A stretch of DNA of 64,000 nucleotides from Candidatus Poribacteria bacterium (GTDB taxonomy: Bacteria; Poribacteria; WGA-4E; JAJDTR01). The position numbers and the translations under genes are program-made. This document shows, piece by piece, positions 1 through 64,000 of the stretch. How positions within the stretch are numbered: position 1 is the stretch's first letter; each line of letters starts with the position of its first letter. The DNA lies in contig OZ240209.1 in assembly GCA_965197465.1 (NCBI GenBank), forward strand, positions 948,713-1,012,712, in the 5' to 3' direction. The notes under the pieces were generated by a model. The model was not told the DNA's origin and ran no database searches. It worked only from the letters and a program-made list of their open reading frames with translations.

Positions 1-700
1 GGAGGACTCCATCTACATCGCGATAATCGGAAAATTTGACTTGCTGAATAATACCCCCATCTCGATCTCGGATCTTCCAATTGCTAACAGTTGGTTCACT
101 ATCTCCTACGAAGACGGTAATTTCTTCTAGATTGCCTGCTTCAACTCCCGGGCGTGTCACCACAAAATCGGCGCCAGAAGATGCTAACGCCAATTCGTTC
201 GTACGTCTATCAAGGAAGGGATTGGCAAAAATGGCGCTGCGAACATCCGAGATTCTTAAATCCATACCGAAAATCTCTCTTAACACCCCATCCTCCAAGC
301 GTTCAAAGATTGCTTCCTGCTCGTTGGCAAAGTAGAGCAGTAAATGATCCCGGGCGGCAATAGCAATCACTCGTGGTTCATTCAATGGACCCAGCACTTG
401 TATGTGGAGGAGATCGCCATCTTTCAGTGATCGCTTATACCAGAGTGATTCTCGTAGCTCCTCTTTGCTGTCCTTGTCTTCAATGGTCACGACCATCTGT
501 AGGATTCGTACTGTTGATGTTAGGTCATAGCTCGACTGAAGGTGGGTGAGGATGGGATTCAACAACTCTCTGTCAGCAGGAGATAACTTGACCGTTGTAC
601 TACCGCATCCAACCAGGATTAAAACGAGAAGAAATATTACTATGACACAGTTCTTGGAATGTGAAACGCGAAACGCAATCCGCGATGCCGTACGATTCAT
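1..700 (-). CDS. Lipoprotein, LolB/DUF4292-like (outer-membrane lipoprotein-sorting fold); the 3' end runs off the window
   Basis: Not in the ORF track because there is no stop in the window. Hand translation of the minus strand from the ATG at 700..698 stays open to position 1. It reads MNRTASRIAFRVSHSKNCVIVIFLLVLILVGCGSTT..., a signal peptide plus lipobox LVGC. The remainder (...WKIRDRDGGIIQQVKFSDYRDVDGVL) resembles LolB/DUF4292-type proteins. Confidence 0.5.
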   Translation of the reverse strand, partial: MNRTASRIAFRVSHSKNCVIVIFLLVLILVGCGSTTVKLSPADRELLNPILTHLQSSYDLTSTVRILQMVVTIEDKDSKEELRESLWYKRSLKDGDLLHIQVLGPLNEPRVIAIAARDHLLLYFANEQEAIFERLEDGVLREIFGMDLRISDVRSAIFANPFLDRRTNELALASSGADFVVTRPGVEAGNLEEITVFVGDSEPTVSNWKIRDRDGGIIQQVKFSDYRDVDGVL

Positions 701-727
701 GCTGTCACTCCAGCCCAACTTCACGCG

Positions 728-1918
728 TTAATATACCTCCGCCATTGACCGCTCAAGAATCGCTACTGCTTCGTCGACGTGGCTAATCGTGATATTGAGC
801 GGCGGCAGGAACCGGAGTACGTAATCGTTGGTACAGATAGTGATTAAACCGTTATCCGCGCACTTTGCGGCAACTGGCTTAGCATCGACAGACATCACCA
901 ATCCACGCAATAATCCTTTGCCCCGAACCTTTTGAATCGGATATTTGTCCTTGAGTTGCGATATTTCGTATGCCAAATAGTTACCCATTTCGACTGCATT
1001 TGCGGTGAGATTTTCGTCAAGAATTGTCTGGACAGTTGCACACGCGGCTGCAGTAATCAGTGGATTACCTCCGAACGTCGCCGCATGAGTGCCCGGGACG
1101 AAGCTGTCCGCTATATGCTTCTTCGCAAGCATAGCGCCAATCGGTACACCACCACCGAGCGACTTTGCCATTGTCACAACATCGGGAATCACCCCGTAGC
1201 TCTGATAGCCGAAGAAGGTGCCAAGACGCCCCATTGCCGTTTGAACCTCATCAAGAATGAGGAGCAGATCGTGTGCGTCACATAGGTTACGCAATCCTTG
1301 AATATAGTTTTCGCTCGGAACATTGACTCCGCCTTCGGATTGAATTGCCTCCACAAGAATTGCACACGTATTCTTGTTGACCGCAGCTTCCGTTGCCTCT
1401 AAATCATCGAACGGCACATAGGCGAAGCCGGGCAGCATTGGCTCAAACCCCTTGTGATATTTTATCTGTGCGGTTGCAGTGATAGTTGCCATCGTGCGCC
1501 CATGAAATGAGTTCTCCATCGTAATGATTTCGTGGGCATCTGCTTTACCTCGATCCGTGGCATACTTTCTCGCCAGTTTTATTGCTGCCTCATTCGCTTC
1601 CGCACCGCTATTACAGAAGAAACATTGATCTAAATCGGAGTTGTCGATGAGTAGTTTCGCTAACTTTGCCTGCGGCTCAATGTAATATAGATTAGAGATG
1701 TGTAATAATTTGCTTGCCTGCTCGCGAATTGCCGAGACGATATTCGGGTGACAATGCCCCAGACCGTTGACGGCTAGGCCTCCAAGGAAATCAAGATATT
1801 TCTTACCATCTGCATCCCATAAGTAGGGGCCTTCCCCGCGGACAAATGCCAAATCGCGCTCGCCGTAGGTATTCATGATATAGGTAGTTGCCATCGCTTT
1901 AATTTCAGCTGTAGTCAT
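728..1918 (-). CDS. argD: Acetylornithine aminotransferase (class III PLP aminotransferase)
   Basis: 396-aa ORF. Motifs are YGERDLAFVRGEGPYLWDADGKKYLDFLGGLAVNGLGHCHP, ILDEVQTAMGRLG and the PLP-lysine context TMAKSLGGGVPIGA. Confidence 0.85.
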   Translation of the reverse strand: MTTAEIKAMATTYIMNTYGERDLAFVRGEGPYLWDADGKKYLDFLGGLAVNGLGHCHPNIVSAIREQASKLLHISNLYYIEPQAKLAKLLIDNSDLDQCFFCNSGAEANEAAIKLARKYATDRGKADAHEIITMENSFHGRTMATITATAQIKYHKGFEPMLPGFAYVPFDDLEATEAAVNKNTCAILVEAIQSEGGVNVPSENYIQGLRNLCDAHDLLLILDEVQTAMGRLGTFFGYQSYGVIPDVVTMAKSLGGGVPIGAMLAKKHIADSFVPGTHAATFGGNPLITAAACATVQTILDENLTANAVEMGNYLAYEISQLKDKYPIQKVRGKGLLRGLVMSVDAKPVAAKCADNGLITICTNDYVLRFLPPLNITISHVDEAVAILERSMAEVY

Positions 1919-2096
1919 TCGCTTTGAATCTCCTTTGATTGAATATGTAGCAAATATTATGAGAGAAACTCAATGGGCATTCAATGTGCAGTTAGGTGAA
2001 TTCTGTCAGAATATGTCAAAGTCTCGGTTCAATCATCCGCACGTCACTTTCTTGGGTTGAGCCTTTCTGCAATTGAAATCATACCCGACACCTAGG

Positions 2097-3188
2097 TTAT
2101 GACGAGACAATCTTCAAACAAGAAGCCGTTGGTACATTTGCGACTTCGCCTGTTGATGCAAGCCTGCCGGTCTCCTCGTCAATTTGGAATGTGACGATAT
2201 TATCCGAGTCATGATTGGCTGCATAAAGGAAACTTCCTGCCGGATCCAACGCAAAATTGCGCGGCGTCTTGCCCTGCGTTGGCTCGCATCCCAGATATGT
2301 GAGCATTCCTGTTTCCTCGGCGATGCGAAACATCGCAATACTGTCATGCCCGCGATTTGAACCGTAAACGAATTTACCAGATTGGTGAACGTGTACGTCT
2401 GCACAGTGACTCACTCCTTCAAAATCGTCTGGCAGTGTTGAGATTGACTGGATTTCCTTTAATAATCCGCCAGATTTTTCGTAGGCAAACGCGATAAGCG
2501 TACAATTGAGTTCATTTACAAGATAAGCATACTGTAGGTTCGGATGGAAATCGAAATGCCGCGGCCCAGCTCCAGCCTGAACCTGAACAGAAGCCTGAGT
2601 ATTAGGAAGGAGTTTGCCGTCAACCAGATCAAGCTTGTAAATCATAATCTTGTCAATTCCGAGATCGGGAACGAAAACATAACGGTTCGTCGGATCTATC
2701 ATCACTGAGTGTGGGTGTGGGCCTGTCTGCCGTTCCTCGTTGACGCTAGCCCCCTCGTGATGAATGAGATGACAGATCTCACCTAGCTCTCCATTCTCCT
2801 GTATGGGAAACACTGCTACACTCGCCCCAGTATAATTTGCAACGATCACATATTTTCCTGTCGCATCAACGCTCAAATGGCACGGTTCAGCGCCGCCTGA
2901 CGGCTGTCGGTTAAGATAATTTAGTTTGCCGGTCGTTGGATCAATCGCAAAAGCACTTACTACACCACCGGGTTGCCCGTCAAACTCGTGAATCTCACTT
3001 ACCGCGTAAAGATAGCGCCCTTGAGGTGCAATGGCTAAGAAAGTTGGGTTCTCCAAACCAATTTCCTTACCCTCATACTTTAAGGTGCCTGGGGAGCTGT
3101 CGAGGCGGTAGATGTAAATGCCTTCACTCTCGTTCCAAGTGTATGTGCCGATATAAACGCGTGCATTTCCCCGATTCGGTGTAGTCAA
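2097..3188 (-). CDS. Lactonase family protein (6-phosphogluconolactonase-like 7-bladed beta-propeller)
   Basis: 363-aa ORF. It starts VYIGTYTWNESEGIYIYRLD, has repeated blade-like segments, and contains GAGPRHFDFHP and PRNFALDP motifs typical of the Lactonase (PF10282-type) family. Confidence 0.7.
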   Translation of the reverse strand: MTTPNRGNARVYIGTYTWNESEGIYIYRLDSSPGTLKYEGKEIGLENPTFLAIAPQGRYLYAVSEIHEFDGQPGGVVSAFAIDPTTGKLNYLNRQPSGGAEPCHLSVDATGKYVIVANYTGASVAVFPIQENGELGEICHLIHHEGASVNEERQTGPHPHSVMIDPTNRYVFVPDLGIDKIMIYKLDLVDGKLLPNTQASVQVQAGAGPRHFDFHPNLQYAYLVNELNCTLIAFAYEKSGGLLKEIQSISTLPDDFEGVSHCADVHVHQSGKFVYGSNRGHDSIAMFRIAEETGMLTYLGCEPTQGKTPRNFALDPAGSFLYAANHDSDNIVTFQIDEETGRLASTGEVANVPTASCLKIVSS

Positions 3189-3258
3189 GATGTCCGCTCC
3201 TTATGTTTGATTCTCATTCTGCTGGTTGTGTGAAAAGCGTAAATATTCGATGCCAGCG

Positions 3259-3897
3259 TCATGACTGTTTTTCCGCCAAGACAATGTGGACAGGATCCGT
3301 ATACTCTTCTACGGGTGGAGTCTTGTCCCAGAAGGTAATGTTATAGAAACCACCAGCCTGACAAAAATAATGCCTCACAAGATCAACATGCCCTTCAACA
3401 GAGGTCATACGCCAGATGGCTACTGCCTTCGTCGCGAACATCCGGTTGGAGAAGATGACGATGAATGGGCCGCATGGTTGCAGTATGCGTCGTACTTCAC
3501 GAAAAACCTTCACCGGTTTCGTCAGGTATTGCACCGAAGCCGTCAGGATGACGCCAGTGAACTCTGCATCGGTGAAAGGAAGGTTGGGCTCAACGTTGAG
3601 GTCATGGATTAGATACTCATCTAGCACCGGATTTGACCGAAGTTCGACCTCGTTTAATCCCAATCCAACAACTCGTTGACAGGGAAATCCATCAGGAAGA
3701 TGCGAGAATGCACTGCTCATGAGATCTAGGATTGCCGCATGTTTCGGGAGGTGATGATTTAGAAATGCCTGAATCGCCCCAATCCCGTTATCATCAATGT
3801 GGGTAACTATACGAGGAACATTGTAAAACAGGGAATCTGCAGTTTCATCAATGCGCGCGAAATGAGCCGGCGTAAGCGAGAAGCCTGATAACTTCAT
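3259..3897 (-). CDS. Class I SAM-dependent methyltransferase
   Basis: 212-aa ORF with a methyltransferase-like core (AILDLMSS...GLGLN...FTGVILTASVQYL). Its ATG overlaps the stop of the upstream TPR/propeller gene (ATGA at 3894..3897). Confidence 0.5.
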   Translation of the reverse strand: MKLSGFSLTPAHFARIDETADSLFYNVPRIVTHIDDNGIGAIQAFLNHHLPKHAAILDLMSSAFSHLPDGFPCQRVVGLGLNEVELRSNPVLDEYLIHDLNVEPNLPFTDAEFTGVILTASVQYLTKPVKVFREVRRILQPCGPFIVIFSNRMFATKAVAIWRMTSVEGHVDLVRHYFCQAGGFYNITFWDKTPPVEEYTDPVHIVLAEKQS

Positions 3898-5888
3898 TGT
3901 AAGCCTACCGCGTTAGTGTCGATCTTCGCGAGTCCGTTAGAAGTGCCTATCCAAGCGGATTCGTTACCTAGCTCAATGCAATTGACAGTCACTCCATCTC
4001 CAATTTGGTCTACAGGGTAACCTATCGCATCCCACCCACTTTGGGACTTGACATACACACCATCGTTGGCAGCAATCCACAATGTCGGCGAAGTCGTAGT
4101 TTCTTCGGCTTGACCCACCGCTATGTAGACATTTTCAAGCGGCACCATGTCTTGCGTTGTGACTGTCATACCCCTACCTTGTAGTCCTTTCCAGTCGGCT
4201 TCGCCATATCCGTTCGATTTGTGCTTTTGACTATACCAAGTGAAAAATACACTCTGCCCCCCGACATCGAAACTTGCAATAGAGTTGCCGTCAACGCCGG
4301 GAATCATATCGTGCAAGTTTGAACTACGCCATAAATCGTGCACAAGGTCAAAGATAGCGAGTCCGGCGTCCGAGGTGCCCGCCCAGACGGTTTCCGACGT
4401 GACAGCCAACGCTACAATGTTGTCAGCAGGGAGTTTAGCAGTCGTCCGATCATACACTATCCACTCATCGTTTGACCGAGAATACCGAGCAACTCCCGAA
4501 AACGTAGCAACCCACACGTCGTCGCTACCGAACTCAATGTCGAAGATTTGATTGTGCGGCAACCCGTTCAGTGTGTTGTAATTAACGTACAATCTTGTTG
4601 ACGGATTATAGCGGATTACACCTTGGTTTAGCGTTCCAATCCACACCTCTTTTTCCTCGACTGCTTCTTCAATCAGAGATGGCGAGCTTTCATCAACTTG
4701 AGTAGGGCTTGGCACATCGACAGCTGGCGCGTAGACCGCTAAGACGCGCACGTTGGTTGGCACGTTCAAGTTGAGACTGTTGATTAGCTCAATGCCACTC
4801 TCACGACGGAATTCCCATGTGCCGAGACCTACGTTAATTCTTGCCAATCCCTTGGGTGTTCCGACCCACAAATCATCGCTATTAACCGCGATGGCTTGAA
4901 TGTTATTGCTTGGAAGATTATCTGATACCGTGTATACCGTCCATGCGCTTTCTTCGCGTTTTCTTTGTATAATCGCTCGCAACTCTGGATCGGTTGTAAT
5001 TGCATTTGCGGTGGAAAAGTCAGCAAGTGCCTCATTATTCATACGAAGTTGCTTATAAGCAGAGCCTCGTGCAACGTAAGCGTCATCAATCCACTTGCTG
5101 TCCGGGTGTTCTTGCATAAAGATAGTTAGCGTTTCCACGGCAACTTGTGGTTGTCCAGTCTTTGCCTGCAACGCTCCAATGAGATACTCCGCCTTTGCCA
5201 AATCGTCTGATTCGGGGAAACGCCGCTTAGCTTCTTGAAGGATTTTCAACGCTTCAGCAGTGGCATCTAGCCACTCCGTCAATATATACCCAGCGGTATA
5301 GCCTGCATGCGCAGCATCTGAATGAGTTGGATAGTGATTGAATATCAGTAAGTACGCATCGGCAGCTTCGCGGAATGCCTCCGCAGCAAGATAGCTATCT
5401 GCTGCAACTTTGAAGTCCGCGGCAAGATTATAGGAATGTGGGGCAATTTTGGCAACCCGCCCAAAGTAATCCAATGCTTCAGCAATGGCTCCATCCTCTT
5501 TTAGCAGTAGACCGAGACTATAGTGCGCATCAGCATGCTTCGGAAATTCTTCAATTGCTGCCTTAAACTGTTTTTTAGCCTCTTCGTCTAATCCTAGCTC
5601 TAACAACGCCTTACCGTTACGAAAGTGTTTCTCGGCTTGAGCGTCAGGAACAAGACTTAAATCTGTAGCAAAACGAATTGTCGTGATTTCGTCTATACTA
5701 ATTTCAAGTTTTTTCTTTTGAAAGACAATTTGAATCCTTTTGTCATCGGATGCTAGCCAGCGTCCTGTAAAGCGGTCTCCGTTCTTCAGATAAACGGAGG
5801 CATACCGTTCTTGACCATAAGCTAGGCATGTGAATAGCAACAGTATTGCTGCAACTACCAATTGAATAGGAACTAGCCTTGTCCACAT
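3894..5888 (-). CDS. Secreted TPR plus two-component-regulator-propeller (Reg_prop) repeat protein
   Basis: 664-aa ORF with an N-terminal signal-like segment LVPIQLVVAAILLLFTCLAYG. TPR-like helices cover aa ~90-330. There are six or more repeats of the W[VI]GT..GL.. type (LWVGTPKGLARIN, VWIGTLNQGVIRYN, VWVATFSGVARYS, VWAGTSDAGLAIFD, AWIGTSNGLAKID). Confidence 0.6.
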   Translation of the reverse strand: MWTRLVPIQLVVAAILLLFTCLAYGQERYASVYLKNGDRFTGRWLASDDKRIQIVFQKKKLEISIDEITTIRFATDLSLVPDAQAEKHFRNGKALLELGLDEEAKKQFKAAIEEFPKHADAHYSLGLLLKEDGAIAEALDYFGRVAKIAPHSYNLAADFKVAADSYLAAEAFREAADAYLLIFNHYPTHSDAAHAGYTAGYILTEWLDATAEALKILQEAKRRFPESDDLAKAEYLIGALQAKTGQPQVAVETLTIFMQEHPDSKWIDDAYVARGSAYKQLRMNNEALADFSTANAITTDPELRAIIQRKREESAWTVYTVSDNLPSNNIQAIAVNSDDLWVGTPKGLARINVGLGTWEFRRESGIELINSLNLNVPTNVRVLAVYAPAVDVPSPTQVDESSPSLIEEAVEEKEVWIGTLNQGVIRYNPSTRLYVNYNTLNGLPHNQIFDIEFGSDDVWVATFSGVARYSRSNDEWIVYDRTTAKLPADNIVALAVTSETVWAGTSDAGLAIFDLVHDLWRSSNLHDMIPGVDGNSIASFDVGGQSVFFTWYSQKHKSNGYGEADWKGLQGRGMTVTTQDMVPLENVYIAVGQAEETTTSPTLWIAANDGVYVKSQSGWDAIGYPVDQIGDGVTVNCIELGNESAWIGTSNGLAKIDTNAVGLQ

Positions 5889-5960
5889 AAAATATCCCTC
5901 TCGTTCGCCAGTTTCCGGTCCGCATTTATCCGATTTAGATCAGCTCATTCGTGGTCCTTC

Positions 5961-6121
5961 AGAGCCTGTTTGAATAATCGGTAGCAGAGCCATTCTTGGT
6001 CGCTTATAGGAAGTTCCTTCATGCTTTTATTGTTGTCGGCTGTGTACCTGTCGCCCCTCTGGGGCTTTTAGAGGCTGGTGCGCAGTGCGCACCCTACAAA
6101 TGTACTTTTCAAACAGGCTCT
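5961..6121. mobile_element. MITE-like non-autonomous element, copy 1 (161 bp, no internal sub-repeats)
   Basis: It has perfect 14-bp terminal inverted repeats, AGAGCCTGTTTGAA (5961..5974) and TTCAAACAGGCTCT (6108..6121). The left module is ..aataatcggtagcagagccattcttggtc. The right module is ctctggggcttttagaggctggtgcgcagtgcgcaccctacaaatgtac, and it contains a GTAG-headed REP palindrome at 6077..6097 (minus orientation). Confidence 0.6.
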
Positions 6122-6250
6122 CAAGATGATGTTTAGCAAAAACGGGACATCGAACGCAAAGTCGAACCCAAACACACCAATTATGAAAGCATAGCAGGTA
6201 TGAAACGATTATGTCAACAAATTATGTCAACGTGGTTCTTTGGAAAATGA

Positions 6251-6279
6251 TTGCAAACTATTCCTACTCTTGATATAAT
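6251..6279 (+). promoter_or_regulatory. Candidate sigma70-type promoter (TTGCAA-17 nt-TATAAT with a TG extended -10)
   Basis: ttgcaa is at 6251..6256 and tataat at 6274..6279, with a 17-nt spacer and tg at 6271..6272. It lies ~50 nt upstream of the ADH start at 6328. Confidence 0.4.
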
Positions 6280-6327
6280 CCAATTTATGCGAATGACACT
6301 CAATGCGCCTATAAGAGGAGACATTTC

Positions 6328-7368
6328 ATGAACATAATGAAAGCGGCAATTTACTCAGGGGTTGAGAAGATTGGGATTCAGGAGGTTGACCGGAGTAAGC
6401 CGGCAACGGGCTATATCGTATTAGATACCAAGCAGACCGGAATCTGCGGAAGCGATCTTCACAGTTATTTTGGAGAGTGGCCACAGTCAGACACGCTGGC
6501 AGCCGGGCATGAGACCTGCGGTGTCGTTGCTGAACTGGGCGAAGGAGTCACCAAGTTCAAAGTCGGCGATAAAGTTACGGCTGAATGTTTCTCACACTGC
6601 GGGCAATGCGTTTTCTGCCGAAAAGGCCATTATAACCACTGTACAGCGAGAAAATGGATTTCGCATGATGCACATGGCGGATTCGCCGAATATACTATTC
6701 TACATGAATCAGGATTGTTCAAGTTGCCCGACCACATGAGTTTTGAAGATGGAACGCTTGTTGAACCACTCGCGGTTTCACATCGAGCCGTGGCGCGGGC
6801 AAATGTGAACGCCCGGAATACCGTCGCGATTATAGGCGGTGGGACAATTGGTCAGCTCTGCTTAGCAGACGCGGTTGCAGTCGGCGCCAGGGAGACGTTG
6901 ATTACTGTGAAATATGAGCGGCAGGCGCAACTCGCCAAGGAACTTGGGGCAGATCACATTGTGAACGTCCGCGAGACCGATGTCACGAAATATGTTGATG
7001 ATATCACCGGTGGTCTAGGTATTGACGCAGTGATAGAGACTGTGGGTGGTGGTCAGAATTTTGACTGCGCCATGGCGATGGTCAAGCCGTGTGGTTTCGT
7101 TGTTCTTGTCGCGGGATATTTTAAGCCGCTTGAGGTGAATCTTTCCCGAGTTGTCTGGTCAGAAGCAATTGTCACTGGCTCTAGCTGTTACGGTTTCAGC
7201 GGGATGGAAACGGACTTTGAAGCCGCTATAGAGCTAATCGACTCGGGTAAGGTTGACGCAAAGAAACTGGTAACGCACCGATTTCCACTGACCGAAATTG
7301 CTGAAGCATTCGAGACTGCCGCAGACAAGCAATCGGGGTCAATCAAGGTGCATGTCTGCCAACCGTAA
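6328..7368 (+). CDS. Zinc-dependent alcohol/polyol dehydrogenase (MDR family, threonine/sorbitol dehydrogenase-like)
   Basis: 346-aa ORF. Motifs are GICGSDLH, GHETCGVV, the structural-zinc Cys cluster CFSHCGQCVFCRKGHYNHC, and the Rossmann motif IIGGGTIGQ. Confidence 0.8.
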   Translation: MNIMKAAIYSGVEKIGIQEVDRSKPATGYIVLDTKQTGICGSDLHSYFGEWPQSDTLAAGHETCGVVAELGEGVTKFKVGDKVTAECFSHCGQCVFCRKGHYNHCTARKWISHDAHGGFAEYTILHESGLFKLPDHMSFEDGTLVEPLAVSHRAVARANVNARNTVAIIGGGTIGQLCLADAVAVGARETLITVKYERQAQLAKELGADHIVNVRETDVTKYVDDITGGLGIDAVIETVGGGQNFDCAMAMVKPCGFVVLVAGYFKPLEVNLSRVVWSEAIVTGSSCYGFSGMETDFEAAIELIDSGKVDAKKLVTHRFPLTEIAEAFETAADKQSGSIKVHVCQP

Positions 7369-7453
7369 ACCACGAGACTTCTTACAGTGCAGAATAGCAC
7401 AACATCCCTCGGAGAGTAATCTCACCCCGGATGACTTACAGTCATCAACAAAA

Positions 7454-8221
7454 ATGCAGACAGATGTCAAGATACTTGCCCATCGCGGCGGGATGGGGCG
7501 CGCTCCCGAAAATACCATCGCGGCGTTTCAACAAACACTTGATGATGGGGCAGACGCCTTTGAGTGCGATGTCTGTCTAACGCGGGATGAAGAACCAATC
7601 CTAATTCATACGAAGTTCGACGATGACGACATTGAACCCGTGACAGGCTGTGCGACGCCGCTTCGTGAGTTGGATTGGGCAGATGTTCAGAACCTCCATG
7701 TACTGGATTCGAAGCAACCTGTGGCACACCTTGACCAGATGTTGACCTTTGTTGAAGAGACAGGGCTGCCATGCTTCCTAGAGCCGAAGAGCAACTCAGA
7801 AAAACTTACCTCTATTGTCGTGGATCGGATACGGCGATTTAACCTTGATGACAAGGTAGGTGTGTTGACCTTTTACTCCCATCGACAAGTGCTAATTCGC
7901 GTCAAGCGAATCGCACCCAATATCAAGACAAGCGCAATCATCCTCAATCCAATGGCAAACTTTCTCAGAGTCGCCAAAATCATCAGTGCAGACCGCATTA
8001 TTATTGGCTGGAGTGGCTTGAATCATTTTGCTTTCTACAACTTGCTCATTCGGTCACTGCCCCGAAAAGTCGGGCAACTCAACGCGGAAGGAATCTCTAT
8101 AGAGGGCGGATTTGTTCAGAGCCTGCAGGATGTTAAGTGGGCGCTGAGGAACGAAATTCGAAGATTGTGGACAGATGATGTACCGGAAACACGCGCGTTT
8201 ATACAAGATATCAAAGCGTGA
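7454..8221 (+). CDS. Glycerophosphodiester phosphodiesterase (GDPD) family protein
   Basis: The ORF-track frame is 7298..8221. The first 52 codons overlap the ADH gene and are not GDPD-like. The internal ATG at 7454 gives MQTDVKILAHRGGMGRAPENTIAAF...ECDV, the canonical GDPD N-terminus. Confidence 0.7.
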   Translation: MQTDVKILAHRGGMGRAPENTIAAFQQTLDDGADAFECDVCLTRDEEPILIHTKFDDDDIEPVTGCATPLRELDWADVQNLHVLDSKQPVAHLDQMLTFVEETGLPCFLEPKSNSEKLTSIVVDRIRRFNLDDKVGVLTFYSHRQVLIRVKRIAPNIKTSAIILNPMANFLRVAKIISADRIIIGWSGLNHFAFYNLLIRSLPRKVGQLNAEGISIEGGFVQSLQDVKWALRNEIRRLWTDDVPETRAFIQDIKA

Positions 8222-8338
8222 ACATTGCCGGGCGGCCTTTTCAAGGTGTATTTAGCATAGTATAACGAAGAGGTCGAAGTGCTGATGTGATGAAACCAAG
8301 GTTACGCTAACTCATTCTATACCCTCCGAAACTTCGCG

Positions 8339-10810
8339 ATGAAAATTCAACGCGATCTTACCACCGTCTTTTATATTTTTGCTTCCGGTGTGTACCTGAT
8401 TGTCGGGGCACGAAGTTTCGCCGAAGCACGTGATACCCCCGAGACAAGCTATTTCTATCTGGTCGGACTCCTCACTTGGGTGGTCGCAACGCTCGCCTGG
8501 ATGCAACAGCCTGACAATCGCGCGGCGCGAATTTCCTACCTGATGAGCCTCGGCTTCATGAGCGCCTGCTCCGTCGACGCAACATTCTCAATCAGCGAAG
8601 GGTCGTTAAGTAGCCGAATTGTGCCAATTGCGCAATTCATCGCAGCAGCCATTTTGCCCTGCCTTTTTCTCCACTGCTTTGCCATCTTCCCGTCAGAAAA
8701 ACGTATAGTTCAGCGCCACACGTGGTTGTTGAAAATCCTTTACCTACCGGGTGTTACCCTCTTTTTCGCGATGATGTTCCTCTACTTCAGTGGTCAAGAC
8801 TATGACCGAGAGTTTTTTCTTATACAGCTCCCGCCGTTGGAAGGTGTTGCAGTCGGCTTTCTCTTTGTCTATTCGACTGTCGGGCAACTATTATTGTTAC
8901 ATACCTGCTTCGCAGCACCATCGGCTTCTCAACGCCGCCAAGCGCGATGGTTGCTACTTGGAATCGTTGCCGGGACACTACCACAGGCGATTTTCATGGC
9001 TATACCCAGAGTGACGGACATTGCGATTCCCTATGTGCGATTCTCTGCCTACACCCTATGCCTAATCCCAATTTGCTACGTCGTCGCAATCATTCGACAC
9101 CGGTTGATGAATATTGAGTTAATCATCAATCGGAGTGTGGTTTACACGCTGGTGAGTGGTTTCGCGTTAGTAATCTACCTGTTGTGCATTCAAGGTTTAA
9201 CGCTGTTTTTCCATAGGCCGACCCGTTCATGGGCGTTAACGGCGGTATCTGTGCTCATAGCTGCTCTGCTTTTTGCGCCCGCCAAAACTCGCATTCAAAA
9301 GTTAATAGATCGTGCATTTGACCGTGAGGCATACAATTACCGTCAAACGCTTCTAGCGTTAAGCCAAACACTCCATTCCATCCTTGACTTGGAGACCCTC
9401 GTTTACACTCTCTTACGGCAAGTAACTGAAGCAATGCATATTGGTCAGGGCGTCGTGATGCAGCGGGCATCTTCCGACGAGACAAGATTTTTGCCCGAGG
9501 CATCCGTTGGTATGGAAATGTTACCTACCGGGACACATCTGAGGTTATCGCCACCACTGGTAGACGTGCTAAAAACCACAAAAAAGCCTCTCGATTTTAC
9601 GAACTTACCATTTGATGAAAACAGCATTGAAATACTCAATACGACTGCATCTGCAAAGGTTTCATCAGACGAATTTCTTGCTCTGCTTCGTTCGGCGGTA
9701 TGGATTCCTTTTGTAACGCGAACGAAGGATCAGGAAAATCTTGTTGGACTGCTTGTGCTTGGCGAGAAACTATCGGAAGAACCCTACTCTCAAACAGATC
9801 TCGATCTGCTTGGGATTCTGGCGCATCAAGGTGCCACGGCAGTCGAAAATGCAACGCTGTATGCTCAGTTGAACGCTCGGACAAAGGCGATGGAGCAGGC
9901 ACGCAAACAATTGATGACAACCTACCTAGATACTTACGGGGGGACAATGCCAGCTAATGGGCAATCGGAAGCATGGCTTGGAAAAGAAATGGGCAAGGAC
10001 CTCGTCTCAGATTTCAACAGCATCTCTAATGCCCTTAAAGATAGCCACGATCAACTCACGCAATTAGATCGTCTCAAATCTCAGTTTCTCGACAACGTTT
10101 CGCATGAACTTCGAACACCATTAACACATATCAAGGGTTTTGTAGACAACATGCTAGATGGTGTTGGCGGTAAGATCTCTGCGAAGCAAGAGGATTACCT
10201 GCTACGTGTGGAAGAAAATTGCGATCGATTGATTCGACTCATCAACGACTTGCTGGACCTCTCGCGAATCGAATCGGGAAAGATGGCACTACAGCTTGAA
10301 CCGCTCCAGCTCCGTCCCATTCTTGAAGAAGCGGTTGACGGGATGCAATCGGTAACAAACCAGAAAGGGATTTTTGTTAATCTCGACAGTCCCTCGGATG
10401 TCGTCGCATGGGTAGACACCGACAAAATGAAACAAATCTTGACGAATCTACTCGATAACGCCGTAAAATACACCGAACATGGCGGACACATTCGAGTCAG
10501 TGTCACAACTCCATCTAAGCACGAAGTCCAAGTCTGTATTGAAGATACTGGTGTGGGCATTCCTGATACGGATATGAACCTCATTTTCGATCGCTTTCAC
10601 CGCGCAACTAATCCCAAAAGCGGTTCTGTTGGTGGGATCGGTTTGGGATTGCCGATTGTCAGGAATTTAGTCGAATTGCATGGCGGCCGAATCTGGGCGA
10701 GGAGCGAAGTTGGCAAGGGGAGCCGTTTCTACCTTACCTTGCAACGTGATGCGTCAGGGAATTCGAATGGATCTTCTTCCTCGGCCAATGAAACGATTCC
10801 CGTTGACTAA
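8339..10810 (+). CDS. Membrane sensor histidine kinase (multi-pass N-terminal domain, GAF-like region, HisKA, HATPase_c)
   Basis: 823-aa ORF with about 8 hydrophobic segments in aa 1-320. The H-box is FLDNVSHELRTPLTHIKG, the N-box LLDNAVKYT, and the G-boxes DTGVGIP and GGIGLGLPIV. No response regulator gene is adjacent. Confidence 0.85.
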   Translation: MKIQRDLTTVFYIFASGVYLIVGARSFAEARDTPETSYFYLVGLLTWVVATLAWMQQPDNRAARISYLMSLGFMSACSVDATFSISEGSLSSRIVPIAQFIAAAILPCLFLHCFAIFPSEKRIVQRHTWLLKILYLPGVTLFFAMMFLYFSGQDYDREFFLIQLPPLEGVAVGFLFVYSTVGQLLLLHTCFAAPSASQRRQARWLLLGIVAGTLPQAIFMAIPRVTDIAIPYVRFSAYTLCLIPICYVVAIIRHRLMNIELIINRSVVYTLVSGFALVIYLLCIQGLTLFFHRPTRSWALTAVSVLIAALLFAPAKTRIQKLIDRAFDREAYNYRQTLLALSQTLHSILDLETLVYTLLRQVTEAMHIGQGVVMQRASSDETRFLPEASVGMEMLPTGTHLRLSPPLVDVLKTTKKPLDFTNLPFDENSIEILNTTASAKVSSDEFLALLRSAVWIPFVTRTKDQENLVGLLVLGEKLSEEPYSQTDLDLLGILAHQGATAVENATLYAQLNARTKAMEQARKQLMTTYLDTYGGTMPANGQSEAWLGKEMGKDLVSDFNSISNALKDSHDQLTQLDRLKSQFLDNVSHELRTPLTHIKGFVDNMLDGVGGKISAKQEDYLLRVEENCDRLIRLINDLLDLSRIESGKMALQLEPLQLRPILEEAVDGMQSVTNQKGIFVNLDSPSDVVAWVDTDKMKQILTNLLDNAVKYTEHGGHIRVSVTTPSKHEVQVCIEDTGVGIPDTDMNLIFDRFHRATNPKSGSVGGIGLGLPIVRNLVELHGGRIWARSEVGKGSRFYLTLQRDASGNSNGSSSSANETIPVD

Positions 10811-11007
10811 AGGGCTAGATCCCGATAAAATGGTGTCCTATACTCTCCAGACACGCCCTCTTAGCTTGGATCGCCAAATTCGAGTCTCTTGGTATGCCGA
10901 GAATCTTTGAATCCACTGCGAGCGGGATTATAGTCATTGCAGCTAAGAATTACACATACAGGATTTACGCAGTTCGGTTTGTAGTAGCGCAATTTATTGC
11001 GCGTCTT

Positions 11008-11085
11008 CTGTAGGAGCGAGTTTTACTCGCGACTCCAGAACTTTGCTCGCGATAGGAAGTCGCGACCGGGAGATCGCTCCTACAG
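11008..11085. repeat. Large REP-like inverted repeat with GTAG heads on both strands
   Basis: ctGTAGGAGCGA (11008..11019) pairs with TCGCTCCTACag (11074..11085). The 54-nt interior carries three TCGCGA palindromes (actcgcgact, gctcgcgata, agtcgcgacc). A neighbouring short palindrome gcgcaat-tt-attgcgc lies at about 10987..11003. Confidence 0.6.
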
Positions 11086-11155
11086 TAAGTTTGTAAAAGC
11101 AATCTTCAATCGTCAAATTGCCAAGGATATGTAAATTTTAATGTGAATGACTATA

Positions 11156-11386
11156 AGAACCTGTTTGAATAATCGGTGGCAAAGCTATTTTTGAGATTTT
11201 GAGAAAGATTTTTCATGTTTCCATTGTTGGCTGCTACATACCTGTAGGATTTCTATCGCAGTCGCTATTCGCTCCCTTGATCCCACTCTGGGGCTTTTTG
11301 AGGCTGGTAAGAGTTCTATCGCACTCCCTATGCAGTCGCTTGATCGCAGTGCGCACCCTACAAACTGTACTTTTCAAACAGGCTCT
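11156..11386. mobile_element. MITE-like element, copy 2 (231 bp, two internal sub-repeat units)
   Basis: The TIRs agaacctgtttgaa (11156..11169) and ttcaaacaggctct (11373..11386) are complementary at 13 of 14 positions. The left and right modules match copy 1. The interior has ggatttctatcgcagtcgctattcgctcccttgatccc and gagttctatcgcactccctatgcagtcgcttgatcgc. Confidence 0.6.
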
Positions 11387-11449
11387 AACAACGTTTTTTT
11401 CAATAGCGCACTCGCGATAAACTCGCGCGTCACCTAAGGAGATACGGAC

Positions 11450-12223
11450 ATGAAAATTGTGCGTTACCGCACTGACGAAATCATCAACTTCGGCATCATG
11501 GAAGAAGATGGAACAATCCGCGAAGTAGTCGGTTCACCGTTTGAGGACCTCGGTCCAAGCGGCGCCTTGACTCACCTGAGTGATGTGCATTTACTCGCGC
11601 CGGTGGAAGCACCTAGGATTATCGGCGTGGGTCTAAACTATGCCGAGCATGCTCGAGAGGTTGGCAAAGAACTCCCGACCGAGCCTATGCTGTTTATGAA
11701 ACCCTCCACTACGGGCATCGGTCCAGACGAAGCAATCATCTACCCACGCCAAGGGAAAAACGTACATTATGAGGCTGAACTAGCTGTGGTCATCGGATCT
11801 CCCGCGCGACGTGTGTCGGAAGCAGCAGCGCTTGACTATGTGCTGGGATATACGTGTGGGAACGATGTCAGCGAGCGGACAATTCAGTTTGCTGAAATGA
11901 AAATGGGTGCCATGCTTATCGGTAAAGGGTTTGACACGTTTTGTCCGCTTGGACCTTGTATAACTACCGATTTGGATCCAGGGAATCTTCGGGTGCAAGC
12001 TCGATTAAACGGCGAGGTGAAACAGAATGAGAGTACGTCAGATCTCATTTTCTCTGTCGCCCAACTGATTTCGTATATCAGTGCCGCGTTCACGATGCTA
12101 CCCGGCGACGTGATTATGACCGGCACACCATCTGGAGTGGGCCCCTTCGTTCCCGGCGATGTTGTTGAGATTGAGGTGGAAGGGATAGGAACCTTGAGAA
12201 ATCCAGTGGTTGCTGAAGACTGA
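11450..12223 (+). CDS. Fumarylacetoacetate hydrolase (FAH) family protein
   Basis: 257-aa ORF. Motifs IIGVGLNYAEHARE, YEAELAVVIG and GTPSGVG are typical of the FAH / 2-keto-4-pentenoate hydratase-like fold. Confidence 0.85.
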   Translation: MKIVRYRTDEIINFGIMEEDGTIREVVGSPFEDLGPSGALTHLSDVHLLAPVEAPRIIGVGLNYAEHAREVGKELPTEPMLFMKPSTTGIGPDEAIIYPRQGKNVHYEAELAVVIGSPARRVSEAAALDYVLGYTCGNDVSERTIQFAEMKMGAMLIGKGFDTFCPLGPCITTDLDPGNLRVQARLNGEVKQNESTSDLIFSVAQLISYISAAFTMLPGDVIMTGTPSGVGPFVPGDVVEIEVEGIGTLRNPVVAED

Positions 12224-12330
12224 TTTTCCTTGGGGCTAGAGAGCAATACAGGCAGTTACCATCAAACAGACAACGGATGCGCAGCGAAAACCTGATTGAA
12301 ATCTAGAGGTCATCAGCGCAAATATAATCT

Positions 12331-13080
12331 ATGAGACTTAAAAGTAAAGTTGCAATTGTCACCGGTGCTGGGTCTGGAATTGGAGAGGCAACCGCGCTTG
12401 CATTCGCCAAAGAGGGCGCAAGGGTTACCGTCGCGGATGTGGTGGATAGTGCGGGCAATGAGACGGTTGAACAGATTCGTGCCGCAGGCGGTGACGCCAT
12501 ATATGTCCACACGGACGTGACCTCTGCTAGCGATATTCAAGGTATGGTGAGCGCAACAATCAGCAACTATGGCAAACTGGACGTGCTTTTCAATAACGCA
12601 GGAATCGCAATGCGCCTAGCAGTTGCCGACCTACCAGAGGAAGACTGGGATCGCTGCATTGACATTAACTTGAAGGGGGCATACTTAGGCTCTAAATATG
12701 CGATACCGGCCATGATGGTAAACGATGGTGGTTCGATTATCAACACCGCATCAATTTATGGTATCGTCGGAGGCCCAAACCGTGCTGCTTATGTCGCATC
12801 TAAGGGCGGGATAGTCAACTTGACGCGCGGTATGGCACTTGATTACGCCGACAGTAACATTCGCGTCAACTGTATTTGCCCGGGTTATACAGATACGCCG
12901 ATAATTCAAAACATCGTTGAGACGCCGACCAAATATCAAGCGCTTGTGGAGCAGCACCCGATGGGACGACTCGCAAAACCGTTGGATATTGCTTACGGGG
13001 CGCTGTATCTTGCATCAGATGAGTCTGCATTCGTCACTGGAATCGCTTTACCTATTGACGGCGGGTACACAGCAGGTTGA
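12331..13080 (+). CDS. SDR family oxidoreductase (3-oxoacyl-ACP reductase-like)
   Basis: 249-aa ORF. Motifs are VTGAGSGIGEA (TGxxxGxG), NNAG and YVASKGG (YxxxK). Confidence 0.85.
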   Translation: MRLKSKVAIVTGAGSGIGEATALAFAKEGARVTVADVVDSAGNETVEQIRAAGGDAIYVHTDVTSASDIQGMVSATISNYGKLDVLFNNAGIAMRLAVADLPEEDWDRCIDINLKGAYLGSKYAIPAMMVNDGGSIINTASIYGIVGGPNRAAYVASKGGIVNLTRGMALDYADSNIRVNCICPGYTDTPIIQNIVETPTKYQALVEQHPMGRLAKPLDIAYGALYLASDESAFVTGIALPIDGGYTAG

Positions 13081-13121
13081 GGGCACTAGCCGAAGACAAA
13101 ACGCGTTGGATAAAACTCGCT

Positions 13122-13883
13122 CTATCCTGCGGTAGAATCGGACATTTGATTGATTAACGACGCGCTGTATCCGGCTCCAAAACCGTTGTCTATGTTTACA
13201 ACCGTTACACCGGAAGCACACGTATTTAACATGCTCAGCAACGCTGCCAACCCGCCAAGGCTTGCGCCATAGCCAACACTCGTCGGTACAGCAATGACGG
13301 GTTTATCAACCAACCCACCGACTACACTTGGCAGTGCCCCTTCCATTCCCGCTACAACAATAATGACGTTTGCCTCAAAGAGTTTTTCGTGGTTACCTAA
13401 GAGCCGGTGTAATCCTGCCACGCCAACATCGTATAGGCGTTCCACACGGTTCCCCATGATTTGGGCGGTTTCCGCTGCTTCCTCGGCAACCGGGATATCT
13501 GACGTGCCTGCAGATACGAGCAGCACACCTTCCCGTAGTGTACCCCGCGACTGTTGAACGGTGATTGTCCGACCAAGTTCGTTAAAACGTGCCTCCCCAT
13601 GCACGGTTTTAACCGCCTCGTACATTTCCGGGGTGGCACGGGTAGCTAACAACGGCTCCCCGGCATCCAAGATCCGCTTGCTAATCTCTTTCACCTGTGC
13701 CGTAGTTTTGCCTTGACAAAAAATCACCTCGGGAAAGCCTTTTCTCAGCTGCCGGTGATGATCTATCTTTGAGAATCCGAGGTCTTCAAAAGGAAGATGG
13801 CGCAGAGATTGTAGAGCATCACTAATCTCAATCTCCCCGTGTTTTATTCCCTCAAGAAGTGCCCTGAGTCTTTCGACATCCAT
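13122..13883 (-). CDS. larB: LarB-type AIR-carboxylase-like protein (pyridinium-3,5-biscarboxylic acid mononucleotide synthase)
   Basis: 253-aa ORF. It has the LarB-type N-terminal extension ([32 protein letters not shown]) followed by a PurE-like domain ([14 protein letters not shown]..., [14 protein letters not shown]). Confidence 0.65.
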
Positions 13884-13965
13884 AATGGAATTAAAATCCG
13901 GAAAAGGGGGAACTTGGAAGTAGCCGGTTTTCCCAGTGTCCCAAACTCCGAGGTGGAGTTGGAAC

Positions 13966-14008
13966 TAAAAAATAAGGGGCAAAGCACAGAATCATTGCTT
14001 TGCCCCTT
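13966..14008 (-). terminator. Rho-independent terminator downstream of the YtxH-like gene
   Basis: The stem arms are aaggggcaaagca (13974..13986) and tgctttgcccctt (13996..14008), 13 bp with a 9-nt loop. On the minus strand the hairpin is followed by a T-run (plus-strand aaaaaat at 13966..13972). Confidence 0.7.
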
Positions 14009-14033
14009 ACGATCTCTATAGGCCGCCTTACAG

Positions 14034-14459
14034 TTAGCTTGCGCTTTCCTCGGTAGCTTTGTCTACAACAACGGTATCGTCATTGCCATCCTGATCGGCT
14101 GCTCCACCGGCACGCGAGAAAACGCTACCAATCTCCGCTTTCTTTTCCATGAAGGCTTTTTTGCCAGTGTCAACTGCCGTTTTTACATTCTGCGTTGTGT
14201 CATGAATCTGTTCCTTTCCAAGATCGACAAATTCATGGACACCCTCTCTCGCCGTTTCAGTTGCTCTGTGGGCAACGTCCACCGCGCGTTCTTTCGCATC
14301 CGTAGACGCGTCGTGAATCCTTTTTCGTGTTTCACGTCCCGAGGCAGGCGCCAAGAGCAGGCCCAAGCATGCACCTGTCATAGCACCCACAAGGAAGGCA
14401 AAAAAGGTAAAAAACCCATTGCCTCGTCCTTCATTATCCATTTTACTCCTCCTTGCCAA
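14034..14459 (-). CDS. YtxH domain-containing protein
   Basis: 141-aa ORF with one N-terminal TM segment (FFTFFAFLVGAMTGACLGLLLAPASGRETRKRI), followed by charged helical sequence as in the YtxH family. Confidence 0.6.
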   Translation of the reverse strand: MARRSKMDNEGRGNGFFTFFAFLVGAMTGACLGLLLAPASGRETRKRIHDASTDAKERAVDVAHRATETAREGVHEFVDLGKEQIHDTTQNVKTAVDTGKKAFMEKKAEIGSVFSRAGGAADQDGNDDTVVVDKATEESAS

Positions 14460-14687
14460 TTGTTAATAATTCTCTTTACGGATTCATTGATCCATTCATG
14501 TTTCACATCTATTAACTGATTCATCCCGTTCTCGGTTTCAACAAGTGCAATTTCTGCATTGCATTGTTATGTGTAGAATCAGTGACCGTTCGCATTAACT
14601 AGAGATTCAAAGTAAAGCGTCCGTACAGAGACAGCCCTATGAGACGCTCGTTGCCATCCATTTCACACACGTATCTCACCATAGGTT

Positions 14688-15230
14688 TCAGGAATTACTT
14701 CCAGGGTTCGATTTCCCTGCCTTTCGAAACCGGCTCAACTCTTCAAATCCTCGCTTGAATCCTTCCCATGCACTGATGATGTCGGAGATGGGAATAGTGA
14801 GTTGATCGCGATAATATCCAGCACGTCTCACTGTCTGCTGCGAGAAATCCACAACGGCATTGACCAACTCATTAAGTTTCGTAAGATTTTGGTTAACCGT
14901 CTCGGTCATTTGTTGGATGTTGTGGGCAGTTGGTTGGAGCTCTGCCTCGCTAATCTCTTGGACCGACGCCGTGATTCCATTGACGTTCTCCATTATCTGT
15001 GGCAATTCCTTATTGACCTCTTTGACGGCTTGGTCGACATCCCTCAGTAAAGTTGCCACTTCCTTATCAATTAAATTCTCGGTAGATTTCAAAGTGTTCC
15101 GGATGCTATCAAGAGAATTGCGTATGCTGCCCAGCGCTGCGCACACGTATGCAACCATAGCACTAAGTGCAAGTAACAATATACCGAGACATATTTTCCA
15201 AGATACTGAAGCTATCAGGGACCAATCCAT
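14688..15230 (-). CDS. Membrane-anchored coiled-coil protein (DUF948-like)
   Basis: 180-aa ORF with an N-terminal TM segment (ICLGILLLALSAMVAYVCAAL), then heptad-like helical sequence. It is adjacent to the YtxH gene, as is common for DUF948/YtxH pairs. Confidence 0.4.
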   Translation of the reverse strand: MDWSLIASVSWKICLGILLLALSAMVAYVCAALGSIRNSLDSIRNTLKSTENLIDKEVATLLRDVDQAVKEVNKELPQIMENVNGITASVQEISEAELQPTAHNIQQMTETVNQNLTKLNELVNAVVDFSQQTVRRAGYYRDQLTIPISDIISAWEGFKRGFEELSRFRKAGKSNPGSNS

Positions 15231-15286
15231 GTTTTCTCTCCTACGAAGCTAAAATCCTCTGGCTTTGTTCTATCTTAGGTAAAGTC

Positions 15287-17938
15287 CTAGGCTTGGTTCG
15301 CGACAATTTTCACGACCTCGTCAATCGCGTCCTTCACCTTACTTGGGTCTTTGCATCCGCCCTGAGCAAGATCTGAACGTCCACCTCCACGTCCACCAGC
15401 AATGCGGACAACGTCCTGAATAATTTTTCCTGCATGCAATCCTGTATCTTTTGCAAGATTAGACGTCACACCTGCTACGAAGGTTGCTTCATCCCCGTCT
15501 GTCGTCGCCAGAACTACCACTCCAGATGAAATTTGCTCCTTTAATTCATCAACAAGATGGCGAAGTCCGTTTCTGTCCGCATTCTCGACGGCTGATGCAA
15601 CGACCTTGAATCCGTTAACGACCGTGGCGCCCTGAGCCAGATCTGCGACACGCGATTTTGCCAGTTTTCCCTTCAGTGCTTCAAGCTGTCCTTCAAGTAA
15701 TCTGTTCTCTTGAAGAAGTGCTTCCACTCGCTTTGTTAAGTGGTGAGTTGGTGTCTTGAGTAAATCTGCGAGGCGTGAAAGCGTGTCATCTTGGGCACAC
15801 ACATTTTGATATGCTTTTGCACCGGTTAATGCTTCAATACGACGCACACCGGCGGCAATGCTGCTTTCATTGACCAGCTTTACCAAACCAATTTCACCTG
15901 TTGCGTTGACATGAGTCCCACCACACAACTCCTTGCTGTAGTCACCAATTTGCACGAGACGGACGATTTCACCGTACTTGTCGCCGAAAAAGGCAAGCGC
16001 CCCTCTGTCTTTAGCCTGCTGTAAAGGCATGAAATCAATCTCAATCGAATCATTCAATCGAATTTTTTCATTGATATACGCTTCAATGTCATAAAGCAAG
16101 TCGGGTGACACCGCCTCAAAGTGTGTGAAGTCAAAACGCAGCCTGCCCGGTTCTACAAGTGAACCTGCTTGGCCAACATGGCCCCCCAGCGTATTGCGCA
16201 ATGCACCGTGAAGGATATGTGTTGCGGTGTGGCTCACCGCAATATGCCCTCGACGATCGGCGTCAATCTTTGCTCTTACTGTTGCGGCAGCGGTAATTTC
16301 CCCTTCGATGACCTTGCATTCATGCAGAAAAAGGTCTGGCACAGGTTTACTAGTCGCAACGACTTCAAGCGCCGCATGTCGTCCTTCAATGATTCCCACA
16401 TCTCCAATTTGTCCCCCTGATTCACCGTAGAAAGGGGTGCGATTCAAGACAACCGAGACTTTGTCACCTTCAGACACGCCAGACACGAATTCATTCCCTT
16501 GTATCAAGGCGACAATCTCTGCTTCAGCACTGTGGTCCTCGTATCCGAGGAATTCTGTCTTCCCTGATTCACTGAGGACTTCGGCGTATATCTCTTGCCC
16601 TTTACCGGCGCCTCCGGCTGCTTTCCAATGTGCGCGACTCCGCTCACGTTGCCGGGACATACTTTCCTTAAACCCTTGTTCATCAATTGAGACTCCCCGT
16701 TCACTGGTGAGTATCCGTGTCAAGTCTAGTGGAAATCCGAACGTGTCATACAACTCAAATGCACGCGCCCCTGCCAATACCGACTCGTTTGAAGATTTCA
16801 AAGATTCAAGCGACGCATCAAGGAGATCTAACCCACGGTCTAAGGTCTGGTGGAAGCGTCTCTCTTCGCCTTCAACAATTCGCTTGACAAAATCCTTGCG
16901 CGGCCGCACGTCCGGAAACGTGTTTCCCAGCAAGTCCACAACCTTATCGACAACCTGATAGACAAATGGTTGGTTTATTCCCATTCGTTTACCGTAGAGG
17001 ACCGCGCGGCGCAGAAGACGACGAACCACATAGCCGCGTCCCTCGTTGGAAGGCATAACTCCATCACCTATCGCGAATGTAAGGCAACGGGAGTGATCCG
17101 CAATGACGCGGTGCGGAACCCCGCCATCATCATCAGAGTATTCCCGATCGGTGAGATTTGCGATGGAGTCAATCAGGGGCGTAAACACGTCAGTCTTGTA
17201 GTTCGAATCGACCCCCTGCAAGATTGCAACTGCTCGCTCGAATCCCATACCCGTATCAACATGCGTTTCGGGTAGGGGATGTAACGTGCCAGTGTCGTCG
17301 CGGTTGTATTGAATGAACACCAAATTCCAGAATTCACGATAGCGATCGCACGCATTTACCGCACATGTATGTTCTTTGTCCGGGGTCGGGCAGGCTTCCG
17401 GACCAAGATCGATATGGAGTTCGGAGTTTGGACCGCAGGGACCAGTATCGGCCATCTGCCAGAAATTGTCTTTGTCGTCAAATCGCTGTACATGTCGAGG
17501 GTTTATGTCGGTTACCTCGCACCAGAGATTTTCCGACTCATCGTCATCAAGATGGACGCTTGCCCATAACTTTTCTTTGGGCATTTTCCAGACTTCTGTG
17601 ACTAACTCCCAAGCGAAGGCAATGGCATCGCGCTTGTAGTAATCTCCAAACGACCAATTTCCCAACATTTCAAAGAAGGTGTGATGCGATTTGGAGTAGC
17701 CGACCTCTTCCAAATCGTTGTGTTTGCCACTCACCCGCATACACTTCTGCGTATCCACTGCCCGTTTGTAGTCGCGGTTACCTATTCCCAGAAACACATC
17801 TTTGAACTGATTCATCCCGGCATTGGTGAACAAAAGCGTCGGATCGTCCGCCGGTATGAGCGGTGCGCTAGGAACAACCGTGTGGCTACGCTTGCGGAAA
17901 TAATCAATGAAACTCGACCTAATCTCGTCTGATGTCAT
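15287..17938 (-). CDS. alaS: Alanine--tRNA ligase
   Basis: 883-aa ORF. The class II core has FTNAGMNQFKD and the editing domain has HTATHILHGALR and CGGTHV. A C-terminal DHHA1-like region is present. Confidence 0.95.
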   Translation of the reverse strand: MTSDEIRSSFIDYFRKRSHTVVPSAPLIPADDPTLLFTNAGMNQFKDVFLGIGNRDYKRAVDTQKCMRVSGKHNDLEEVGYSKSHHTFFEMLGNWSFGDYYKRDAIAFAWELVTEVWKMPKEKLWASVHLDDDESENLWCEVTDINPRHVQRFDDKDNFWQMADTGPCGPNSELHIDLGPEACPTPDKEHTCAVNACDRYREFWNLVFIQYNRDDTGTLHPLPETHVDTGMGFERAVAILQGVDSNYKTDVFTPLIDSIANLTDREYSDDDGGVPHRVIADHSRCLTFAIGDGVMPSNEGRGYVVRRLLRRAVLYGKRMGINQPFVYQVVDKVVDLLGNTFPDVRPRKDFVKRIVEGEERRFHQTLDRGLDLLDASLESLKSSNESVLAGARAFELYDTFGFPLDLTRILTSERGVSIDEQGFKESMSRQRERSRAHWKAAGGAGKGQEIYAEVLSESGKTEFLGYEDHSAEAEIVALIQGNEFVSGVSEGDKVSVVLNRTPFYGESGGQIGDVGIIEGRHAALEVVATSKPVPDLFLHECKVIEGEITAAATVRAKIDADRRGHIAVSHTATHILHGALRNTLGGHVGQAGSLVEPGRLRFDFTHFEAVSPDLLYDIEAYINEKIRLNDSIEIDFMPLQQAKDRGALAFFGDKYGEIVRLVQIGDYSKELCGGTHVNATGEIGLVKLVNESSIAAGVRRIEALTGAKAYQNVCAQDDTLSRLADLLKTPTHHLTKRVEALLQENRLLEGQLEALKGKLAKSRVADLAQGATVVNGFKVVASAVENADRNGLRHLVDELKEQISSGVVVLATTDGDEATFVAGVTSNLAKDTGLHAGKIIQDVVRIAGGRGGGRSDLAQGGCKDPSKVKDAIDEVVKIVANQA

Positions 17939-17945
17939 GCCTTAT

Positions 17946-18593
17946 TTACCTTTGACGGCTTTGCTCCATCGGTAAGACCTGCCGCATAACTTGCCCAATC
18001 GTTGCATGGTCGAAACCACGCCTGAGCAGGAAAGCGTGTAATCTCCGTTTAACGACATGTGGGGCGAGAGACTTGTAGCGGTTTGCCTGTTTTCTTGCCA
18101 ATTGCAGTGCTAGGGCTGCTTCGTCCGCATCATCGATCTCTGCCAAGACACGCTCCGCCGTGGATTTGTCAACTCCTTGGCTGGTCAACTCGCGCCTCAT
18201 TGCCATCTTGCTCGTCGGTCTTGTGCGCCGACGATTGTTGACCCAATTTTCTGCGTATTTCTCGTCCTTTATATGACCAAGATGTTCAAGGTTTTCGAGC
18301 GTCTCGTTGACTACATAATCGCAAAAACCGCCATTTTCCAGCGCCTGAATCATCTGCTCCTTGGTGTAAGTACCGTTCAATAGCAGCCTAAGCGCATGAT
18401 CTCTTGCTTTTATCACCTCGTCCGCAGCAATAAGTTTCCGGAGGGCAATCTCGTCAATCTCCAGACCAATCCGCAGCCCCAGCTTCGTAGTGAATCCCAC
18501 CTCTACCGTGGCAAAAGGAACCCCATCCATATGGATAGTACAACTCGAGGACCTTTCTTCCTCCAGTCGTATGTCGGTAATTTTCCTCTTCAT
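17946..18593 (-). CDS. recX: RecX family regulatory protein
   Basis: 215-aa ORF with a three-repeat helical RecX pattern (...DEKYAENWVNNRRR..., RRELTSQGVDKSTAERVL, FLLRRGFDHATI). It sits immediately upstream of alaS, the usual position. Confidence 0.8.
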   Translation of the reverse strand: MKRKITDIRLEEERSSSCTIHMDGVPFATVEVGFTTKLGLRIGLEIDEIALRKLIAADEVIKARDHALRLLLNGTYTKEQMIQALENGGFCDYVVNETLENLEHLGHIKDEKYAENWVNNRRRTRPTSKMAMRRELTSQGVDKSTAERVLAEIDDADEAALALQLARKQANRYKSLAPHVVKRRLHAFLLRRGFDHATIGQVMRQVLPMEQSRQR

Positions 18594-18663
18594 CCTAGGA
18601 GTCGGGACTAAGAACTCGGAGATTCACTAGCCTCCGAGCGAAGGGACGGGAAGCAGATTATAT

Positions 18664-19293
18664 TCACTCGCAAGACGTGCTTGCCCACAATGAGCCACGT
18701 TGTAGAAGTGTGCCGAACATCTCATGGCGGCATGCGGCAGCATCATGACCGAGTGCAAGATAGAACACGCGCCCTTCACCCCAATCCTTTGTCCACACAA
18801 CAGGCATCGCGCGTCCCTGCCATAGGGCGGATGCCAAGACATTTACTCGTGGATCGTAGTCTACAATGTACTGCTCATCCGTCACCATAAATTCTACAAT
18901 TCCTTCGGTGATTGGATGCTCCTCGTCGACGACATTCACCTGATAGTCGCGGTAGCGCGGGTGCGTAACAAAATGCCCACCGACCATTGCACGATATTCC
19001 GGACACCCGCGAAACGAATCAGCTGCCGAATGGACACCGACAAAACCTTTTCCCGAGGCAATATGGTTTAGTAGTCCGTTTTTTTGCGTGTCCGTGATTT
19101 CACCTATCGTATAGTAAAAGACAATTAGATCGTAACTGTCCAGATTCGGCGAGATTAGTGCGTCAAGATTTTCATCAACTCTTGTGATTTGGAACTCTTC
19201 GCATTCGGACAGGGATTTGATTATTTCGTCGCCACAGCCCTTCCAGTCATGAATTTCGCCACCGCAAAACACGAGCGTGTTTATCTTTTCCAT
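18664..19293 (-). CDS. ThuA domain-containing protein
   Basis: 209-aa ORF. LVFCGGEIHDW..., GKGFVGVHSAADSF and GGHFVTHP match the ThuA (trehalose-utilisation-like, class I glutamine amidotransferase-like fold) family. Confidence 0.7.
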   Translation of the reverse strand: MEKINTLVFCGGEIHDWKGCGDEIIKSLSECEEFQITRVDENLDALISPNLDSYDLIVFYYTIGEITDTQKNGLLNHIASGKGFVGVHSAADSFRGCPEYRAMVGGHFVTHPRYRDYQVNVVDEEHPITEGIVEFMVTDEQYIVDYDPRVNVLASALWQGRAMPVVWTKDWGEGRVFYLALGHDAAACRHEMFGTLLQRGSLWASTSCE

Positions 19294-19595
19294 ATTGTCT
19301 ACACCTCATTACCTCATTGAGCGTTGAGTTTGACCGCATTATATCATAATGACGGCAAAAACACAAGTCAACATCAATTGCTATTCCAGGCAATTACATC
19401 TGAATTTTGGTTGTGAATGCATCATTCACCTCGCTCTAGGTTGAGAAGAAGAGCGAAGAAAATCAATGACTTGATAATCAAGATTCCACAGGTATGGAAG
19501 GAAGAACCCCGTTTTCAAGAGAAAACTGTGTTGCATCTCGGCGAGTTGGGGAGAATTCTATCATACCGGGAGCTCTATCGCGCGGGATTTTCTAT

Positions 19596-19668
19596 GGGAT
19601 TTCTATCGCGTTCCTTATTCAGTCACTTGAGGGAATCTCTATCGCGTTCCCTATTCAGTCACTTGATC
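19596..19668. repeat. Two abutting copies of the dispersed 36-39-nt sub-repeat (GGGAT[TC]TCTATCGC-N-TTATTCA-N-CTTGATCC)
   Basis: gggatttctatcgcgttccttattcagtcacttgag is directly followed by ggaatctctatcgcgttccctattcagtcacttgatcc. The same unit recurs at 20995..21047, 29644..29682 (reverse), 55148..55225 and inside the MITE-like elements at 11.2 and 31.3 kb. Confidence 0.75.
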
Positions 19669-19856
19669 CTGTTAGGTCGGTTGATCGCCATTTGCTCGCT
19701 TGATTGTCTAGAATACCGTGCGATTGCCCTGCAGAATCTGTGACAGGCTATTGTACTAAATGGTGTAGAGATGGTATACTTTAAGATACAACGAGTCCAG
19801 GACGAGTCCAGGTTAGACCTTGCGAACGGATTGTTAAACTCAATTCCGAAACGGGG

Positions 19857-20846
19857 ATGTTGAAAACAATGCAACAGAGACACAGACGAGCATTGGTGGT
19901 TTTCGGTATTCTTTCGGTGCCAAGTTTGACGCTGCTCATGATGTTGGCTGCTCATGGACAAGCTCCGAGAGTGCGCAAGATTACGTTTGTCTCTAATAGA
20001 GATGGGAACAATGAGATCTACGTAATGAATGCCAACGGCAGGAACCCTCGAAGGCTTACGAATAATGATGCGGCTGACCGCACGCCGGCCTGGTCTCCCA
20101 ATGGTCAACGCATAGCATTTACCTCAGATAGAGATGGAAAAGGCCTCATTGAAATCTACATCATGGACGCTGATGGCAACAATCCTCGAAAGCTAACCGA
20201 CTCAATTGGAATCAACACGAATCCGTCATGGTCGCCCGGCGGGTCGAAGATTGTATTTCAATCAAGTAGGGATAGGAACAACGAGATCTACATACTGGAT
20301 CTTGACGACAAAAACACGCTCAACCTCACTAACAGTGACGACAGCGACGGAATGCCATCATGGTCTCCTGATGGACACAGGATTGTTTTTCACTCGAAGA
20401 GAGGACTGAATCTTGACATTTACGTGATGGATACCGAAGGACGCAACGAGAGACGGCTAACGGAAAACGCCGCTACAGACGACTCAGCTTCGTGGTCTGC
20501 GGACGGAGAAAAGATAAGCTTTCGCACGAGACGTGACGGCAATAACGAAATCTACGTTATGTCCCATGACGGCAAGAAGAAGCACAATCTTTCGAACAAT
20601 CCGGCGAGCGACGACTCTCCTTCTTGGTCTCCGGATGGAACAAAGATTATCTTCTCGTCAATGAGAGACGGCAATAACGAAATTTACGTGATGGACGAAG
20701 ACGGTAGAAATGTGAAAAGGCTTACAGAAAACAAGCAGAATGATAGTGATCCTGACTGGTATGACTCGCAGTTTGCGCGTGACGTTTCGCCAACCGAAAA
20801 ACAGCGTACAACGTGGGGATGGCTAAAACGGTACGTCGGACATTAA
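19857..20846 (+). CDS. Secreted TolB-like PD40 (WD40-like) beta-propeller repeat protein
   Basis: 329-aa ORF with a signal-like N-terminus. It has about 6 repeats of NNEIYVM[ND].dG.N.rrLT.N...D..PsWSPDG..I.F.S.RDG. The C-terminus is ...EKQRTTWGWLKRYVGH. Confidence 0.8.
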   Translation: MLKTMQQRHRRALVVFGILSVPSLTLLMMLAAHGQAPRVRKITFVSNRDGNNEIYVMNANGRNPRRLTNNDAADRTPAWSPNGQRIAFTSDRDGKGLIEIYIMDADGNNPRKLTDSIGINTNPSWSPGGSKIVFQSSRDRNNEIYILDLDDKNTLNLTNSDDSDGMPSWSPDGHRIVFHSKRGLNLDIYVMDTEGRNERRLTENAATDDSASWSADGEKISFRTRRDGNNEIYVMSHDGKKKHNLSNNPASDDSPSWSPDGTKIIFSSMRDGNNEIYVMDEDGRNVKRLTENKQNDSDPDWYDSQFARDVSPTEKQRTTWGWLKRYVGH

Positions 20847-20994
20847 CACCATTCAGGCTTATGAATTGCGAGAGTCACAAAACGGAGTCGCGATTCGGAG
20901 ATCGCTCCTACAGTTGACGAAGCGTTGGGTTTCACTCGAATTACCTACGTTTTCGGACGGAATGAAACATCGGAAGTCTTCTTTCCGTGCACAC

Positions 20995-21047
20995 GATTTC
21001 TATCGCGCGAAGATCTCTATCGCCTTCGTTATTCACTCAGTTGATCC
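20995..21047. repeat. Sub-repeat copy abutting the stop codon of the LamG gene
   Basis: gatttctatcgcgcgaagatctctatcgccttcgttattcactcagttgatcc. An upstream REP-like fragment ggagtcgcgattcggagatcgctcctacag (about 20886..20914) matches 11055..11085. Confidence 0.6.
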
Positions 21048-21970
21048 TACCGAGATTTCAGATCGCCCCACGTTATGGCTAGTTTGTTACGGGGGGCAAC
21101 TGCCAGACCAAGAAGTCCCACCGATTTGGATTCCAAACCCTCATTCATTAGAATCTTGAGATCAGCTACGCTCAATGCTTGGGCGGTAATGATGATGTCG
21201 TCGATCCATCCGGGAAACCAATTTCCGTCGCCGCCCGCCAAACCGCCCCCAGGACCGCCCCCTGCGATTCCGCAGCCGCCGATGTAGGTTGGATTTTTGG
21301 AACTTCCGTAGTGAATTAGGTCGCCGAGCTTTGGCAGATTCTTAACCTTCTTCAAGGCGCCGCGCCTGGCGTTACGGTAAATCGTAAACTGGTTTGTGTC
21401 GCCGACGACTGCCATGTGAACAAAACTGCCTTCGTCCGTCCACTGATTATCGCCACCGCTCGGAAGTTTCATAATGGTGGATACAGGCTTCAAGATATTC
21501 ACACCGCCGCGCCTCTCCGTAGTTGACGGAAACGTCAACACGGCATTAGAAGCAGGTCGATCGTTATACCACTCAAATACATTGGCTTGCTCAATAAAGG
21601 TTTCATTCGTGGCAGGTTTTCCCCACTTCTTGTGGTCTACCCTATTGAACCACCCGGCGGCGGTAAACTCTGTCAGCTCATTCATCAACGGTTTTCCAGG
21701 ATCTAGACACGTATCGGCTCCGACGGCAAGTTCAACCGCGCTGCCAAACTTTCCTTCTTCAATGAACTTGAACCTTCTGCCTCTCGGAGGTTTGGCATGG
21801 TTTCGATTGCCAGACCAGTCGCGTATCAAATCGTCGGCATCGTCCTCAAAGGTGTATGCCACGATAACTTTGCTCGGGTCAATCTCGCCAAAACTTTGAC
21901 TCATGGGTACAAGACCAATCCCAGCCAAAACAAGACAGATTAGAATTAACTGTGGCACAAATTTTATCAT
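21047..21970 (-). CDS. Secreted LamG/concanavalin-A-like lectin domain protein (paralog 1)
   Basis: 307-aa ORF with a signal peptide (LILICLVLAGIGLVPMS). LTEFTAAGWF, FVHMAVV, TIYRNA and WFPGWIDDIIIT are typical of Laminin_G_3-type jelly rolls. The C-terminus is LAVAPRNKLAITWGDLKSR. Confidence 0.65.
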   Translation of the reverse strand: MIKFVPQLILICLVLAGIGLVPMSQSFGEIDPSKVIVAYTFEDDADDLIRDWSGNRNHAKPPRGRRFKFIEEGKFGSAVELAVGADTCLDPGKPLMNELTEFTAAGWFNRVDHKKWGKPATNETFIEQANVFEWYNDRPASNAVLTFPSTTERRGGVNILKPVSTIMKLPSGGDNQWTDEGSFVHMAVVGDTNQFTIYRNARRGALKKVKNLPKLGDLIHYGSSKNPTYIGGCGIAGGGPGGGLAGGDGNWFPGWIDDIIITAQALSVADLKILMNEGLESKSVGLLGLAVAPRNKLAITWGDLKSR

Positions 21971-22145
21971 TGCAATCCCTTACTGTTGAACAATTGGGGT
22001 TGACGTCACATTCAGACAATCACAAATCATAGGTTACATAGCGCCGTCTTGCAACACACCGCTCCTGAAACATGACGAGTTGTGAACCTAGGTATGCCTG
22101 CTCTTCCTCACTCGCCTTGTGACTTGATGCGACGCTACTGTATTT

Positions 22146-23033
22146 CTAGTATTGTCTTTTCAGCCCACCCCATGTCGTAGCGAGTTTGCCGCCAGGTTTC
22201 ACAGCCAAACCGATAAGGGGTAACGATGTTAATCCGTTGTTCATAATCGCTTTGACATCCGCCAATTCAAGGGCTTCGCCAAAAATTGCTACCTCATCCA
22301 GAAGGCCAGGGAACCAATTGCCATCTCCCTGCCCGCCCAAATTTGCAGCCACGCCACAGCCGCCGATGTACGTGTTATTCCCAGACTTTCCAAAGTGGAC
22401 TACCTCTCCACCCTCTAGCTTGTTAAGGCGTTTCTTGGATACAAGCCTCCCATTGCGGTAAACGGTCATCTGAGATTTGTCCGCAATGACCGCCATATGA
22501 ACAAACGTGCCTTCGTCATCCCACTTATTATCAAGCCCCGGTAACTTGGAAATAGCTTGGACGGGTTTAAGCGCGTCGGGCTTCTTCTGAGTTCGAGGGA
22601 AAACCAGCAGTGCATTTGAACTCCGCCTATTGTTATACCACTCTATCACATTGCTCTGCTCAATGAATGTCTCATAACCACCCCAAGGCGGTCCCGGATC
22701 TCTATTGAACCAACCGACGAGCGTGAACTCCGTGAGTTCATTCAACAACGGTTTTCCCAGATCGAGACATACCTTCTTCCCAAATTCAAGTTCAACCGCG
22801 CTGCCAAACTTTCCCTCGTCAACGAATCTGAACGACTTTCCCTTATTGGGCTCAGCGTGGTTGCGTTTTCCTGACCAATCTCTAATCAGGTCTTTAACAT
22901 CCGGATCATCAAAAAGGAAAGCGGCGATAACCTTACTTGGATCGATTTCGGCGGAACTTACACCGGTGAATACAAGACCCATGCTAATTAAACCAACACA
23001 AATTAAGATGGTCAATGATAGCAACGTTTTCAT
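22146..23033 (-). CDS. Secreted LamG/concanavalin-A-like lectin domain protein (paralog 2)
   Basis: 295-aa ORF, clearly paralogous to 21047..21970 (IDPSKVIAA.F.DD..DLIRDWSG.RNHA....G..F.F..EGKFGSAVEL...). The C-terminus is LAVKPGGKLATTWGGLKRQY. Confidence 0.65.
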   Translation of the reverse strand: MKTLLSLTILICVGLISMGLVFTGVSSAEIDPSKVIAAFLFDDPDVKDLIRDWSGKRNHAEPNKGKSFRFVDEGKFGSAVELEFGKKVCLDLGKPLLNELTEFTLVGWFNRDPGPPWGGYETFIEQSNVIEWYNNRRSSNALLVFPRTQKKPDALKPVQAISKLPGLDNKWDDEGTFVHMAVIADKSQMTVYRNGRLVSKKRLNKLEGGEVVHFGKSGNNTYIGGCGVAANLGGQGDGNWFPGLLDEVAIFGEALELADVKAIMNNGLTSLPLIGLAVKPGGKLATTWGGLKRQY

Positions 23034-23508
23034 TGTAATTGCCTCACTTTCTGTTGGGTAGAAGTTGAATTACATGCAATCTTGTGTGAACATTCCGAAC
23101 TAATTAACCCAATGCGGACGATGAGAAACACGGTTGTTTCAGGCCTGAAAGTTTTCTCCAAGGATGGATTAACCCCGGCCAGGAACTTAATGATTTAGCG
23201 AGGCGGCATATTCAGGCAGCGGTTCGCCCCCGAAGGTAAAGACATCGGTGAGAAACCCAGTGTTTCATTGGAACGTTTGCCACGAAATACACATCGACCC
23301 GGCTTACGCGAATCTCATCCATCGCAAAAATCAAAAAACTCGGTCTATGTCTTGTTCCATAGCAAAAATCAAAAAAGCAGGAGAACAAACCACCCCGGAT
23401 GTGAGCCCAAAGAGTAATTCGCCTCCTGCTTTTTTCAGGTGACTTTCTAAGTTATGTATGAAGCGCGAAATGTTCAAACGCAGGTTTGGTGCGCTTCAAA
23501 CGGGCGAT

Positions 23509-24591
23509 CTACTTGGAAGTTTTGAGATCTCCCCAGGTGGTGGATAACTTACTCTGTGAGTCGACGGCTGTACCGCCGCTTGGGTCATCGTCAATCGTGA
23601 CAAAGTCAACGATACTATTTCCCAAACTCTCTTGCCAGACACCAACGCCGCCGGAGGTGTAAACGGGATCATCGCCTCTTGGGCTCCAATCAAGCAAGGG
23701 AGCGTCGGTATTTGCATCGTAAGATCCTTTTTCGCCATACCAGACACGGATGTTGTCGCCGTCGACCGCGATTTCTCCGCGCATCACATGGGCATTGTCC
23801 TGGGGCAGTCCACCGCGTCCATCACCCGGATTAAGTGCTCCAGAATTGACACCGGCGACCATGATTCCAGCGTCAAACATCATCACATGTTCAAGCGATC
23901 TGGTGTCTGGATTCGCCGGAACATCGGGGCCGCCGAGTCCCGTATCACAATGATGGTTATCCTCTTCGCCCTCCGTAACTTGACCGTCGCCATTTAGGTC
24001 GGTTCCGCGACCCTGGAAGAGGAAATCCGGGCTACAATCGAAGTTTAAGCAGCAGCCGGGTATGGCGCAGCCTTCCGCAATATCAATGATCGCGACGGAG
24101 GCGGTCTCATTGTATCCAAACGTGACTTGGTAACCCGTTCCCCAAGTTTCCGGGTGATGATTGTTCGGGAACTCATTCCATGCGAAGTCAAATGCCTCTC
24201 CCTGTTGTTGCCGCAGCGTAATGCCGACGCTGTCATCGTCACCCATTGAGAACTCCATAACGATTCTGCCATCGGCAAACACGTGGTCGGTCGGTACTTG
24301 CATCACGCCCGACTGCTTGCAACCTTCGCCAAGACGATAAAGCACAAGGCCTCTTGCCGGATCCATGTTCTTGAATTTGTCATTAGTTGGATCTATCAGA
24401 TTCTCGATGGTATCAATTATCCAGATGGAGTCAGGGTTTTCAGAACCATCATTCCAGGCGTCCTCGTCATTGGCATTTGCACCAACCGGGTTGTCGGCAT
24501 CCGGTCCATGGAATACAACCGTTGCTTGCGCTTGAACGAAGATCATGAGTGATAGCATGGTGACGAAGAGGAGGAATTTTACAATGTTCAT
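23509..24591 (-). CDS. Secreted protein of unknown function (possible interrupted jelly-roll); carries the same C-terminal motif
   Basis: 360-aa ORF with a signal peptide (LLFVTMLSLMIFVQAQA). It has an acidic/Gly-rich insert with several Cys (CAIPGCCLNFDC). The C-terminus is VDSQSKLSTTWGDLKTSK. Confidence 0.5.
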   Translation of the reverse strand: MNIVKFLLFVTMLSLMIFVQAQATVVFHGPDADNPVGANANDEDAWNDGSENPDSIWIIDTIENLIDPTNDKFKNMDPARGLVLYRLGEGCKQSGVMQVPTDHVFADGRIVMEFSMGDDDSVGITLRQQQGEAFDFAWNEFPNNHHPETWGTGYQVTFGYNETASVAIIDIAEGCAIPGCCLNFDCSPDFLFQGRGTDLNGDGQVTEGEEDNHHCDTGLGGPDVPANPDTRSLEHVMMFDAGIMVAGVNSGALNPGDGRGGLPQDNAHVMRGEIAVDGDNIRVWYGEKGSYDANTDAPLLDWSPRGDDPVYTSGGVGVWQESLGNSIVDFVTIDDDPSGGTAVDSQSKLSTTWGDLKTSK

Positions 24592-24822
24592 GTGTTATAT
24601 CTCCTATGAGTTGTTTATCATGTTGTTTCGAGCACGAGTGAGGAAGAATAAGGTCCCATCCTCGTATGACAGGTAATTTTCACTGGGTTACATTGTTATG
24701 TGCAGACATACATAATCCAAACAAAAACCATTATATGCTAAGTCCAAATCCTTGTCAAGCCTAAAATCAGATCTATTCGTCCTCCGAATTTTCCCGTTTT
24801 TGACATTTACAGGTGAACCGTG

Positions 24823-26733
24823 TCATCGAACCCTCGTACCGGGAGCTACCTGCTTGTCAAACGTTCCCAGTACAAGATCTTTCTCTCCAGCGGCAGCCAA
24901 TACCATACCCTGTGACTCAATCCCACGAATCTTGGCAGGCTGCAAGTTCACCACCAAAATAACCTGCTTTCCCACTAGCTCATCTGGCCCGTAATGCTCG
25001 GCAATACCTGCAACCACCTGGCGTTTCTCGTCGCCAAGGTCGACATGCAATTTCAGCAGTTTATCCGCCTGAGGGATTTTCTCGGCTTCAACAATCGTGG
25101 CAACGCGGAGGTCGAGATTCTGAAATTCCTCAATTGAGATTGAGCAGATTTCCTCAGCCTGCGGCGCCTGGGCGGCAGAGGCCTTATCCGGCGTCTTCTG
25201 CTTTTTCGAATCTATCCGTGGGAAAATTGGCTCTGGTTTGCCAATACCGCGTCCTGATTGTAATCCGCCCCACGCTGTAATCGTGTCCAACCCCTGAACC
25301 TCGGAGGAATCATCAAGTCCGATTTGGCGGCAGATTCGGCTTGCCGTGGCGGGCATAAACGGCGAAATCAACACTGCGATTACCCTCAAAGCTTCCATAC
25401 TATTATAGAGTATGGTTCCCATACGGCTTTTTGTTTCTTCCGATTTTGCAAGCGTCCACACCTGCGTTTGATGAATGTAGCGATTCACGCGTCGAACAAA
25501 CTCCCAAATCTCCTCCAACGCCATATCGAAATGCAACTGATTCATCAGGGTATCGACCTTGGAAACCGTTTCCTGAGCCATCTGTATGACTTCATTGTCT
25601 AAGCTGTCCGATGTGGACGGTTCGGGAATCGCGTCAAAATTCTTGGACACAAGACCAAGTGTCCGGTTTAGCAGATTTCCAAGGTCGTTTGCAAGGTCTG
25701 CATTGTAACGCGCATGAAGGCGGTTTGGTCGGTAGTCTCCATCGTTTCCGAAACTGAATTCACGTAGTAGGTAGTATCGGAATGCATCTAGCCCATACCT
25801 TGCTATGTCGGTATCCATATCAATAAAGATACCACGCGTCTTACTCAAGGCTTCTCCATCTTTTGTTAACCATCCATGAGCCACGACGTGTTTCGGGAGA
25901 GGTAGATCGACTGCCATGAGCATGGCGGGCCAGATTATCGCGTGAAAGCGAGAGATGTCTTTCGCCATCAAGTGAACATCGGCGGGCCAGAATGTTTGAA
26001 AGCGCCTCTCACTTCCGGCATAACCTAGTGCGGTAACATAGTTGCTCAAAGCCTCAATCCACACATAAGAGATATGCTCGGTATCAAACGGAAGGGGAAT
26101 ACCCCAAGAGACAGACGCACGTGAGATGCTCACGTCTTCCAACCCTGACTCTAACACGCTTAGTATCTCGTTACAGCGGGCCGTCGGTTGGATAAATTCA
26201 GGGTTATCATGAATATGCTTAATCAACGGAGCCTGATATTTTGATAGCGCAAAGAAATAGTTGTCTTCCTCTACCCATTCCAGGTGTAATTTGTGGATTG
26301 GACAGATTTTGTCCTCCCCCTGCTCCTTCTCGGTGAAAAAACGTTCGCACGGACGACAGTAGTATCCTTCATATTTGCCTTTGTATATATCCCCCGTTTG
26401 GTAAAGCGTGTTAAGAAACTTTGTTACGCCGCTCTTGTGCAATTCGCTTGTTGTACGCAGAAAGATATCGTAAGAGATATTTAATCTTTTCCAAAGGGAC
26501 GTAAATGTCGGAGTAACCTGATCGCAGTAGGCTTGTGGGGAAATTCTGTTCTGGTCGGCAACTTTTTGGATATTTTCCCCATGCTCATCCACGCCCGTCA
26601 GGAAGAACACATCGTCTCCCTTGAGACGGTGGTATCTTGCCAGCACATCAGCAGCAATCGTCGTATACGCATGTCCAGCGTGCGGTTCGGCGTTAACATA
26701 GTAAATCGGTGTCGTAATGTAGAATTTGCTCAT
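24823..26733 (-). CDS. metG: Methionine--tRNA ligase (with C-terminal tRNA-binding EMAP/Trbp111-like domain)
   Basis: 636-aa ORF. It has the HIGH-type motif (PHAGHAYT) and the KMSKS-type motif (ALSKTRG). The C-terminal segment is IVEAEKIPQADKLLKLHVDLG. Confidence 0.95.
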   Translation of the reverse strand: MSKFYITTPIYYVNAEPHAGHAYTTIAADVLARYHRLKGDDVFFLTGVDEHGENIQKVADQNRISPQAYCDQVTPTFTSLWKRLNISYDIFLRTTSELHKSGVTKFLNTLYQTGDIYKGKYEGYYCRPCERFFTEKEQGEDKICPIHKLHLEWVEEDNYFFALSKYQAPLIKHIHDNPEFIQPTARCNEILSVLESGLEDVSISRASVSWGIPLPFDTEHISYVWIEALSNYVTALGYAGSERRFQTFWPADVHLMAKDISRFHAIIWPAMLMAVDLPLPKHVVAHGWLTKDGEALSKTRGIFIDMDTDIARYGLDAFRYYLLREFSFGNDGDYRPNRLHARYNADLANDLGNLLNRTLGLVSKNFDAIPEPSTSDSLDNEVIQMAQETVSKVDTLMNQLHFDMALEEIWEFVRRVNRYIHQTQVWTLAKSEETKSRMGTILYNSMEALRVIAVLISPFMPATASRICRQIGLDDSSEVQGLDTITAWGGLQSGRGIGKPEPIFPRIDSKKQKTPDKASAAQAPQAEEICSISIEEFQNLDLRVATIVEAEKIPQADKLLKLHVDLGDEKRQVVAGIAEHYGPDELVGKQVILVVNLQPAKIRGIESQGMVLAAAGEKDLVLGTFDKQVAPGTRVR

Positions 26734-26757
26734 GGTTTAGCGTTCTTCCCCTTAGGT

Positions 26758-27732
26758 TCAATCGATCATCAGCTTCAGGGTCATTACCTCTAATGCCAGC
26801 GTCGCATTGATGTTGCGGCCGAGTGCATTTTTTGTCTCGAAAATAATCTTGATTGCCGACTGAAGACGGTATCGCGAATAGCGCGGAACAAGGTGTTTGA
26901 GTGCATCAACATGGTAGATGTGCGTCAGTAGATCGGTAGGTGCATTCTGATGTAAGAGCAACAGATCACGGTACCACGTCACAAGGTTATCCAACTCGTC
27001 TGGGTTCTCGCTAAAGTGTTCAGCAATCCGAAAGGCAGCAAGCCTATCCGTCCCCGTAAGGATTTCAGGAATCTCTTCATCCACATGTTGATTTGCCTCA
27101 AATTCTTCTGCATCGTGGGATTTAAGATGAGTCAAAGCCTTGCCAATTGCGCCACCGGCAAGTGTGGCAACGGACAACGCTTCACGCTCTCCAAGATGAA
27201 ACCGCTCATTCAAATAAACTGCCAATTCATTGGGTGGCAGCGGATTAAACTTAATAATTTGGCATCGCGAGCGGATTGTCGGGAGCAGTGCGTCAAGATT
27301 GGCGGTCAGCAGTATCAGCACAGATTCGGCAGGTGGCTCTTCAAGCGTTTTGAGAAGGCAATTCGCGGCTTCCAAATTCATGCGTTCCGCCTCTCTCAGA
27401 ATAACAATCTTGCGCATCCCTTCAAGCGGTCGGTAGACAATGCGTTTTTGCAGTTCGCGAATCTGATCAATTCTTATCCACGCTCCGGATGGGCTAACGA
27501 CTTGTGTATCAGGGTGATTTCCGACATCGGTTTTACGGCAGGAGATGCAGGTGCCGCACGCGTTATCACCAGATTCGAGACAATTGATTGATTTCGCGAA
27601 ATGGATTGCAATTGCTTCCTTGCCCACGCCAGTAGCACCGGCGAATAGGTATGCTCCCGCAATGCGGTTCGATTGAATCGCATGGTGAAGTTGAGTGATT
27701 ATCTGTTCGTGGCCAACAATTGGCTGTTCCAT
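26758..27732 (-). CDS. holB: DNA polymerase III subunit delta-prime
   Basis: 324-aa ORF. Motifs are the degenerate P-loop GAYLFAGATGVGKEAIA, the zinc module CGTCISC, LKTLEEPP and SRCQ. Confidence 0.85.
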   Translation of the reverse strand: MEQPIVGHEQIITQLHHAIQSNRIAGAYLFAGATGVGKEAIAIHFAKSINCLESGDNACGTCISCRKTDVGNHPDTQVVSPSGAWIRIDQIRELQKRIVYRPLEGMRKIVILREAERMNLEAANCLLKTLEEPPAESVLILLTANLDALLPTIRSRCQIIKFNPLPPNELAVYLNERFHLGEREALSVATLAGGAIGKALTHLKSHDAEEFEANQHVDEEIPEILTGTDRLAAFRIAEHFSENPDELDNLVTWYRDLLLLHQNAPTDLLTHIYHVDALKHLVPRYSRYRLQSAIKIIFETKNALGRNINATLALEVMTLKLMID

Positions 27733-27850
27733 AGTTCATTAAAGCAAGAATAATATCTGTCGACAGCGCTTGATATTCCCCGTTTACTCTTCGGTAAGGA
27801 AAATTGTCTTCAAACATCGGCCAAGAGCCACGGTACAATGTTGGACGACT

Positions 27851-28504
27851 TTAACTCGTGATGTGTCGGGTTACGAGCTCTCGAATTTCGTCACGCACTA
27901 GTTTAAAATTTCGCTCGGAGTGTATCACTTTAACACGGTGCGGCTCCTCTCTGGCAATGGTAAGGTAGCCTTCCCGAACACGTTGATGAAACTCAAAATC
28001 TTCCATCTCCAAGCGATCCATCGAACGCCGTCTGCGACGTGCTCGCCCTAAACCGACCTTAACCGGTACGTCCAAGACAATCGTCAAATCCGGCACTAAT
28101 CCGTCTGTTGCAACACGATTTAGGTGATGAATGAGTTCAAGGTCGAGTCCGCGTCCATGCCCTTGGTAAGCAACCGTTGCATCCCCAAATCGATCCGAGA
28201 TTACAATCTGTCCCTTCGCGAGGGCGGGAGCAATGCATTGCGCCACATGTTGCGATCGTGCGGCAGCGTACAACAGCAGTTCTGTGGTACTTACCATCTT
28301 GTGATGCTGACGCTCTAACAGTACCTCACGAATGCGTTCCGAAATTGGGGTTCCGCCGGGCTCACGCGTAATCAACACCGAAACCCCTTCTTTTTCTAGG
28401 CTCGCGGCTAGCTGCCGGATCTGTGTAGATTTGCCCGCTCCCTCCACGCCTTCGAATGTAATGAACAATCCTCGTCGCGCCACGATTTCCTTTTGCCAAA
28501 TCAA
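27851..28504 (-). CDS. tmk: dTMP (thymidylate) kinase
   Basis: 217-aa ORF. Motifs are FITFEGVEGAGKSTQ, TREPGGT and DRF.DATVAYQG. Confidence 0.9.
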   Translation of the reverse strand: MIWQKEIVARRGLFITFEGVEGAGKSTQIRQLAASLEKEGVSVLITREPGGTPISERIREVLLERQHHKMVSTTELLLYAAARSQHVAQCIAPALAKGQIVISDRFGDATVAYQGHGRGLDLELIHHLNRVATDGLVPDLTIVLDVPVKVGLGRARRRRRSMDRLEMEDFEFHQRVREGYLTIAREEPHRVKVIHSERNFKLVRDEIRELVTRHITS

Positions 28505-28524
28505 TGATTAGCGGCATCCCGCTT

Positions 28525-28842
28525 TCAACTTTGGTCAACCACATCCTGAATCCAAGAGAGCGCCGCCATACTTGGAGACCAACCGATGGATGTTACCGCA
28601 AGTAGCGCGATTTGCCGTAACTCCTCCGGGCTAATTCCTTGTTTCAAGGCACGGCGAGTGTGCGAGTGTACCGCACCTTCCGACTTCGCGCCAACGGCAA
28701 GCGCAAGTTTAACGAGTCGGACTGTCTGCTCGTCTAGCGGTCCAGCGTCGCTACACGCCTCACCAAAATCCTGATACGCCTTCCATACCTCCGGATATTG
28801 TTTGATGACTCCTTCAAGAAAATCTGGTAGCTTCTCCTTCAT
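28525..28842 (-). CDS. Carboxymuconolactone decarboxylase (AhpD-like) family protein
   Basis: 105-aa ORF with a CMD-like helical pattern (LDEQTVRLVKLALAVGAKSEGAVHSHTRRALKQGISPEELRQIA). The CxxC of true AhpD is absent, replaced by SEGAV. Confidence 0.55.
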   Translation of the reverse strand: MKEKLPDFLEGVIKQYPEVWKAYQDFGEACSDAGPLDEQTVRLVKLALAVGAKSEGAVHSHTRRALKQGISPEELRQIALLAVTSIGWSPSMAALSWIQDVVDQS

Positions 28843-28878
28843 GTTTTTACCTCTGTGGGTTGACGGCGTAATTGGTAA

Positions 28879-29067
28879 TTATGACGTTTTCTTTCCGGTG
28901 TCCGACTCTTGGTCAACTTCCTCGTCTTCCGGTTTCTCACGCATACCAGCTTTGAATGATGTCACGCTTTTTCCGATCCCACGTGCAAGTCCGGGGATCC
29001 GTTTCGCACCGAAAAGTAGAACCACAATCAACACGACAATTAGTATTTCAGTAAGCCCGGGTGTCAT
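28879..29067 (-). CDS. tatA: Twin-arginine translocase TatA/TatE family subunit
   Basis: 62-aa ORF. LIVVLIVVLLFGAKRIPGLARGIGKSVTSFK is the canonical TatA TM helix plus amphipathic helix. Confidence 0.85.
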   Translation of the reverse strand: MTPGLTEILIVVLIVVLLFGAKRIPGLARGIGKSVTSFKAGMREKPEDEEVDQESDTGKKTS

Positions 29068-29398
29068 CTGTGTTTCCCTCCTTTTACCTCATGTGAGTAC
29101 ACCGGTCCAACAACCTGGCTCTCGGTATTAGGACTAACGCACATCAACTTCACCACGATTCATCCGATGGCGGGAATTGTGTTCCCCGTCAATGCGTAGT
29201 CAAACTAAGGGATTTGAGCATTTTACAGCACTCAAGCTAGGCTATTTTGGATCGGCGTGTCAATCAAGTAGCGCGGATCGCTGTATCACCGTTGAACCTA
29301 TATTCTATCATCCTAAGCGGGATTTCGCATGGGTAATCTCTATTATGCATCTGATTTCCGATGATTGGCCCGTCGCAGCATCGGTGAGGGAAATAAGG

Positions 29399-29427
29399 TT
29401 GACACCCCCTTTGCTCGGTGTTATAGT
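29399..29427 (+). promoter_or_regulatory. Near-consensus sigma70 promoter (TTGACA-17 nt-TATAGT)
   Basis: ttgaca is at 29399..29404 and tatagt at 29422..29427, with exactly 17 nt between them. The next coding start on this strand is ~370 nt downstream at 29799. Confidence 0.45.
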
Positions 29428-29643
29428 GATACAACTACTGCGCATAAAATCAAATCGCGATTCTTAGGACTCGACGGTTAATTTCCGCTACCATCGGGCG
29501 AGCCATACGGTCCTCATATAATCCCCTTTTCGTAACAGTTTAGTTCCCTGATTTCTGGGGTCGAGTGCTATGAATCTAGACTGCCTTTTTTGCCATTTTC
29601 TAGGCGCACCTCGTGTGGATGCCCATTTTTCCGGTTTGTAGTA

Positions 29644-29682
29644 GGGATCAAGCGACTGAATAAGGAGTGCTATAGAGATCCC
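29644..29682. repeat. Sub-repeat copy (reverse orientation) inside the long leader
   Basis: gggatcaagcgactgaataaggagtgctatagagatccc is the reverse complement of the GGGATCTCTAT..CTTGATCCC unit. Confidence 0.6.
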
Positions 29683-29798
29683 TATGCATTGCCCGTCCTA
29701 TGGCTCCAGGGGTTTTCTGACCACTAATCACTAGCCACTAAACACTTACCCCTTTTCTAAGTTAGGCCCGTCTATCGGTATTCTACAGGAGTTTCAGT

Positions 29799-31211
29799 TT
29801 GGATAGTAAAGAAAAATGCTTGTTTATTAACAGCCAAATGCCAGAGGGAGGGCTGTTTACCGGAGAAAAAAGAAATATCCACCCCGATAGCAACACCGCC
29901 TGGCGAATTTCCCCGGAGCCGTTCTGGATCTCTCAAACCGAGCTGGAATGGTTTGAAACACTCGGGAGCCATCTTCTGCGGTTTTACCAAACGTGCAATC
30001 TGCTGTATTCACAAAGCGCGCGAGGCATTCAGCCTCCGTGGATTGCAGCTTACCTCGACCAAGGCAAGCCGGAAACAGTAATTCAACAAGGGCGAATGAA
30101 TCGATTTAAGAGCCAACTCCCACAGGTCATTCGTCCTGACATTATCCCCTCGAACGACGGAATGGTCATCACTGAGCTGGATTCTGTCCCGGGCGGAATC
30201 GGATTCACGGCAAATCTGGCGACTCAGTACGGGGGGCTTGACGACAATGTCACGGGTGGGAGTAATGGAATGACGCTTGGTTTCGCGGACATGATTCGCT
30301 TCATCGCAAAGCAGGAATGCCCAACCTTGGCGATTGTTGTTTCGGACGAAGCCGGAGATTACCGGTCCGAAATGGAGTGGTTCGCGTCTATCCTGCGCGG
30401 GAATTGTCTGAACGCATATACCGTCAAACCCCATGAGATCACTTTTACGGAGCAGGGATTGTACCTTGAATCCGCACATGGGAGCGTTCAAATTGACGTT
30501 CTCTACCGCTTCTTTGAACTGTTTGATCTGCCGAACATACCGAAGGTCGAACTAATGTTATACGCTGCAAAGAAGCGCACAATTGTGATGACTCCTCCTC
30601 CGAAATCCTATCTGGAGGAGAAGTCGCTATTTGCTCTGTTCTGCCACCCCATGCTAGAACCCTTCTGGCGCAGAGAACTTGGCAAAAAGACCTATCCCTT
30701 CTTGCGCGAGGTTATTCCCCAAACATGGTTGCTGGATCCTCGGTCACTCCCGCCGCATGCCGTAATACCGGGACTTGAGATTGGTAATCTGCCCGTTACG
30801 GATTGGCGTCAGATTATCGCCGGTACCCAGCGCGAGCGCGAATTGGTTCTTAAACCTTCCGGGTTTTCGGAACTGGCGTGGGGGAGCCGAGGCGTGGCGA
30901 TTGGACATGACCTCTCCACGGAGGATTGGACAGCCGCCGTGGAAAATGCCTTGGATAGTTTTGATCGAACGCCCTATGTTCTGCAGAGATTTCATAAAGC
31001 CAAGCGCGTCCGGATGAGTTACTACGACTTTGACCGTCGAGACGTGCAGGAGATGGCTGGAAGACCACTCCTCCGCCCCTACTACTTCGTGACGGGGGAC
31101 AAGGTTCGGCTTGGCGGTATTCAAGCCGTGGTATGCCCCGCGGACAAAAAGATTTTGCACGGCATGGTTGATTCTATTATTGTGCCCGGAGCGCTCAGAC
31201 CCGATGCGTAG
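29799..31211 (+). CDS. Hypothetical protein, possibly ATP-grasp superfamily (glutathionylspermidine-synthase / circularly permuted ATP-grasp-like)
   Basis: 470-aa ORF with a TTG start in the track. Weak resemblances include IRPDIIPSNDGMVITELDSVPGGIG, YLEEKSLFALFCHP and LVLKPSGFSELAWGSRGVAIG. This is not a secure assignment. Confidence 0.3.
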   Translation: MDSKEKCLFINSQMPEGGLFTGEKRNIHPDSNTAWRISPEPFWISQTELEWFETLGSHLLRFYQTCNLLYSQSARGIQPPWIAAYLDQGKPETVIQQGRMNRFKSQLPQVIRPDIIPSNDGMVITELDSVPGGIGFTANLATQYGGLDDNVTGGSNGMTLGFADMIRFIAKQECPTLAIVVSDEAGDYRSEMEWFASILRGNCLNAYTVKPHEITFTEQGLYLESAHGSVQIDVLYRFFELFDLPNIPKVELMLYAAKKRTIVMTPPPKSYLEEKSLFALFCHPMLEPFWRRELGKKTYPFLREVIPQTWLLDPRSLPPHAVIPGLEIGNLPVTDWRQIIAGTQRERELVLKPSGFSELAWGSRGVAIGHDLSTEDWTAAVENALDSFDRTPYVLQRFHKAKRVRMSYYDFDRRDVQEMAGRPLLRPYYFVTGDKVRLGGIQAVVCPADKKILHGMVDSIIVPGALRPDA

Positions 31212-31516
31212 ATCCTGTTTGAATAATCGGTAGCAAAGCCATTTTTGGTCATTTGTAGGAAGGTTTTTATTGTTGTCTGCTACGTATCTGTCGGGATTTC
31301 TATCGCACTCGTTATTCACTCGTTTGATCCCGCGCTGGGACTTTGGTGCACGGGGTTTTGGCGTTTCTATACACCTTTAGGATCTCTATCGCAGTCGCTA
31401 TTCGCTCCCTTGATCCCCTCTGGGGCTTTTAGAGGCTGGTGCGCAGGGGATTTCTATCGCCTTCGCTATCCGCTCAGTTGATCGCACCCTACAAATGTAC
31501 TTTTCAAACAGGATCT
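31210..31516. mobile_element. MITE-like element, copy 3 (307 bp, about four internal sub-repeat units)
   Basis: It has perfect 14-bp TIRs, AGATCCTGTTTGAA (31210..31223) and TTCAAACAGGATCT (31503..31516). The left and right modules match copies 1 and 2. The left TIR overlaps the TAG stop (31209..31211) of the upstream gene. Confidence 0.6.
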
Positions 31517-31545
31517 TAGGAAACTCGGTTTCTCTAGACATAATC

Positions 31546-31566
31546 GTAGGGTGCGTACCACGCACC
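31546..31566 (+). repeat. REP-like element (GTAG head plus palindrome)
   Basis: The sequence is GTAG-GGTGCGT-acc-ACGCACC. A ccctacaaa tail recurs ~40 nt downstream. Confidence 0.5.
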
Positions 31567-31628
31567 AATGGCACGGGATGGCGGATAACGTCTACCCTAC
31601 AAAGATGAGGAAGCACTTTCGTCGGTAA

Positions 31629-32468
31629 ATGCAGTTATCCAAAGCACAACTTAACAGGTTCCGAAATGACGGATGCATCTGGTTTGAAGGATTCTTCACA
31701 CCGCGGGAGGCACAGGCACTTCGCCTTGAATTAGAGCGCATTTATGATCTTGAATTGAAAAACGGAACAGGAATAAACTGCGCTGTTCAGGAGGATGGAA
31801 CAAAACGTGACAATCATGGCGAACGACAGAACCTTCAAGTGATTCCGCTCAACAGTCGAAGTGATCTTCACAAAGCGCTCGCCTTCAACTCGAAAGTTCT
31901 ATCCGTCGTGGAGCAACTCATCGGGGACGATTTCATGTTGGAACTGGATCAAGCCTTCTGGAAACCGCCCAAGATAGGCATCGGCACAAACTGGCATCAG
32001 GACAATGCTTATTTCAAGATTGCCGACCCCTTGTGTGGCACAGCGATGTGGATTGCAATTCACGACGCGGACGTTGAGAATGGTTGTCTGCACGTGATTC
32101 CCGGCAGCCACCGCGAATCCTACGACCACTACCGCGATCCGCTCAGCGACCATCACATTCGATGCGATCCGCCGGAACACCGCGCCGTTCCGGTTGAATT
32201 GAAAGCGGGCGGAGTTGTGTTCTTTTGCTACGGAGTGGCGCACTGCACGAAAATCAACCTTTCTGATGAAGATCGGGCTGGCGTTGCCCTCCATTTTCTT
32301 CACAACAATTACGGCGGTTTGGAAATTTGGGAGAAGGAGAAAACGACTCGACCAATGCTCCGAGGCCCCCGCGCGACGGGAGGGGAAGCCGAATTTGGCG
32401 AAGGGTTTGAAGGCAGATGGGAAGAATTGGTCGATCGGGTGTTAGCTTCCGCTGAGAACCCTCGGTAG
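31629..32468 (+). CDS. Phytanoyl-CoA dioxygenase (PhyH) family Fe(II)/2-oxoglutarate oxygenase
   Basis: 279-aa ORF. Motifs are FRNDGCIWFEGFF, WHQDNAYF (HxD), LHVIPGSH and the distal VAHCT. Confidence 0.8.
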   Translation: MQLSKAQLNRFRNDGCIWFEGFFTPREAQALRLELERIYDLELKNGTGINCAVQEDGTKRDNHGERQNLQVIPLNSRSDLHKALAFNSKVLSVVEQLIGDDFMLELDQAFWKPPKIGIGTNWHQDNAYFKIADPLCGTAMWIAIHDADVENGCLHVIPGSHRESYDHYRDPLSDHHIRCDPPEHRAVPVELKAGGVVFFCYGVAHCTKINLSDEDRAGVALHFLHNNYGGLEIWEKEKTTRPMLRGPRATGGEAEFGEGFEGRWEELVDRVLASAENPR

Positions 32469-32492
32469 GGAACGCAGATCTGCGTTCCCTAC
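32465..32492 (+). repeat. REP-like perfect palindrome with a GTAG head, overlapping the PhyH stop codon
   Basis: GTAGGGAACGCAGATCTGCGTTCCCTAC is a perfect 28-nt palindrome. The TAG of its GTAG head (32466..32468) is the stop codon of ORF 31629..32468. Confidence 0.65.
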
Positions 32493-32610
32493 AATGTGTA
32501 ATTTCCCGAGTCATCGGGTGTTCTGCAACGCAGAGATAGTCTTCATTCTATAATCCAAGATCTGCGTCTCAACCCGATGAAGCTTCGAATTACGAGGCTA
32601 AGGAGATAAA

Positions 32611-33660
32611 TTGGTACGAATCGGAATTGTTGGCATCGGCTTCATGGGAATGATTCATTACTACGGCATCAAGAAGGTTTCAGGTGCCGAGGTCGTCGCA
32701 ATCTGCACCCGTAATCCGAAAAAACTTGACGGCGATTGGACCTCCATTCAAGGAAATTTTGGACCCCGGGGCGGTATTGAGAATCTCTCCCATCTCCGAA
32801 AATACAATCAGATCCAAGACCTCCTCGCCGATCCGGATGTTGATATGGTAGACATCTGCCTGCCGGTACAGTTGCATAAGGCGGTTAGTATCGCGGCACT
32901 TGAAGCCGGAAAACATGTGCTCGTTGAGAAACCGATTTCGATTCGGCTTGATGACGCCACCGATATGGTCGAGATTGGGAAAGAGAGTGGGCGGCATTTC
33001 ATGGTCGCACACGTACTTCCTTTTTTCGCAGAATTCGCTTATGCAAAACACGCGGTGGAGTGCGGCGACTACGGAGAACTTCTTGGGGCGCATTTCAAAC
33101 GAGTCACCTCAAAGTCGAAGAAGACACAGGATTTGGAAGAATTAGAGAGGAGCGGCGGACCAGGGATTGACCTGCACATCCATGACACGCACTTCATCCA
33201 GCTCCTTTGCGGAATGCCCGACGCTGTATTCTCCCGAGGGGTGCTGGCAACCGGCAATTTCGCCGCGTCTCTGACGACGCAATACATCTATAACGACAGA
33301 GACCTCTCAATTAGTTGCTCAGCGGGAGGGATGTCCCAAAGCGGACGGGCATTCTCACACGGTTTTGAGATTTACCTTGAGAGAGCCACCTTGCTTTATG
33401 AGTTTGCCACGCTCGGCGGTCAGCCAGCGACTTCGATACCGCTGACGCTGCTCACAGAGGCGGGAGAGATTCAGCAGGTCGATCTCGGTGAATCGGGTCC
33501 CATAGATGCCTTTACCGATGAAATCCAGTACGCCGTTGACGCAATCAATGGCGATTACGAACCCACAGCGTTATCGGCGGTCGGTGCAAGAGACGCACTG
33601 GCGCTCTGTTATAAAGAAGCCGAATCGGTCAAGACGGGACAGATTGTTTCAGTCTCTTGA
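32611..33660 (+). CDS. Gfo/Idh/MocA family oxidoreductase
   Basis: 349-aa ORF. The Rossmann motif is VRIGIVGIGFMGMIH, followed by the EKP motif (VLVEKPIS). Confidence 0.85.
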   Translation: MVRIGIVGIGFMGMIHYYGIKKVSGAEVVAICTRNPKKLDGDWTSIQGNFGPRGGIENLSHLRKYNQIQDLLADPDVDMVDICLPVQLHKAVSIAALEAGKHVLVEKPISIRLDDATDMVEIGKESGRHFMVAHVLPFFAEFAYAKHAVECGDYGELLGAHFKRVTSKSKKTQDLEELERSGGPGIDLHIHDTHFIQLLCGMPDAVFSRGVLATGNFAASLTTQYIYNDRDLSISCSAGGMSQSGRAFSHGFEIYLERATLLYEFATLGGQPATSIPLTLLTEAGEIQQVDLGESGPIDAFTDEIQYAVDAINGDYEPTALSAVGARDALALCYKEAESVKTGQIVSVS

Positions 33661-33774
33661 GAGTAACGCCGGAAGAAACCGAGTTTTTTCTCGAAAACTT
33701 GGTTTCTGTATCGATCATTTCCAAGATAGGTACAATCTTCAGATTACGAACCAACTACACGTCACTCCACCCAG

Positions 33775-34923
33775 ATGCACGCCTTTCATATACTCAGCGA
33801 CCTAGGCGAGGTCTTTATCCCAGCGCAATTCAGAGAACTCGCCTCGGACAATGCCCCTCTTAGACATTTTACAGACGGCAACCTTGGACAACTCGATCGC
33901 ATCTTCACCCACCTCCGGCGTGGCGGTGTGGCGGTGCTCTCCGGCAAGTGGGATCGGATTGTGGAGGTTTTGGACTATGCCGAGCGCAAGAAGAAAGAAC
34001 TCGCGCCAAGATTGGAGAAGCCGAAACGCCGACGAGATTCCAACTCGCGCGATAAACGCCCAAATCCCAACAAAGGCGCCTCGGCGTTGTCGCGCCTGAT
34101 GTGTTTTGCGGACGGGGCGGGCATCTTGCAAATCGATCCGCCTCCGAATCTCCCGTATTTGCTTGAGTTGGTCGGGGAAAATCCGGGCGGAAACAATCAG
34201 TGTCCATTTCTATTGCCAATTGCAACCGTTCAAAAACTCAAGACGGCGCTTTCGCAAGAGTATCCGATACAGGCACTCGGCACCTCGTTAGTGGCGTTCG
34301 AGAATGTACTACCGCCGCGTTCACAGGAGACAATCGCGTGTTTTCAAAATGGACTTCAGGCAATCAAGAAATATCTGCCACAACGGGCAGAAGTGCTAGA
34401 AGTTGGCTGTGGCAGCGGGTGTTTGACGCTATTGGCAGCGCAGGAGTTGTCGGAGTTGGAGGTAAAGATTCGTGCGTCGGATCTCTTGCCGGAAGCGGTT
34501 GCCACGACACGATATAACGTTTCTCATTGCTCGAACCACGCGGGATTAATTCAGCTATTGCCGCCGGGTGACCTTTTTGAGGCGGTTCCAGCAGGTCACC
34601 GTTTTAATCTCATTATTTTTAACGCCCCTTGGGTGGTTTCGCGGGCACGCAATCGCGCGGAACTCGCCATTCACGATGAAGGGCAGCGCATTTTGCGCAG
34701 GTTCTTCGACGATGTTCCTCAATATCTAAAGCCAGATGGACGGATACTCCTCGGATATGCGGACGCGTCTGGTCCCAAAGCCATCCAAAACTTGGAAAAG
34801 ATTATCAGCAACGCTGGATTTGGCGTGGTGAGCCGGCAAACCAAACGTGTCGCAACGCATCGATCCAAACGCAAATGGGAGCATATTATGGTTTGTGAAC
34901 TGATGGGATGTTTGAGACCTTAA
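33775..34923 (+). CDS. Class I SAM-dependent methyltransferase (MTS/HemK-like C-terminal domain) with an unassigned ~200-aa N-terminal region
   Basis: 382-aa ORF. Motif I is VLEVGCGSGCLTLLAA and the motif IV-like segment is LIIFNAPW (an NPPY/NPPF variant). The N-terminal half contains a strongly basic stretch KKKELAPRLEKPKRRRDSNSRDKRPNPNK. Confidence 0.6.
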   Translation: MHAFHILSDLGEVFIPAQFRELASDNAPLRHFTDGNLGQLDRIFTHLRRGGVAVLSGKWDRIVEVLDYAERKKKELAPRLEKPKRRRDSNSRDKRPNPNKGASALSRLMCFADGAGILQIDPPPNLPYLLELVGENPGGNNQCPFLLPIATVQKLKTALSQEYPIQALGTSLVAFENVLPPRSQETIACFQNGLQAIKKYLPQRAEVLEVGCGSGCLTLLAAQELSELEVKIRASDLLPEAVATTRYNVSHCSNHAGLIQLLPPGDLFEAVPAGHRFNLIIFNAPWVVSRARNRAELAIHDEGQRILRRFFDDVPQYLKPDGRILLGYADASGPKAIQNLEKIISNAGFGVVSRQTKRVATHRSKRKWEHIMVCELMGCLRP

Positions 34924-35209
34924 ACACCGAATTAAGATGGGCAGAAAACACCAAGGATGAAGGTTGCCAGAACGTCAAAAAGGTGGATGTTTACGCACCG
35001 AGGAAATACATCAGTCAGCGGGACCTCACAGCGATGAGAATAACTTTCTGCCAACTGCCTCATGCCTTGCAGGAAAGATAGACAAAGATATAGAATCGAC
35101 CTAGTTCTGTATGTGCAAAATCCACTGATGATGTGGTAAAATATCAATCTGAACGCATCCAATGACAGCAAAGTTACGTGCAATTCACCTTTAATTTGAT
35201 CGTCCGTCA

Positions 35210-38200
35210 GTGTTAGAGAAAGAGATGGCAAAGAGAAAAAGGGGGAAACCAGGCTTAAAGGCAGACCGCACGCGTCAAGCACATAATTCGCTAAGGGGAT
35301 ACCTCTATCAAATTTGGCATAGTGTCAATGCGTGGCTGGAGCTTGCAGAAGATGAGATTCTCTATTTGGAAGGTGCGGAGGACTTTGACAAAGTATCAGA
35401 TAACAACGCTGCGGTGACGCAAGTCAAAGCCACACAAGCCCCGATCACGCTTAGATCTCGGGACGTGAATGACGCTATTAACCACTATTGGGAACTGCGG
35501 ACGAACAATTCCGACCGGAGTGTAAATTTCCGTTTTCTCACATGCGCCAAGATAGGTGTAGAACAAGGAAATCCATTTGGAACAGGTAACCCGGGGCTTC
35601 AGGTCTGGAGCCGTTGTTCGGGAAATGAAGAAAGTATCAAAAAAATCTCCGACTTTTTGCAAACTGAAGGAAAGATATCCGAAGAAGTAAAAGATTTCCT
35701 CAAACAAGCTGAACCGCGAGAAATCTACGAACAACTCATTGAACCTGTTACTTGGGAAACGGATAGCAAACCCGCCAGGTTTGTTGTGCAATCCATACGT
35801 ACGACTCTTGTTCACCATGGTGACCGATACAGTATTCCACCTGCTGATGCTGAAAAGGTTGTTGATAATCTTCTCAAAGAAGTTTTGACAATAGCAACGG
35901 AGGAGGAAAATCGTACACTAACCCGAGAACACTTTTTGAGAATATTTGCCGAAAATACAAGAATAAGCCTTCCAATTCAGAATAGTTCAGCGCATCAACC
36001 GATACAGCTAAAGATCGTTCTTGATCATATTAAAGAAACACTCATTGCAGAGCCAGCCGATTTTAGTTTTGCATTTCAATCTCCAGTACAAAAGACGATT
36101 CCACCACTCTATCGTGATGTTACTCTAAGAGAAAACTTACTTACAAGCATCCAAGCCAAACTTCAATCAGAGGGCATAGTTGCCATTCATGGAGGAGCAG
36201 GGAGAGGAAAGACAACACTTGCAAAATTGACAGCTAATGCTATGGGGGGCTGCTGGTTTTGGCTGAGTTTCACAGATAGAGATTCATCTCAGATTGGCAA
36301 ACTTTTACAGCAACTTGCAGTTGAAGTCAGTAATCAATCTGAACAAATCAACATCGTTTTGGATGACTTAGACATACAACCTCAACAATTGCGCGAGTAT
36401 GAAGAAATGTTGGGGGTTCTGGTTTATAGGGTACTGGAACGTGGCGCAAAACTGCTGATTACAAGCCAGCATAAGCCACCTAATAGCCTTATCCGCCAAC
36501 TTGATGTCTCACCATCCATCGTCGTCCCTGTTCCAGACTTTACCTTATCCGAAATTGAGCAATTTGCCGAACGATTGGGATGCCCCGCAGATGACGCCAA
36601 GACTTGCGCACCATTGATTCAATTGCATACCAGCGGACACCCGAGGCTTGTGCACGCTCGACTCGCTCAATTACGTGAGGAAGACTGGAAGCCGCCAGAT
36701 ACAATTGAGGGTATCTTGCACACGCCCCTAGAGGTGGTTGAAGAACGTGAAACTGTGCGACAATTGCTCACAGAATTGCCGGATAATCATCAGGAATTTC
36801 TCTATAGACTGAGTTTGATGACTACTGAATTTAGAAAAGATTGCGCGGTCAACATCGGCGAGATACCGGAATCTGTACCTTATGCAGGGGATATTTTTGG
36901 TCAATTGGTTGGTCCTTGGATAGACCGTGTTAATGAATCCTACTACACAATCTCACCTTTACTGACCAATGCAGCCAAGCAAGTTTGGTCAGAGAGTAAG
37001 ATAAACGACCTTCACGCTCGGATTGCAGATGCAATTCTCAAAACAGGAAATCTGACCATATTAGAAGCACGGGCTGTGCTATTTCAAAGTATGCTTGGAC
37101 AAAACGAAATAGGCTTTATTGCTGTGATTTACGCATTGATAACCGCTCCGGAGGACAGTTGGGAAGAACTCAGCCGAGAATTCTCTTGGTTGATACTCGC
37201 TCAACCTGACATTCCCGAAAAGTTCTTTCCTGGGAACGATTCTGTAAATCATCTATTTCGCTCATTGCAATATCGTATTGCGGTCGAGGTAGAACCGGAA
37301 AGAGCGCCGAAGATACTTGAAATTTGGGATAAAGAAACCAAGCCGCACGAACCACATCAGTTGTATCTGTTGAATCGCCTAATGCTGGCAACGCAGGCAT
37401 TAATTTATTATCAAGTATCACTCCCGGCCAAGCAGATGGTAGGATATCTTAAAGAAGTTGCTGATATCACATGCAACAATAAAGACATTCAAGAAATATA
37501 CGATGATTCCATGGGACAATTGGAAGAACACGAAACTGACACAGCCAACTATTTCAGTTTTCTATTTAGTTTTGTTGTGGCACGTCGTCCTATTTACCCT
37601 CCATTCCTCAGTGACCTTATTGACGCCCTTGACGAGCTTCCAGCAAAAATTCGCACACTGTTATTGGCTGATTTCGAGGATGACAGTGTTGACTCTCGGC
37701 TTTTGATCGATGGTGTCTGGTGGTCAGAAGTAAACCGTGAGAATCCGGATTGGCAAAGATGTCTCCAGGTATTTGACAAAGTCATTGAAAAAGCTCTCGC
37801 CTGGGGTTATCCCCATCTGGCTGCGGCATCTGCAAGGAGTAAAGCCATTATTCACTATGAAAACCTGCATAATCCTGATGCCGCCCATAAAGTTCTCCAA
37901 GATTTTGTATCAAAAGTGGGGACATTACCAGTAATCGAGCGAGAACAAGCCAATGTATATTTGAGCCAAAAGCGTTACAAAGAAGCGCTCAGCATCTACG
38001 AGCGTATTCTCCCCGAGTGGAATCTATCTTCAGAAAAATTAGGCATTGGGCCTCTAGAAGAATATCGTCGAGCCGCTATTTGCGCCGCACATTTGAACGA
38101 TTGGGAGAAGGCGGCTACCTTTTTTGAAGCTGGAGCAAAAATAGTTCAAGTGATTGAGCACACTGAAATTAATATTGGTTTGTATGCAGATGCGGGATTC

Positions 38201-39502
38201 GCACATTTTAAGGCAGGCAATATGCTGGAGAGCACAAAGTTGTTAAATTTGGCATTGCAAGAATTTGAAAAGATGCCACAAGACAATACGGATATCAAGT
38301 ATTTTTCATTAAAACAACGTTTAGCGCACACCATAAGATGGATGGCAGAACAGAGCTGTGAAAATAATCCTTCAGAACTTGAAGAACCTCCAGTTGGTAT
38401 GTGCAGCAATCCGGAGCCAAATGAAAAAAATTCGACCCTTCCTGACTTCCCAATGGGATACGTTTGGTTCTACCTAGCGCAAATCGAGTTCAGATTTGGG
38501 TATGGAACAACAGTGTTGGAGCATGCCATGCGGATCTTAGACCGAGATGCATATCCTGCATTTAGTTCTCTTCTTGCTCCCCTTAAAATACAATATGATT
38601 TTAGAAACAAAACCTTTAATGAGTTGCCGGAACGTATACAGCAATTGGCGAATGCGTGTGACTCAATGCAGAATCATAAACTAAGCGGGACAGGGATTGA
38701 AGAACATAGAGTCAATTCTATACCTATTGCCAATCTACCCAACTTCGGTTCTGTTCCGAACATCATATCTATTTTGGGATCATCCCTTCTTGTCCGACTA
38801 CGAACAAGCAATAATGTGCAGGACATGCTGGTTATATGGCGATCAAAGTCTTCAGAATTACCCATAAAAGAAAACCTCATCGTTGCTCTTGATTTAATTG
38901 AATCAATGTTATCCAAAGATCTGAGTAACGCTTTGACAATTATGCACTCACAAAATTCCAGGCACGAAAACCGGCTTGCCGCAACATTAAAAATTGTTCA
39001 CAGTATTCAGACCAGTCCAGATAATCTCTTTTATGCCCACGTACTCATAACGACTGCACTCATTGGTAACTTATGGGAAGATTTTGTCGTGCTTGATTTA
39101 GCAGAGCTTCTTTCCGCGCAGTGGCTTGCAAAAATAAAATTCCCGGCGATGTTGAAAACACCTATGATTACGGTGCCCTTAATAGAACAAGCCTGTAAGG
39201 GCAGCGACACCGGAAAGAAAAAAATTGGCAAGATTCTTCTCGCCGCGCATCAAGCTATTTCACTCAGAGTGCCATCTACGACTTTACAACAGTTTCGCAG
39301 TTGGACAGAAGCTATACCAGAGCAAAAGCAGGAGCCGAAAATCGGACAGAATCCGATAGCACAACAGATCATCAAAGTGATGGAGAATCCACCGCATTTA
39401 ACCGATGAAGACGTTGAAGCAATGCGGCAGTCGATTGAGGAAGGGAAAATGCCTGTAAATTTCGATTCAATCTTTGATCAGGACGAATCTGAAGACCAAT
39501 GA
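35210..39502 (+). CDS. Large STAND-type P-loop NTPase with an N-terminal PD-(D/E)xK (DUF4297/Cap4-like) nuclease domain and C-terminal TPR-like helical repeats (Avs-like architecture)
   Basis: 1430-aa ORF with a GTG start in the track; ATG at 35225 (MAKRKRGKPG...) is the more likely start. The N-terminal LRGYLYQIWHSVNAWLEL..LYLEGAEDFD..VTQVKAT fits the GxxYQ / E-x2-ED / QxK layout. Walker A is IVAIHGGAGRGKTTLAKL (36191..36217) and Walker B is NIVLDDLD (36350..36373). TPR-like helices include YLSQKRYKEALSIYERIL, YRRAAICAAHLNDWEKAATFFEAG and GFAHFKAGNMLESTKLLNLAL. Confidence 0.65.
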   Translation: MLEKEMAKRKRGKPGLKADRTRQAHNSLRGYLYQIWHSVNAWLELAEDEILYLEGAEDFDKVSDNNAAVTQVKATQAPITLRSRDVNDAINHYWELRTNNSDRSVNFRFLTCAKIGVEQGNPFGTGNPGLQVWSRCSGNEESIKKISDFLQTEGKISEEVKDFLKQAEPREIYEQLIEPVTWETDSKPARFVVQSIRTTLVHHGDRYSIPPADAEKVVDNLLKEVLTIATEEENRTLTREHFLRIFAENTRISLPIQNSSAHQPIQLKIVLDHIKETLIAEPADFSFAFQSPVQKTIPPLYRDVTLRENLLTSIQAKLQSEGIVAIHGGAGRGKTTLAKLTANAMGGCWFWLSFTDRDSSQIGKLLQQLAVEVSNQSEQINIVLDDLDIQPQQLREYEEMLGVLVYRVLERGAKLLITSQHKPPNSLIRQLDVSPSIVVPVPDFTLSEIEQFAERLGCPADDAKTCAPLIQLHTSGHPRLVHARLAQLREEDWKPPDTIEGILHTPLEVVEERETVRQLLTELPDNHQEFLYRLSLMTTEFRKDCAVNIGEIPESVPYAGDIFGQLVGPWIDRVNESYYTISPLLTNAAKQVWSESKINDLHARIADAILKTGNLTILEARAVLFQSMLGQNEIGFIAVIYALITAPEDSWEELSREFSWLILAQPDIPEKFFPGNDSVNHLFRSLQYRIAVEVEPERAPKILEIWDKETKPHEPHQLYLLNRLMLATQALIYYQVSLPAKQMVGYLKEVADITCNNKDIQEIYDDSMGQLEEHETDTANYFSFLFSFVVARRPIYPPFLSDLIDALDELPAKIRTLLLADFEDDSVDSRLLIDGVWWSEVNRENPDWQRCLQVFDKVIEKALAWGYPHLAAASARSKAIIHYENLHNPDAAHKVLQDFVSKVGTLPVIEREQANVYLSQKRYKEALSIYERILPEWNLSSEKLGIGPLEEYRRAAICAAHLNDWEKAATFFEAGAKIVQVIEHTEINIGLYADAGFAHFKAGNMLESTKLLNLALQEFEKMPQDNTDIKYFSLKQRLAHTIRWMAEQSCENNPSELEEPPVGMCSNPEPNEKNSTLPDFPMGYVWFYLAQIEFRFGYGTTVLEHAMRILDRDAYPAFSSLLAPLKIQYDFRNKTFNELPERIQQLANACDSMQNHKLSGTGIEEHRVNSIPIANLPNFGSVPNIISILGSSLLVRLRTSNNVQDMLVIWRSKSSELPIKENLIVALDLIESMLSKDLSNALTIMHSQNSRHENRLAATLKIVHSIQTSPDNLFYAHVLITTALIGNLWEDFVVLDLAELLSAQWLAKIKFPAMLKTPMITVPLIEQACKGSDTGKKKIGKILLAAHQAISLRVPSTTLQQFRSWTEAIPEQKQEPKIGQNPIAQQIIKVMENPPHLTDEDVEAMRQSIEEGKMPVNFDSIFDQDESEDQ

Positions 39503-39915
39503 ATAAGTATCTGCTGGATACATCAACGTGGAGCTCTTTGATGGCAGATACTCCTATAGTTAAAGAGCGTTTGAAATCTCTAGCGGAATCGGACTATCCT
39601 TTCATTTGTCCTATCGTTAAGGGTGAGGTTCTGTTCGGGATTTACCGGCTACCTGAAGGAAAAAGACAACGCACTCTTAAGCAAAAGGCAGACAAGTTAT
39701 TTACTGAAATCCCTTGCGATCCAATCCCCGAAAATGTTGCCGATGGGTATGCAAAGATAAAAGTTGAGGCGCAACAGCGAGGAACGCCGTTAGATGAATG
39801 TGACCTTTGGATTGCAGCAACAGCTCTAGTGCTTGATGCGATTCTGGTTACTTCTGATACCGATTTTCAGAGAATAGCCGGACGGGGCTTGCGTTTGGAA
39901 GATTGGGTGAATTAA
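39499..39915 (+). CDS. vapC: PIN domain ribonuclease, VapC-type toxin
   Basis: 138-aa ORF. All four PIN acidic residues are present (D7 in YLLDTS, E43 in KGEVLFG, D102 in CDLWIAATA, D120 in VTSDTDF). Its ATG overlaps the TGA of the 1430-aa gene (atga at 39499..39502). Confidence 0.85.
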   Translation: MNKYLLDTSTWSSLMADTPIVKERLKSLAESDYPFICPIVKGEVLFGIYRLPEGKRQRTLKQKADKLFTEIPCDPIPENVADGYAKIKVEAQQRGTPLDECDLWIAATALVLDAILVTSDTDFQRIAGRGLRLEDWVN

Positions 39916-40278
39916 CAAGGGGCAGGATTGTCACTCTGGATGTAGAGGCACGGGGATAGGTTGTATGAATGGAAACAAGATATTTGGCATCAGAGCATTC
40001 ATGTTTCCATCATTCTTCTGATATAGTCATTGATTGCACTAAACGCATTGAAAGAAATGATTCCACGATGGAATTAAAAACTACCAGAGCCGGGGGCTGA
40101 AAGCTTTTACGCGATGGTTAGAAGCACTTCAGTCCGCATTCAATATCACTGCGAAACGGGGTTTCGCAGGAACACTAAAATAAACGAACAAAGGGTACAT
40201 GTCCGTTGGTTTTCGACAAGCACTCCGAATCCGATTTTCGGAGATTGCCTCGCCGCTGGCGTTCTTACCGACCTCTCT

Positions 40279-41856
40279 TCACTCAAGCCAAATCTGCCTG
40301 AAATACCGCCACGCCGTCGGATGTAGCTTCAGATTCCTCACCCGCTTGTTAGTAATAACCGCTTTCTTGGAGTGCGCGATTGGAACCCACGGAACATCGT
40401 TGTGAAAGATTGCCTGCGCCTTTTTGTAGAGTTCAATCCGCTTTTCCCGGTCGGTGATTGACCTCGCCTCATCGAGGATCTCCTGCATGGCGTCACTTCG
40501 ATAGAAGGAGATGTTGCCCGCCGGCTTTTCGGCTGCGGATTTGCTCAATAGGTAGTAAAAGAAGTTATCGGGATCGCCCAGGTCCGCAGACCAGCCCAGC
40601 ATGGCGATGTCGTGCTCGCCGTGTTTCGTTTTTTCAAGGTACGTGCCCCAGTCGAAGGTCACAATCTTCGTCTCAATCCTGACACGCCGCAGATCGGATT
40701 GAATCACCTCCGCCAGCGCTCGGCCATTGGGGATATAGGGCCTCGGCACCGGCAGTGCCCACAAGGTTGTCGCAAAGCCGTCCGGATAACCGGCTTCCGC
40801 CAACAATTGCTTTGCCCTCTCCGGATTGTAAGTGTAATCCTCGATCCCGTCATCGTAACCCCACATCGTCGGTGGAATGGGATTCTTTGCGGGTATCCCC
40901 ATCCCTTGATAGAGATGCTCGACAATCGCCGGCTTGTTTATGGCGTGGTTGATTGCCAAACGAACCTTGAGGTTATCCAACGGTTTCTTATCCATATTCA
41001 TTGCGAGGTAACCCACATTCATGCCAGGCCCCTCAACGACAGCGAGGTTTGGGTCCTCGCGAATTTGGGGCAAATCGTCGGGATTGGGGAACTCCATCGC
41101 ATGGATGCTGCCGTTCTGCAATTCAATTAGCCGCACCGAATTGTCGGGGATTGATCGAAAAATGATGCGGTCCAAATTGGGGCGACCACCCCAGTAATCC
41201 GTGTTCACTTCGAGAACAACCTTATCTCCTCGATCCCAACGCACAAATTTGAACGCTCCCGTGCCAACGGGGTGATTGGTGAAATCCTCTCCCCATTTTT
41301 TTACCGCGCTTGGACTGACAATCGCAAACGGTCCCATGGCTAACGTAGCAATAAAGGGAGCATAGGGATGGTTGAGAACAATCTGGACAGTATAGTCGTC
41401 CAAATCGACAATCTTCTCAACGATATCCGCCAACCCGGTGTCTGACCAGTAGATGGGCGTGCCACCGACTTTGTGGAACGGATGGCTCGGATCATGTTGA
41501 CGGTTCAAAGAGAATAGTACCGCATCCGCGTTGAAAGCCGTACCATCGTGAAACTTTACGCCTACCCGCAGGTGGAACGTCCACGTCAGTCCATCAGCCG
41601 AAGATTCCCACGATTCGGCTAAGGCAGGCTCAACCTCTGTGCTTTCATCCTGATATTGTACCAGCGTGTCGTAAACATTTTCGCACACTTTGAAGGATTC
41701 GCCATCCTCTTCATGCGCCGGGTCCAACCCCACAGAATCCCCGCCGCGACCGAAAATCAGTGTGCCTCCGATTATTGGCGTGTTCTCGGTAGCGGCTACC
41801 GGATATGTTACAACTAATAACACCGCAGTAATAAGCGCCTGAAGGCGTTCATACAT
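40279..41856 (-). CDS. ABC transporter substrate-binding protein, family 5 (peptide/nickel, DppA/OppA-like)
   Basis: 525-aa ORF with a signal peptide. GGTLIFGRGGDSVGLDP, LVQYQDESTEVEPALAESWE and LNRQHDPSHPFH are typical of SBP_bac_5. Confidence 0.85.
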   Translation of the reverse strand: MYERLQALITAVLLVVTYPVAATENTPIIGGTLIFGRGGDSVGLDPAHEEDGESFKVCENVYDTLVQYQDESTEVEPALAESWESSADGLTWTFHLRVGVKFHDGTAFNADAVLFSLNRQHDPSHPFHKVGGTPIYWSDTGLADIVEKIVDLDDYTVQIVLNHPYAPFIATLAMGPFAIVSPSAVKKWGEDFTNHPVGTGAFKFVRWDRGDKVVLEVNTDYWGGRPNLDRIIFRSIPDNSVRLIELQNGSIHAMEFPNPDDLPQIREDPNLAVVEGPGMNVGYLAMNMDKKPLDNLKVRLAINHAINKPAIVEHLYQGMGIPAKNPIPPTMWGYDDGIEDYTYNPERAKQLLAEAGYPDGFATTLWALPVPRPYIPNGRALAEVIQSDLRRVRIETKIVTFDWGTYLEKTKHGEHDIAMLGWSADLGDPDNFFYYLLSKSAAEKPAGNISFYRSDAMQEILDEARSITDREKRIELYKKAQAIFHNDVPWVPIAHSKKAVITNKRVRNLKLHPTAWRYFRQIWLE

Positions 41857-42173
41857 AGTTTGGCTCCTTTGCAGTTGACAGATCTTATTATGTTGTTAGA
41901 AAATAAGGTCGGCTTCAACCAAAAATAGTACCTTGTCAGAGGTGCGCTGTCAAACAAATCTCATGACACTCTAGCGTCGTTATGTGGACTCCAAGCCCTG
42001 TTTATCAGTTGTCGTCCAGTTGATAGTATTCATCGTGCTAAACTCGACTTTGAACACAATCGACTCTAGGAACATTCTTGCGTGAAGTGTGTGTAGACGT
42101 GTGCAAGAACACAGGAGCCGGACGGTATGCCGAGAACTGTTTCAAGTTACTATAGGAAAGGCTGGATGTAAAT

Positions 42174-43136
42174 ATGCTGATTAAAATCCCCAAAGGATGG
42201 GAGATTCCCGAAAACCAAGTGACGTCAGAGTCGGATTACGTTAGCCGACGCACGTTTGTTAAGAATATGGGCTTGGCGGGGGCTGGCGCGCTGACGCTAA
42301 TGAACGGCTGTGCTTGGGCACAGGGAAAGGGTGTGGAGGAGCAACTCAAAGAGGCGCAAGCGCAGAAAATTGATGCGCCGCACAATGAAAACTTCACCGT
42401 GGATGCTGAGTTAACCGATGAGGTTGTCGCTGGGTCCTACAATAACTTCTACGAATTTACGACCACCAAAGATCGCGTATGGAAGTTGGTCGACAAGTTT
42501 CAGACACGCCCGTGGGAAATCGAAATTGGCGGGTTGGTAGAAAATCCGATGACGGTTGACCTCAGCGACCTCGTCAAGAAAATGCCCCTCGAAGAACGGG
42601 TCTACCGCTTTCGGTGCGTCGAAGCGTGGGCGATGGTGGTGCCGTGGATCGGCTTTCCTATGAAGGAACTGGTCAATCTGGTGCAGCCCAAATCATCTGC
42701 GAAATATGTGAAAATGCTCACATTCCTCCGTCCAAACGAAGCGCCCCAGCAGAAGCAAGGGCGGTTGCCGTGGCCCTATTTTGAGGGACTGACCATTGAG
42801 GAGGCAATGAACGAACTCACCTTGCTTGCTACAGGCATTTACGGTCATGTTCTCCCGAAACAACACGGTGCTCCGATCCGCCTGATTATCCCGTGGAAGT
42901 ACGGTTTCAAGAGCATCAAGTCGATTGTCAGCATTGAATTCACCAATCGTAAACCACGCACTTTCTGGAACACCTTGGCGCCACGAGAATACGATTTTTG
43001 GGCAAATGTGAATCCGACCGTTCCTCATCCTCGCTGGTCGCAGGCAATGGAACGTATGATTGGCACCGGCGAGCGTCGATCGACAGACATGTTTAACGGC
43101 TATCAAAGTTACGTTACGCATCTCTACAAGACGTAA
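42174..43136 (+). CDS. msrP: Protein-methionine-sulfoxide reductase catalytic subunit MsrP (YedY-type molybdoenzyme)
   Basis: 320-aa ORF with a Tat-like leader SRRTFVKNMGLAGAGAL. YNNFYEF, YRFRCVEAWAMVVPWIGFP, IPWKYGFKSIKSIV and NPTVPHPRWSQA are hallmark MsrP segments. Confidence 0.85.
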   Translation: MLIKIPKGWEIPENQVTSESDYVSRRTFVKNMGLAGAGALTLMNGCAWAQGKGVEEQLKEAQAQKIDAPHNENFTVDAELTDEVVAGSYNNFYEFTTTKDRVWKLVDKFQTRPWEIEIGGLVENPMTVDLSDLVKKMPLEERVYRFRCVEAWAMVVPWIGFPMKELVNLVQPKSSAKYVKMLTFLRPNEAPQQKQGRLPWPYFEGLTIEEAMNELTLLATGIYGHVLPKQHGAPIRLIIPWKYGFKSIKSIVSIEFTNRKPRTFWNTLAPREYDFWANVNPTVPHPRWSQAMERMIGTGERRSTDMFNGYQSYVTHLYKT

Positions 43137-43144
43137 TCGGGTGA

Positions 43145-44635
43145 TTATCCCTTGATCACACCAATAGGACGCAGCCGAGCGACCCGCCGTGAAAGCCCGG
43201 CTGCATCGACCACTTTGACAACTTCATCAACATCTTTGTAGGCTTCTGGGACCTCTTCATGCAGGGTTCGACGGCCCTCGGCACGCACAAAAATGCCTCG
43301 TTTCTCCAGCTCCCGATCAATCGCCCGTCCCTTTGTTGCTTCAATTGCTTTTCGACGAGATAGCATTCTCCCCGCGCCGTGGCACGTTGTACCCCACGTT
43401 TGTTCCATCGCTGCCGGGCTTCCCACGAGCACATAGGAAGCAGTCCCCATATCGCCGGGAATCAGAACAGGCTGGCCAATCTTCTGGTACTTCTCGGGAA
43501 TTTCAGGGTGTCCCGCCGGGAAGGCGCGTGTTGCTCCCTTTCGATGTACAAACAGTTCCCGTTCAACCCCGCCAATCTTGTGTTTTTCAAACTTGCCGAT
43601 GTTGTGCGCCACATCGTACACCAATTCCAATCCTAGCTCATTTTGGCTGGTATCGAAAAAATCCATGAACACCTGTCGTACCCAGTGGGTAATGCACTGC
43701 CGATTATTCCAAGCATAGTTGGCTCCGCACGCCATCGCGGCAAGGTAATCTTGCCCTTCCGGCGAGTTAATTGGCGCAGCCGCCAGTTGACGGTCGGGGA
43801 GGTCAATGCCGTACTTTTGCGCCACCTTAACCCACGTTTTGACGTGCTCATCGCATACCTGATAGCCGAAGCCTCGCGACCCGGTATGAATCATCACACA
43901 AACCTGCCCTTCCGTCAGGCCCATGGCATCCGCCGCCTCTCGATAAAGGATGCGGTCTACCACTTGCACTTCCAGAAAATGATTCCCCGAACCGAGTGTA
44001 CCAAGTTGATTTTTCCCGCGCTCAAGGGCGCGTTTGCTGGCGGCACTGGCGTCTGCCGATGAGAGATACCCGTTTGCTTCCGTGAAACCAAGATCTTCAG
44101 GTATGCCGTACTCCCGTTCGATCGCCCAACGAGAGCCCTTCTCAAGCATCTCTTGCTCTTCTTGAATTGAGAGGCGAATCTTGCCACTAGAACCGACACC
44201 GCAGGGGATTCTCTCAAATAGCTTGTCGACGAGGTTTCGAGACCTGCCTTTCAACCGGGACGCCTGTATATTTGTCCGAATCAGGCGCACCCCACAATTG
44301 AGGTCATACCCGATGCCCCCGGGCGACACAACGCCATCTGCGCGCGGGTCGGTAGCAGCAACCCCGCCGATTACAAAGCCGTAGCCCCAATGCAAATCCG
44401 GCATGGCAAGCGAGTGCTTGACGATTCCGGGGAGATGCGCTACGTTTGCGACCTGTTGAAGCGCCTCGTCGCTCTTGGCTTGTCGGAGGAGTTTTTCGTT
44501 TGCGTACACAATTCCATCGACGCGCATTCCTTTCTGATAACTTTTTGGGATGCGCCAGCGGTAGTCGTCAATTTTGTTTAATGGTATCTGTTTTTCCACG
44601 ATCCTTTTTCGCTTTCTTCTTACCCATGGCTCCAC
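43145..44635 (-). CDS. rtcB: RNA-splicing ligase RtcB
   Basis: 496-aa ORF. Motifs are MPDLHWGYGFVIGG, GGIGYDLNCGVR, GSGNHFLEVQ, HTGSRGFG and HGAGR. Confidence 0.9.
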   Translation of the reverse strand: MEPWVRRKRKRIVEKQIPLNKIDDYRWRIPKSYQKGMRVDGIVYANEKLLRQAKSDEALQQVANVAHLPGIVKHSLAMPDLHWGYGFVIGGVAATDPRADGVVSPGGIGYDLNCGVRLIRTNIQASRLKGRSRNLVDKLFERIPCGVGSSGKIRLSIQEEQEMLEKGSRWAIEREYGIPEDLGFTEANGYLSSADASAASKRALERGKNQLGTLGSGNHFLEVQVVDRILYREAADAMGLTEGQVCVMIHTGSRGFGYQVCDEHVKTWVKVAQKYGIDLPDRQLAAAPINSPEGQDYLAAMACGANYAWNNRQCITHWVRQVFMDFFDTSQNELGLELVYDVAHNIGKFEKHKIGGVERELFVHRKGATRAFPAGHPEIPEKYQKIGQPVLIPGDMGTASYVLVGSPAAMEQTWGTTCHGAGRMLSRRKAIEATKGRAIDRELEKRGIFVRAEGRRTLHEEVPEAYKDVDEVVKVVDAAGLSRRVARLRPIGVIKG

Positions 44636-44672
44636 TTCTCTAGATATACTTTAGATCCTAATTGAAAAATGG

Positions 44673-45074
44673 CTAAATAGCCAACACAGTCAACCAATAT
44701 ACGTACGCAGCGTAGGCCAATCCGGATACTGTCATGGCGCATGCAACACTTTTCATCACGAGACTTGATCGTCCTGTTTTGGTAAAATGAAAAGCGATAT
44801 GATTCAGAAGCAACATCAACGCCACTACGAGGTTCAACAGGATTACGGATTGGGGATAACTAGAGTGTCGGGTATAGAAGTAAAAAATGACATTGAAGCC
44901 AAGCAGACAAAGAATTATCGCCAAGTATCCATATTTCCACACAGTTCCAATTGGGTCGGTTATCTCCGCTTCTGTGCCTTTTTTGACGATTTCTCTAACT
45001 ATCTGGTGTTTCCGCTCTTGATCGTCAATCTTGATCTGTAGTTGCCGTTTTTCGGCCTCGGTGAACTGCCTCAT
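44673..45074 (-). CDS. Hypothetical small membrane protein (3-4 TM segments)
   Basis: The track ORF is 44673..45218. The likely start is the internal ATG at 45074 (MRQFTEAEKRQLQ...), followed by hydrophobic segments YGYLAIILCLLGFNVIFYFY, LLNLVVALMLLLNHIAF and VACAMTVSGLAYAAYVYWLTVLAI. Confidence 0.4.
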   Translation of the reverse strand: MRQFTEAEKRQLQIKIDDQERKHQIVREIVKKGTEAEITDPIGTVWKYGYLAIILCLLGFNVIFYFYTRHSSYPQSVILLNLVVALMLLLNHIAFHFTKTGRSSLVMKSVACAMTVSGLAYAAYVYWLTVLAI

Positions 45075-45380
45075 GAGCAGTGTCCCCTTGGAGTTGCTAC
45101 ACGATAATTGCCCGCTTTTGATACATTTCTCATCCCCCACCAATGTAACCGAACCGTTAATATGGCGGCAACCGTAAGGACCTGAAAAACAAAGGTCTCC
45201 CCGAATGTTTTCAATCAAGGAGACCTTAATTTCTTCTAGTGCCCGTCACGTCATACACCTGTTATCGCCCGATTAGCGCCGAGTAATCGTAGGCGCAGCA
45301 GTGTTTCATGCATGCGGTTCCACGTAAGTTCCACATGTATTTCAGGTGTGTAAGACTATAAGCCTAACGCAATGTGGTTC

Positions 45381-45722
45381 TTAATTCTCCACTGTTGCCT
45401 CGAAACCAGCGCCAGTAACAGCAGACGCCAATGTGTCGGCAGTAACCTTGCCGGATTCAATTTTTATGACGGCTCTATCTGGAAGCGAAACAGCCGCATC
45501 GGTAACGCCAGCAATTTCAGAAAGTACAGCCTGCACTTTCGAAACACAGGCACCTCACGTCATATTCGACACGGACAAAGTAATTTCCTCCATTGCGGCG
45601 ACCGCCGTTTTTGATGCTTGAGGAATATCGGTTTTCTCAGTGCTCGCCTTCTTTTCCGACTGACATCCAAGTACCATGGCAATCATGAAAATACAGACTA
45701 GCAGCAACCGAGTAGTGCGCAT
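45381..45722 (-). CDS. Lipoprotein with a heavy-metal-associated (HMA) domain; probable selenoprotein with UGA-encoded Sec in place of the first Cys of GMTCxxC
   Basis: Track ORF 45555..45752 ends ...EEITLSVSNMT at TGA (45555..45557). The same frame continues without a stop as GACVSKVQAVLSEIAGVTDAAVSLPDRAVIKIESGKVTADTLASAVTGAGFEATVEN to TAA at 45381..45383, giving a complete beta-alpha-beta-beta-alpha-beta HMA domain reading NMT-U-GAC. The start at 45722 gives MRTTRLLLVCIFMIAMVLGC (signal peptide plus lipobox). Confidence 0.7.
45515..45544 (-). promoter_or_regulatory. Candidate bacterial SECIS hairpin, starting 11 nt 3' of the in-frame UGA
   Basis: Hand fold of UUUCGAAAGUGCA-GGC-UGUACUUU(C)UGAAA. 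This is a ~13-bp stem with one bulged residue and a GGC apical loop. The upper stem-loop is conserved in the paralog. Confidence 0.4.
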
Positions 45723-45765
45723 GTCTGTCCACCTCCTTTCAAAAGGAATCAAATTTGACTCCTAA

Positions 45766-46125
45766 TCAATTGGCAGCCTTAGCGCCAAATCCCGCGCCTT
45801 CAACGGCGGCGGTCAGATCAGCGGTCGAGACCTTTCCGGGTTCGACGTTAATGGTAGCTGTCTGCAGGTTAACGTTCACATTGGTAACTCCGGGGAGGTT
45901 CGTAAGTGCAGCCTGCACTTTGGCGACGCAGCCTCCTCACGTTACACCTGTGAGACTCAATTTCACTTCTTCCACTTTCGCTGCCGCTGTCGCCGTGTCA
46001 GTCTGTACCGCATCCTGGGCTTGTGCCGGTGCCGGTGACGCCTCGGGAGCCGCCATTTTCTTGCTGCATCCCATCACGACTATCGTTGCAACAAAGCAGA
46101 TTAGTAACGCCCTAATAATACGCAT
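45766..46125 (-). CDS. Lipoprotein with a heavy-metal-associated (HMA) domain; probable selenoprotein (paralog 2)
   Basis: Track ORF 45937..46125 (MRIIRALLICFVATIVVMGC..., lipobox VMGC) ends ...VKLSLTGVT at TGA (45937..45939). The frame continues GGCVAKVQAALTNLPGVTNVNVNLQTATINVEPGKVSTADLTAAVEGAGFGAKAAN to TGA at 45766..45768, reading GVT-U-GGC at the metal-binding CxxC position. Confidence 0.7.
45898..45927 (-). promoter_or_regulatory. Candidate bacterial SECIS hairpin of paralog 2
   Basis: Hand fold of GUCG-CCA-AAGUGCA-GGC-UGCACUU-A-CGA(A)C. The upper 7-bp stem plus GGC loop is identical to paralog 1, except that one G-C pair replaces a G-U pair. Confidence 0.35.
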
Positions 46126-46246
46126 TTTAATTCTCCTTCTTTCCTGAATAGGGATTTAAACCCCGTGGCTGGGGACTCCTCCTGATTCTATCTGAATTGG
46201 CGCTCGGTTGTCAAGCCCTATTGTCTTGGTGTTTGGAGAATAATAC

Positions 46247-46276
46247 TTGACAGCCGAATCAGAAACAGAGTAAAAT
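46247..46276 (+). promoter_or_regulatory. Candidate sigma70 promoter (TTGACA-18 nt-TAAAAT)
   Basis: ttgaca is at 46247..46252 and taaaat at 46271..46276, ~30 nt upstream of the ThDP-enzyme ATG at 46307. Confidence 0.4.
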
Positions 46277-46306
46277 TGGAAAAATTCGGATAAGGAAAAT
46301 TCAAAG

Positions 46307-47971
46307 ATGGCAATCTTAGAAGGCGGGCAGATTCTCGCTAAAGCGTTGAAGCTAGAAGATGTTGAATACTTGTTTACGCTTTGTGGCGGGACTATCGAAT
46401 CAATTTATGACGGGTGTCTCAGAGAGGACATCAAGATTATTGATGTGCGCGTAGATCAATCCGCCACAATGATGGCGGACGCCTATGCGCGTGTTACCGG
46501 GAGAGCGGGTGTGAGTGCTGTGACCAGAGGTCCTGGCCACGCAAATATGATATACGGCTTGGCAACCGCCTATATGGTCGGCAGCCCGTTGTTCGCGTTG
46601 AGCGGCAACAGTGACGCGGACCAACTCGACATGGGCGGCTCCCAAGAATACAATCAGATTGGCTTGGTGAAGCCGATAACCAAATGGGCTAGGTTGGTCA
46701 TGCAAACGGAACGTCTGCCGGAATTTGTGGCGGGTGGGTTCCGAAAGCTTTGGGCAGGCCGTCCTGGTCCGGCGCATCTGAGCGTACCCTACGATATTCT
46801 GTACGACAAGATTGATGATGCCAATCTGAGCTATTCCAAGGTTGCGGAATATCGATCAACCGCCCGGATATGCGGCGACCCGGAGCTAATTGACGGTGCG
46901 TTAAGGCTACTGTCCAAAGCAAAAAACCCGGTAGTCGTTGCGGGCGGGTTAGTTCACTGGCATAGTGCAGCGGGCGCTCTACTGGATTTTGTTGAGGCAA
47001 CAAGCATTCCATTCTTTTCCAAAGAAAGCGATGTCAACGCAATCGATCGCGCACATCCACTCTTTTTTGGCAAGGCGACGGGTAGATTCGCTAGTGCCGC
47101 GAAAGAACTTCGGAACGCTGACGTGGTTCTCATGTTGGGCGTAACGCTCGATAAGACGATTGACTACGGGGGCCCGCCCCTCTTTGATAAGGATGCGACA
47201 TTCATTAATGTTGATATCAATGTTGACGAAATGGGGAAGAACCGCCCCTTTGAAGTCGGTATCGTCGGGGATATGAAATCGGTATTGACGGAGATGACCA
47301 ACTCGGCGGATGGACACGACTTTCACAAGCCGAGCGACTGGATCGAGCGCTTGAACCTTGCCCGTGAGGAATTCTTGCATCGGGTGTCTGCAGCGGAGAA
47401 TTCCGATTCTGTTCCTGTGCACCCGTTGCGTATTTGCAGAGAGGTTCGTGAACTGTTTGGTGACGACGCGACGATCTCCATTGACGGTGGAGATACAGCA
47501 CTGTTTTCTTATATGGCATTCAACCACTACCACCCAGCACACTTCCTATCTACAGGTCCCATCGGTGGGATTGGTCAGGGTGTGCCTTTCGCACTCGCCG
47601 GCAAGTTGGCAAGACCGGATAAACCGAGCGTTTTGATAAGCGGCGACGGCGCCTTTGGCTATGGGGTCATCGAATACGATGTCGGCCTCAAACACAATCT
47701 ACCCATCATCACAATCGTCTCAAGCGATCAGGCATGGGGCATCGTTCGTCACCCACAAATTAAGCGGTACGGTTTGGAGCGCGCCGTTGCCACAGATCTT
47801 CGGTCCGTAAACTACGAGCGCGTTGTGGGAGCACTCGGTTGCTATGGTGAACTTGTCACTAAACCGGCCGAAATTCGACCTGCATTGCAGCGAGCCGCAG
47901 ACGCAGGTGTGCCGGCTGTGATTAATGTTCCTACGGTGTTTACCAGCGCAGAAGCTTTCTACCCGCAATGA
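46307..47971 (+). CDS. Thiamine diphosphate-dependent enzyme (acetolactate synthase / oxalyl-CoA decarboxylase-like family)
   Basis: 554-aa ORF with an N-terminal Pyr domain (VEYLFTLCGGTIESIYD..., TRGPGHANM). The ThDP-binding motif is ISGDGAFGY...N..PIITIVSSDQAWG. Confidence 0.85.
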   Translation: MAILEGGQILAKALKLEDVEYLFTLCGGTIESIYDGCLREDIKIIDVRVDQSATMMADAYARVTGRAGVSAVTRGPGHANMIYGLATAYMVGSPLFALSGNSDADQLDMGGSQEYNQIGLVKPITKWARLVMQTERLPEFVAGGFRKLWAGRPGPAHLSVPYDILYDKIDDANLSYSKVAEYRSTARICGDPELIDGALRLLSKAKNPVVVAGGLVHWHSAAGALLDFVEATSIPFFSKESDVNAIDRAHPLFFGKATGRFASAAKELRNADVVLMLGVTLDKTIDYGGPPLFDKDATFINVDINVDEMGKNRPFEVGIVGDMKSVLTEMTNSADGHDFHKPSDWIERLNLAREEFLHRVSAAENSDSVPVHPLRICREVRELFGDDATISIDGGDTALFSYMAFNHYHPAHFLSTGPIGGIGQGVPFALAGKLARPDKPSVLISGDGAFGYGVIEYDVGLKHNLPIITIVSSDQAWGIVRHPQIKRYGLERAVATDLRSVNYERVVGALGCYGELVTKPAEIRPALQRAADAGVPAVINVPTVFTSAEAFYPQ

Positions 47972-48135
47972 ACGGGGAGTAGTAGGTCTTAATTGCGTTC
48001 CAACCGCATTGTTTAACCGACACTGCCCGAAACAATTAAATCTCGTTACTAGATTTGTATAATCTGCACCGTCCTACAAAACCTGCGTAGACAAGGGGCA
48101 TTTCCCCCCGATGGCGCCAGCGTCCGAATTTTTTC

Positions 48136-49275
48136 ATGCCGAATGCCCGGTTTTTTGCCACCACCGCTAAAGGGGTTGAGCCCGTCCTTGCCAAGGAACT
48201 CAAGGGGTTAGGGGTCGAAAACCTTAAGACCGCCAGGGGTGGCGTACATTTTGAGGGTTCGATGGAAACCCTGTATCGAACCAATCTCTGGCTTCGCACA
48301 GCGAACCGGGTGCTAATGCAGCTTGCCGTATTTCCGTGCCCTACACCGCAAGTCCTGTACCAAAATGCGCGCGACATCCGCTGGAGTGATTGGATCTCCG
48401 CGCAGCAAACACTGGCTGTCGATTGCAACTGCCGGGATTCGGCAATCACCCACTCCCACTACGCTGCCCAGAAGATTAAGGATGCGGTTGTCGATCAAAT
48501 CCGTGATAGTACCGGAAGCCGCCCGAGCGTAGACGCGCGGAATCCAGATATCCGAGTCAATGCCCACATTGCAAACGATACCTGTGTCCTAAGCCTCGAC
48601 GCTTCCGGGGATGGTTTGCACATGCGAGGCTATCGTCGCCAAACGACAGATGCTCCGATTCGGGAAACTCTGGCGGCAGCTATCGTTGAGTTGGCTGACT
48701 GGAACTCCGAAGGATTCTTCATCGATCCGATGTGCGGGTCGGGTACCATCCTGATTGAAGCCGCCCTGAGGGCTCTTGATTATGCACCGGGACTTCTGCG
48801 TGCTGGCAATCGATCTTTTGGCTTTCAACGCTGGCGTGGATTCAACCAAGCACGTTGGGACCAGATAATCCGTGAAGCAAGGAATCGGATTCGTGAGAAG
48901 ATTCCCGGCAGACTACTCGGGTACGACCTTTCACGTACGGCGGTCGACATAGCCAAGAAGAATATAAGCATGGCATGCCTGACAGATCGGATTCGTGTGG
49001 CAAGAGGAAATGTGTTAAACCTGAACCCCTCTGGACACACCGGTGTTATAGTCTGCAATCTGCCGTTCGGTGAGCGCTCCGGTGACGTGGAGGAACTTGC
49101 CCCACTCTACAAAGGGTTTGGCGACATCCTCAAGCAACGCTGCACCGGCTACAAGGCGTACCTTTTCACTGGCAACTTGAAGCTGGCGAAATCCATCGGC
49201 CTGCGCCCATCTCGCCGTTTTGCCCTATACAATGGCCCAATTGAGTGTCGTCTTCTAGAATACGAGTTGTATTAG
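48136..49275 (+). CDS. THUMP domain-containing class I SAM-dependent RNA methyltransferase (RlmL/UPF0020-like)
   Basis: 379-aa ORF with a THUMP-like N-terminus (FFATTAKGVEPVLAKELKGLG). Further motifs are RGYR...APIRETLAAAI, DPMCGSGTILIEAA and CNLPFGER (motif IV). Confidence 0.8.
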   Translation: MPNARFFATTAKGVEPVLAKELKGLGVENLKTARGGVHFEGSMETLYRTNLWLRTANRVLMQLAVFPCPTPQVLYQNARDIRWSDWISAQQTLAVDCNCRDSAITHSHYAAQKIKDAVVDQIRDSTGSRPSVDARNPDIRVNAHIANDTCVLSLDASGDGLHMRGYRRQTTDAPIRETLAAAIVELADWNSEGFFIDPMCGSGTILIEAALRALDYAPGLLRAGNRSFGFQRWRGFNQARWDQIIREARNRIREKIPGRLLGYDLSRTAVDIAKKNISMACLTDRIRVARGNVLNLNPSGHTGVIVCNLPFGERSGDVEELAPLYKGFGDILKQRCTGYKAYLFTGNLKLAKSIGLRPSRRFALYNGPIECRLLEYELY

Positions 49276-49368
49276 TAGGTAGTCCTATCAGAGATAGCAA
49301 CCGATTGTTTCCGAGGCAACTTCTACGGCTCTCAACGGAGCTTCATCTGGATAAAGAATAAGCCAAGC

Positions 49369-50565
49369 ATGAGAAGTGCCAACTCAATGGTGTCGCAGAA
49401 ATCAACGCTCTTCACGGAGTCCGTCATCAGGGGGATGACACAGCTCTGCATCCGCCACGGCGCTATCAATCTCTCGCAAGGGACACCCGGTTTCGAACCA
49501 CCCGAAGAAGTCAAACAAGCGGTGGTGGCTGCCGTACGTAATGGCTATAACCAATATAGCATCACTTGGGGGGCGCCGAGCCTGCGACAAGCCATTGCAC
49601 AGAAGATGACAACCTTCAACGACATTCCGACCGATCCTGATCTGAATGTGACGGTCACTTGCGGTGCCACCGAAGGAATGATGTCGGCGATGTTGGCGAT
49701 CATCAATCCCGGCGATGAGGTGATTGTTTTTGAACCGTTTTATGAGAACTACGGTCCCGATGTCATCATCTCTGGCGCACAGCCGGTCTATGTTCCGTTG
49801 CGTGATACGAAAACGGAAGATGGCGCCGTTGGGTTGGCGTATGACCTTGACGAACTTCGTCGTGCATTCAGTGATAGCACGAAAGCAATAATCTTGAACA
49901 CTCCGAATAATCCACTCGGTAAGGTCTTCGGGCATGATGAACTAAAGGAAATTGCGGCGCTCTGCTGCGAATTCGACTGCCTCGCCGTTACGGACGAGAT
50001 TTACGAACATCTGATCTACGACGATCAACCGCATATTAGCATCGGCTCTTTCCCGGAAATGCGCGAACGGACAATAACCGTGTCGGGTTTGAGCAAGACC
50101 TACTCAATGACAGGATGGCGACTGGGATATGTCATTGCCCCGCAGTATCTGACAGATGCCATTCGTAAATTTCACGACTTTTTGACCGTTGGAGCACCAC
50201 ACCCATTGCAAGAGGCGGCCACGGTTGCTCTAGGTTTAGGCGCTGAATACTATCGCACCATGGTTGAGGAATATGACGCAAGACGGAAAACCTTCTTGCA
50301 GTTACTGATTGACGCGGGTTTTCATTGTTATCCGCCGGAGGGCGCCTACTATATCATGACAGAAATTGGTGATTTCGGTTTTGAGGATGACACGAAGTTT
50401 GCACATTGGCTTGTCAAGGAGATTGGAGTCGGCGGGGTGCCAGGATCCAGTTTCTATAGCTGTCCGCAACTTGGTCGGACAAAGCTGAGGTTTATGTACA
50501 GCAAACCAGAATCAGTTTTGATAGAAGTCGGTGAAAAGTTGATGAAAATCCGTGAGAAGATATAA
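49369..50565 (+). CDS. Pyridoxal-phosphate-dependent aminotransferase, class I/II (aspartate/methionine/kynurenine aminotransferase-like)
   Basis: 398-aa ORF. Motifs are INLSQGTPGFEPP, NTPNNPLGKVF and the PLP lysine context GLSKTYSMTGWRLGY. Confidence 0.85.
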   Translation: MRSANSMVSQKSTLFTESVIRGMTQLCIRHGAINLSQGTPGFEPPEEVKQAVVAAVRNGYNQYSITWGAPSLRQAIAQKMTTFNDIPTDPDLNVTVTCGATEGMMSAMLAIINPGDEVIVFEPFYENYGPDVIISGAQPVYVPLRDTKTEDGAVGLAYDLDELRRAFSDSTKAIILNTPNNPLGKVFGHDELKEIAALCCEFDCLAVTDEIYEHLIYDDQPHISIGSFPEMRERTITVSGLSKTYSMTGWRLGYVIAPQYLTDAIRKFHDFLTVGAPHPLQEAATVALGLGAEYYRTMVEEYDARRKTFLQLLIDAGFHCYPPEGAYYIMTEIGDFGFEDDTKFAHWLVKEIGVGGVPGSSFYSCPQLGRTKLRFMYSKPESVLIEVGEKLMKIREKI

Positions 50566-50924
50566 TTTGCGTAAACGATTTTAGGGAATATCCTGTCTCA
50601 AGTCTGACAGGACGTTGTCTATCATGATTGCTTGTTAAGATTTGCGCACCTTGAAGTCTGAAAATCGAAATTCGATTGCGTTTCGCGTTACTGGGCTTCA
50701 TGGACTTAAGGCAAACCTCTAAGGGAGCCACGCGGTTGGATTTGGGCCGCCGATGAGCTTGACGGCGCCAACAATCTCGTTAATTGATACTGCAGGACAC
50801 TGCAATCGATTTCCCTGTCGGTAACCTTGCAGAAGTCGCGTCTGTTTTGTAACTTGAAGGCGCGCGAGACGTTATACTAGATTTGGGCTCAAACGCTACA
50901 CTACTAAATCAAAAAGGAGATTAA

Positions 50925-51542
50925 ATGAAACACCTAAACGCCCATTTACTAACACTCTTTTCACTCCTCTTGCTATTGAGATGGGCACCCGACTCCGAAG
51001 CGCGGGCATTCAGGCTAGCGAAACTTCCTGGCGGAGGGCCCAATTTCGGGTGTGCTGCGTGTCATATCAATCCTGGTGGCGGTGGGGAGCGAAACGCCTT
51101 CGGGCTAGATTACGAAGCAATAGGGCTAGCTGCTGGCGATGTGTACACCGACGAGTTAGGCCAAAAAGATTCGGACGGCGATGGCTTCTCTAACGATGAA
51201 GAGTTCAATTCTAATCCACCGACTGAGCCATGGAATCGCGATTCCCGCCCACCGAACGTGGCTGTGGAGCCACTCGGAAAGATGTTTGCGGTCTGGGCGC
51301 GGCTCAAGCTAGAACCGATTGGATCAGGTAGTCACTTCCAATCTACGTCTAAGAACACAGTTCCAGCATTGGCCACGACCTTCAAACGAACCCCTCAACC
51401 GATTCATCGGGAAGATTCCGCAGAAATTGAAGAGAACTCTTCAGTGGCAAAGGATCGGATTGTATCAGCAAATAAGCCTTTCACAAAAAGCTTGAAGAAA
51501 AACTTCAAGGCTGGCGCAAAATTGCGTGCGGCAAGCAAGTAG
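50925..51542 (+). CDS. Secreted putative c-type haem protein (single CxxCH) with a thrombospondin-type-3-like Ca-binding motif
   Basis: 205-aa ORF with a signal peptide (LLTLFSLLLLLRWAPDSEA). It has GCAACHINPGGGGERNAFG (CxxCH) and DSDGDGFSNDEE. The last ~80 aa are low-complexity and basic and may not be genuine coding sequence. Confidence 0.45.
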   Translation: MKHLNAHLLTLFSLLLLLRWAPDSEARAFRLAKLPGGGPNFGCAACHINPGGGGERNAFGLDYEAIGLAAGDVYTDELGQKDSDGDGFSNDEEFNSNPPTEPWNRDSRPPNVAVEPLGKMFAVWARLKLEPIGSGSHFQSTSKNTVPALATTFKRTPQPIHREDSAEIEENSSVAKDRIVSANKPFTKSLKKNFKAGAKLRAASK

Positions 51543-52037
51543 TAGGCTATTGGTAGTAGGCTATTGGCCATAGGATGCACGCTGGAGAACCTCTAAAGAC
51601 TTGGAGTTCACTGCTTCTTTGCCCAAAAACACGAACTACGGTGCTTGGTGCGGCAGGCGACTATGCCCTGTTGTAAAACTCCTAACGACGATTGTTGACA
51701 ACAGATTAACAATTTGCAATCGAAAATCGCTTCTACGGTTCTAGCGCGTGTGTCCTAACATATCTGTCCAATGCACGTTAAGAAAGTGGCGTCCTCGGCG
51801 AGTTGCCTTACGTGAATCTGCAAGCGGGGTTAGTCACACCCTTTCTTCCGATACCCCCAAGACCGTTGGTCAAGGTAAAGACCTGATTGGCATCGAGGGC
51901 GATCTCAAGAAGTCGTTCGGCTAGTTGAAACCTAGATTCGGGGGCTGTTTCTACTAATCTCAGGTTGAGGCCAGCTGAATTCTCGTGTTGAGGGCATCGC
52001 TTTCCACTCTTACACCACGAATGCAGTCATTATACAA

Positions 52038-53462
52038 ATGGAAATGAATACAAACGTGAAACATCTGTGTCTGCGGATACCCTTGTTCCCTTGGTTACTC
52101 GTAATCATCGCTTCATCTATCGGGGCGGAAGCCGTCGACAATACTCACCATCAGAAAACCTTGAACTTGACGCTTGAAGAGAGCATTGTACGGGCTCAGG
52201 CAAACAATTTGAACGTTCTTTCACTCAAAGAGAAAGTTCGAACCGCTGAAGCCCAGGTTCGAGTCGCACGGGCTCGCCTTTTACCATACGTATCCGTTAC
52301 CAGCAACTACACGTATTTTAAAGACTTGTCCCGGTCTGTTCTTGAATTTGGCAATGGCGGGTTCCCGGCGTTTCCTAGTGTGGATGGCATGGCACAGAAC
52401 GGAGGGGATGGTTCGGAGCAGTCAGTCATTGAGATTGAATTCGGTGCGCATCACAACCTCCAAGCAACGCTCGGTCTGCGCCAGCCTGTCTTTGCGTGGG
52501 GTCGCTATTTCAAGGCGTATCAAGGGGCACAACTGGATTTGGAAGCTGTAAGAACTGAGTTGCAGTCGGGCTTAAATCAACTTTCCCTTGACGTGTCGGA
52601 AGCATTTCACGGCGTACTCCTCGCACAAGAATTCGCGAAAGTTGCGCGGCAAAGCGTCGCTCTCGTGCAAGAGCAACTCAATATGGCACAAAAGCGGTTT
52701 GACGCAGGCGCCGTCACAAACTTTGATGTGTTGCGTGCCGAGGTACAGTTGGCTAATACCAAAACTCAACTGATACAGGCGCGAAATCGTGTAGTCGTTG
52801 CCCAAAACGCCTTCAAAAACCTACTCAACATCGATCTTGCTGACGAGATTCACCTGACCGGAAGTTTCAAGTTCCTAGAGGAATCAGATCTCGAACTCGA
52901 CGCTCTTATGCTACTAGCCAAGGAGAACCGTCCTGAGATTCAGCAACTTGAACTCAGTGAGGCTGCCGGTCAGAAGCGTGTAGATGTCGCGAAAACAGGC
53001 AATCGTCCTGATGTCTCCCTGTTTTCAAACTATCAAGTTGATGACAACGAAAAACTCACGAAGATGAACCGCATCTGGAATATCGGTGTACAGATTAACA
53101 TCCCAATCTTTGATGGCATCGCGACTCGGGCAACCGTACAGCAGGCGAAATCCGGGTTGAAACAGACGCAACTTGCCAAACAGCAAAGAATCAATATTGT
53201 AGAATTTGAGGTAAGGACGGCTTATCTCAACCTCATACAGGCGAAGTCATCAATTGCTGTGCAGAAGGAGACAGTAGCCCAAGCCGTGGAAAGTATGCGG
53301 ATCGCAAATCTGCGTTACGACAACGGGATGCTTACCAGCGTCGAGTTGACTGATACACAACTCGCTCTTGCCCAAGCAGAAGTCAATCATCTTCAAGCGA
53401 GACACGATTATGTAGTCGAATTTGCGCGGTTGGAGAGAGCGGTAGGCCAGCCATTGAGGTAA
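52038..53462 (+). CDS. TolC family outer-membrane efflux protein
   Basis: 474-aa ORF with a signal peptide. It has two OEP repeats with the typical LTLEESIVRAQANN start, plus ...RFDAGAVTNFDVLRAEVQLANTK... and ...RYDNGMLTSVELTDTQLALAQAE... Confidence 0.8.
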   Translation: MEMNTNVKHLCLRIPLFPWLLVIIASSIGAEAVDNTHHQKTLNLTLEESIVRAQANNLNVLSLKEKVRTAEAQVRVARARLLPYVSVTSNYTYFKDLSRSVLEFGNGGFPAFPSVDGMAQNGGDGSEQSVIEIEFGAHHNLQATLGLRQPVFAWGRYFKAYQGAQLDLEAVRTELQSGLNQLSLDVSEAFHGVLLAQEFAKVARQSVALVQEQLNMAQKRFDAGAVTNFDVLRAEVQLANTKTQLIQARNRVVVAQNAFKNLLNIDLADEIHLTGSFKFLEESDLELDALMLLAKENRPEIQQLELSEAAGQKRVDVAKTGNRPDVSLFSNYQVDDNEKLTKMNRIWNIGVQINIPIFDGIATRATVQQAKSGLKQTQLAKQQRINIVEFEVRTAYLNLIQAKSSIAVQKETVAQAVESMRIANLRYDNGMLTSVELTDTQLALAQAEVNHLQARHDYVVEFARLERAVGQPLR

Positions 53463-53646
53463 ACGCTGCCGGTATAACTACGGCCGGAAACAACCGGGGG
53501 CAGAGATCGGAAAGAAATAAGATTATTCTGAACTTTCACACCTTCGCGGCTAATTGCCTCGCAGTTTGACCACATTCGCAGGTGTGCAAGGCTAGGAGGG
53601 TTGATAAACTCGCGACAGATTTGCACACTTACGGCTTAGATCAAAT

Positions 53647-55050
53647 CTAATCGGACTTCAACTTACAAAAAAGTTGTCTAATCCCTTCATGAATGCATTG
53701 TTCAACGGACGGTTGCAGATAGTATACCGCTCCATCCACATGAGCCAAGGGTGATGCCTCATACCCACCGGCTAGTCCCAAATCGTAGGCCTCCTTCGTT
53801 CCCACATAGACTCCGGTGCCATTAGTGTAGCCGAATACAAATGTATTCTTAAACGGCGAAACCTCGTCCGCGAACAATTGGTACTCCGCGAATGTGTCGA
53901 GTGGTAGCGTGAGGATACACAGCTCATCGCCAACGGCAAACGCGCGCATGGGGAATGGAAGGTATTCAGGCTGACCTGCCTCGTCAACATCTAGCAGTGC
54001 CGAAATAGCCTCATCTTGTGGATTCTGACGCAACCACTCCTTGCACTCTGTCTCCGGCGGAACACGGAGTGGCAAGGACAGTTTCAGTGATTGGGCTCTA
54101 AGCAAAGCCGGAGCAACATCCACAGCGTCGGTTAGCGCACGGTTCGCGGCAGCACCCAGTGACAGGCCAGCGATGTCTGCCGCTCCAAGACCACCGCGCA
54201 GCGGATTACCGTTGATGTTACCGGCACAGCCCTGTGCAAACATCAACAATCCCGCAGGTTCATCCCCCACAGTGAGCAGATTCCGCAGATGTTTGACAGC
54301 GTAACCCGGGTAATCCGGACCGATGTGGGTGTCCGCCTTGTTCGGCCAATCTTGAAAGTGAACAATGACCGGGTGTGCGGCGTGCGAAAAAAGCACAGTG
54401 ATTCGCTCGCTGTCCTCATCGTAAACGCCGAGAACGTCAACCCAAGGCACAACTGCACCTTTGGGATTGGGCGCCATGACAATCCGACCGTTCTTCATCA
54501 GCCGGCGATTATACGCTATCATGACAGGCTGTCTGCCCGCGCGCAAGGTGGCAGGCTGAAGTTCGTTATTTGCGCGTTTTACGACTTCGACGATATGACA
54601 ATAAAACCACTTCGCGTAAGAATCTAGGTTCAGCTCCTTGACACTGTCTCCCAACCATTCATCGTATAGGATTCCCCTCTCGTGTACTGTCGAAATCTGT
54701 TGATTCTTCTTCCACTGTTGGTCGTCCGGCCACGGTGCATTGTGCGTATGGCTACAGTTTATTGCAACGTTCCCCTCGGAGATACCGGTTGCCCTGTTGA
54801 TTCCTCTGAGCAACATGTCCACATGGCACCAGTCACTGATGCCGCCGCTGTCGATCGTGACTATGGCTAGACGTGTCGTACCATCGCTCAATACCAACGC
54901 GCGAGCATAGAGATCGTCGTAGATCTGCGGTCCATCCATTGCTGGGGTGACAACCGTCTCCGCAGTCCCAGCCGTCAGTACCGCGTTACCATTAGACGCT
55001 ACACCGTTAATCAATGAGCATGCTGTTAGCAGCAGAAATGAGGTGTTCAT
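53647..55050 (-). CDS. Neutral/alkaline ceramidase-like N-terminal domain protein (secreted hydrolase)
   Basis: 467-aa ORF with a signal-like N-terminus. GTAETVVTP...DDLYARALVLSDGTTRLAIVTIDSGG...INCSHTHNAPW resembles the ceramidase_alk N-domain pattern. Confidence 0.5.
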   Translation of the reverse strand: MNTSFLLLTACSLINGVASNGNAVLTAGTAETVVTPAMDGPQIYDDLYARALVLSDGTTRLAIVTIDSGGISDWCHVDMLLRGINRATGISEGNVAINCSHTHNAPWPDDQQWKKNQQISTVHERGILYDEWLGDSVKELNLDSYAKWFYCHIVEVVKRANNELQPATLRAGRQPVMIAYNRRLMKNGRIVMAPNPKGAVVPWVDVLGVYDEDSERITVLFSHAAHPVIVHFQDWPNKADTHIGPDYPGYAVKHLRNLLTVGDEPAGLLMFAQGCAGNINGNPLRGGLGAADIAGLSLGAAANRALTDAVDVAPALLRAQSLKLSLPLRVPPETECKEWLRQNPQDEAISALLDVDEAGQPEYLPFPMRAFAVGDELCILTLPLDTFAEYQLFADEVSPFKNTFVFGYTNGTGVYVGTKEAYDLGLAGGYEASPLAHVDGAVYYLQPSVEQCIHEGIRQLFCKLKSD

Positions 55051-55147
55051 TGCTATCTGACCTACTAAAAACCCATAGGACTCATGTAAAACGCTGCAGA
55101 GATGATTTTCTGCGATAATCTTGTAGGGCTCTTGTAGGGAATAACGA

Positions 55148-55225
55148 GGGATCTCTATCGATCAAGGAAGCGAACAGCGACTGCGATAGAAAATCTTACT
55201 CACTATCCGTTCGCTTGATTCCTAC
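55148..55225. repeat. Composite of sub-repeat units (one forward fragment, one reverse unit, one partial)
   Basis: The sequence is gggatctctatcg + atcaaggaagcgaacagcgactgcgatagaaaatc (reverse unit) + ..ctatccgttcgcttgattcctac. Confidence 0.55.
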
Positions 55226-55395
55226 AATCTGAACTATGTTGGTTCTAACCCAGTGAGAGATGGCCTTTCAATACAACCAAAGATTCGATGTGCAACAACC
55301 TACACCATTTCGCATGAATAATGTTGCATATAATGTTTTTCAATCTTACATCTATGGAAACACCGATACGAACCATTACCTCGCACACCAAGCCC

Positions 55396-55418
55396 GTAGG
55401 CGGGGCATCTTGCCCCGC
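55396..55418 (+). repeat. REP-like element (GTAG head plus 8-bp-stem palindrome)
   Basis: The sequence is GTAG-GCGGGGCA-tct-TGCCCCGC. It lies 3' of the VOC gene. Confidence 0.55.
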
Positions 55419-55523
55419 TTAGGAAAAACTTGATTGACGCTAATTAATGCACTGCAAATATAGAGAAATGGTATTATAACAACGGTTCGGGCATGGCGGG
55501 GTGCATTATCCACGCCGCTTGCA

Positions 55524-55907
55524 CTAAGATTCACTCCGTTGGCCAATACAGTAACATAAACCGTCGGGCGCGATGATGAAGAATAGAATATAAGGCTCAT
55601 CAACTTGGTAGTCTGCCTCTTCTCTGTCTAAGCCGTTAGCTTTCAATTCGCTGAAGGCAAGCTCTACATCATCGACTTCAAAGAAACAACCGTCCTGCGT
55701 GGGATCGCCGCCATTCTCCGCTAAGCCAATCTGAACCTCGTCTCTCGACAATACGGCAGACTTGTGAGGGGCATCCTGCCTTGCCTTCACCTTGAATCCC
55801 ATGACGGTTTCGTAAAAAGGTATCGCCTGATTCAAATCTTCAACAGGAAGGTCCATCGCATCGTCCTGATATGGGCTTGCCTTCATGAAGATAGCCTTGG
55901 TATTCAT
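55524..55907 (-). CDS. VOC (glyoxalase/bleomycin-resistance/dioxygenase) family protein
   Basis: 127-aa ORF. The segments AIPFYETVMGFKV..., ...VQIGLAENGGDP... and FFEVDDVELAFSELKANG fit a paired beta-alpha-beta-beta-beta pattern. Confidence 0.7.
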   Translation of the reverse strand: MNTKAIFMKASPYQDDAMDLPVEDLNQAIPFYETVMGFKVKARQDAPHKSAVLSRDEVQIGLAENGGDPTQDGCFFEVDDVELAFSELKANGLDREEADYQVDEPYILFFIIAPDGLCYCIGQRSES

Positions 55908-56075
55908 GTGACATTCCTTTCCTCCCCGATAGTAGTGATAAGGGAGGTCATTGGACTTTGCACAGTTGCATGTTCTTTATGCGATGTAACGAGCGAGTTT
56001 CTTGCGACGTTACACACGAAGCCACCGACGTTATTCAATCGGGATTCTCGACAACTGAATAATACAACATCAAAA

Positions 56076-57146
56076 TTAGTCCAAGCAAATCCCCTGTGCA
56101 GCAACATTTGCCCCCACCACCGGCTTTGCCTTGCCTATCCCATTGTGTACAATACTGAACAAATCCGTGTTATCCATTACGCCACAGACTCGTTGTGCAT
56201 TGCACCCCCAACTGTAGACAGGGACATTCGTACTTGTATGTCCGCCGGTGGACCAAGAAACGGTTGGAAAATTGCCCACCCCATTGTTCTCCAGAACCTG
56301 CAAACCACCGGTTTCGTGGTCGGCAGTGACAATGATAAGCGTATCGTCTCGTCCCTCGCTCCAGTCCATAACAACTCTCAAAGTGTTGGAAAACTCAATT
56401 GTCTCGCAGACATTGCGCTCAATGTCGTTAGAATGTCCCGCGTGATCTATCCTGCCTCCTTCAATCATCAGAAAAAAACCGGCCGGATCCCTAGCTAGTA
56501 TTTCCAAAGCAGTTTTCACCATTTCTGAAAGGTGAGGGAGATCGCCAAGCCCATCATACTCGTAAGGGAGGTTCGTGTCCCCAAACTGACCGGAAATTCG
56601 CGAAAGGTTTTCCGTATTTAGTGTTAGCAAGCCCTGCCGATCAGTAACAACCGTGTAGTTCGCTGCTTCCGCTGCGGCGGCAGAGATGCCGTTGCCACCA
56701 CCGCCAAACAACACATTCGGTTCGGTATAGTTCAGGTAATCGTCGGCAATCTCCGCAAGATTGCTGCGCGCGGGGTTATGGGCACCAAACGCTGCCGGCG
56801 TTGCGTGAGTAATGAACGTCGTGGAAACCAATCCTGTACGCTTGCCTTGGTCCCTGAAATATTCTAGGAGCGTGTACAACTCGCGCCCGTCGCCGGGTAA
56901 TGCGGTGCTGAGGACGCCGTTGTTGACCTTGAACCCGGTTGCCATAGCAGTTGCGGCGGCGGCGGAGTCGGTCATTGACGAGTCCGCCGAGTGCGTTGTC
57001 ACTTCGCCTTGGTAAGGGAATGCTTCAAATGACAGTGTGCCCGCCTCGCCGTGCGCGTACATTCCGGCGGCCTTCACCTTCTCAAAGCCCATCCCGTCGC
57101 CGATGCAAAAGATAACATTTTTGAGCAAATTCGGCTCGTTGTCCAT
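56076..57146 (-). CDS. Alkaline phosphatase (PhoA family)
   Basis: 356-aa ORF. Motifs are IFCIGDGMG, the nucleophile context MTDSAAAATAMATGFKVNNG, DHAGH and TADHETGG. No signal peptide is present in the annotated ORF. Confidence 0.8.
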   Translation of the reverse strand: MDNEPNLLKNVIFCIGDGMGFEKVKAAGMYAHGEAGTLSFEAFPYQGEVTTHSADSSMTDSAAAATAMATGFKVNNGVLSTALPGDGRELYTLLEYFRDQGKRTGLVSTTFITHATPAAFGAHNPARSNLAEIADDYLNYTEPNVLFGGGGNGISAAAAEAANYTVVTDRQGLLTLNTENLSRISGQFGDTNLPYEYDGLGDLPHLSEMVKTALEILARDPAGFFLMIEGGRIDHAGHSNDIERNVCETIEFSNTLRVVMDWSEGRDDTLIIVTADHETGGLQVLENNGVGNFPTVSWSTGGHTSTNVPVYSWGCNAQRVCGVMDNTDLFSIVHNGIGKAKPVVGANVAAQGICLD

Positions 57147-57229
57147 TCGTTTTCCTTTCTAACCTATTGGCTCCACTTACAAATCGTTTAACAGTTCAGT
57201 ACTCACCCCAACTCTTTCCCGCGGGGAAT

Positions 57230-58108
57230 CTAACCGGAGGCATACGGTTCTAATCGGACAAGTCGCGAGGCGCCATCAAAGCCCGCATTGGTTACGTATT
57301 GAAATCGTCCCGCACGATAAGCGTCGGTGTGTGGGAAATGGACGTGCCCGCAAAATATCGCGGCTATGTTATGAGACGCACCCTCCGTCAAAAACCTGTG
57401 GAATGCCAGTGTCATTTCATTTGGGAGTAATTCCGACTTGGCTGTCCTCGTTTCCTCCGTCCAACCCTCACTAGCCGCCATCATGAGAGGGGTCTTCCAT
57501 CGTTCAAGCACAGGAAACAAGAGTGAACGAATAAAAATGGGAATGTGAATAAACAACAAGCAGGGGGCGCCTGTTGCTAATTGATCCTCAAGAAAACGTA
57601 CCTGCACCACCGAGATTTGGTAGTTGCTGTTATCAAGCGCGATTAGCTTGACCCCGCCAATCTCTTTCACCTGGCATCGCGGATCTCCATCAATCAGCCC
57701 GGCAAAGCGCGGATAGTACTCGTCTCGGGTCGCATCGTTCCATTGAAGAAATGGAAATTGCCAGTCATGATTTCCTAACGTATAGAGATACGGCGCAGAA
57801 AGCGTTTCCACGCCGTCGGCAATCGCATCAATTGCCGCCCAAGAGGGAAAATTGGTAATGTCACCAGTCAAGATTGTTGCGTCAACCTCCAACGCATTGC
57901 TTCGGGCAAGTGCCTCAATGAAGCGTTCGTGCGACTCCGGGCGCTTCGCCTTTCCCACTTTTATCAACTCTAACGCTTCAGGATCGCGGTCATCAGCGAG
58001 GTTCAAATGCGAGTCGGTAATGTGCATTAGCGTTACCGACCGATGCATTCCCTCAATCTGAATTACTGTTTCAGTCGGGTGCTCCGGATGAAGATGATAT
58101 ATTTTCAT
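57230..58108 (-). CDS. Metallophosphoesterase family protein
   Basis: 292-aa ORF. Motifs are MHITDSHL, ILTGDITN, GNHD and CGHVHFPH. Confidence 0.75.
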   Translation of the reverse strand: MKIYHLHPEHPTETVIQIEGMHRSVTLMHITDSHLNLADDRDPEALELIKVGKAKRPESHERFIEALARSNALEVDATILTGDITNFPSWAAIDAIADGVETLSAPYLYTLGNHDWQFPFLQWNDATRDEYYPRFAGLIDGDPRCQVKEIGGVKLIALDNSNYQISVVQVRFLEDQLATGAPCLLFIHIPIFIRSLLFPVLERWKTPLMMAASEGWTEETRTAKSELLPNEMTLAFHRFLTEGASHNIAAIFCGHVHFPHTDAYRAGRFQYVTNAGFDGASRLVRLEPYASG

Positions 58109-58638
58109 GAGTGGCGAATTCCTTAAACTAACCGATTACTTCGTTAATTTGCCCCATTTCGACTTGGCCTCACCGCTCCCGTCAACGATGATTATAGAGC
58201 GAATATGTTACAGAATAATGGCATTATCATACCTTTCTTGTGTCAGAAGGCTTTGATATTACGGAATGCGGTTATCAACTATTGATTGAAAAGATGCGAT
58301 TCGCTTGGAAACGGGAAATTCGCGTTGACCGGACAACGAATACCAGCTAAAATAGGTTTATATCGTGCTCGTTAGCCAAAGCCGTTGATTGGGCGCGGCG
58401 CTCGATTCTCGTACGAATCACCAAATGGTTAACCGCGATTGATGTTTTCGTGATGCTAAAGATATCATAACAGGACTCACGCAAGTTGCCCCGATTCATA
58501 GAAAAGGATAAGGGTATAAAGTAATGCGTAATACGCACTACGCATAATGAATCGCCAGATCTTGAGATTATGAGGCGTTCGACAGCGTAAGTCCTAATAA
58601 GATAAGGCGAGTACGCCTCGGCACGGTCCCACCACAAT

Positions 58639-59889
58639 TTGACGACACACATGCACGGAGTCGCATCCTACCTACATCTACTGAAGAATTCCAGCCGCAA
58701 CGCCCGCCTATACTTTATCACCGCTAGTTTAATCGGCTTCACGCTTGAAGGAGTGCATGCCCTCTTATTCAACCTGTATCTACTGCGATTAGGTTACGGT
58801 CCAGAATTCATCGGTCTAGTCAATGGGATTGGCATGTGCGCATTCGCTATCTCTAGTTTACCCGCCGGTAGGCTGACCCAACGTTGGGGCTGCCGCCGAA
58901 CTATGCTCCTGGGATTAGTCTTGGCCCTAGTAGGGTATGGTCTACTGCTTTTGGTAGAATTTAAACCCGGGATAGGGCGGAGTATTTGGTTGGTAGCTAC
59001 CTATGTCGTCGTTACTGTTGGTGCGGCGTTATATTTTGTCAACACTGCCCCGTTCTTGATGAACGCCACCGGTGGAAAGGAACGCAATCATGTCTTTTCG
59101 GTCTATGCCGCGATCGGATCGCTGGCAGGTTTTACAGGTAACTTGGCAGGCGGCATACTTCCAGCGTTTCTCAGTCTAATTCTAGGAGAGCCGCTATCAC
59201 AGCCCGCGCCCTATCGTTGGGCATTGTTGATTGCCACGCTACTGCTGCTACCTGCTGTATTCATCGTGCGTGCCACTACATCCGACTCTCCTCCGAAACG
59301 AACATCCGGCAAACATTTCGAGGGTGGCTCATCTCGCTTTTCCCTGATTCTTCTACTGAGTTTCATAAGGATGCTGACAATCACCAGTTTTGCGGTAGTA
59401 CACTTTTTCTTTAACGTCTACTTGGACGCAGGATTGAATGTCTCAATCGCCCAGATCAGTGTCGTATTGGCTATTGGTAGACTCCTCGCTGTGCCGGCAG
59501 CATTGGTTATACCTTTACTTACGACGCGCTGGGGAAATGGAGGTGCTTCGCTCTGGTCGTCGTTGGGATCAGCGATTAGTCTCATTCCCTTGGCGCTTAT
59601 TCCCCATTGGGGTGCTGCGAGTCTGGGATTTGTTGCCGTTATGGCGTTGGCGTCAATTCGGTATCCGACGTTCATGATTTATACGATGGAAGTGGTGTCT
59701 CCGGAACAACGCGGCATTGCGTCCGGCGCCGGGGAGATGGCAGTAGGGGTTAGTTTTGCATTTATGGCGCTGAGTGGTGGCTATCTCATTACATCGCTGG
59801 GTTACCACAGTCTGTTCCTAACGGGAGCGATTCTCACAGGCATCGGCACACTCATATTCCGGCTCAATTTCAGAAATCGGGGACGGTAA
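58639..59889 (+). CDS. MFS transporter
   Basis: 416-aa ORF with about 12 hydrophobic segments. It has an MFS loop motif GRLTQRWGCRRTML. Confidence 0.8.
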   Translation: MTTHMHGVASYLHLLKNSSRNARLYFITASLIGFTLEGVHALLFNLYLLRLGYGPEFIGLVNGIGMCAFAISSLPAGRLTQRWGCRRTMLLGLVLALVGYGLLLLVEFKPGIGRSIWLVATYVVVTVGAALYFVNTAPFLMNATGGKERNHVFSVYAAIGSLAGFTGNLAGGILPAFLSLILGEPLSQPAPYRWALLIATLLLLPAVFIVRATTSDSPPKRTSGKHFEGGSSRFSLILLLSFIRMLTITSFAVVHFFFNVYLDAGLNVSIAQISVVLAIGRLLAVPAALVIPLLTTRWGNGGASLWSSLGSAISLIPLALIPHWGAASLGFVAVMALASIRYPTFMIYTMEVVSPEQRGIASGAGEMAVGVSFAFMALSGGYLITSLGYHSLFLTGAILTGIGTLIFRLNFRNRGR

Positions 59890-59959
59890 ACTGCACTTGA
59901 CAAATTGTCTAAAACTCGCCACGTAACCGATTTTCTTCCGGTAGATTCCACTCTTTTTG

Positions 59960-60316
59960 CTAGCTCAGGTGCAGGACGATTTCGTCGCCTTCGACAGTAA
60001 CAGGGCAAGTTTTGGCTCGCAGATGTGAGTCATAAAGCGCCTTACCCGTCCTCAGGTCAAACTCCCACTGATGCCATGGACACTTGAGAACTTCGCTGTC
60101 GCCTTCATGGTCAAGTTGATACACGTCGGGTGAAATTACATGGGGTCGAAGCCGTCCTAGGCAAAGAGGACCACCTTTGTGTGGACAGAGGTTCTTGAGA
60201 GCGTAAAAACGACCTTTAACGTTAAACACGCCAATCCCACTTTTACCTCCGACCAGTACGAGTTTTCTCTCGCCAGGAGGCAATTCCTTCACTTTTCCAA
60301 CCACATGACGCTGCAT
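59960..60316 (-). CDS. Rieske [2Fe-2S] domain protein (ferredoxin component type)
   Basis: 118-aa ORF. CPHKGGPL and CPWHQWEF are the two Rieske cluster-binding boxes. It starts 15 nt after the stop of the AAA+ gene. Confidence 0.85.
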   Translation of the reverse strand: MQRHVVGKVKELPPGERKLVLVGGKSGIGVFNVKGRFYALKNLCPHKGGPLCLGRLRPHVISPDVYQLDHEGDSEVLKCPWHQWEFDLRTGKALYDSHLRAKTCPVTVEGDEIVLHLS

Positions 60317-60331
60317 TGTAAATCTACCTCT

Positions 60332-61990
60332 TCAATCTATCACATCAGAAAGTTGCTTCAACTCAAACAGTGGTCCGCGTCGCAAGATATTTGACAATCG
60401 TATTGAGGTATCACCTCTCTTCGGCTCCATAGTAGTTCCTGTTTCCCTAAAAACTATATACCCTTTCTGAAAATCTAGAGTCTTAATCCGTAACTTAAAT
60501 CTTTCTGACGAAAACTGACTCAGATCTAACATGTATACTTCATATTTGCGTCCTTGCTCCCGTATGTCAGACAGGCTTGCACGAACCAAATGAATAAGCC
60601 TACCATCCATAAGTTCCCTGATTATACGATATTCATCAGGCTGATCTTCTCTGTCCCGAAAGTCGATACGGAAAAAAGTGCAACTTTTTTCCGTACAGAA
60701 TGTCCGAAGGTAATCGAGGCCTTTGATCCTATTTGACATGCCTTCATTTGAAGCACCGTCCTCCTCTAGTTCCGAGATCTTGATCTCTGCTATCTCACCA
60801 GCAGACCTTCCAACATCTTGGACACCAACAAGTCGAGCCTTTTCTCTTGTTCGTGCTTGATTTATTGCGTTGGCACTTAAAGTGAGATAGTCACGTGGCA
60901 CTGCTCCAGACGCGAGAACGAGTCGATCAAGTGCTGTAGAGGATAAAATATTTGACAGAGTTGAAATTCCAACGTGCTTTGCGTAGCTCAAAAAGACTTG
61001 CTCAAGGAAGGTTTTCGCTCGTGATGGGGTTTCCAATGTTACATCTAAATCAATGTGATCAGCATCATGCCCGGTTTGTAGACCAAGGGATGGCTTTGCT
61101 TGAAACCAGCGCGTGAGATGTCTAATTCCTGCAACTTTGAGCCACGCATCAGAATCACGCACCGCACTGTGGACTAAATCCAAGAGTTTAGGTTGTTCCA
61201 CACTTGGCAAATGATGGAGTTCATCAAGGAAGATGTAAAATTGAGTCGCATTTGTATCAGCGAATCGACGAATGACTTTTTGCATGTAGGGCACGAGCTT
61301 ACTTACTTCATTAGCGGAGATGTTTTGTTTTGCGTGTAGATTATCGGTATCGTCTCGTAATTTCGAGATTAAGTTTAAGCTTAGAGGTATGTTGTCTTTT
61401 TGTGAATAGAAAACTTGCATTTGTTCGCACACATTTAGACAAATCCACACAAATATTCTCTCAGCGGATTCTCTACTATGTGTGTGAATGTTTACCCAAG
61501 AAGTCAGACAGCCTTCACTCTCAACACGTTGTTTTGCTTCGACCATGAGTGCTGTCTTCCCCGTACCTCGCCTGCCAAAAATCAGATGATGCCGAGGTGT
61601 GATAGCTGTCAATATGTTCTGGGCTGAATCAGGAACATAAGCTAAGCTCGGCTGTGCTTCCGATGTTCGCGCTCGAGCAATTAAAAGGTTGGCGAGTTTT
61701 GTGGCTTTAAGATTCTGCACTCCATCTTTAAGACGAGTCACTACGCTTTTTGCTTCTCGTTCCAGCTTACGCACTACTACAAAACCGTTGAATCCTTTTT
61801 GGGCAAGTTCAGGATCAAGCGAATTGCCAACTATTACAGCTTTGTCGAAATCATCTTCAGTGACGTGCACAATGAAGATACTTTCCTGCGGATAGTCTTT
61901 CCTTTCGATTGACTGTATTTCAATTTCGGCTTCGGAAAATTGATTTCGAATAAGAATCTCTGTTTCCATCGGGAGTTGCAATTGTATCAT
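60332..61990 (-). CDS. AAA+ ATPase of the ORC/Cdc6 - Arch_ATPase (ATPase_2) type, with an unassigned ~110-aa N-terminal domain and ~150-aa C-terminal domain
   Basis: The track ORF runs to 62080. The internal ATG at 61990..61988 (MIQLQLPMETEIL...) overlaps the stop of the upstream HEPN-like ORF (atga, plus-strand tcat at 61987..61990) and is the likely start. Walker A is HHLIFGRRGTGKTALMVEA, Walker B is FYIFLDELHHL, and the sensor-2-like segment is SGAVPRDYLTLSANAI. Confidence 0.65.
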   Translation of the reverse strand: MIQLQLPMETEILIRNQFSEAEIEIQSIERKDYPQESIFIVHVTEDDFDKAVIVGNSLDPELAQKGFNGFVVVRKLEREAKSVVTRLKDGVQNLKATKLANLLIARARTSEAQPSLAYVPDSAQNILTAITPRHHLIFGRRGTGKTALMVEAKQRVESEGCLTSWVNIHTHSRESAERIFVWICLNVCEQMQVFYSQKDNIPLSLNLISKLRDDTDNLHAKQNISANEVSKLVPYMQKVIRRFADTNATQFYIFLDELHHLPSVEQPKLLDLVHSAVRDSDAWLKVAGIRHLTRWFQAKPSLGLQTGHDADHIDLDVTLETPSRAKTFLEQVFLSYAKHVGISTLSNILSSTALDRLVLASGAVPRDYLTLSANAINQARTREKARLVGVQDVGRSAGEIAEIKISELEEDGASNEGMSNRIKGLDYLRTFCTEKSCTFFRIDFRDREDQPDEYRIIRELMDGRLIHLVRASLSDIREQGRKYEVYMLDLSQFSSERFKLRIKTLDFQKGYIVFRETGTTMEPKRGDTSIRLSNILRRGPLFELKQLSDVID

Positions 61991-62445
61991 AATATGCACC
62001 CCTTGTTCTGTAGGTAAGTACGAGTTGTGGGCAGGAATAGGTCTGCGTACTTTTTGAGATTTAGAGCATCGGGCTTCCACGCTGTGTTCGATTTAGGATA
62101 TGGTTCATAATCCGCACGATTCCTAACATCGCGGGCGTCTTTTAATATATTCTGCCAGATGGGACCAGAGGGAAAGTCATCTGGTATATTTTGTGGAAGC
62201 TTGCTGTGCTGCTCATAATCGTCGCCCTGATGACCTACGAACACACACGCTCGCATTGCATGATACATCGAGTAATAATATCGACTGATGGCACTTCGAT
62301 AAAGGGGAGATTTAGATCTCAGCAGCTTATTTGCGTTGTGCCGGTGTTCGTAGGCAAACCGCCATCGATCAGCTGCAGCATTGTTTATCAGTTGGGATAT
62401 TGTCTGTCCTGAGTCGTTCTGGAAAGATACCCCTCTTTCCAGTCT
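61987..62445 (-). CDS. UPF0332/HEPN-domain-like protein; the reading frame is open for 152 codons but has no ATG/GTG/TTG before codon 60
   Basis: Track ORF 61987..62268 starts mid-domain (MYHAMRACVF...). By hand, the same frame is open upstream to the TGA at 62446..62448, reading ...TISQLINNAAADRWRFAYEHRHNANKLLRSKSPLYRSAISRYYYSMYHAMRACVFVGHQG..HSKL....LKDARDVRNRADYEPY.... The YYa.yHa..A and R..aDY motifs match UPF0332-type HEPN proteins. Confidence 0.5.
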   Translation of the reverse strand, partial: RLERGVSFQNDSGQTISQLINNAAADRWRFAYEHRHNANKLLRSKSPLYRSAISRYYYSMYHAMRACVFVGHQGDDYEQHSKLPQNIPDDFPSGPIWQNILKDARDVRNRADYEPYPKSNTAWKPDALNLKKYADLFLPTTRTYLQNKGCIL

Positions 62446-62510
62446 TCAATCTGTTTCTGCGTGCCTCTAGCCAAGCGATTCCGCCGATTTTCGGAAAGAA
62501 CTTGCACCAT
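62388..62510 (-). CDS. 40-codon ORF overlapping the 5' open part of the HEPN frame (possible displaced N-terminus or leader peptide)
   Basis: Hand translation gives ATG at 62510..62508 and MVQVLSENRRNRLARGTQKQIEDWKEGYLSRTTQDRQYPN, with the stop at 62388..62390. It is offset by one nucleotide from the HEPN frame and overlaps it over 62388..62445. Confidence 0.2.
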   Translation of the reverse strand: MVQVLSENRRNRLARGTQKQIEDWKEGYLSRTTQDRQYPN

Positions 62511-62654
62511 TGGAATTTTCTATCTCCGTGAGTCAGGGCAATGTTTCAAGCTGTCCACAGAAGGAACTGTGAAAAGATTGAGCGACCCCAACCTTCTTTC
62601 GACTCAGTTGGATTTCGTGCTTTGCCAACCATCTGTATTTCTCTTCGGTACGCC

Positions 62655-63803
62655 TTACCCGGCAGCGGCTTTCTGAATCTCGTCATCCGACGCGCTCCAC
62701 TGCGCTTCTATCATCTTCAATCGGTGTGCATACAGTTCACGAGCGTTTTCAGCAAAAACTCGTTGCTTGAGTTCGGGGGGAATCCCAGGTAAGAGAGTTG
62801 CCGGATTATCCCAGTCCCAATGGGGATAATCGCTTGCATAGACAAGCACCTCGTCAGCATGCAGCCATTCGAGGAATTTCTTCAGATCGGCGCGAGTTGG
62901 CGGCTGTTCCATCGGTTGAGTGCCAAAACGGATGTGTTCTCGGATGTACTCGCTCGGCAGCCTCTTGACCCAAGGCGTGTAATCCCGCACCGACTTCCAA
63001 TCAGCATCCATGTGCCACATCAGCCCCGGCACCCAGAATGTGTCGTGCTCAACAAAGAGAAATTTCAAGCGCGGGAATTTTTCAAATACCCCCTCGCAGA
63101 TTAAACTGACAACATGAGCCATCGCAATCTGCGGCCGTGACATACGCATCTCAAGATAATAGGAGGGGTACCCGGCAGCGGTAGGAGCGTTGGACACTCC
63201 CGCTCCTTCGGCTCCAAAGTGCACGCATACAGGGAGTCCATGTTCTTGAGCCGCTTTGTAAATCGGGTGGTAAAATCGGTTGCCGAAAGGCATCCGAGCG
63301 CCCGCAGGCATAATCACTTCAAACACGCTGGGGTTGTCGCCCAACCTATGAATCTCCTCTGCCGCCTGATGCGGATCTGTTGGCGCAATCGCTATTGACG
63401 CCCTGAATCGTGGGTCCGCTTCAATCCATGTGCCCAATGTCCAATCGTTAAACGCACGGCACATTGCGGCCCCATAATCCGAATTGGGGTGCACCGCAGC
63501 GCCATAAACGGTAGCGCCGGTCAATACAGCAATATCTATCTCGTGTGCGTCGAGATGCTTCTGTTGAGTCTGTTCGATGTTCGTTTGCGGGTCTATATCC
63601 GCGCCTTCCCACAGTTCAGCACGCCGTCCCTTATGCGGCAAGTTAGTATAACCAACCCCGGGCATCATGGTGCCAAAGTCTTCGATGTACTCTACATAGT
63701 GCCCCGGTAGATAAGGATACAAGTCTTTGGCGCTTGAAACTTCATGGTGCACGTCACAGTCGATAATCTTGATAGCTGGATTGATACATTGCGGGTTTCT
63801 CAT
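62655..63803 (-). CDS. Amidohydrolase 2 family protein (ACMSD-like metal-dependent hydrolase/decarboxylase)
   Basis: 382-aa ORF. Motifs are IIDCDVHH, VCVHFG and the C-terminal YASDYPHWD. Confidence 0.8.
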   Translation of the reverse strand: MRNPQCINPAIKIIDCDVHHEVSSAKDLYPYLPGHYVEYIEDFGTMMPGVGYTNLPHKGRRAELWEGADIDPQTNIEQTQQKHLDAHEIDIAVLTGATVYGAAVHPNSDYGAAMCRAFNDWTLGTWIEADPRFRASIAIAPTDPHQAAEEIHRLGDNPSVFEVIMPAGARMPFGNRFYHPIYKAAQEHGLPVCVHFGAEGAGVSNAPTAAGYPSYYLEMRMSRPQIAMAHVVSLICEGVFEKFPRLKFLFVEHDTFWVPGLMWHMDADWKSVRDYTPWVKRLPSEYIREHIRFGTQPMEQPPTRADLKKFLEWLHADEVLVYASDYPHWDWDNPATLLPGIPPELKQRVFAENARELYAHRLKMIEAQWSASDDEIQKAAAG

Positions 63804-64000
63804 CCAAATCTCCTTCCACGTCTGTAGACTTGATTGAAATCTGGGCTGGATATGCTATTGTACCATTATGGACAGTCTTTGATCAAACCAATTCCTCGAG
63901 GTCGGATACAAGCATTTTATTAAGATTACAATCGTCGTAACAGACGTGAAGCAGCATCCGATGTTTTCTTTGACTAGCGATTTCTGTTGCGACTCCCATC

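Follow-up and report, generated by a model that had tools for sequence, protein, structure and literature searches.

A short conserved C-terminal tail on exported proteins of Poribacteria: probably a hitherto undescribed tag for addressing or docking

Four adjacent genes in the 64-kb window (the whole stretch of DNA that we analysed) encode exported proteins with nearly identical C-termini. They sit amid housekeeping genes (MetRS, RecX, AlaRS). The gene at 19857..20846 on the plus strand encodes a β-propeller of 329 aa with an N-terminal hydrophobic segment and six PD40 repeats (Pfam search, 4.9e-53). It ends in ...DVSPTEKQRTTWGWLKRYVGH, and its tag core DVSPTEKQRTTWGWLK (20781..20828, plus strand) is separated from the stop codon by 5 aa. 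The core scored 35.7 bits against the tag HMM, of which it is a training member. The other three genes are on the minus strand. LamG-1 (21047..21970) is a LamG-like protein of 307 aa with a weak Laminin_G_3 match in Pfam; its core AVAPRNKLAITWGDLK (21056..21103, 38.1 bits) is followed by SR and a stop. LamG-2 (22146..23033) is a Laminin_G_3 protein of 295 aa (PF13385 at 8e-11) with the core AVKPGGKLATTWGGLK (22158..22205, 44.6 bits), followed by RQY and a stop. The fourth gene (23509..24591) encodes a lineage-specific protein of 360 aa, in which the core AVDSQSKLSTTWGDLK (23521..23568, 31.9 bits) precedes TSK and a stop. Upstream of this gene, at 24730..24758 on the minus strand, the sequence TTGACA-17-TATAAT agrees with the sigma-70 consensus promoter at 12 of 12 hexamer positions; it is a consensus match only, in a region whose total of promoter-like sites is not above the shuffled expectation. 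The intergenic DNA flanking the tag genes contains REP-like repeats.

Each of the four tags is separated by 2–5 codons from the in-frame stop of its ORF. The four ORFs are long, encode a signal-like segment at the N-terminus and share the ending [L/T]-A-V-x-P-x-G-K-L-A-T-T-W-G-x-L-K plus 2–5 residues. The endings read as the original prediction had written them, and the positions that it gave (20799–20828 on the plus strand and 21056–21085, 22158–22187 and 23521–23550 on the minus strand) are exact. A degenerate DNA pattern for K-x3-T-W-G-x-L-K matched four times in the window and never in 100 dinucleotide-preserving shuffles. To call the folds of the four proteins different was too strong for the window: LamG-1 and LamG-2 are paralogous, with ∼53–58% identity in the hit table and the alignment, and the C-terminal part of the 360-aa protein appears ConA/DUF1080-like by hhalign: its last ∼86 columns aligned with DUF1080/ConA-like tag proteins at a probability of 94%, a value partly driven by the tag itself. 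Thus, the window holds about two to three folds. The 360-aa protein had no match in the Pfam or NCBIfam models, and a single homologous cluster was found (88% identity).

As the four genes are adjacent, two of them are paralogous and REP-like repeats occur in the flanking DNA, one could suppose that the tail has no function of its own and reflects a recent 3′ duplication, a conserved DNA or RNA element at gene ends, or chance. However, the DNA of the four tag copies is only 48–65% identical, with most of the shared residues specified by different, synonymous codons, and the DNA downstream of the four genes is unrelated. LamG homologues with only 23–30% identity retain AVSPGGKLATTWGGLK, the tail being almost unchanged. 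The tag is conserved at the protein level and persists in such distant LamG homologues; it is not a local duplication. With no chance matches expected in the window and the tag present in many genomes (see below), we regard this explanation as already refuted and its remaining probability as negligible.

A profile search with the tag returned 313 protein clusters at E ≤ 1e-3, and a scan of a genome collection with the DNA pattern gave at least 130 matches in at least 118 loci; the tag is thus not confined to the neighbouring genes of the window. Among the loci listed, 113 of 118 were titled Poribacteria, five had no title and none came from another named phylum. The one tag cluster with an organism in its source name is also from Poribacteria. 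For the loci listed (at least 118), this strongly suggests that the tag is restricted to Poribacteria, where it spans sponge-associated, coral-associated and free-living lineages. Its placement is overwhelmingly C-terminal: of the 130 pattern matches listed, 121 have an in-frame stop no more than 5 codons away and all have one within 12, although the pattern used in the scan contains no stop codon. Likewise, the final K is 0–5 residues from the C-terminus in 138 of 144 new profile matches. Genomes carry several tag genes (the counts being lower bounds), often in tandem arrays of 2–4 paralogues.

The consensus across the candidate phylum is [L/T]-[A/S/P]-V-[E/S/D]-P-x-[G/D]-K-L-[A/T/S]-T-T-W-G-x-[L/I]-K, followed by 1–4 polar or basic residues. 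In the sequence logo two Lys residues are near-invariant (97% and 99%) and an invariant V-x-P lies upstream; in the V-[E/S/D]-P portion E reaches 40% and P 84%. Conservation values of 100% in the logo are partly there by construction, because the regex and DNA pattern used for collecting the sequences demanded W, K and other residues. Nearly all positions from K(−5) to K(+4) are conserved, which suggests that the peptide is enclosed by its partner and not contacted on one face only.

The proteins that carry the tag are diverse. Their bodies fall into at least 25 clusters unrelated by BLAST, including Laminin_G_3, 3-keto-disaccharide hydrolase/DUF1080, CBM9, CBM_4_9, F5/8 type C, DUF3108-like and PD40. 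Most are single-domain proteins, either small lectin-like domains (β-sandwiches) or β-propellers. An N-terminal signal-like segment was seen in 140 of 141 full-length carriers as against 200 of 600 neighbouring ORFs, called with a crude hydropathy heuristic and not with a trained predictor. By the same kind of test only 4 of the 141 have a later TM-like segment.

The tail itself is hydrophilic, in agreement with the claim that it has no hydrophobic helix. Averaged over the last 22 residues, the Kyte-Doolittle hydropathy is −0.4, and the best 10-residue window within the last 25 residues averages 0.49; none of these windows is hydrophobic. The 1–4 residues after the final K are enriched in R, K, S and Q, usually with one basic residue and no cluster. 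The AlphaFold2 model of LamG-2 has a confident body, which matches ConA-like lectin domains in the PDB, and a coil at residues 275–295 with a pLDDT of about 33. The tail had also been described as β-strand-like; this was not borne out by the low-confidence coil. In the prediction, the low confidence means that the tail has no packed conformation in the model and is no demonstration of binding in trans.

We compared the tag with known signals. It had no match among the NCBIfam and Pfam models at E ≤ 10 and no meaningful match in the PDB, and a literature search found no paper describing it. Haft lists seven attributes of C-terminal sorting signals (bioRxiv 10.1101/2023.06.07.544157). Six of them are seen in the tag: it lies near the C-terminus, in several copies per genome, with at least three invariant signature residues (V, P, K, L, T, W, G, K), on proteins with signal-like N-termini from unrelated families, and it shows a basic cluster only weakly. 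The seventh, a transmembrane helix, is lacking. The position at the extreme C-terminus, the several copies per genome and the near-invariant residues are shared with LPXTG/sortase, PEP-CTERM/exosortase, GlyGly-CTERM/rhombosortase and MYXO-CTERM. Such small tripartite signals are also found on signal-peptide proteins of unrelated families, have a short basic-enriched end and are restricted to one lineage. In contrast to the tag they contain a hydrophobic TM segment, and their conserved motif stands only at the start of the signal, whereas that of the tag fills all of it. As the tag lacks a TM segment and is too hydrophilic to span a membrane, it cannot be recognised in the same way by an intramembrane or membrane-anchored sorting enzyme, and cannot work like the sortase, exosortase and rhombosortase signals. 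As to the individual families, PEP-CTERM (TIGR02595) was rejected since the tag has neither P-E-P nor a hydrophobic helix and no NCBIfam match at E ≤ 10, and LPXTG/sortase and GlyGly-CTERM/rhombosortase since it contains neither an LPXTG or GG motif nor a TM segment and matched none of their models.

The C-terminal domain (CTD) of the type IX secretion system (T9SS) resembles the tag in being C-terminal, without a membrane helix, and carried by many cargoes per genome that are Sec-exported and of many folds (lectin-like, CBM, propeller). The tag could be a minimal or alternative signal for the type IX-like apparatus that these genomes seem to employ for their proteins with classical CTDs, either a cut-down last strand of the CTD or a binder of a T9SS shuttle or scaffold. 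Both signals end in a hydrophobic residue and then a Lys close to the terminus, and the tag carriers resemble a T9SS cargo set in being numerous in a genome and in having Sec signals on bodies that are lectins, CBMs or propellers. Moreover, neighbouring poribacterial proteins, which served as a positive control, score 33.4 and 28.2 bits against TIGR04183 (cut-off 23); two proteins of this kind are encoded downstream of tag genes, at distances of 0.6 and 6.4 kb. However, the CTD is a folded β-sandwich of ∼70–100 residues (∼90 for the comparison made here), while the tag is a ∼20-residue tail predicted to be coil; the type A and B CTDs (TIGR04183, TIGR04131, PF18962) were rejected on these grounds, and tag-only sequences matched none of the T9SS CTD models at E ≤ 10. 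The lone match, of residues 259–295 of the PD40 protein to TIGR04183, is sub-threshold (18.9 bits) and falls in a propeller blade, not in the tail. The tail is too short and too unstructured for a folded CTD. Since the same genomes carry classical type A CTDs on other, larger proteins, the tag is, on the profile matches, a separate signal that coexists with the type A CTD, and we consider a T9SS-like signal very improbable.

PTS1 and the β-signal of outer membrane proteins are short, unstructured C-terminal addresses read in trans by a soluble receptor, as we propose for the tag. PTS1 is a C-terminal SKL-type signal comprising the last three residues, with a free carboxylate needed, and is bound by the TPR receptor PEX5; in the tag the last 1–4 residues vary, and it is the block directly before them that is conserved. 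The C-terminal β-signal of outer membrane proteins, bound by the TPR lipoprotein BamD, differs in ending with an aromatic residue and belonging to β-barrel proteins. Dockerins are Ca-binding duplicated modules of ∼60–70 residues, and the dockerin–cohesin pair is comparable in that a small C-terminal module docks diverse cargo onto one scaffold; dockerin itself (PF00404) was rejected, as the tag had no Pfam match and no D-x-D-x-D-G-type loop. Encapsulin loading peptides are short, C-terminal and placed after a flexible linker, with a G-S-L-[K/R]-like core that recalls the W-G-x-L-K of the tag. Their cargo is cytoplasmic and without signal peptides, whereas 140 of the 141 full-length tag carriers have a signal-like N-terminus.

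On the sequence evidence, the tail probably serves as a tag for addressing or docking that has not been described before. That it is a short linear C-terminal peptide of ∼20 residues, characteristic of Poribacteria and recognised in trans, is the reading towards which we lean, at somewhat better than even chances. The tag would be joined, via a flexible linker, to many small Sec-exported proteins that are unrelated to one another. Once past the inner membrane, the unstructured tail would dock in trans on a common receptor, located in the periplasm or in the outer membrane. This receptor may in turn direct the different cargoes to one common end, be it passage through the outer membrane or attachment to the cell surface. 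The original prediction was to be given up if the motif were a recent local duplication among these neighbours, not enriched at C-termini genome-wide, or a described signal; all three were tested and none of them turned out to refute it. What the analysis establishes is the tag itself, with its position, distribution, range of carriers and physico-chemical character, together with the signal-like N-termini and the lack of a known model; its recognition in trans, its destination and its receptor, like the dedicated system for secretion, attachment or processing suggested in that prediction, are inferred.

Two further explanations have to be weighed against recognition by a common receptor. The tail could be a pro-peptide cut by a periplasmic protease, or one of its near-invariant Lys residues could be linked to peptidoglycan, a glycan or a protein, resembling the C-terminal Lys of Braun lipoprotein (Lpp) or sortase-type transpeptidation without a membrane anchor. 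The two Lys residues with the V-x-P upstream, and the site at the very end of the protein with a short, variable and basic stretch after it, are in accordance with this, as is, by analogy, the observation that cleavage occurs in every small C-terminal sorting signal characterised so far (bioRxiv 10.1101/2023.06.07.544157). Yet the tag, unlike Lpp, continues beyond the conserved Lys, and the neighbourhood maps (64 kb of the source genome and 8–20 kb pieces of the others) show no protease, transpeptidase or ligase gene recurrently adjacent to tag genes. We consider processing or covalent attachment unlikely; it also overlaps with the receptor explanation, because recognition in trans is needed either way. 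Alternatively, the tails could bind each other or each other's domains, for instance by strand exchange, forming periplasmic or extracellular homo- or hetero-oligomers of lectin-like modules that are multivalent and need no dedicated receptor or secretion machine. Multivalency would be useful to carriers that are mostly single glycan-binding-type domains, tandem arrays of paralogues are common, and the tail combines flexibility with conservation on both faces. But the same tail on at least 25 unrelated bodies leaves no common domain surface to bind, and a hydrophilic peptide of 20 residues that shows neither heptads nor the pattern of an amphipathic helix makes a poor oligomerisation unit alone, so self-association seems to us quite unlikely.

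The gene neighbourhoods were searched for a receptor, and no partner was pinned down. The most frequent specific neighbours of tag genes are exported TPR proteins. A gene for an exported TPR protein together with an FG-GAP_3/UnbV_ASPIC gene was found near tag genes in at least 11 loci, on the same strand and usually within 200 bp, a count that stands without a background frequency for genes that can be paralogue-rich. On our reading of the gene maps, these represent ∼8–9 distinct locus types with differing carrier families. Neither gene is present near the four tag genes of the window. The pair is the sole lead to a receptor, drawn from gene adjacency.

It is possible, though doubtful, that Poribacteria use the TTWG tail as an address label in a new pathway of their own for envelope sorting or surface display, in which a receptor, soluble or in the outer membrane and possibly the TPR protein with its FG-GAP/ASPIC partner, catches the unstructured 20-residue peptide and delivers lectin-like modules. 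If so, dozens of such small modules per cell would be brought to the surface by a third principle, distinct from the membrane-anchored signals of the sortase type and from the folded domains of the T9SS, and sponge symbionts and their free-living relatives may have a means to display glycan-binding proteins.

A weaker, internal copy of the motif had been reported in an exported CxxCH protein of 205 aa (50925–51542). This degenerate sequence, NVAVEPLGKMFAVWARLK at 51255..51308 (plus strand), is followed by a low-complexity extension of 77 aa and is not among the 12 best matches to the tag HMM, the weakest of which scores 1.5 bits. A homologue with 55% identity (L127, 702–1127), however, ends in AVEFNRKRTTFWASLK plus 9 aa. 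The internal copy is therefore plausibly a decayed tag with the 77-residue extension behind it.

The C-termini of the window proteins were established from the ORF list together with a six-frame motif scan. The original prediction that four consecutive ORFs end in a common tail, and the positions it gave, were confirmed by both and by a pattern search: back-translated K-x3-T-W-G-x-L-K matches exactly at the four tails and nowhere else in the window, and 0 of 100 dinucleotide-preserving shuffles gave a match. The ORFs encode a Pfam PD40 propeller of 329 aa (19857–20846, + strand, ending in DVSPTEKQRTTWGWLKRYVGH), a 307-aa protein with a weaker LamG match in Pfam (LamG-1, 21047–21970, − strand, LAVAPRNKLAITWGDLKSR), a 295-aa protein with Pfam Laminin_G_3 (LamG-2, 22146–23033, − strand, LAVKPGGKLATTWGGLKRQY) and a 360-aa protein without a Pfam match (23509–24591, − strand, TAVDSQSKLSTTWGDLKTSK). 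They sit between MetRS and ThuA/RecX/AlaRS, and a perfect match to the sigma-70 consensus promoter is seen upstream of the 360-aa gene. The window is closely related to contigs of ENA sample ERZ25072076, among them the comparison locus L001, which is syntenic at 92–97% nucleotide identity and holds a LamG-2 orthologue at 95% identity; a look-up by exact sequence gave no record of LamG-2 itself.

The four proteins had been taken to have different folds. Within the window this is overstated, as the 307-aa and 295-aa proteins are paralogues (about 53–58% identical) and hhalign places the last ∼86 columns of the 360-aa protein on DUF1080/ConA-like tag proteins at a probability of 94%, to which the tag itself contributes. 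For the 360-aa protein a single homologous cluster was found, and AlphaFold2 reached a pLDDT of 29 from a two-sequence alignment; we therefore assign no fold to it.

A shared ending on adjacent genes could reflect a local duplication of a 3′ segment, or a DNA or RNA element overlapping the gene ends. The four tag-coding segments are just 48–65% identical in DNA, identical residues are encoded by different codons in from 3 of 8 to 8 of 10 positions, depending on the pair, and the DNA 3′ of the four stop codons is unrelated. This rules out duplication, and the codon evidence rules out a DNA or RNA element. LamG-2 homologues with only 23–30% identity in the body keep AVSPGGKLATTWGGLK or AVSPAGSLTTTWGGLK as their ending. 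Conservation is thus much higher in the tail than in the domain that carries it, the hallmark of selection for the peptide as such. It is a real motif under strong purifying selection.

A profile HMM of 22 positions was built from 22 tails (alignment A4). As a word-indexed protein search with the tag-only profile returned just 14 short fragments, an exhaustive HMMER search of 1.84 billion representative proteins was used for the distribution, and it matched 313 clusters at E ≤ 1e-3. Many of the new proteins are gene fragments on short contigs, the full-length ones being 190–380 aa; the final Lys lies 0–5 residues from the C-terminus in 138 of the 144 listed. The logo of 324 unique tails, whose invariance is partly a product of how the tails were gathered, reads [L/T]-[A/S/P]-V-[E/S/D]-P-x-[G/D]-K-L-[A/T/S]-T-T-W-G-x-[L/I]-K, followed by 1–4 residues rich in R, S, Q and K, with GLAVEPAGKLATTWGQLKSR as the consensus peptide.

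The back-translated pattern V-x-P-x2-K-[L]-x2-T-W-G-x-[L/I/F/M/V]-K was also run against 185,579 species-representative genomes and found in at least 118 eight-kilobase stretches; our own information-content estimate predicts about six chance matches in the whole collection. Since the pattern contains no stop codon, it provides an unbiased test of position. An in-frame stop follows within 5 codons after 121 of the 130 matches in the 118 loci and within 12 codons after all of them, bearing out the expected enrichment at C-termini. The tag is strictly C-terminal, and is carried by many unrelated exported proteins.

With 313 protein clusters and at least 118 genome loci, the motif is not confined to the window neighbours. 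Among the matches listed, 113 of 118 are titled Candidatus or uncultured Poribacteria, the remaining 5 are titled “uncultured bacterium,” and no other named phylum occurs; the sole protein cluster with an organism in its source name is likewise from Poribacteria. The loci include sponge and coral symbionts (WGA-3G, AGPOR5, MSPOR6, PCPOR1, Plut_, SB06xx) as well as free-living lineages (closed long-read MAGs, a 3000-m ocean MAG and a hot-spring MAG). Among the matches listed the tag is characteristic of Poribacteria, and it may be restricted to the phylum.

The loci hold 164–168 tag-bearing ORFs. Full-length carriers number 141 and are 259 aa long in the median (interquartile range 248–272). 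By a crude hydropathy test 140 of these 141 begin with a hydrophobic signal-like segment, compared with 200 of 600 neighbouring ORFs, in agreement with the prediction that the tag marks signal-peptide proteins; a later TM-like segment is seen in just 4 of the 141 by the same test. When the tail is trimmed off, the carriers fall into 25 BLAST-unrelated clusters, so that the diversity of folds, overstated for the window, was understated for the tag as a whole. The largest cluster is LamG-like (76 members). Other bodies are 3-keto-disaccharide hydrolase/DUF1080, CBM9, CBM_4_9, F5/8 type C and DUF3108-like; many have no match, and one cluster labelled mutarotase by the source is Kelch-like by our reading. 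PD40 propellers bear a tag variant with a one-residue insertion (KLLTTQWGEIKKE). Several genomes each contributed 3–6 tag genes, which is a lower bound, and tandem arrays of 2–4 are common.

The tail is hydrophilic, with a mean Kyte–Doolittle hydropathy of −0.4 and no hydrophobic window, in line with the view that it lacks a hydrophobic helix. An AlphaFold2 model of LamG-2 built from 19 homologues has a confident body (pTM 0.77) that matches ConA-like lectin domains in the PDB, and residues 275–295 are coil at a pLDDT of about 33; the model thus leaves the tail outside the LamG fold. The P-x-[G/D]-K element and the contiguous conservation between K(−5) and K(+4) suggest a turn followed by a segment that would be buried on both faces when bound.

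No model in NCBIfam, which holds the curated sorting-signal models, or in Pfam matches the tail, either with full proteins at E ≤ 1 or with tail-only sequences at E ≤ 10; the proposed comparison with sorting-signal models is thereby negative. Searching PDB sequences with the tag profile yielded chance matches only, such as an internal GGKTATTWG in CueO, and full-text literature searches on “TTWG,” and on Poribacteria with sorting, secretion, dockerin or T9SS, returned nothing relevant. Seven attributes of small C-terminal sorting signals have been described (Haft, bioRxiv 10.1101/2023.06.07.544157). The tag shows five of them (a C-terminal position, several copies, invariant residues, carriers with signal peptides and carriers of unrelated families) and the terminal basic cluster weakly, but fails on the transmembrane helix, which small C-terminal signals all share. 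T9SS domains, in turn, are folded, whereas the TTWG tail has no such fold. An encapsulin loading peptide or a BMC encapsulation peptide was rejected as the identity of the tag, since signal peptides are present on the carriers and the tail forms no helix.

Nor is the tag a T9SS domain. A classical domain of that kind, ∼90 residues long, is found on other proteins. In L121, a poribacterial locus that shares its ENA sample with L001, two larger proteins (11402–13591 and 17223–18788) end in QN[YF]PNPFNPETW...SGLYFY...[KR]M[IV]ILK and a stop. They lie 0.6 kb and 6.4 kb downstream of tag genes and score 33.4 and 28.2 bits with TIGR04183 (cut-off 23). T9SS type A CTD proteins, ending in QN[YF]PNPFNPETW...[KR]M.[IL][LV]K and a stop, also occur in loci L090, L120 and L122–L124. 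One of the two L121 proteins, a YWTD-repeat protein of 729 aa, also contains, by our reading of its sequence, a dockerin-like DxNxDGxVNxxD repeat. Poribacteria thus have at least two distinct C-terminal signals, of which the TTWG tail is apparently the undescribed one. The CTDs of the two tested L121 proteins suggest a T9SS-like export route in Poribacteria; to our knowledge none has been described.

In Pfam annotations of ten window ORFs at 26.8–44.6 kb and in the Pfam labels of L001, no gene for secretion or sorting was seen close to the tag genes; the ORF at 52038–53462 reads to us as TolC-like. Across the 118 loci the generic neighbours are the paralogue-rich PhyH and Gfo/Idh/MocA families. 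More specific are an exported TPR protein (18 loci) and an exported FG-GAP_3 + UnbV_ASPIC protein (17 loci), which are usually paired; in at least 11 loci they lie within 200 bp of tag genes and on the same strand. This recurrent order is operon-like, with the exported TPR gene followed by the FG-GAP_3/UnbV_ASPIC (CRTAC1-like) gene and 1–3 genes for TTWG-tagged proteins (L117 1412–5233, L106 2207–6833, L085 3970–7847, L102 1483–4526, L121 8622–17148 and others). The adjoining tag genes span several carrier families (LamG, DUF1080-like and unannotated clusters 1, 7 and 8), the loci represent about 8–9 distinct types by our reading of the gene maps, and an independent look-up recovered the pair at a distance of about 3.4 kb from two tag genes. 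Reading C-terminal peptides is a classic role of TPR domains, as in PEX5/PTS1, BamD/OMP beta-signal and Hop/EEVD. The window has neither gene of the pair, and tblastn at E ≤ 1e-3 found no match there to the UnbV, TPR, ECF sigma, SUMF1 or ABC-2 neighbours; we regard the pair as a lead to the tag reader, not as a finding. An ECF sigma/anti-sigma fusion near tag genes in 13 loci was rejected as a specific partner because of inconsistent spacing and orientation. In a single context, from one metagenome (L125 and L126, 20–3569), the same LamG tag-gene pair lies directly downstream of Omp85 (BamA-like) and OmpH (Skp-like).

The tag has the genomic behaviour of a sorting signal, apparently an undescribed C-terminal one that contains no membrane helix and no folded domain. 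Its most likely role, to which we give slightly better than an even chance, is that of a sorting or docking peptide which is recognised in trans and serves lectin-like envelope proteins. As the tag lacks both the transmembrane helix and the T9SS fold, any reader of it must work in another way. The discovery of new envelope machinery has repeatedly started from short C-terminal sorting signals (sortases, exosortases, rhombosortases, archaeosortases, myxosortases and T9SS), and there is a reasonable chance that the tag marks a new pathway. It ties together a large group of exported lectin-like proteins of Poribacteria that had not been connected before. The phylum is uncultured and known mostly for its sponge symbionts, and its “eukaryote-like” binding domains have been proposed to act in host interaction. 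As the 22-position profile retrieves tag proteins, phylogenetic profiling for the receptor and proteomics of cleavage are feasible; trypsin would naturally release the core L-[A/T]-T-T-W-G-x-[L/I]-K as a peptide.

A weaker internal copy had been proposed in the CxxCH protein (50925–51542), which has NVAVEPLGKMFAVWARLK followed by 77 low-complexity residues. This segment is absent from the 12 best tag-HMM matches (weakest 1.5 bits). A 141-aa homologue (L127, 702–1127; 55% identical) ends in AVEFNRKRTTFWASLK plus 9 residues, so the segment is plausibly a degenerate tag, and the window version would have lost its stop codon or gained an extension. The protein is small and exported, with a DSDGDGFSNDEE motif that we read as resembling a calcium-binding loop; the 77-residue extension is seen in the window only.

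A MITE-like intergenic element with the terminal inverted repeats CCTGTTTGAATAATCGGTAGCA ... TTTTCAAACAGG occurs at 5959–6118 and 31213–31512, the second copy with three inserted units of about 40 bp each, and pieces of it match the Poribacteria loci L001, L028, L037, L088 and L120 at 67–97% identity. The REP-like 12-mer GATYTCTATCGC is found 12 times in the window at ≤1 mismatch (0.5 expected), at 11248–11322, 19570–19645, 20995–21023 and 31295–31460 and also at 29669 and 55150; it clusters in intergenic DNA, on both flanks of the PD40 tag gene and inside the MITE-like element. A 1430-aa STAND-type NTPase with weak NACHT, NB-ARC and NPHP3_N matches and TPR_12 is encoded at 35210–39502, where the G+C content of the window is lowest (43–44% relative to about 49%); the gene may have been acquired and serve in defence or signalling.

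What the first reader, a model, noticed from the sequence alone, without database searches (positions are those of the whole stretch)
39320..39502. Acidic C-terminal tail of the giant protein may be a fused antitoxin for the overlapping PIN toxin
Seen: no small ORF that could encode a VapB-type antitoxin precedes vapC. Instead, the last ~60 aa of the 1430-aa protein (...PKIGQNPIAQQIIKVMENPPHLTDEDVEAMRQSIEEGKMPVNFDSIFDQDESEDQ) differ in composition from the TPR body. They are proline-linked, then acidic and helical, and they end 1 nt inside the PIN start codon.

Established: in type II TA pairs the antitoxin is encoded immediately 5' of the toxin, often with a 4-nt overlap, and it binds the toxin through a short, flexible, acidic C-terminal segment.

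Inference: the tail could tether or neutralise the PIN until the STAND sensor is activated or degraded. That would be a sensor-antitoxin fusion. This is speculative and rests on position and composition only.
Basis: inference. Interest (0 to 1): 0.6.

Follow-up and report, generated by a model that had tools for sequence, protein, structure and literature searches.

The report
Antitoxin tail fused to STAND protein
The last ~50 residues of a 1430-residue immune-sensor-like protein are a borrowed antitoxin segment that most likely keeps the RNA-cutting PIN toxin of the overlapping next gene in check, and this arrangement recurs across many sponge-symbiont Poribacteria.

Summary

- **Homology.** The tail (residues ~1380-1422) matches the C-terminal part of small stand-alone antitoxins that sit directly before PIN genes of the same subfamily. 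This holds in the same genome, in related Poribacteria and in unrelated metagenome contigs.
- **Linkage.** Of 43 full-length homologues, 25 have a fused tail plus an overlapping PIN, and 7 lack both. None has PIN without the tail. All 44 distinct full-length PINs found follow a tail-bearing ORF.
- **Conservation.** The tail core is the best conserved stretch of the protein (0.88 against 0.73-0.76). On its own it is predicted to be a disordered appendage.
- **Predicted binding.** It is confidently docked over the PIN active-site face: ipSAE 0.89, best control 0.00.

The pair behaves as an autonomous toxin-antitoxin (TA) unit. In 7 of 9 loci with a truncated giant gene, an in-frame tail ORF and an intact PIN are kept.

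Still untested is whether PIN is released when the sensor fires or only when supply of the tail stops. One point is unexplained: one lineage pairs the same tail with a CAP12-type TIR protein.

I found no paper describing an antitoxin fused to a STAND protein. I class it as a new variant of a known kind.

The parts
35210..39502 (+). Giant ORF (1430 aa from GTG; likely start ATG 35225, giving 1425 aa): nuclease-like N-terminus, STAND NTPase, helical/TPR region, linker, antitoxin tail
35267..35989 (+). N-terminal DUF4297/LmuA-like (Cap4-type) nuclease-like domain, aa ~20-260. Motifs GYxYQ, E..ED.D and QVK.
   Evidence: PADLOC LmuA 6.2e-12 (aa 24-255) and DUF4297 2.2e-5. NCBIfam DUF4297_antiphage 5.3e-6, far below its cut-off. 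Motifs kept in 24-25 of 25 fused homologues.
36107..36589 (+). STAND-type P-loop NTPase, aa ~300-460 (Walker A GGAGRGKTT, Walker B VLDD)
   Evidence: Pfam NPHP3_N 5.1e-6 (27.2 bits, above its cut-off of 24.8). NACHT, NB-ARC, nSTAND6 and nSTAND3 score below their cut-offs. GKTT in 25 of 25 and DD in 24 of 25 homologues.
37856..39307 (+). C-terminal helical region with one TPR match, the presumed sensor, aa ~883-1366. The body ends at the QQFRSW motif.
   Evidence: Pfam TPR_12 2e-7. AF2 model is helical with pLDDT 80-95 up to ~aa 1366. Tail-less homologues stop right after QQFRxWxDNP.
39308..39346 (+). Variable, Pro/Gln/Lys-rich disordered linker, aa 1367-1379
   Evidence: conservation 0.59; pLDDT below 50
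39347..39475 (+). Antitoxin-derived PIN-binding core of the tail, aa 1380-1422 (QNPIAQQIIKVMENPPHLTDEDVEAMRQSIEEGKMPVNFDSIF)
   Evidence: Homology to stand-alone antitoxins. Conservation 0.883. Predicted contacts at giant residues 1379-1413.
39476..39499 (+). Acidic C-terminal end, aa 1423-1430 (DQDESEDQ)
   Evidence: variable in sequence but acidic in homologues
39499..39502 (+). ATGA start/stop overlap of the giant ORF and the PIN ORF
   Evidence: Overlaps of 4, 1 or 8 nt in 19 of 19 fused loci measured.
39499..39915 (+). VapC-like PIN toxin gene, 138 aa. Acidic residues D7, E43, D102, D120 and D122 are present.
   Evidence: Pfam PIN 1e-17. PDB VapC 6nkl_A 4.5e-12. Alignment A2.

Best explanation
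A VapBC-type toxin-antitoxin cassette has been captured at the 3' end of a STAND defence gene. The antitoxin has lost its own N-terminal domain. Its ~45-residue toxin-neutralising segment is now made only as the flexible C-terminal tail of the 1430-aa protein (nuclease-like domain, NTPase, helical/TPR region).

The PIN gene overlaps the stop codon (ATGA), so it is probably translated by ribosomes that have just finished the tail. PIN then binds the tail, which lies across its active-site face and keeps it latent on the STAND protein.

PIN becomes free only when fresh tail is no longer supplied or the exposed tail is degraded. That is the classical labile-antitoxin logic. The pair therefore acts as an addiction device or dead-man's switch tied to expression and integrity of the defence gene, and it needs no signal from the sensor.

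- **Shown by computation:** homology of the tail to antitoxin C-termini, strict tail-PIN linkage, high conservation of the tail, and the predicted interface.
- **Inferred:** translational coupling, actual binding and neutralisation, lability of the tail, and the biological pay-off.

My odds are about 0.85 that the tail is a PIN-neutralising antitoxin segment, and about 0.5 for the whole statement including the 'no sensor signal needed' part.
For: 1. **Same genome.** The tail matches (42% identity, E 3.6e-7) the C-terminal part of a 111-aa ORF. That ORF overlaps by ATGA a PIN paralogue with 63% identity.
2. **Relatives.** In related genomes the same ~50-aa module ends proteins with quite different N-termini, each directly followed by this PIN. 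The N-termini include a weak DUF2281-like domain, a domain I read by eye as HicB-like (no Pfam match), a 589-aa TPR protein and a 507-aa AAA_21 ATPase.
3. **Wider distribution.** A profile of the tail finds 127 cluster representatives among 1.84 billion proteins. Most are 50-130 aa, with the match at their C-terminus. Of the 32 I scanned, two pass the Pfam AF2212-like cut-off. That family is a known PIN-linked antitoxin family (Makarova 2009, passages read).
4. **Metagenome contigs.** In 7 of 9 contigs encoding such distant relatives, a PIN with 49% identity to the window's PIN follows at -4 or +2 nt.
5. **Forty-three full-length homologues**:
   - 25 have the fused tail plus PIN.
   - 4 have the tail but no intact PIN.
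   - 3 have the tail as a separate ORF.
   - 4 are degraded and lack PIN.
   - 7 lack both tail and PIN.
   - None has PIN without the tail.
6. **All PINs.** All 44 distinct full-length PINs across all loci follow a tail-bearing ORF.
7. **Pairing by subtype.** PPHLT-type tails go with one PIN clade in 21 of 21 pairs. SYDVT-type tails go with the other clade in 3 of 3.
8. **Conservation.** The tail core scores 0.883 against 0.73-0.76 for the body and 0.59 for the linker.
9. **Fold alone.** The tail is predicted to be disordered on its own.
10. **Predicted complex.**
    - ipSAE is 0.89 in 3 of 3 runs; the best of 3 controls is 0.00.
    - Partner pLDDT is 68, and the runs agree on at least 96% of contacts.
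    - In the tool's calibration, 116 of 157 solved complexes and 2 of 215 mismatched pairs reached the mark.
    - Contacts include PIN residues 8-9, 43-44, 99 and 101, which lie next to D7, E43 and D102.
11. **Autonomy.** In 7 of 9 loci where the giant is truncated to a 224-919-aa ORF, the in-frame tail and an intact 138-aa PIN are kept.
Against: - Nothing is measured. The interface is a model, and solved VapBC complexes may help it 'from memory', although the tail itself has no solved sequence relative.
- The tail is not exclusive to PIN.
  - Among the 80 best tail-bearing loci, 30 of 43 non-giant tail ORFs have no PIN behind them and 4 precede a CAP12-type TIR protein.
  - In one genus the giant is followed by a separate tail ORF plus that TIR protein.
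- NCBIfam VapC models match only below their cut-offs: 58.5 against 140 bits, and 41.7 against 80.
- The first PIN acidic residue is E in 9 rows and Q in 1 row of the 24-row PIN alignment.
- Related genomes are not independent, so the counts overstate the support.
- The data do not separate addiction from sensor-gated release. High PIN retention behind giants (33 of 37) compared with small tail ORFs (8 of 43) could mean PIN is useful to the system rather than merely selfish.
Confidence: 0.5

Rival explanations
1. Sensor-gated second effector. The tail docks PIN on the C-terminus of the sensor. Trigger binding or oligomerisation of the STAND protein then displaces the tail or brings PINs together. 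Infection would unleash an RNase alongside the N-terminal DNase.
For: - The tail directly follows the presumed sensor region on a flexible linker.
- The same tail also ends other sensor-like proteins that are followed by PIN: an AAA_21 ABC-type ATPase and a TPR protein.
- An ABC ATPase plus VapC-like PIN pair (HEC-03) is reported as an active phage defence (Payne et al. preprint, passages read).
- PIN is retained behind 33 of 37 giant-fused tails but behind only 8 of 43 small tail ORFs.
- In one lineage the effector behind the tail is a CAP12-type TIR protein. That pattern looks like effector swapping.
Against: - Seven of 43 full-length giants are intact without tail and PIN, so PIN is dispensable for the protein.
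- The giant already carries its own conserved nuclease-like effector.
- Tail plus PIN persist in 7 of 9 loci where the sensor is truncated.
- No computation here bears on release.
Confidence: 0.3
2. The tail is a general adaptor or regulatory peptide, for example for several effector types or as a degron. Neutralising PIN would not be its main job.
For: - Tail-only ORFs of 64-68 aa precede CAP12-type TIR proteins.
- One database protein (P0057) runs from the tail straight into a TIR-protein-like N-terminus.
- Thirty of 43 small tail ORFs have no PIN behind them.
- PIN and the TIR protein share no detectable similarity (hhalign probability 0.2%).
Against: - All 44 PINs are preceded by the tail.
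- Distant relatives in other environments keep the tail-PIN pairing.
- Several PIN-less tail ORFs have PIN remnants beside them. That fits the toxin being lost first.
- The TIR-linked tails are nearly identical to PIN-linked tails of the same genus, which fits a recent replacement.
Confidence: 0.1
3. Neutral relic. An accidental gene fusion carries an inactive PIN and has no present function.
For: Degraded, split and deleted versions are frequent: 18 of 43 full-length loci lack an intact fused tail plus PIN.
Against: - The tail core is the most conserved part of the protein.
- The PIN acidic residues E43 and D102 are invariant, and mean column identity is 79%.
- The start/stop overlap is kept in 19 of 19 loci.
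- The fused state occurs on both sides of the tree of giant bodies.
Confidence: 0.05

Closest known systems
VapBC-type type II toxin-antitoxin pairs (solved examples matched by the PIN: 6nkl VapC, 3zvk Rickettsia felis VapBC2, FitAB 2h1o, tRNA(fMet)-specific VapC 6ifc/3tnd)
   Same: A PIN toxin of ~138 aa with conserved acidic residues. The neutralising partner is encoded directly upstream with a start/stop overlap. A short segment, disordered on its own, is predicted to lie over the active-site face.
   Different: The antitoxin is not a separate small protein and has no DNA-binding N-terminal domain. Its neutralising segment is the C-terminus of a 1430-aa STAND protein, so autoregulation by the antitoxin is presumably lost. 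The tail has no sequence relative among solved structures.
Small antitoxins carrying the same C-terminal motif (G-S-x-x-A-I-L...PPH-L-T-x-E-D-V-x-x-L-E-x-A-I-E-E-G-K-x-P-V). Some have AF2212-like (PF01954) or RHH-like N-termini. Examples: P0137, P0135, P0104.
   Same: The tail aligns with their C-terminal 45 residues (44% identity, E 1e-14 pairwise; profile hits). They precede the same PIN subfamily in 7 of 9 contigs.
   Different: They are 88-124 aa with a small N-terminal domain. Here that domain is replaced by the giant protein.
Avs / antiviral STAND (NLR-like) defence proteins
   Same: The three-part layout is the same: N-terminal nuclease-like effector, central STAND P-loop NTPase, C-terminal helical/TPR region.
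   Different: No Avs model in PADLOC-DB matches at E<=0.01, and no solved structure matches by sequence. An antitoxin tail with a tethered PIN is not, to my recollection, described for Avs, and none of my searches found one.
HEC-03 (ABC ATPase plus VapC-like PIN; Payne et al. bioRxiv 10.1101/2024.01.29.577857, passages read)
   Same: An NTPase 'sensor' gene is followed by a VapC-like PIN gene. The authors note that the ATPase replaces VapB. Locus L054 here (AAA_21 ATPase, antitoxin, then PIN) has that gene order.
   Different: [quoted passage not shown] Here an antitoxin-derived segment is recognisable at the end of the NTPase protein. The NTPase here is STAND, not ABC. Homology to HEC-03 was not tested.
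PrrC-EcoprrI (anticodon nuclease kept latent by a restriction enzyme; recalled, no call) and CapRel SJ46 (fused toxin-antitoxin sensing a phage capsid protein; PMC9712102, search listing and start of abstract only)
   Same: The idea is shared: a defence protein, or an antitoxin domain within it, keeps an RNA-targeting toxin silent until infection disturbs it.
   Different: There is no sequence relation. PrrC is masked by an RM complex, not by an antitoxin peptide. In CapRel, toxin and antitoxin are in one polypeptide, whereas here the toxin is a separate gene product.

Membership tests
Type II VapBC toxin-antitoxin | Toxin is a PIN-domain protein with the conserved acidic active-site residues | tested here: met
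   Pfam PIN 65.3 bits against a cut-off of 23.6. E43, D102 and D122 are invariant and D120 nearly so in 24 sequences. Position 7 is D in the window, and E or Q in 10 of 24. NCBIfam VapC equivalogs match only below their cut-offs.
Type II VapBC toxin-antitoxin | Antitoxin encoded immediately upstream, co-transcribed, often overlapping the toxin start | tested here: met
   ATGA overlap at 39499-39502. Overlaps of 4, 1 or 8 nt in 19 of 19 fused loci. Co-transcription was not shown.
Type II VapBC toxin-antitoxin | Antitoxin is a small protein with an N-terminal DNA-binding domain that autoregulates the operon | tested here: not met
   The tail is the C-terminus of a 1430-aa protein, and no DNA-binding domain was detected next to it.
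Type II VapBC toxin-antitoxin | C-terminal antitoxin segment binds the toxin and blocks its active site | tested here: inconclusive
   Prediction only. ipSAE 0.89, best of 3 controls 0.00. Partner pLDDT 68, and the runs agree on at least 96% of contacts. In the tool's calibration, 116 of 157 solved complexes and 2 of 215 mismatched pairs reached the mark. Contacts lie next to D7, E43 and D102.
Type II VapBC toxin-antitoxin | Toxin arrests growth and the antitoxin relieves it | not testable with these tools
   Needs expression experiments.
Avs / antiviral STAND | Layout of N-terminal effector, STAND NTPase and C-terminal repeat sensor | tested here: met
   LmuA/DUF4297-like N-terminus. NPHP3_N above its cut-off and Walker motifs present. 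TPR_12 match plus a helical model.
Avs / antiviral STAND | Sequence match to a described Avs family model | tested here: not met
   PADLOC-DB v2.0.0 returns only LmuA and DUF4297 models for the N-terminus at E<=0.01. phmmer against PDB chains finds no hit.
Avs / antiviral STAND | Protects against phage by recognising a phage protein | not testable with these tools
   No host or phage system is available. The organism is an uncultured sponge symbiont (record titles).
Lamassu (LmuA effector) | Cap4/DUF4297-type effector working with an SMC-like LmuB partner | not tested
   Only the N-terminal domain matches the LmuA model (positions 8-241 of 373). I did not search for an SMC-like neighbour. The flanking genes I scanned are an oxidoreductase, a methyltransferase and a solute-binding protein.
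Fused toxin-antitoxin (CapRel-like mono-gene modules) | Toxin and antitoxin domains in one polypeptide | tested here: not met
   PIN is a separate ORF in the window and in all 25 fused-tail loci.

The most novel reading that the evidence does not exclude
The ~45-residue tail is a portable docking peptide. Poribacteria would use it to plug a latent VapC RNase, and in one lineage possibly a CAP12-type TIR effector, onto different infection sensors: a STAND NTPase, an ABC-type ATPase and a TPR protein. Trigger binding to the sensor, or attack on it by a phage, would free the effector. The giant protein would then be a true sensor-antitoxin with two nucleases, a DNase at its head and an RNase on its tail.
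Probability: 0.25. Interest if true: 0.8.

Novelty: new variant of a known kind. Interest (0 to 1): 0.62.

Why it matters
Toxin-antitoxin modules and NLR-like STAND proteins are both known actors in phage defence, and how they come to be wired together is an open question.

- **A concrete case.** This is a conserved natural example in which a defence protein is itself the carrier of the antitoxin. The fate of a tRNA/RNA-cutting toxin is therefore tied physically and translationally to a 160-kDa sensor.
- **Testable ideas.** It makes the guard or dead-man's-switch idea, and the 'TA toxin recruited as co-effector' idea, testable with four constructs: PIN alone, PIN plus tail, PIN plus full-length protein, and PIN plus full-length protein lacking the tail.
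- **A defined motif.** It defines a short neutralising motif for one VapC subfamily that is fused to several unrelated N-terminal partners.
- **Natural intermediates.** It documents fused, split, truncated and deleted forms in uncultured sponge symbionts.

If binding fails at the bench, the finding shrinks to a gene-fusion curiosity.

Tried and rejected
- **RNA evidence.** One sponge metatranscriptome run (X20) gives a 165-nt contig with 1 mismatch over 39482-39646. It has fewer than 31 letters left of the junction, and DNA carry-over cannot be excluded. It shows neither transcription nor co-transcription.
- **Promoter and terminator scan, 34800-40400.** It found 7 promoter-like and 4 terminator-like sites, no more than in the shuffles. 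It says nothing about an internal promoter for the tail or PIN.
- **Pfam and NCBIfam on the tail alone.** Only sub-threshold chance-level hits (OPA1_C, FlgM).
- **PDB by sequence.** The tail profile gives nothing useful: the best hit is 6h9l_A at E 1.6e-4 over 17 residues. The whole giant has no hit.
- **Metagenome scan with the 19-sequence alignment A4.** It was too divergent to run. A 4-sequence alignment, A5, worked.
- **Search for the locus of P0035** (a 132-aa protein made of the giant's N-terminus joined to the tail). Nothing in 176 genomes at E<=1e-40, so its context is unknown.
- **Regex count of nuclease and Walker motifs in 43 loci.** The patterns were too strict and the count is uninformative. 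I replaced it with alignment columns.
- **hhalign of the PIN profile against the CAP12-TIR protein.** No similarity, so the tail-TIR pairing stays unexplained.
- **Complex prediction.** The single job went to PIN plus tail, so tail plus TIR protein and the full-length protein could not be tried.
- **Earlier notes of this scan.** Nothing on this feature.
- **Artefact considered and rejected.** A sequencing or annotation artefact fusing two ORFs is unlikely, because the same in-frame fusion is found in 25 of 43 full-length loci from different genomes.
- **Literature.** Seven full-text searches found no paper on an antitoxin segment fused to a STAND or NLR-like protein. Subscription journals and preprint supplements were not searchable.
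Full report
**1. What is in the window**

ORF 35210..39502 (+) encodes 1430 aa from a GTG. The protein collection holds it as 1425 aa, which is consistent with the ATG at 35225 (my inference).

- Its TGA stop (39500-39502) overlaps the ATG (39499-39501) of a 138-aa ORF, 39499..39915. That ORF is a PIN domain: Pfam 1e-17, 65.3 bits against a cut-off of 23.6.
- By profile the PIN is related to solved VapC toxins: 6nkl_A 4.5e-12, 3zvk_A 1.1e-9.
- NCBIfam VapC equivalogs match only below their cut-offs.
- No separate ORF ends next to the PIN start.
- The tail is acidic: 25% D/E against 13.4% in the body, with net charge -10. Only 6 of 1371 windows are equally negative.

**2. What the giant protein is**

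- **N-terminus.** Residues 24-255 match the PADLOC LmuA model (6.2e-12) and a DUF4297 model. This is the Cap4-type nuclease-like domain.
- **NTPase.** Residues ~300-460 are a STAND-type P-loop NTPase. NPHP3_N scores above its cut-off, while NACHT, NB-ARC and nSTAND models score below theirs.
- **C-terminal half.** It is helical with one TPR_12 match.
- **Motifs in 25 homologues.** GYxYQ, QVK and GKTT are present in 25 of 25. The ED pair and the Walker B DD are present in 24 of 25.
- **Family placement.** The layout is that of antiviral STAND proteins, but no Avs model matches and no solved structure matches by sequence.
- **Neighbours.** The flanking genes look like housekeeping genes: an oxidoreductase, a methyltransferase and a solute-binding protein.
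- **Organism.** Titles of related records name Candidatus or uncultured Poribacteria in 78 of 80 loci.

**3. The tail is homologous to antitoxin C-termini**

*Same genome.* The tail has one other match: 42% identity, E 3.6e-7. It is the C-terminal half of a 111-aa ORF that overlaps by ATGA a PIN paralogue with 63% identity.

*Related genomes.* The same ~50-residue module ends proteins with unrelated N-termini. Several are directly followed by this PIN:
- a 95-aa protein with a weak DUF2281-like start;
- a 150-aa protein whose N-terminus I read by eye as HicB-like (no Pfam match);
- a 589-aa multi-TPR protein;
- a 507-aa AAA_21 ATPase.

*Wider search.* A profile of 24 tails, run against 1.84 billion representatives, finds only 127 proteins at E<=1e-3, of which 55 are at E<=1e-10.
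- Most are 50-130 aa, with the match at the C-terminus.
- The sequences I read share the motif GS..AIL.AM..PPHLT.EDV..LE.AIEEGK.PV.
- Of the 32 I scanned with Pfam, two pass the AF2212-like cut-off. That family is a PIN-linked antitoxin family (Makarova et al. 2009, passages read).

*Metagenome contigs.* For one such distant group, 7 of the 9 contigs examined (13 loci were returned) have a PIN right behind, at -4 or +2 nt. That PIN is 49% identical to the window's (1e-48). The tail aligns with that group at 44% identity over 45 residues (1e-14).

The tail motif and this VapC subfamily are therefore a cognate pair well beyond this genome.

**4. The fusion is conserved and linked to PIN**

A search of 176 genomes of the phylum gave full-length homologues of the giant at 56-81% identity. 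I examined all 43 that cover about residues 20-1367.

| State | Loci |
|---|---|
| Fused tail plus PIN | 25 |
| Fused tail, no intact PIN (one has a 46-aa PIN remnant) | 4 |
| Tail as a separate small ORF (two followed by a CAP12-type TIR protein, one degraded) | 3 |
| Frameshifted or degraded tail, no PIN | 4 |
| Neither tail nor PIN; giant stops right after the QQFRxW motif | 7 |
| PIN without the tail | 0 |

- The start/stop overlap is 4, 1 or 8 nt in 19 of 19 fused loci measured.
- Across every locus fetched, 44 of 44 distinct full-length PINs follow a tail-bearing ORF: 33 behind giants and 11 behind other proteins.
- On a tree of giant bodies, the fused state lies on both sides of the midpoint. 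Tail-less forms need 6 changes, of which at least 5 are forced by well-supported branches. Because the junction is the same everywhere, I infer one old fusion followed by repeated loss. The tree is unrooted, so this is inference.
- Related genomes are not independent, so none of these counts is a statistical test.

**5. Signs of selection and binding**

- **Conservation.** Among the 25 fused proteins the tail core (1380-1422) is the best conserved segment: 0.883 against 0.73-0.76 for the body. The linker (0.59) and the last eight residues (0.60) vary.
- **Subtypes.** Tails with PPHLT pair with one PIN clade in 21 of 21 pairs. Tails with SYDVT pair with the other clade in 3 of 3, and that clade has 100% support. 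The window's genome holds one pair of each subtype.
- **Fold alone.** In an AlphaFold2 model of the last 330 residues (mean pLDDT 74.8, pTM 0.69), the tail is an unpacked, low-confidence appendage behind a disordered linker.
- **Predicted complex.** The model supports binding.
  - ipSAE is 0.89 in three runs, and the best of three controls is 0.00.
  - Partner pLDDT is 68, and the runs agree on at least 96% of contacts.
  - In the tool's calibration, 116 of 157 solved complexes and 2 of 215 mismatched pairs reached the mark.
  - Contacts run over giant residues 1379-1413 and over PIN residues 8-9, 12-17, 22-35, 43-51, 56-72, 99 and 101. These lie beside D7, E43 and D102.
- **Caveat.** VapBC complexes exist in the PDB, so part of this pass may reflect likeness, although the tail has no solved sequence relative. 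It is a prediction, not a measurement.

**6. How it most likely works**

*Supported by computation:* an antitoxin-derived segment sits at the end of the STAND protein and is tightly linked to the PIN.

*Inferred:* PIN is translated by coupling and bound 1:1 by the tail.

Two readings differ in what frees PIN.

- **Plain labile-antitoxin or addiction logic (preferred).**
  - In 7 of 9 loci where the giant is cut down to a 224-919-aa ORF, the in-frame tail and an intact 138-aa PIN are both kept. This is what an autonomous addictive pair predicts.
  - Seven intact giants do without tail and PIN.
  - The giant has its own conserved nuclease-like effector.
- **Sensor-gated release.**
  - The tail sits right behind the presumed sensor.
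  - The same tail occurs on an ABC-type ATPase and on a TPR protein, each followed by PIN.
  - The tested HEC-03 defence pairs an ABC ATPase with a VapC-like PIN (Payne et al. preprint, passages read).
  - PIN is retained behind 33 of 37 giant-fused tails but behind only 8 of 43 small tail ORFs. Those 80 loci overlap the genomes counted above.

I put about 0.85 on 'the tail neutralises PIN', about 0.5 on the addiction or dead-man's-switch reading, and about 0.3 on gated release.

**7. What does not fit**

- In one genus the giant ends at QQFRSWSE. The tail is then a separate 64-66-aa ORF, and the next gene encodes a 304-313-aa protein with a CAP12/Pycsar-type TIR domain (PF10137, 9.6e-41) instead of PIN.
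- Tail-only ORFs with such TIR genes also occur away from the giant.
- One database protein, P0057, runs from the tail straight into a TIR-protein-like N-terminus.
- PIN and the TIR protein share no similarity.
- Thirty of 43 small tail ORFs have no PIN behind them. Several have PIN remnants beside them, which fits loss of the toxin first.

The tail may be more promiscuous than a classical antitoxin. I could not test this.

**8. Comparison with what is known, and novelty**

The system works like a VapBC pair and is derived from one. It fails the family's feature of a small antitoxin with a DNA-binding domain.

In print I found:
- TA toxins recruited as co-effectors of NTPase conflict systems, and PIN fused to NACHT (Kaur et al. 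2020, passages read);
- the ATPase plus PIN system HEC-03.

Seven full-text searches gave no description of an antitoxin segment fused to a STAND or NLR-like protein. Subscription journals and preprint supplements were outside the search.

I rate it a new variant of a known kind and of moderate to high interest. It is conserved, mechanistically suggestive and directly testable.

Noticed in passing
L002 1339-2753 (own genome, G000:C1 about 541806-543220): A second TA pair lies outside the window: a stand-alone 111-aa antitoxin and a 141-aa PIN with an ATGA overlap. It is followed 25 nt later by a 210-aa TIR_2 protein (Pfam 2.1e-14).
   Followed up: partly
L016 5589-6704; L025 5586-6722; L041, L047; L104, L114, L117, L125: Tail-only ORFs of 64-68 aa are followed by 291-318-aa proteins with a CAP12/Pycsar-type TIR domain (PF10137, 1e-37 to 1e-40) instead of PIN. 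In two loci this sits directly behind the giant gene. Whether the tail binds this protein is unknown.
   Followed up: partly
L054 1190-3135: A 507-aa open frame joins an AAA_21/AAA_15 ABC-type ATPase to a whole antitoxin (N-terminal part plus tail). An overlapping PIN follows. The gene order resembles the published HEC-03 defence (ATPase plus VapC-like PIN).
   Followed up: partly
L053 914-3099: A 589-aa protein made of about twelve TPR repeats ends in the SYDVT-type tail and is followed by an overlapping PIN. P0073 is a shorter relative.
   Followed up: no
L036, L042, L046, L048, L050, L051 (tail hits near 2500-2690 of each locus, oriented with the tail on +): ORFs of 138-164 aa have an N-terminus I read as DUF4926-like and end in the tail. 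The DUF4926 name rests on precomputed PF16277 for P0022 and P0046. Most have no PIN behind them and two have PIN remnants, so they look like orphan antitoxins.
   Followed up: partly
protein P0035 (132 aa; no locus found): The first ~70 residues of the giant (GYLYQ...QVK) are joined in frame to the tail, as if the whole body had been deleted while start and tail were kept. Its genomic context could not be retrieved.
   Followed up: partly
protein P0057 (211 aa): The giant's C-terminus and tail continue without a stop into a sequence like the N-terminus of the CAP12-type TIR proteins. This may be a covalent sensor-tail-effector fusion or a partial gene call.
   Followed up: no
L026, L028, L036, L038, L062 (downstream of the giant, tail or PIN): A DNA methyltransferase-like gene (N-terminus MPTLEFKGKQHIY..., with a DPPY motif; family assigned by eye) lies directly behind the module in many relatives but not in the window. 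In tail-less loci it abuts the giant's stop codon. That fits deletion of tail plus PIN as one unit.
   Followed up: no
window 33775-34923 (+): A 382-aa methyltransferase just upstream of the giant gene matches the PADLOC model 'mad2' (7.1e-14, residues 203-352). It may simply be a generic SAM-methyltransferase domain.
   Followed up: no
L080 (tail ORF ending at 3234): The tail is fused in frame to the last ~15 residues of PIN (…FDSPFDSDERIIELGIRLEDWKK). This is an internal deletion that removed almost the whole toxin and kept the antitoxin segment.
   Followed up: no

Follow-up and report, generated by a model that had tools for sequence, protein, structure and literature searches.

Tandem lipoprotein genes of Candidatus Poribacteria with an in-frame UGA at the first metal-ligand position of an HMA domain are predicted to encode U-x-x-C selenoproteins

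Two short neighbouring open reading frames in a genome of Candidatus Poribacteria stop at a TGA placed exactly where heavy-metal-associated (HMA) domains, which have a ferredoxin fold, carry the first metal-binding cysteine of their GMTCxxC motif. Does this codon terminate translation, does it betray decayed genes or faulty sequence, or is it read as an amino acid, and, if so, as which one and for what function? The pair, referred to here as geneB and geneA, lies in a stretch of 64,000 nucleotides of contig OZ240209.1 (assembly GCA_965197465.1, positions 948,713 to 1,012,712), hereafter the window, whose numbering is used throughout. Public gene callers split the pair into pieces of 62, 50 and 55 aa. 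An earlier note made from the DNA letters had proposed instead that the two genes are probable UxxC selenoproteins. The analysis reported here indicates that geneB and geneA are almost certainly intact genes for membrane-anchored metal-binding proteins despite their truncated look, and we are confident, short of certainty, that the products of both are selenoproteins. The features on which the argument draws are the following.

46185..46214, minus strand: sigma-70-like promoter (TTGACA, 18 nt spacer, TAGAAT; 11 of 12 matches, a consensus match only)
45766..46125, minus strand: geneB, 119 codons; signal peptide with lipobox, Ala/Pro/Gln-rich linker and HMA domain with UGGC
46066..46125, minus strand: geneB signal peptide, lipobox VMGC; the would-be lipidated Cys is residue 20
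45937..45939, minus strand: geneB predicted Sec codon 63 (UGA), at the first Cys position of GMTCxxC
45787..45954, minus strand: geneB HMA domain, residues 58-113 (Pfam PF00403, 49.9 bits, and PDB alignments)
45892..45936, minus strand: geneB SECIS-like element; upper hairpin AAGUGCA-GGC-UGCACUU at 45904..45920, lower stem GGAGG:CCUCC
45381..45722, minus strand: geneA, 113 codons; lipoprotein signal peptide, linker and HMA domain with UGAC
45663..45722, minus strand: geneA signal peptide, lipobox VLGC; the Cys is residue 20
45555..45557, minus strand: geneA predicted Sec codon 57 (UGA)
45399..45581, minus strand: geneA HMA domain, residues 48-108 (Pfam PF00403, 46.8 bits)
45520..45540, minus strand: geneA SECIS-like hairpin GAAAGUGCA-GGC-UGUACUUUC, 9 base pairs, -9.6 kcal/mol

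The reading frame of geneB opens at ATG 46125, passes through TGA 45939..45937 (protein context KLSLTGVT-U-GGCVAKVQ) and runs for 56 further codons to a second TGA at 45768..45766, which is its stop; that of geneA opens at ATG 45722, passes through TGA 45557..45555 (TLSVSNMT-U-GACVSKVQ) and runs for 57 further codons to the stop TAA 45383..45381. The continuation of both frames that the earlier note had described is thus real, its count of 57-58 codons giving way to 56 in geneB and 57 in geneA. Shine-Dalgarno sequences (GGAG / AGGAGG) precede both ATGs, AGGAGG being the one ahead of geneA, whose start codon lies 43 nt downstream of geneB. Some 60 nt ahead of the geneB ATG there is a putative sigma-70-like promoter, which is divergent from that of a TPP-enzyme gene. 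The two genes of the pair are probably co-transcribed. Between lipobox and HMA domain, both products have a low-complexity linker of about 30-40 residues. The two proteins share 38% identity, from which we take them to be old paralogues.

Full-length translations of both genes match the Pfam HMA family PF00403 (geneA, E 4e-12, 46.8 bits; geneB, E 4e-13, 49.9 bits) with scores about twice the gathering cut-off of 24.8 bits. When X is placed at the TGA, it falls on the first Cys of GMTCxxC in all the solved HMA domains that were recovered, namely those of ATP7B, B. subtilis CopA, CopZ, the MerA N-domain and MerP, all of which have Cys at this position; the best structural-sequence matches are metal-binding domains of Cu-ATPases and CopZ, followed by the MerA N-domain and MerP. 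These alignments and the read-through translations confirm that an in-frame TGA occupies the first Cys position of the motif in both genes and that the frames beyond it complete an HMA fold, as had been claimed, and the reported lipoboxes, VLGC in geneA and VMGC in geneB, are likewise present with their Cys at residue 20 of each signal peptide. As a sequence pattern, the lipobox recurs in 25 out of 25 full-length small homologues, with its Cys near residue 20, and the products of geneA and geneB would accordingly be lipid-anchored lipoproteins facing the periplasm.

A natural Cys counterpart of the family was also recovered. A word-indexed protein search with geneB returned a single match, the metagenomic homologue P0001, in which the gene caller had put W at the TGA (short fragments seem to be absent from that database). 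HMMER, run with P0001 against 1.84 billion representative proteins, led to P0038 (110 aa; 66% identity to P0001; lipobox VIGC; GMVCGACQAKVQ), whose metal site reads GMVCGAC and whose DNA has TGC at the Sec-codon position while retaining most of the hairpin described below. The comparison of this column with Cys-containing homologues that the earlier note had proposed shows that the columns agree: the position of the TGA in geneA and geneB is occupied by Cys both in P0038 and in the solved HMA domains.

One genome per GTDB species was scanned with the pattern ACN TGA GGN GSN TGY GTN NNN AAR GTN CAR, and 88 stretches were retrieved, nearly all of them labelled Candidatus Poribacteria, a restriction that is not proven by a pattern demanding K-V-Q. 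The scanned loci yielded 100 genes with an in-frame TGA from about 80 genomes; four further matches to the TGA motif occur in the fetched loci, three of them clear extra copies. Such recurrence of TGA at the first Cys position across about 100 genes far exceeds chance. The codon is invariant in 94 of 94 unique homologous segments, and a regex search within the fetched Poribacteria loci found no Cys-containing copies. Several of the scanned loci show synteny with the surroundings of the pair, at 81-86% nucleotide identity, so that the window most likely stems from a Poribacteria genome other than the species representatives scanned.

Small lipoproteins resembling geneA and geneB account for only 25 of the recovered genes, and small Sec-HMA genes form tandem pairs in 11 loci. 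About 62 Poribacteria genomes encode, instead or in addition, a secreted protein of ~532 aa in which a planctomycete-type haem-c domain (PSCyt1) and a WD40 propeller are joined to a C-terminal HMA domain that shares its U-x-x-C and its hairpin with the small lipoproteins; its gene clusters with those of a WD40 paralogue, a PSCyt2/PSD1 protein and a DUF1501 protein. Another locus (L010) encodes two HMA domains, each with a Sec, and in two more (L013 and L061) the gene for a small Sec-HMA lipoprotein of a third type is divergent from that for a multihaem cytochrome c of ~830 aa. In L054, a clustered homologue at the corresponding place is cut by the locus end.

Over the 55 codons 3' of the TGA, dN/dS is 0.12 among geneA orthologues (n=10), 0.09 among geneB orthologues (n=8) and 0.14 in the ~532-aa form, with dS of 0.57-0.88 over the same codons in the three groups. 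Ratios of this order downstream of the TGA indicate that the downstream frame is translated and under purifying selection. In about 100 genes, neither a stop nor a frameshift occurs in the 55-57 codons that follow the TGA. The genetic code of the source genome is standard: TGA terminates 15 of the 42 long ORFs in the window as well as geneB itself, and the ordinary TGA stop at 39500..39502 to which the earlier note had pointed is correctly described. The 745-bp region that holds the pair recurs without any difference in four contigs belonging to two ENA assemblies, two of which measure 5.96 and 6.52 Mb, with a coverage of 12-37x.

Two readings that would leave the pair without functional full-length products, or the TGA without special meaning, can be judged on these grounds. 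If translation ended at the TGA, or if the genes were pseudogenes, the products would be lipopeptides of 56 and 62 residues followed by a decaying HMA-like frame, an impression that the fragmentary public annotation does convey; the uninterrupted downstream codons of about 100 genes, dN/dS of 0.09-0.14 against dS of 0.6-0.9, the invariance of a codon that would vary at a decaying site and its sharing by two paralogues and a third architecture make this reading hardly tenable, and the earlier argument against pseudogenes holds. That TGC/TGT was turned into TGA by faulty sequencing or assembly, or that TGA is a sense codon throughout (code 4 or 25), has a negligible probability: the four identical contigs rule out read errors, TGA stands at this site in about 80 independent genomes and serves as a stop in the same window, and nothing beyond the W in one public gene call points the other way.

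If the codon is read, a signal for its recoding should be recognizable in the RNA, and both genes have a candidate. A hairpin of the form AAAGUGCA-GGC-UGYACUU starts 15 nt past the UGA in each of them, with 7-9 bp, the loop GGC and folding energies of -7.4 and -9.6 kcal/mol. In the bSECIS model a loop G falls roughly 16-37 nt after the UGA; here the apical-loop G is located 24 nt past it, so that both genes have the stem-loop, with a loop G at a suitable distance, that characterizes a bacterial SECIS. The loop and upper stem presumably resemble those of the E. coli fdhF SECIS (UGCAGGUCUGCA). Conservation at silent sites sets the same segment apart. Among 94 unique segments, the third positions of the K-V-Q-x-A codons (+6 to +10) have an entropy no higher than 0.2 bit and that of the next Leu (+11) one of 0.88, the K-V-Q-x-A-Leu stretch being the one that encodes the hairpin, compared with ~1.3-1.9 bits for the majority of the other fourfold-degenerate codons. 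The third positions of the hairpin codons were unconstrained in the search pattern, which did not extend to the 3' arm of the hairpin. The helix is 96.8% paired across 84 distinct sequences vs 15-46% when the partner is slid. Most of it is invariant rather than covarying, and a single pair, 24:32, shows compensatory change (G:C, n=74; G:U, n=6, including geneA; A:U, n=4), so that it is chiefly the conservation of silent sites that speaks for the RNA element. Compared with shuffled sequence, the 63-nt fold of geneB shows no gain in stability (z = 0.12), and Rfam has no family match in the window. A search for SECIS elements downstream of the TGAs, suggested in the earlier note, has thus brought to light a hairpin after each of them, silent-site conservation over 94 genes and one compensatory pair. 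A terminator-like call at 45551..45529 in geneA coincides with the SECIS stem and is regarded as a false terminator.

Support for the machinery required for Sec insertion comes from the phylum. No selA, selB, selC or selD was found in the 64-kb window, ARAGORN detected no tRNA-Sec in the window or in 60 related loci, and Pfam scans of 49 window ORFs revealed no sel, cop, cus or mer genes. Table S4 of Slaby et al. (2017) lists COG hits of Ca. Poribacteria WGA-3G to SelA (2), SelB (1) and SelD (1), and WGA-3G contig ASZN01000001, which is one of the scanned loci (L067), carries a member of the present family. A 2026 study describes Sec-type group 4 hydrogenases in Poribacteria. We infer Sec insertion itself in geneA and geneB, the machinery being shown at the level of the phylum. 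Within the window, further selenoprotein genes were sought as TGA codons flanked on both sides by frames of at least 40 codons, which gave many matches; the intergenic candidates at 28772, 14380 and 60334 translate to junk or overlap real ORFs.

A recoded UGA need not specify selenocysteine. It could be decoded as Cys by a SelB/SECIS-dependent tRNA of the ReC/selC* type, for which there is a precedent in the published selC* (tRNA-ReC) that reads UGA as Cys with the Sec apparatus, or it could be read through by near-cognate tRNAs as Trp or Cys. The nearly identical hairpin of the Cys homologue P0038 fits the former, and the W in the gene call of one homologue, which would fit the latter, is merely a choice of code table by the software. 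We consider such decoding very improbable, given that the upkeep of a SECIS across ~80 species would be costly if Cys served, TGC being one mutation away, and given the presence of SelA, SelB and SelD in a Poribacteria genome that carries the family and of other Sec proteins reported in the phylum. The original proposal of probable UxxC selenoproteins finds support in the column match, the hairpin, dN/dS, the identity of the region in four contigs and the standard code.

Are proteins of this kind already catalogued? Two reviews of prokaryotic selenoproteins, from 2022 and 2026, contain three relevant entries, namely a metal-binding protein with UxxU (NF041115, two Sec), a cation-transporting ATPase with UxxC and a mercuric transport protein of the MerT type. 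Together with NCBIfam NF045683, these entries mean that Sec at the metal-ligand position of an HMA domain is already established. The UxxU protein NF041115 was named 'putative mercuric reductase' in a study of Olavius symbionts and figures in the table of the 2026 review. Neither the lipoprotein form nor the WD40 form is included in that review, and full-text literature searches found nothing closer. The question left by the earlier note thus has a divided answer, Sec-HMA proteins being catalogued (NF041115, NF045683 and the UxxC P-type ATPase) and the lipoprotein UxxC form not. In line with this, the geneA/geneB family reaches no curated NCBIfam cut-off (best scores 47-65 bits vs 85-95).

Each of the known systems shares some traits with the pair and lacks others. 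NF041115, the second-best NCBIfam match of both genes (E 1.8e-12 and 1.7e-13), is also a stand-alone HMA-type domain in which Sec replaces a metal-ligand Cys of CxxC, whereas it has two Sec (UxxU) and a model of ~74 residues, and geneA and geneB have one (UxxC) together with a lipoprotein signal and a linker; the pair scores 47-59 bits, and five family members 36-59, against its cut-off of 95, with a UxxC motif. The UxxC P-type (E1-E2) ATPase has the same U-x-x-C, with Sec at the first Cys of its N-terminal HMA motif, and the best PDB sequence matches of geneB are metal-binding domains of copper ATPases; its HMA domain, however, is the cytoplasmic part of a large membrane pump, and the geneA and geneB products are free-standing, exported proteins of 113 and 119 residues devoid of an ATPase domain. 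MerP (TIGR02052) comes close as a small exported HMA protein with a GMTCxxC-type site on the periplasmic side, but has Cys in place of Sec, a cleaved signal peptide without lipobox and a mer operon with merT and merA; geneA and geneB score 30-41 bits, and members of the family 30-55, against its cut-off of 92.55, and no mer genes lie near. Chaperones of the CopZ/Atx1 type (NF047957, NF033794, NF033795) share fold and motif, and CopZ_AFE_1862 is the best NCBIfam match (47.7 and 59.8 bits). They are cytoplasmic Cys proteins usually encoded beside copA, in contrast to geneA and geneB with their export signal, lipobox, Sec and lack of an adjacent copA, and members of the family reach 42-65 bits against cut-offs of 85-95. 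NF045683, a heavy-metal transport selenoprotein resembling a MerT/CopZ fusion, is itself a selenoprotein with a CopZ-like HMA module; this module is fused to a MerT membrane domain that geneA and geneB do not have (20.7-28.8 bits vs 375).

The genomic setting gives few clues to partners. The pair is surrounded by genes for RtcB, a TPP enzyme, RlmL, an aminotransferase and a small protein with three transmembrane segments that belongs to no known family. Neither the window nor the syntenic loci have copper, mercury or other metal-transport genes beside the pair, and no cytochrome gene adjoins it in the window. The three-segment protein is encoded directly downstream of the pair in eight of ten syntenic loci, all from close relatives. 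Considered as a possible MerT-like partner, it matches no family and lacks a conserved Cys, its one conserved residue of note being a His, and it is retained as a lead. The sole candidate for metal homeostasis in the window is an outer-membrane efflux protein 6 kb away.

Taken together, we consider it likely that the best explanation of the locus as a whole is one of Sec-containing, lipid-anchored U-x-x-C HMA proteins with a site for a soft metal. According to the working model, the UGA at the first metal-ligand position would be decoded as selenocysteine in translation, the hairpin AAAGUGCA-GGN-UGCACUU, with its G-rich apical loop ~24 nt from the UGA, recruiting SelB with Sec-tRNA(Sec). The product, in which a U-x-x-C site would replace C-x-x-C, would then be exported and lipidated at Cys20, and the flexible linker of ~30-40 residues would tether the HMA domain to the membrane. 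Finally, the selenolate/thiolate pair would bind a soft metal, for which Cu(I) and Hg(II) are the likeliest ions, or cycle as a selenylsulfide. Fold, motif and nearest structures point to the binding of a soft metal ion; because geneA and geneB have no metal-transport gene beside them, both the metal and the partners are presumed rather than shown. On the strength of the protein sequences we lean slightly towards periplasmic binding or transfer of such a metal as the role of the two products, the ion being captured and then handed on much as in MerP.

The same selenoproteins might alternatively use U-x-x-C as a redox-active selenylsulfide and, instead of acting as metal chaperones, be coupled to periplasmic c-type cytochromes, for instance as a module that reduces metals or metalloids or takes part in thiol/disulfide exchange. 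Of the two functions this one appears unlikely to us, since fold and motif alike belong to the metal-binding HMA type, the pair has no adjoining cytochrome gene in the window, and the fusion to haem-c is found in paralogues and not in geneA or geneB. The repeated domain link to c-type cytochromes in those paralogues nonetheless lends a redox role some weight: the same Sec-HMA domain and SECIS are fused to PSCyt1 haem-c and WD40 in ~62 Poribacteria genomes, the small lipoproteins of L013 and L061 are divergent from a multihaem cytochrome c, and most known bacterial selenoproteins are, according to a review, redox proteins. In its boldest form, which we put forward as a speculation with low odds of being right, the family would be a lineage-wide periplasmic seleno-HMA module of Poribacteria, whose selenolate/thiolate pair would be the working end of an extracytoplasmic system for electron transfer or for the reduction or trafficking of metals or metalloids without a described counterpart. 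The forms of this conjectural module would be the tandem lipoproteins, the C-terminus of the secreted haem-c/WD40 protein, the tandem with two Sec and the lipoproteins encoded beside multihaem cytochromes.

With soft-metal binding as the preferred function, the pair presents an unusual case of selenocysteine at the metal-ligand position of an exported, membrane-tethered protein, in a lipoprotein UxxC architecture that is uncatalogued in the prokaryotic selenoproteome and absent from the curated selenoprotein lists checked. In Poribacteria, which are major symbionts of sponges, Sec-HMA genes are systematically broken up into short fragments by faulty annotation. The unusual placement of Sec in the pair makes it a natural test case for the merits of Sec vs Cys in metal binding or in resistance to oxidation outside the cytoplasm. 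The fusion to cytochrome and WD40 domains points to a periplasmic process without prior description, and the family would be of greater interest still if its cytochrome-linked forms were to reveal a periplasmic process that depends on selenium. The near-universal presence of Sec-HMA genes in the phylum implies a steady demand of these symbionts for selenium.

In the public gene calls of four contigs identical over the HMA pair (L091-L094, 2249..2819), the two predicted selenoprotein genes are split into fragments of 62, 50 and 55 aa, and the public translation of P0001, a metagenomic homologue, has Trp written at the TGA. Within geneB, the upstream member of the pair, TGA occurs in two roles, as predicted Sec codon 63 and as the real stop codon 120; a hairpin follows the former and none follows the latter. 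The window positions of these codons are:
45937..45939, TGA, predicted Sec codon of geneB
45766..45768, TGA, stop codon of geneB

Elsewhere in the window, a 1430-aa ORF with an N-terminal NPHP3_N (NTPase-type) region and TPR repeats (35210..39502, + strand) also ends in TGA.

Two near-consensus sigma-70-like promoters, each with 11/12 matches, lie back to back at window positions 46185..46276, one directed at the HMA pair and the other at a TPP-enzyme gene. A terminator scan also placed a terminator within geneA (45529..45551, - strand); this is probably a false call, since what was flagged is the SECIS stem, after which comes a U-rich run of codons. In 8 of the 10 syntenic loci the pair is directly followed by a gene, most often present as two paralogues in tandem, for a small protein with a conserved His in its second helix, no conserved Cys and no match in Pfam or NCBIfam:
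44673..45074, - strand, protein of 133 aa, three membrane helices predicted

One small-lipoprotein homologue, P0038 (L090, 65..397), carries Cys, encoded by TGC. Its gene retains most of the SECIS-like hairpin (AAAGUGCAGACUGCGCUU), which suggests that Sec and Cys were exchanged here recently.

The U-x-x-C HMA domain, with the same SECIS as in the small lipoprotein genes, is also found at the C-terminus of a secreted protein of ~532 aa encoded in ~62 Poribacteria genomes (L002-L089; examples L023, L067 and L086, 6008..7609), where it follows a PSCyt1 haem-c domain and a WD40 propeller. Downstream lie genes for a WD40 paralogue, a PSCyt2/PSD1 (DUF1549/1553) protein and a DUF1501 protein. The ~532-aa protein is absent from the 2026 selenoproteome review. 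In a variant of this protein encoded in L010, two HMA domains stand one after the other and an in-frame TGA lies in each, so that it would be a double selenoprotein:
5923, + strand, in-frame TGA of one HMA domain
6145, + strand, in-frame TGA of the other

In L013 and L061, small Sec-HMA lipoproteins of a third type are encoded divergently from a multihaem cytochrome c of ~830 aa, whose MtrC/MtrF-like and Cytochrom_C domains were identified in a scan covering these two loci; the L054 gene, which runs off the locus end, was assigned by clustering:
L013, 1827..4307, multihaem cytochrome c
L061, 5494..7998, multihaem cytochrome c
L054, 7238..7999, clustered homologue

The arrangement in L013 and L061 is a second link of the Sec-HMA domain to c-type cytochromes.
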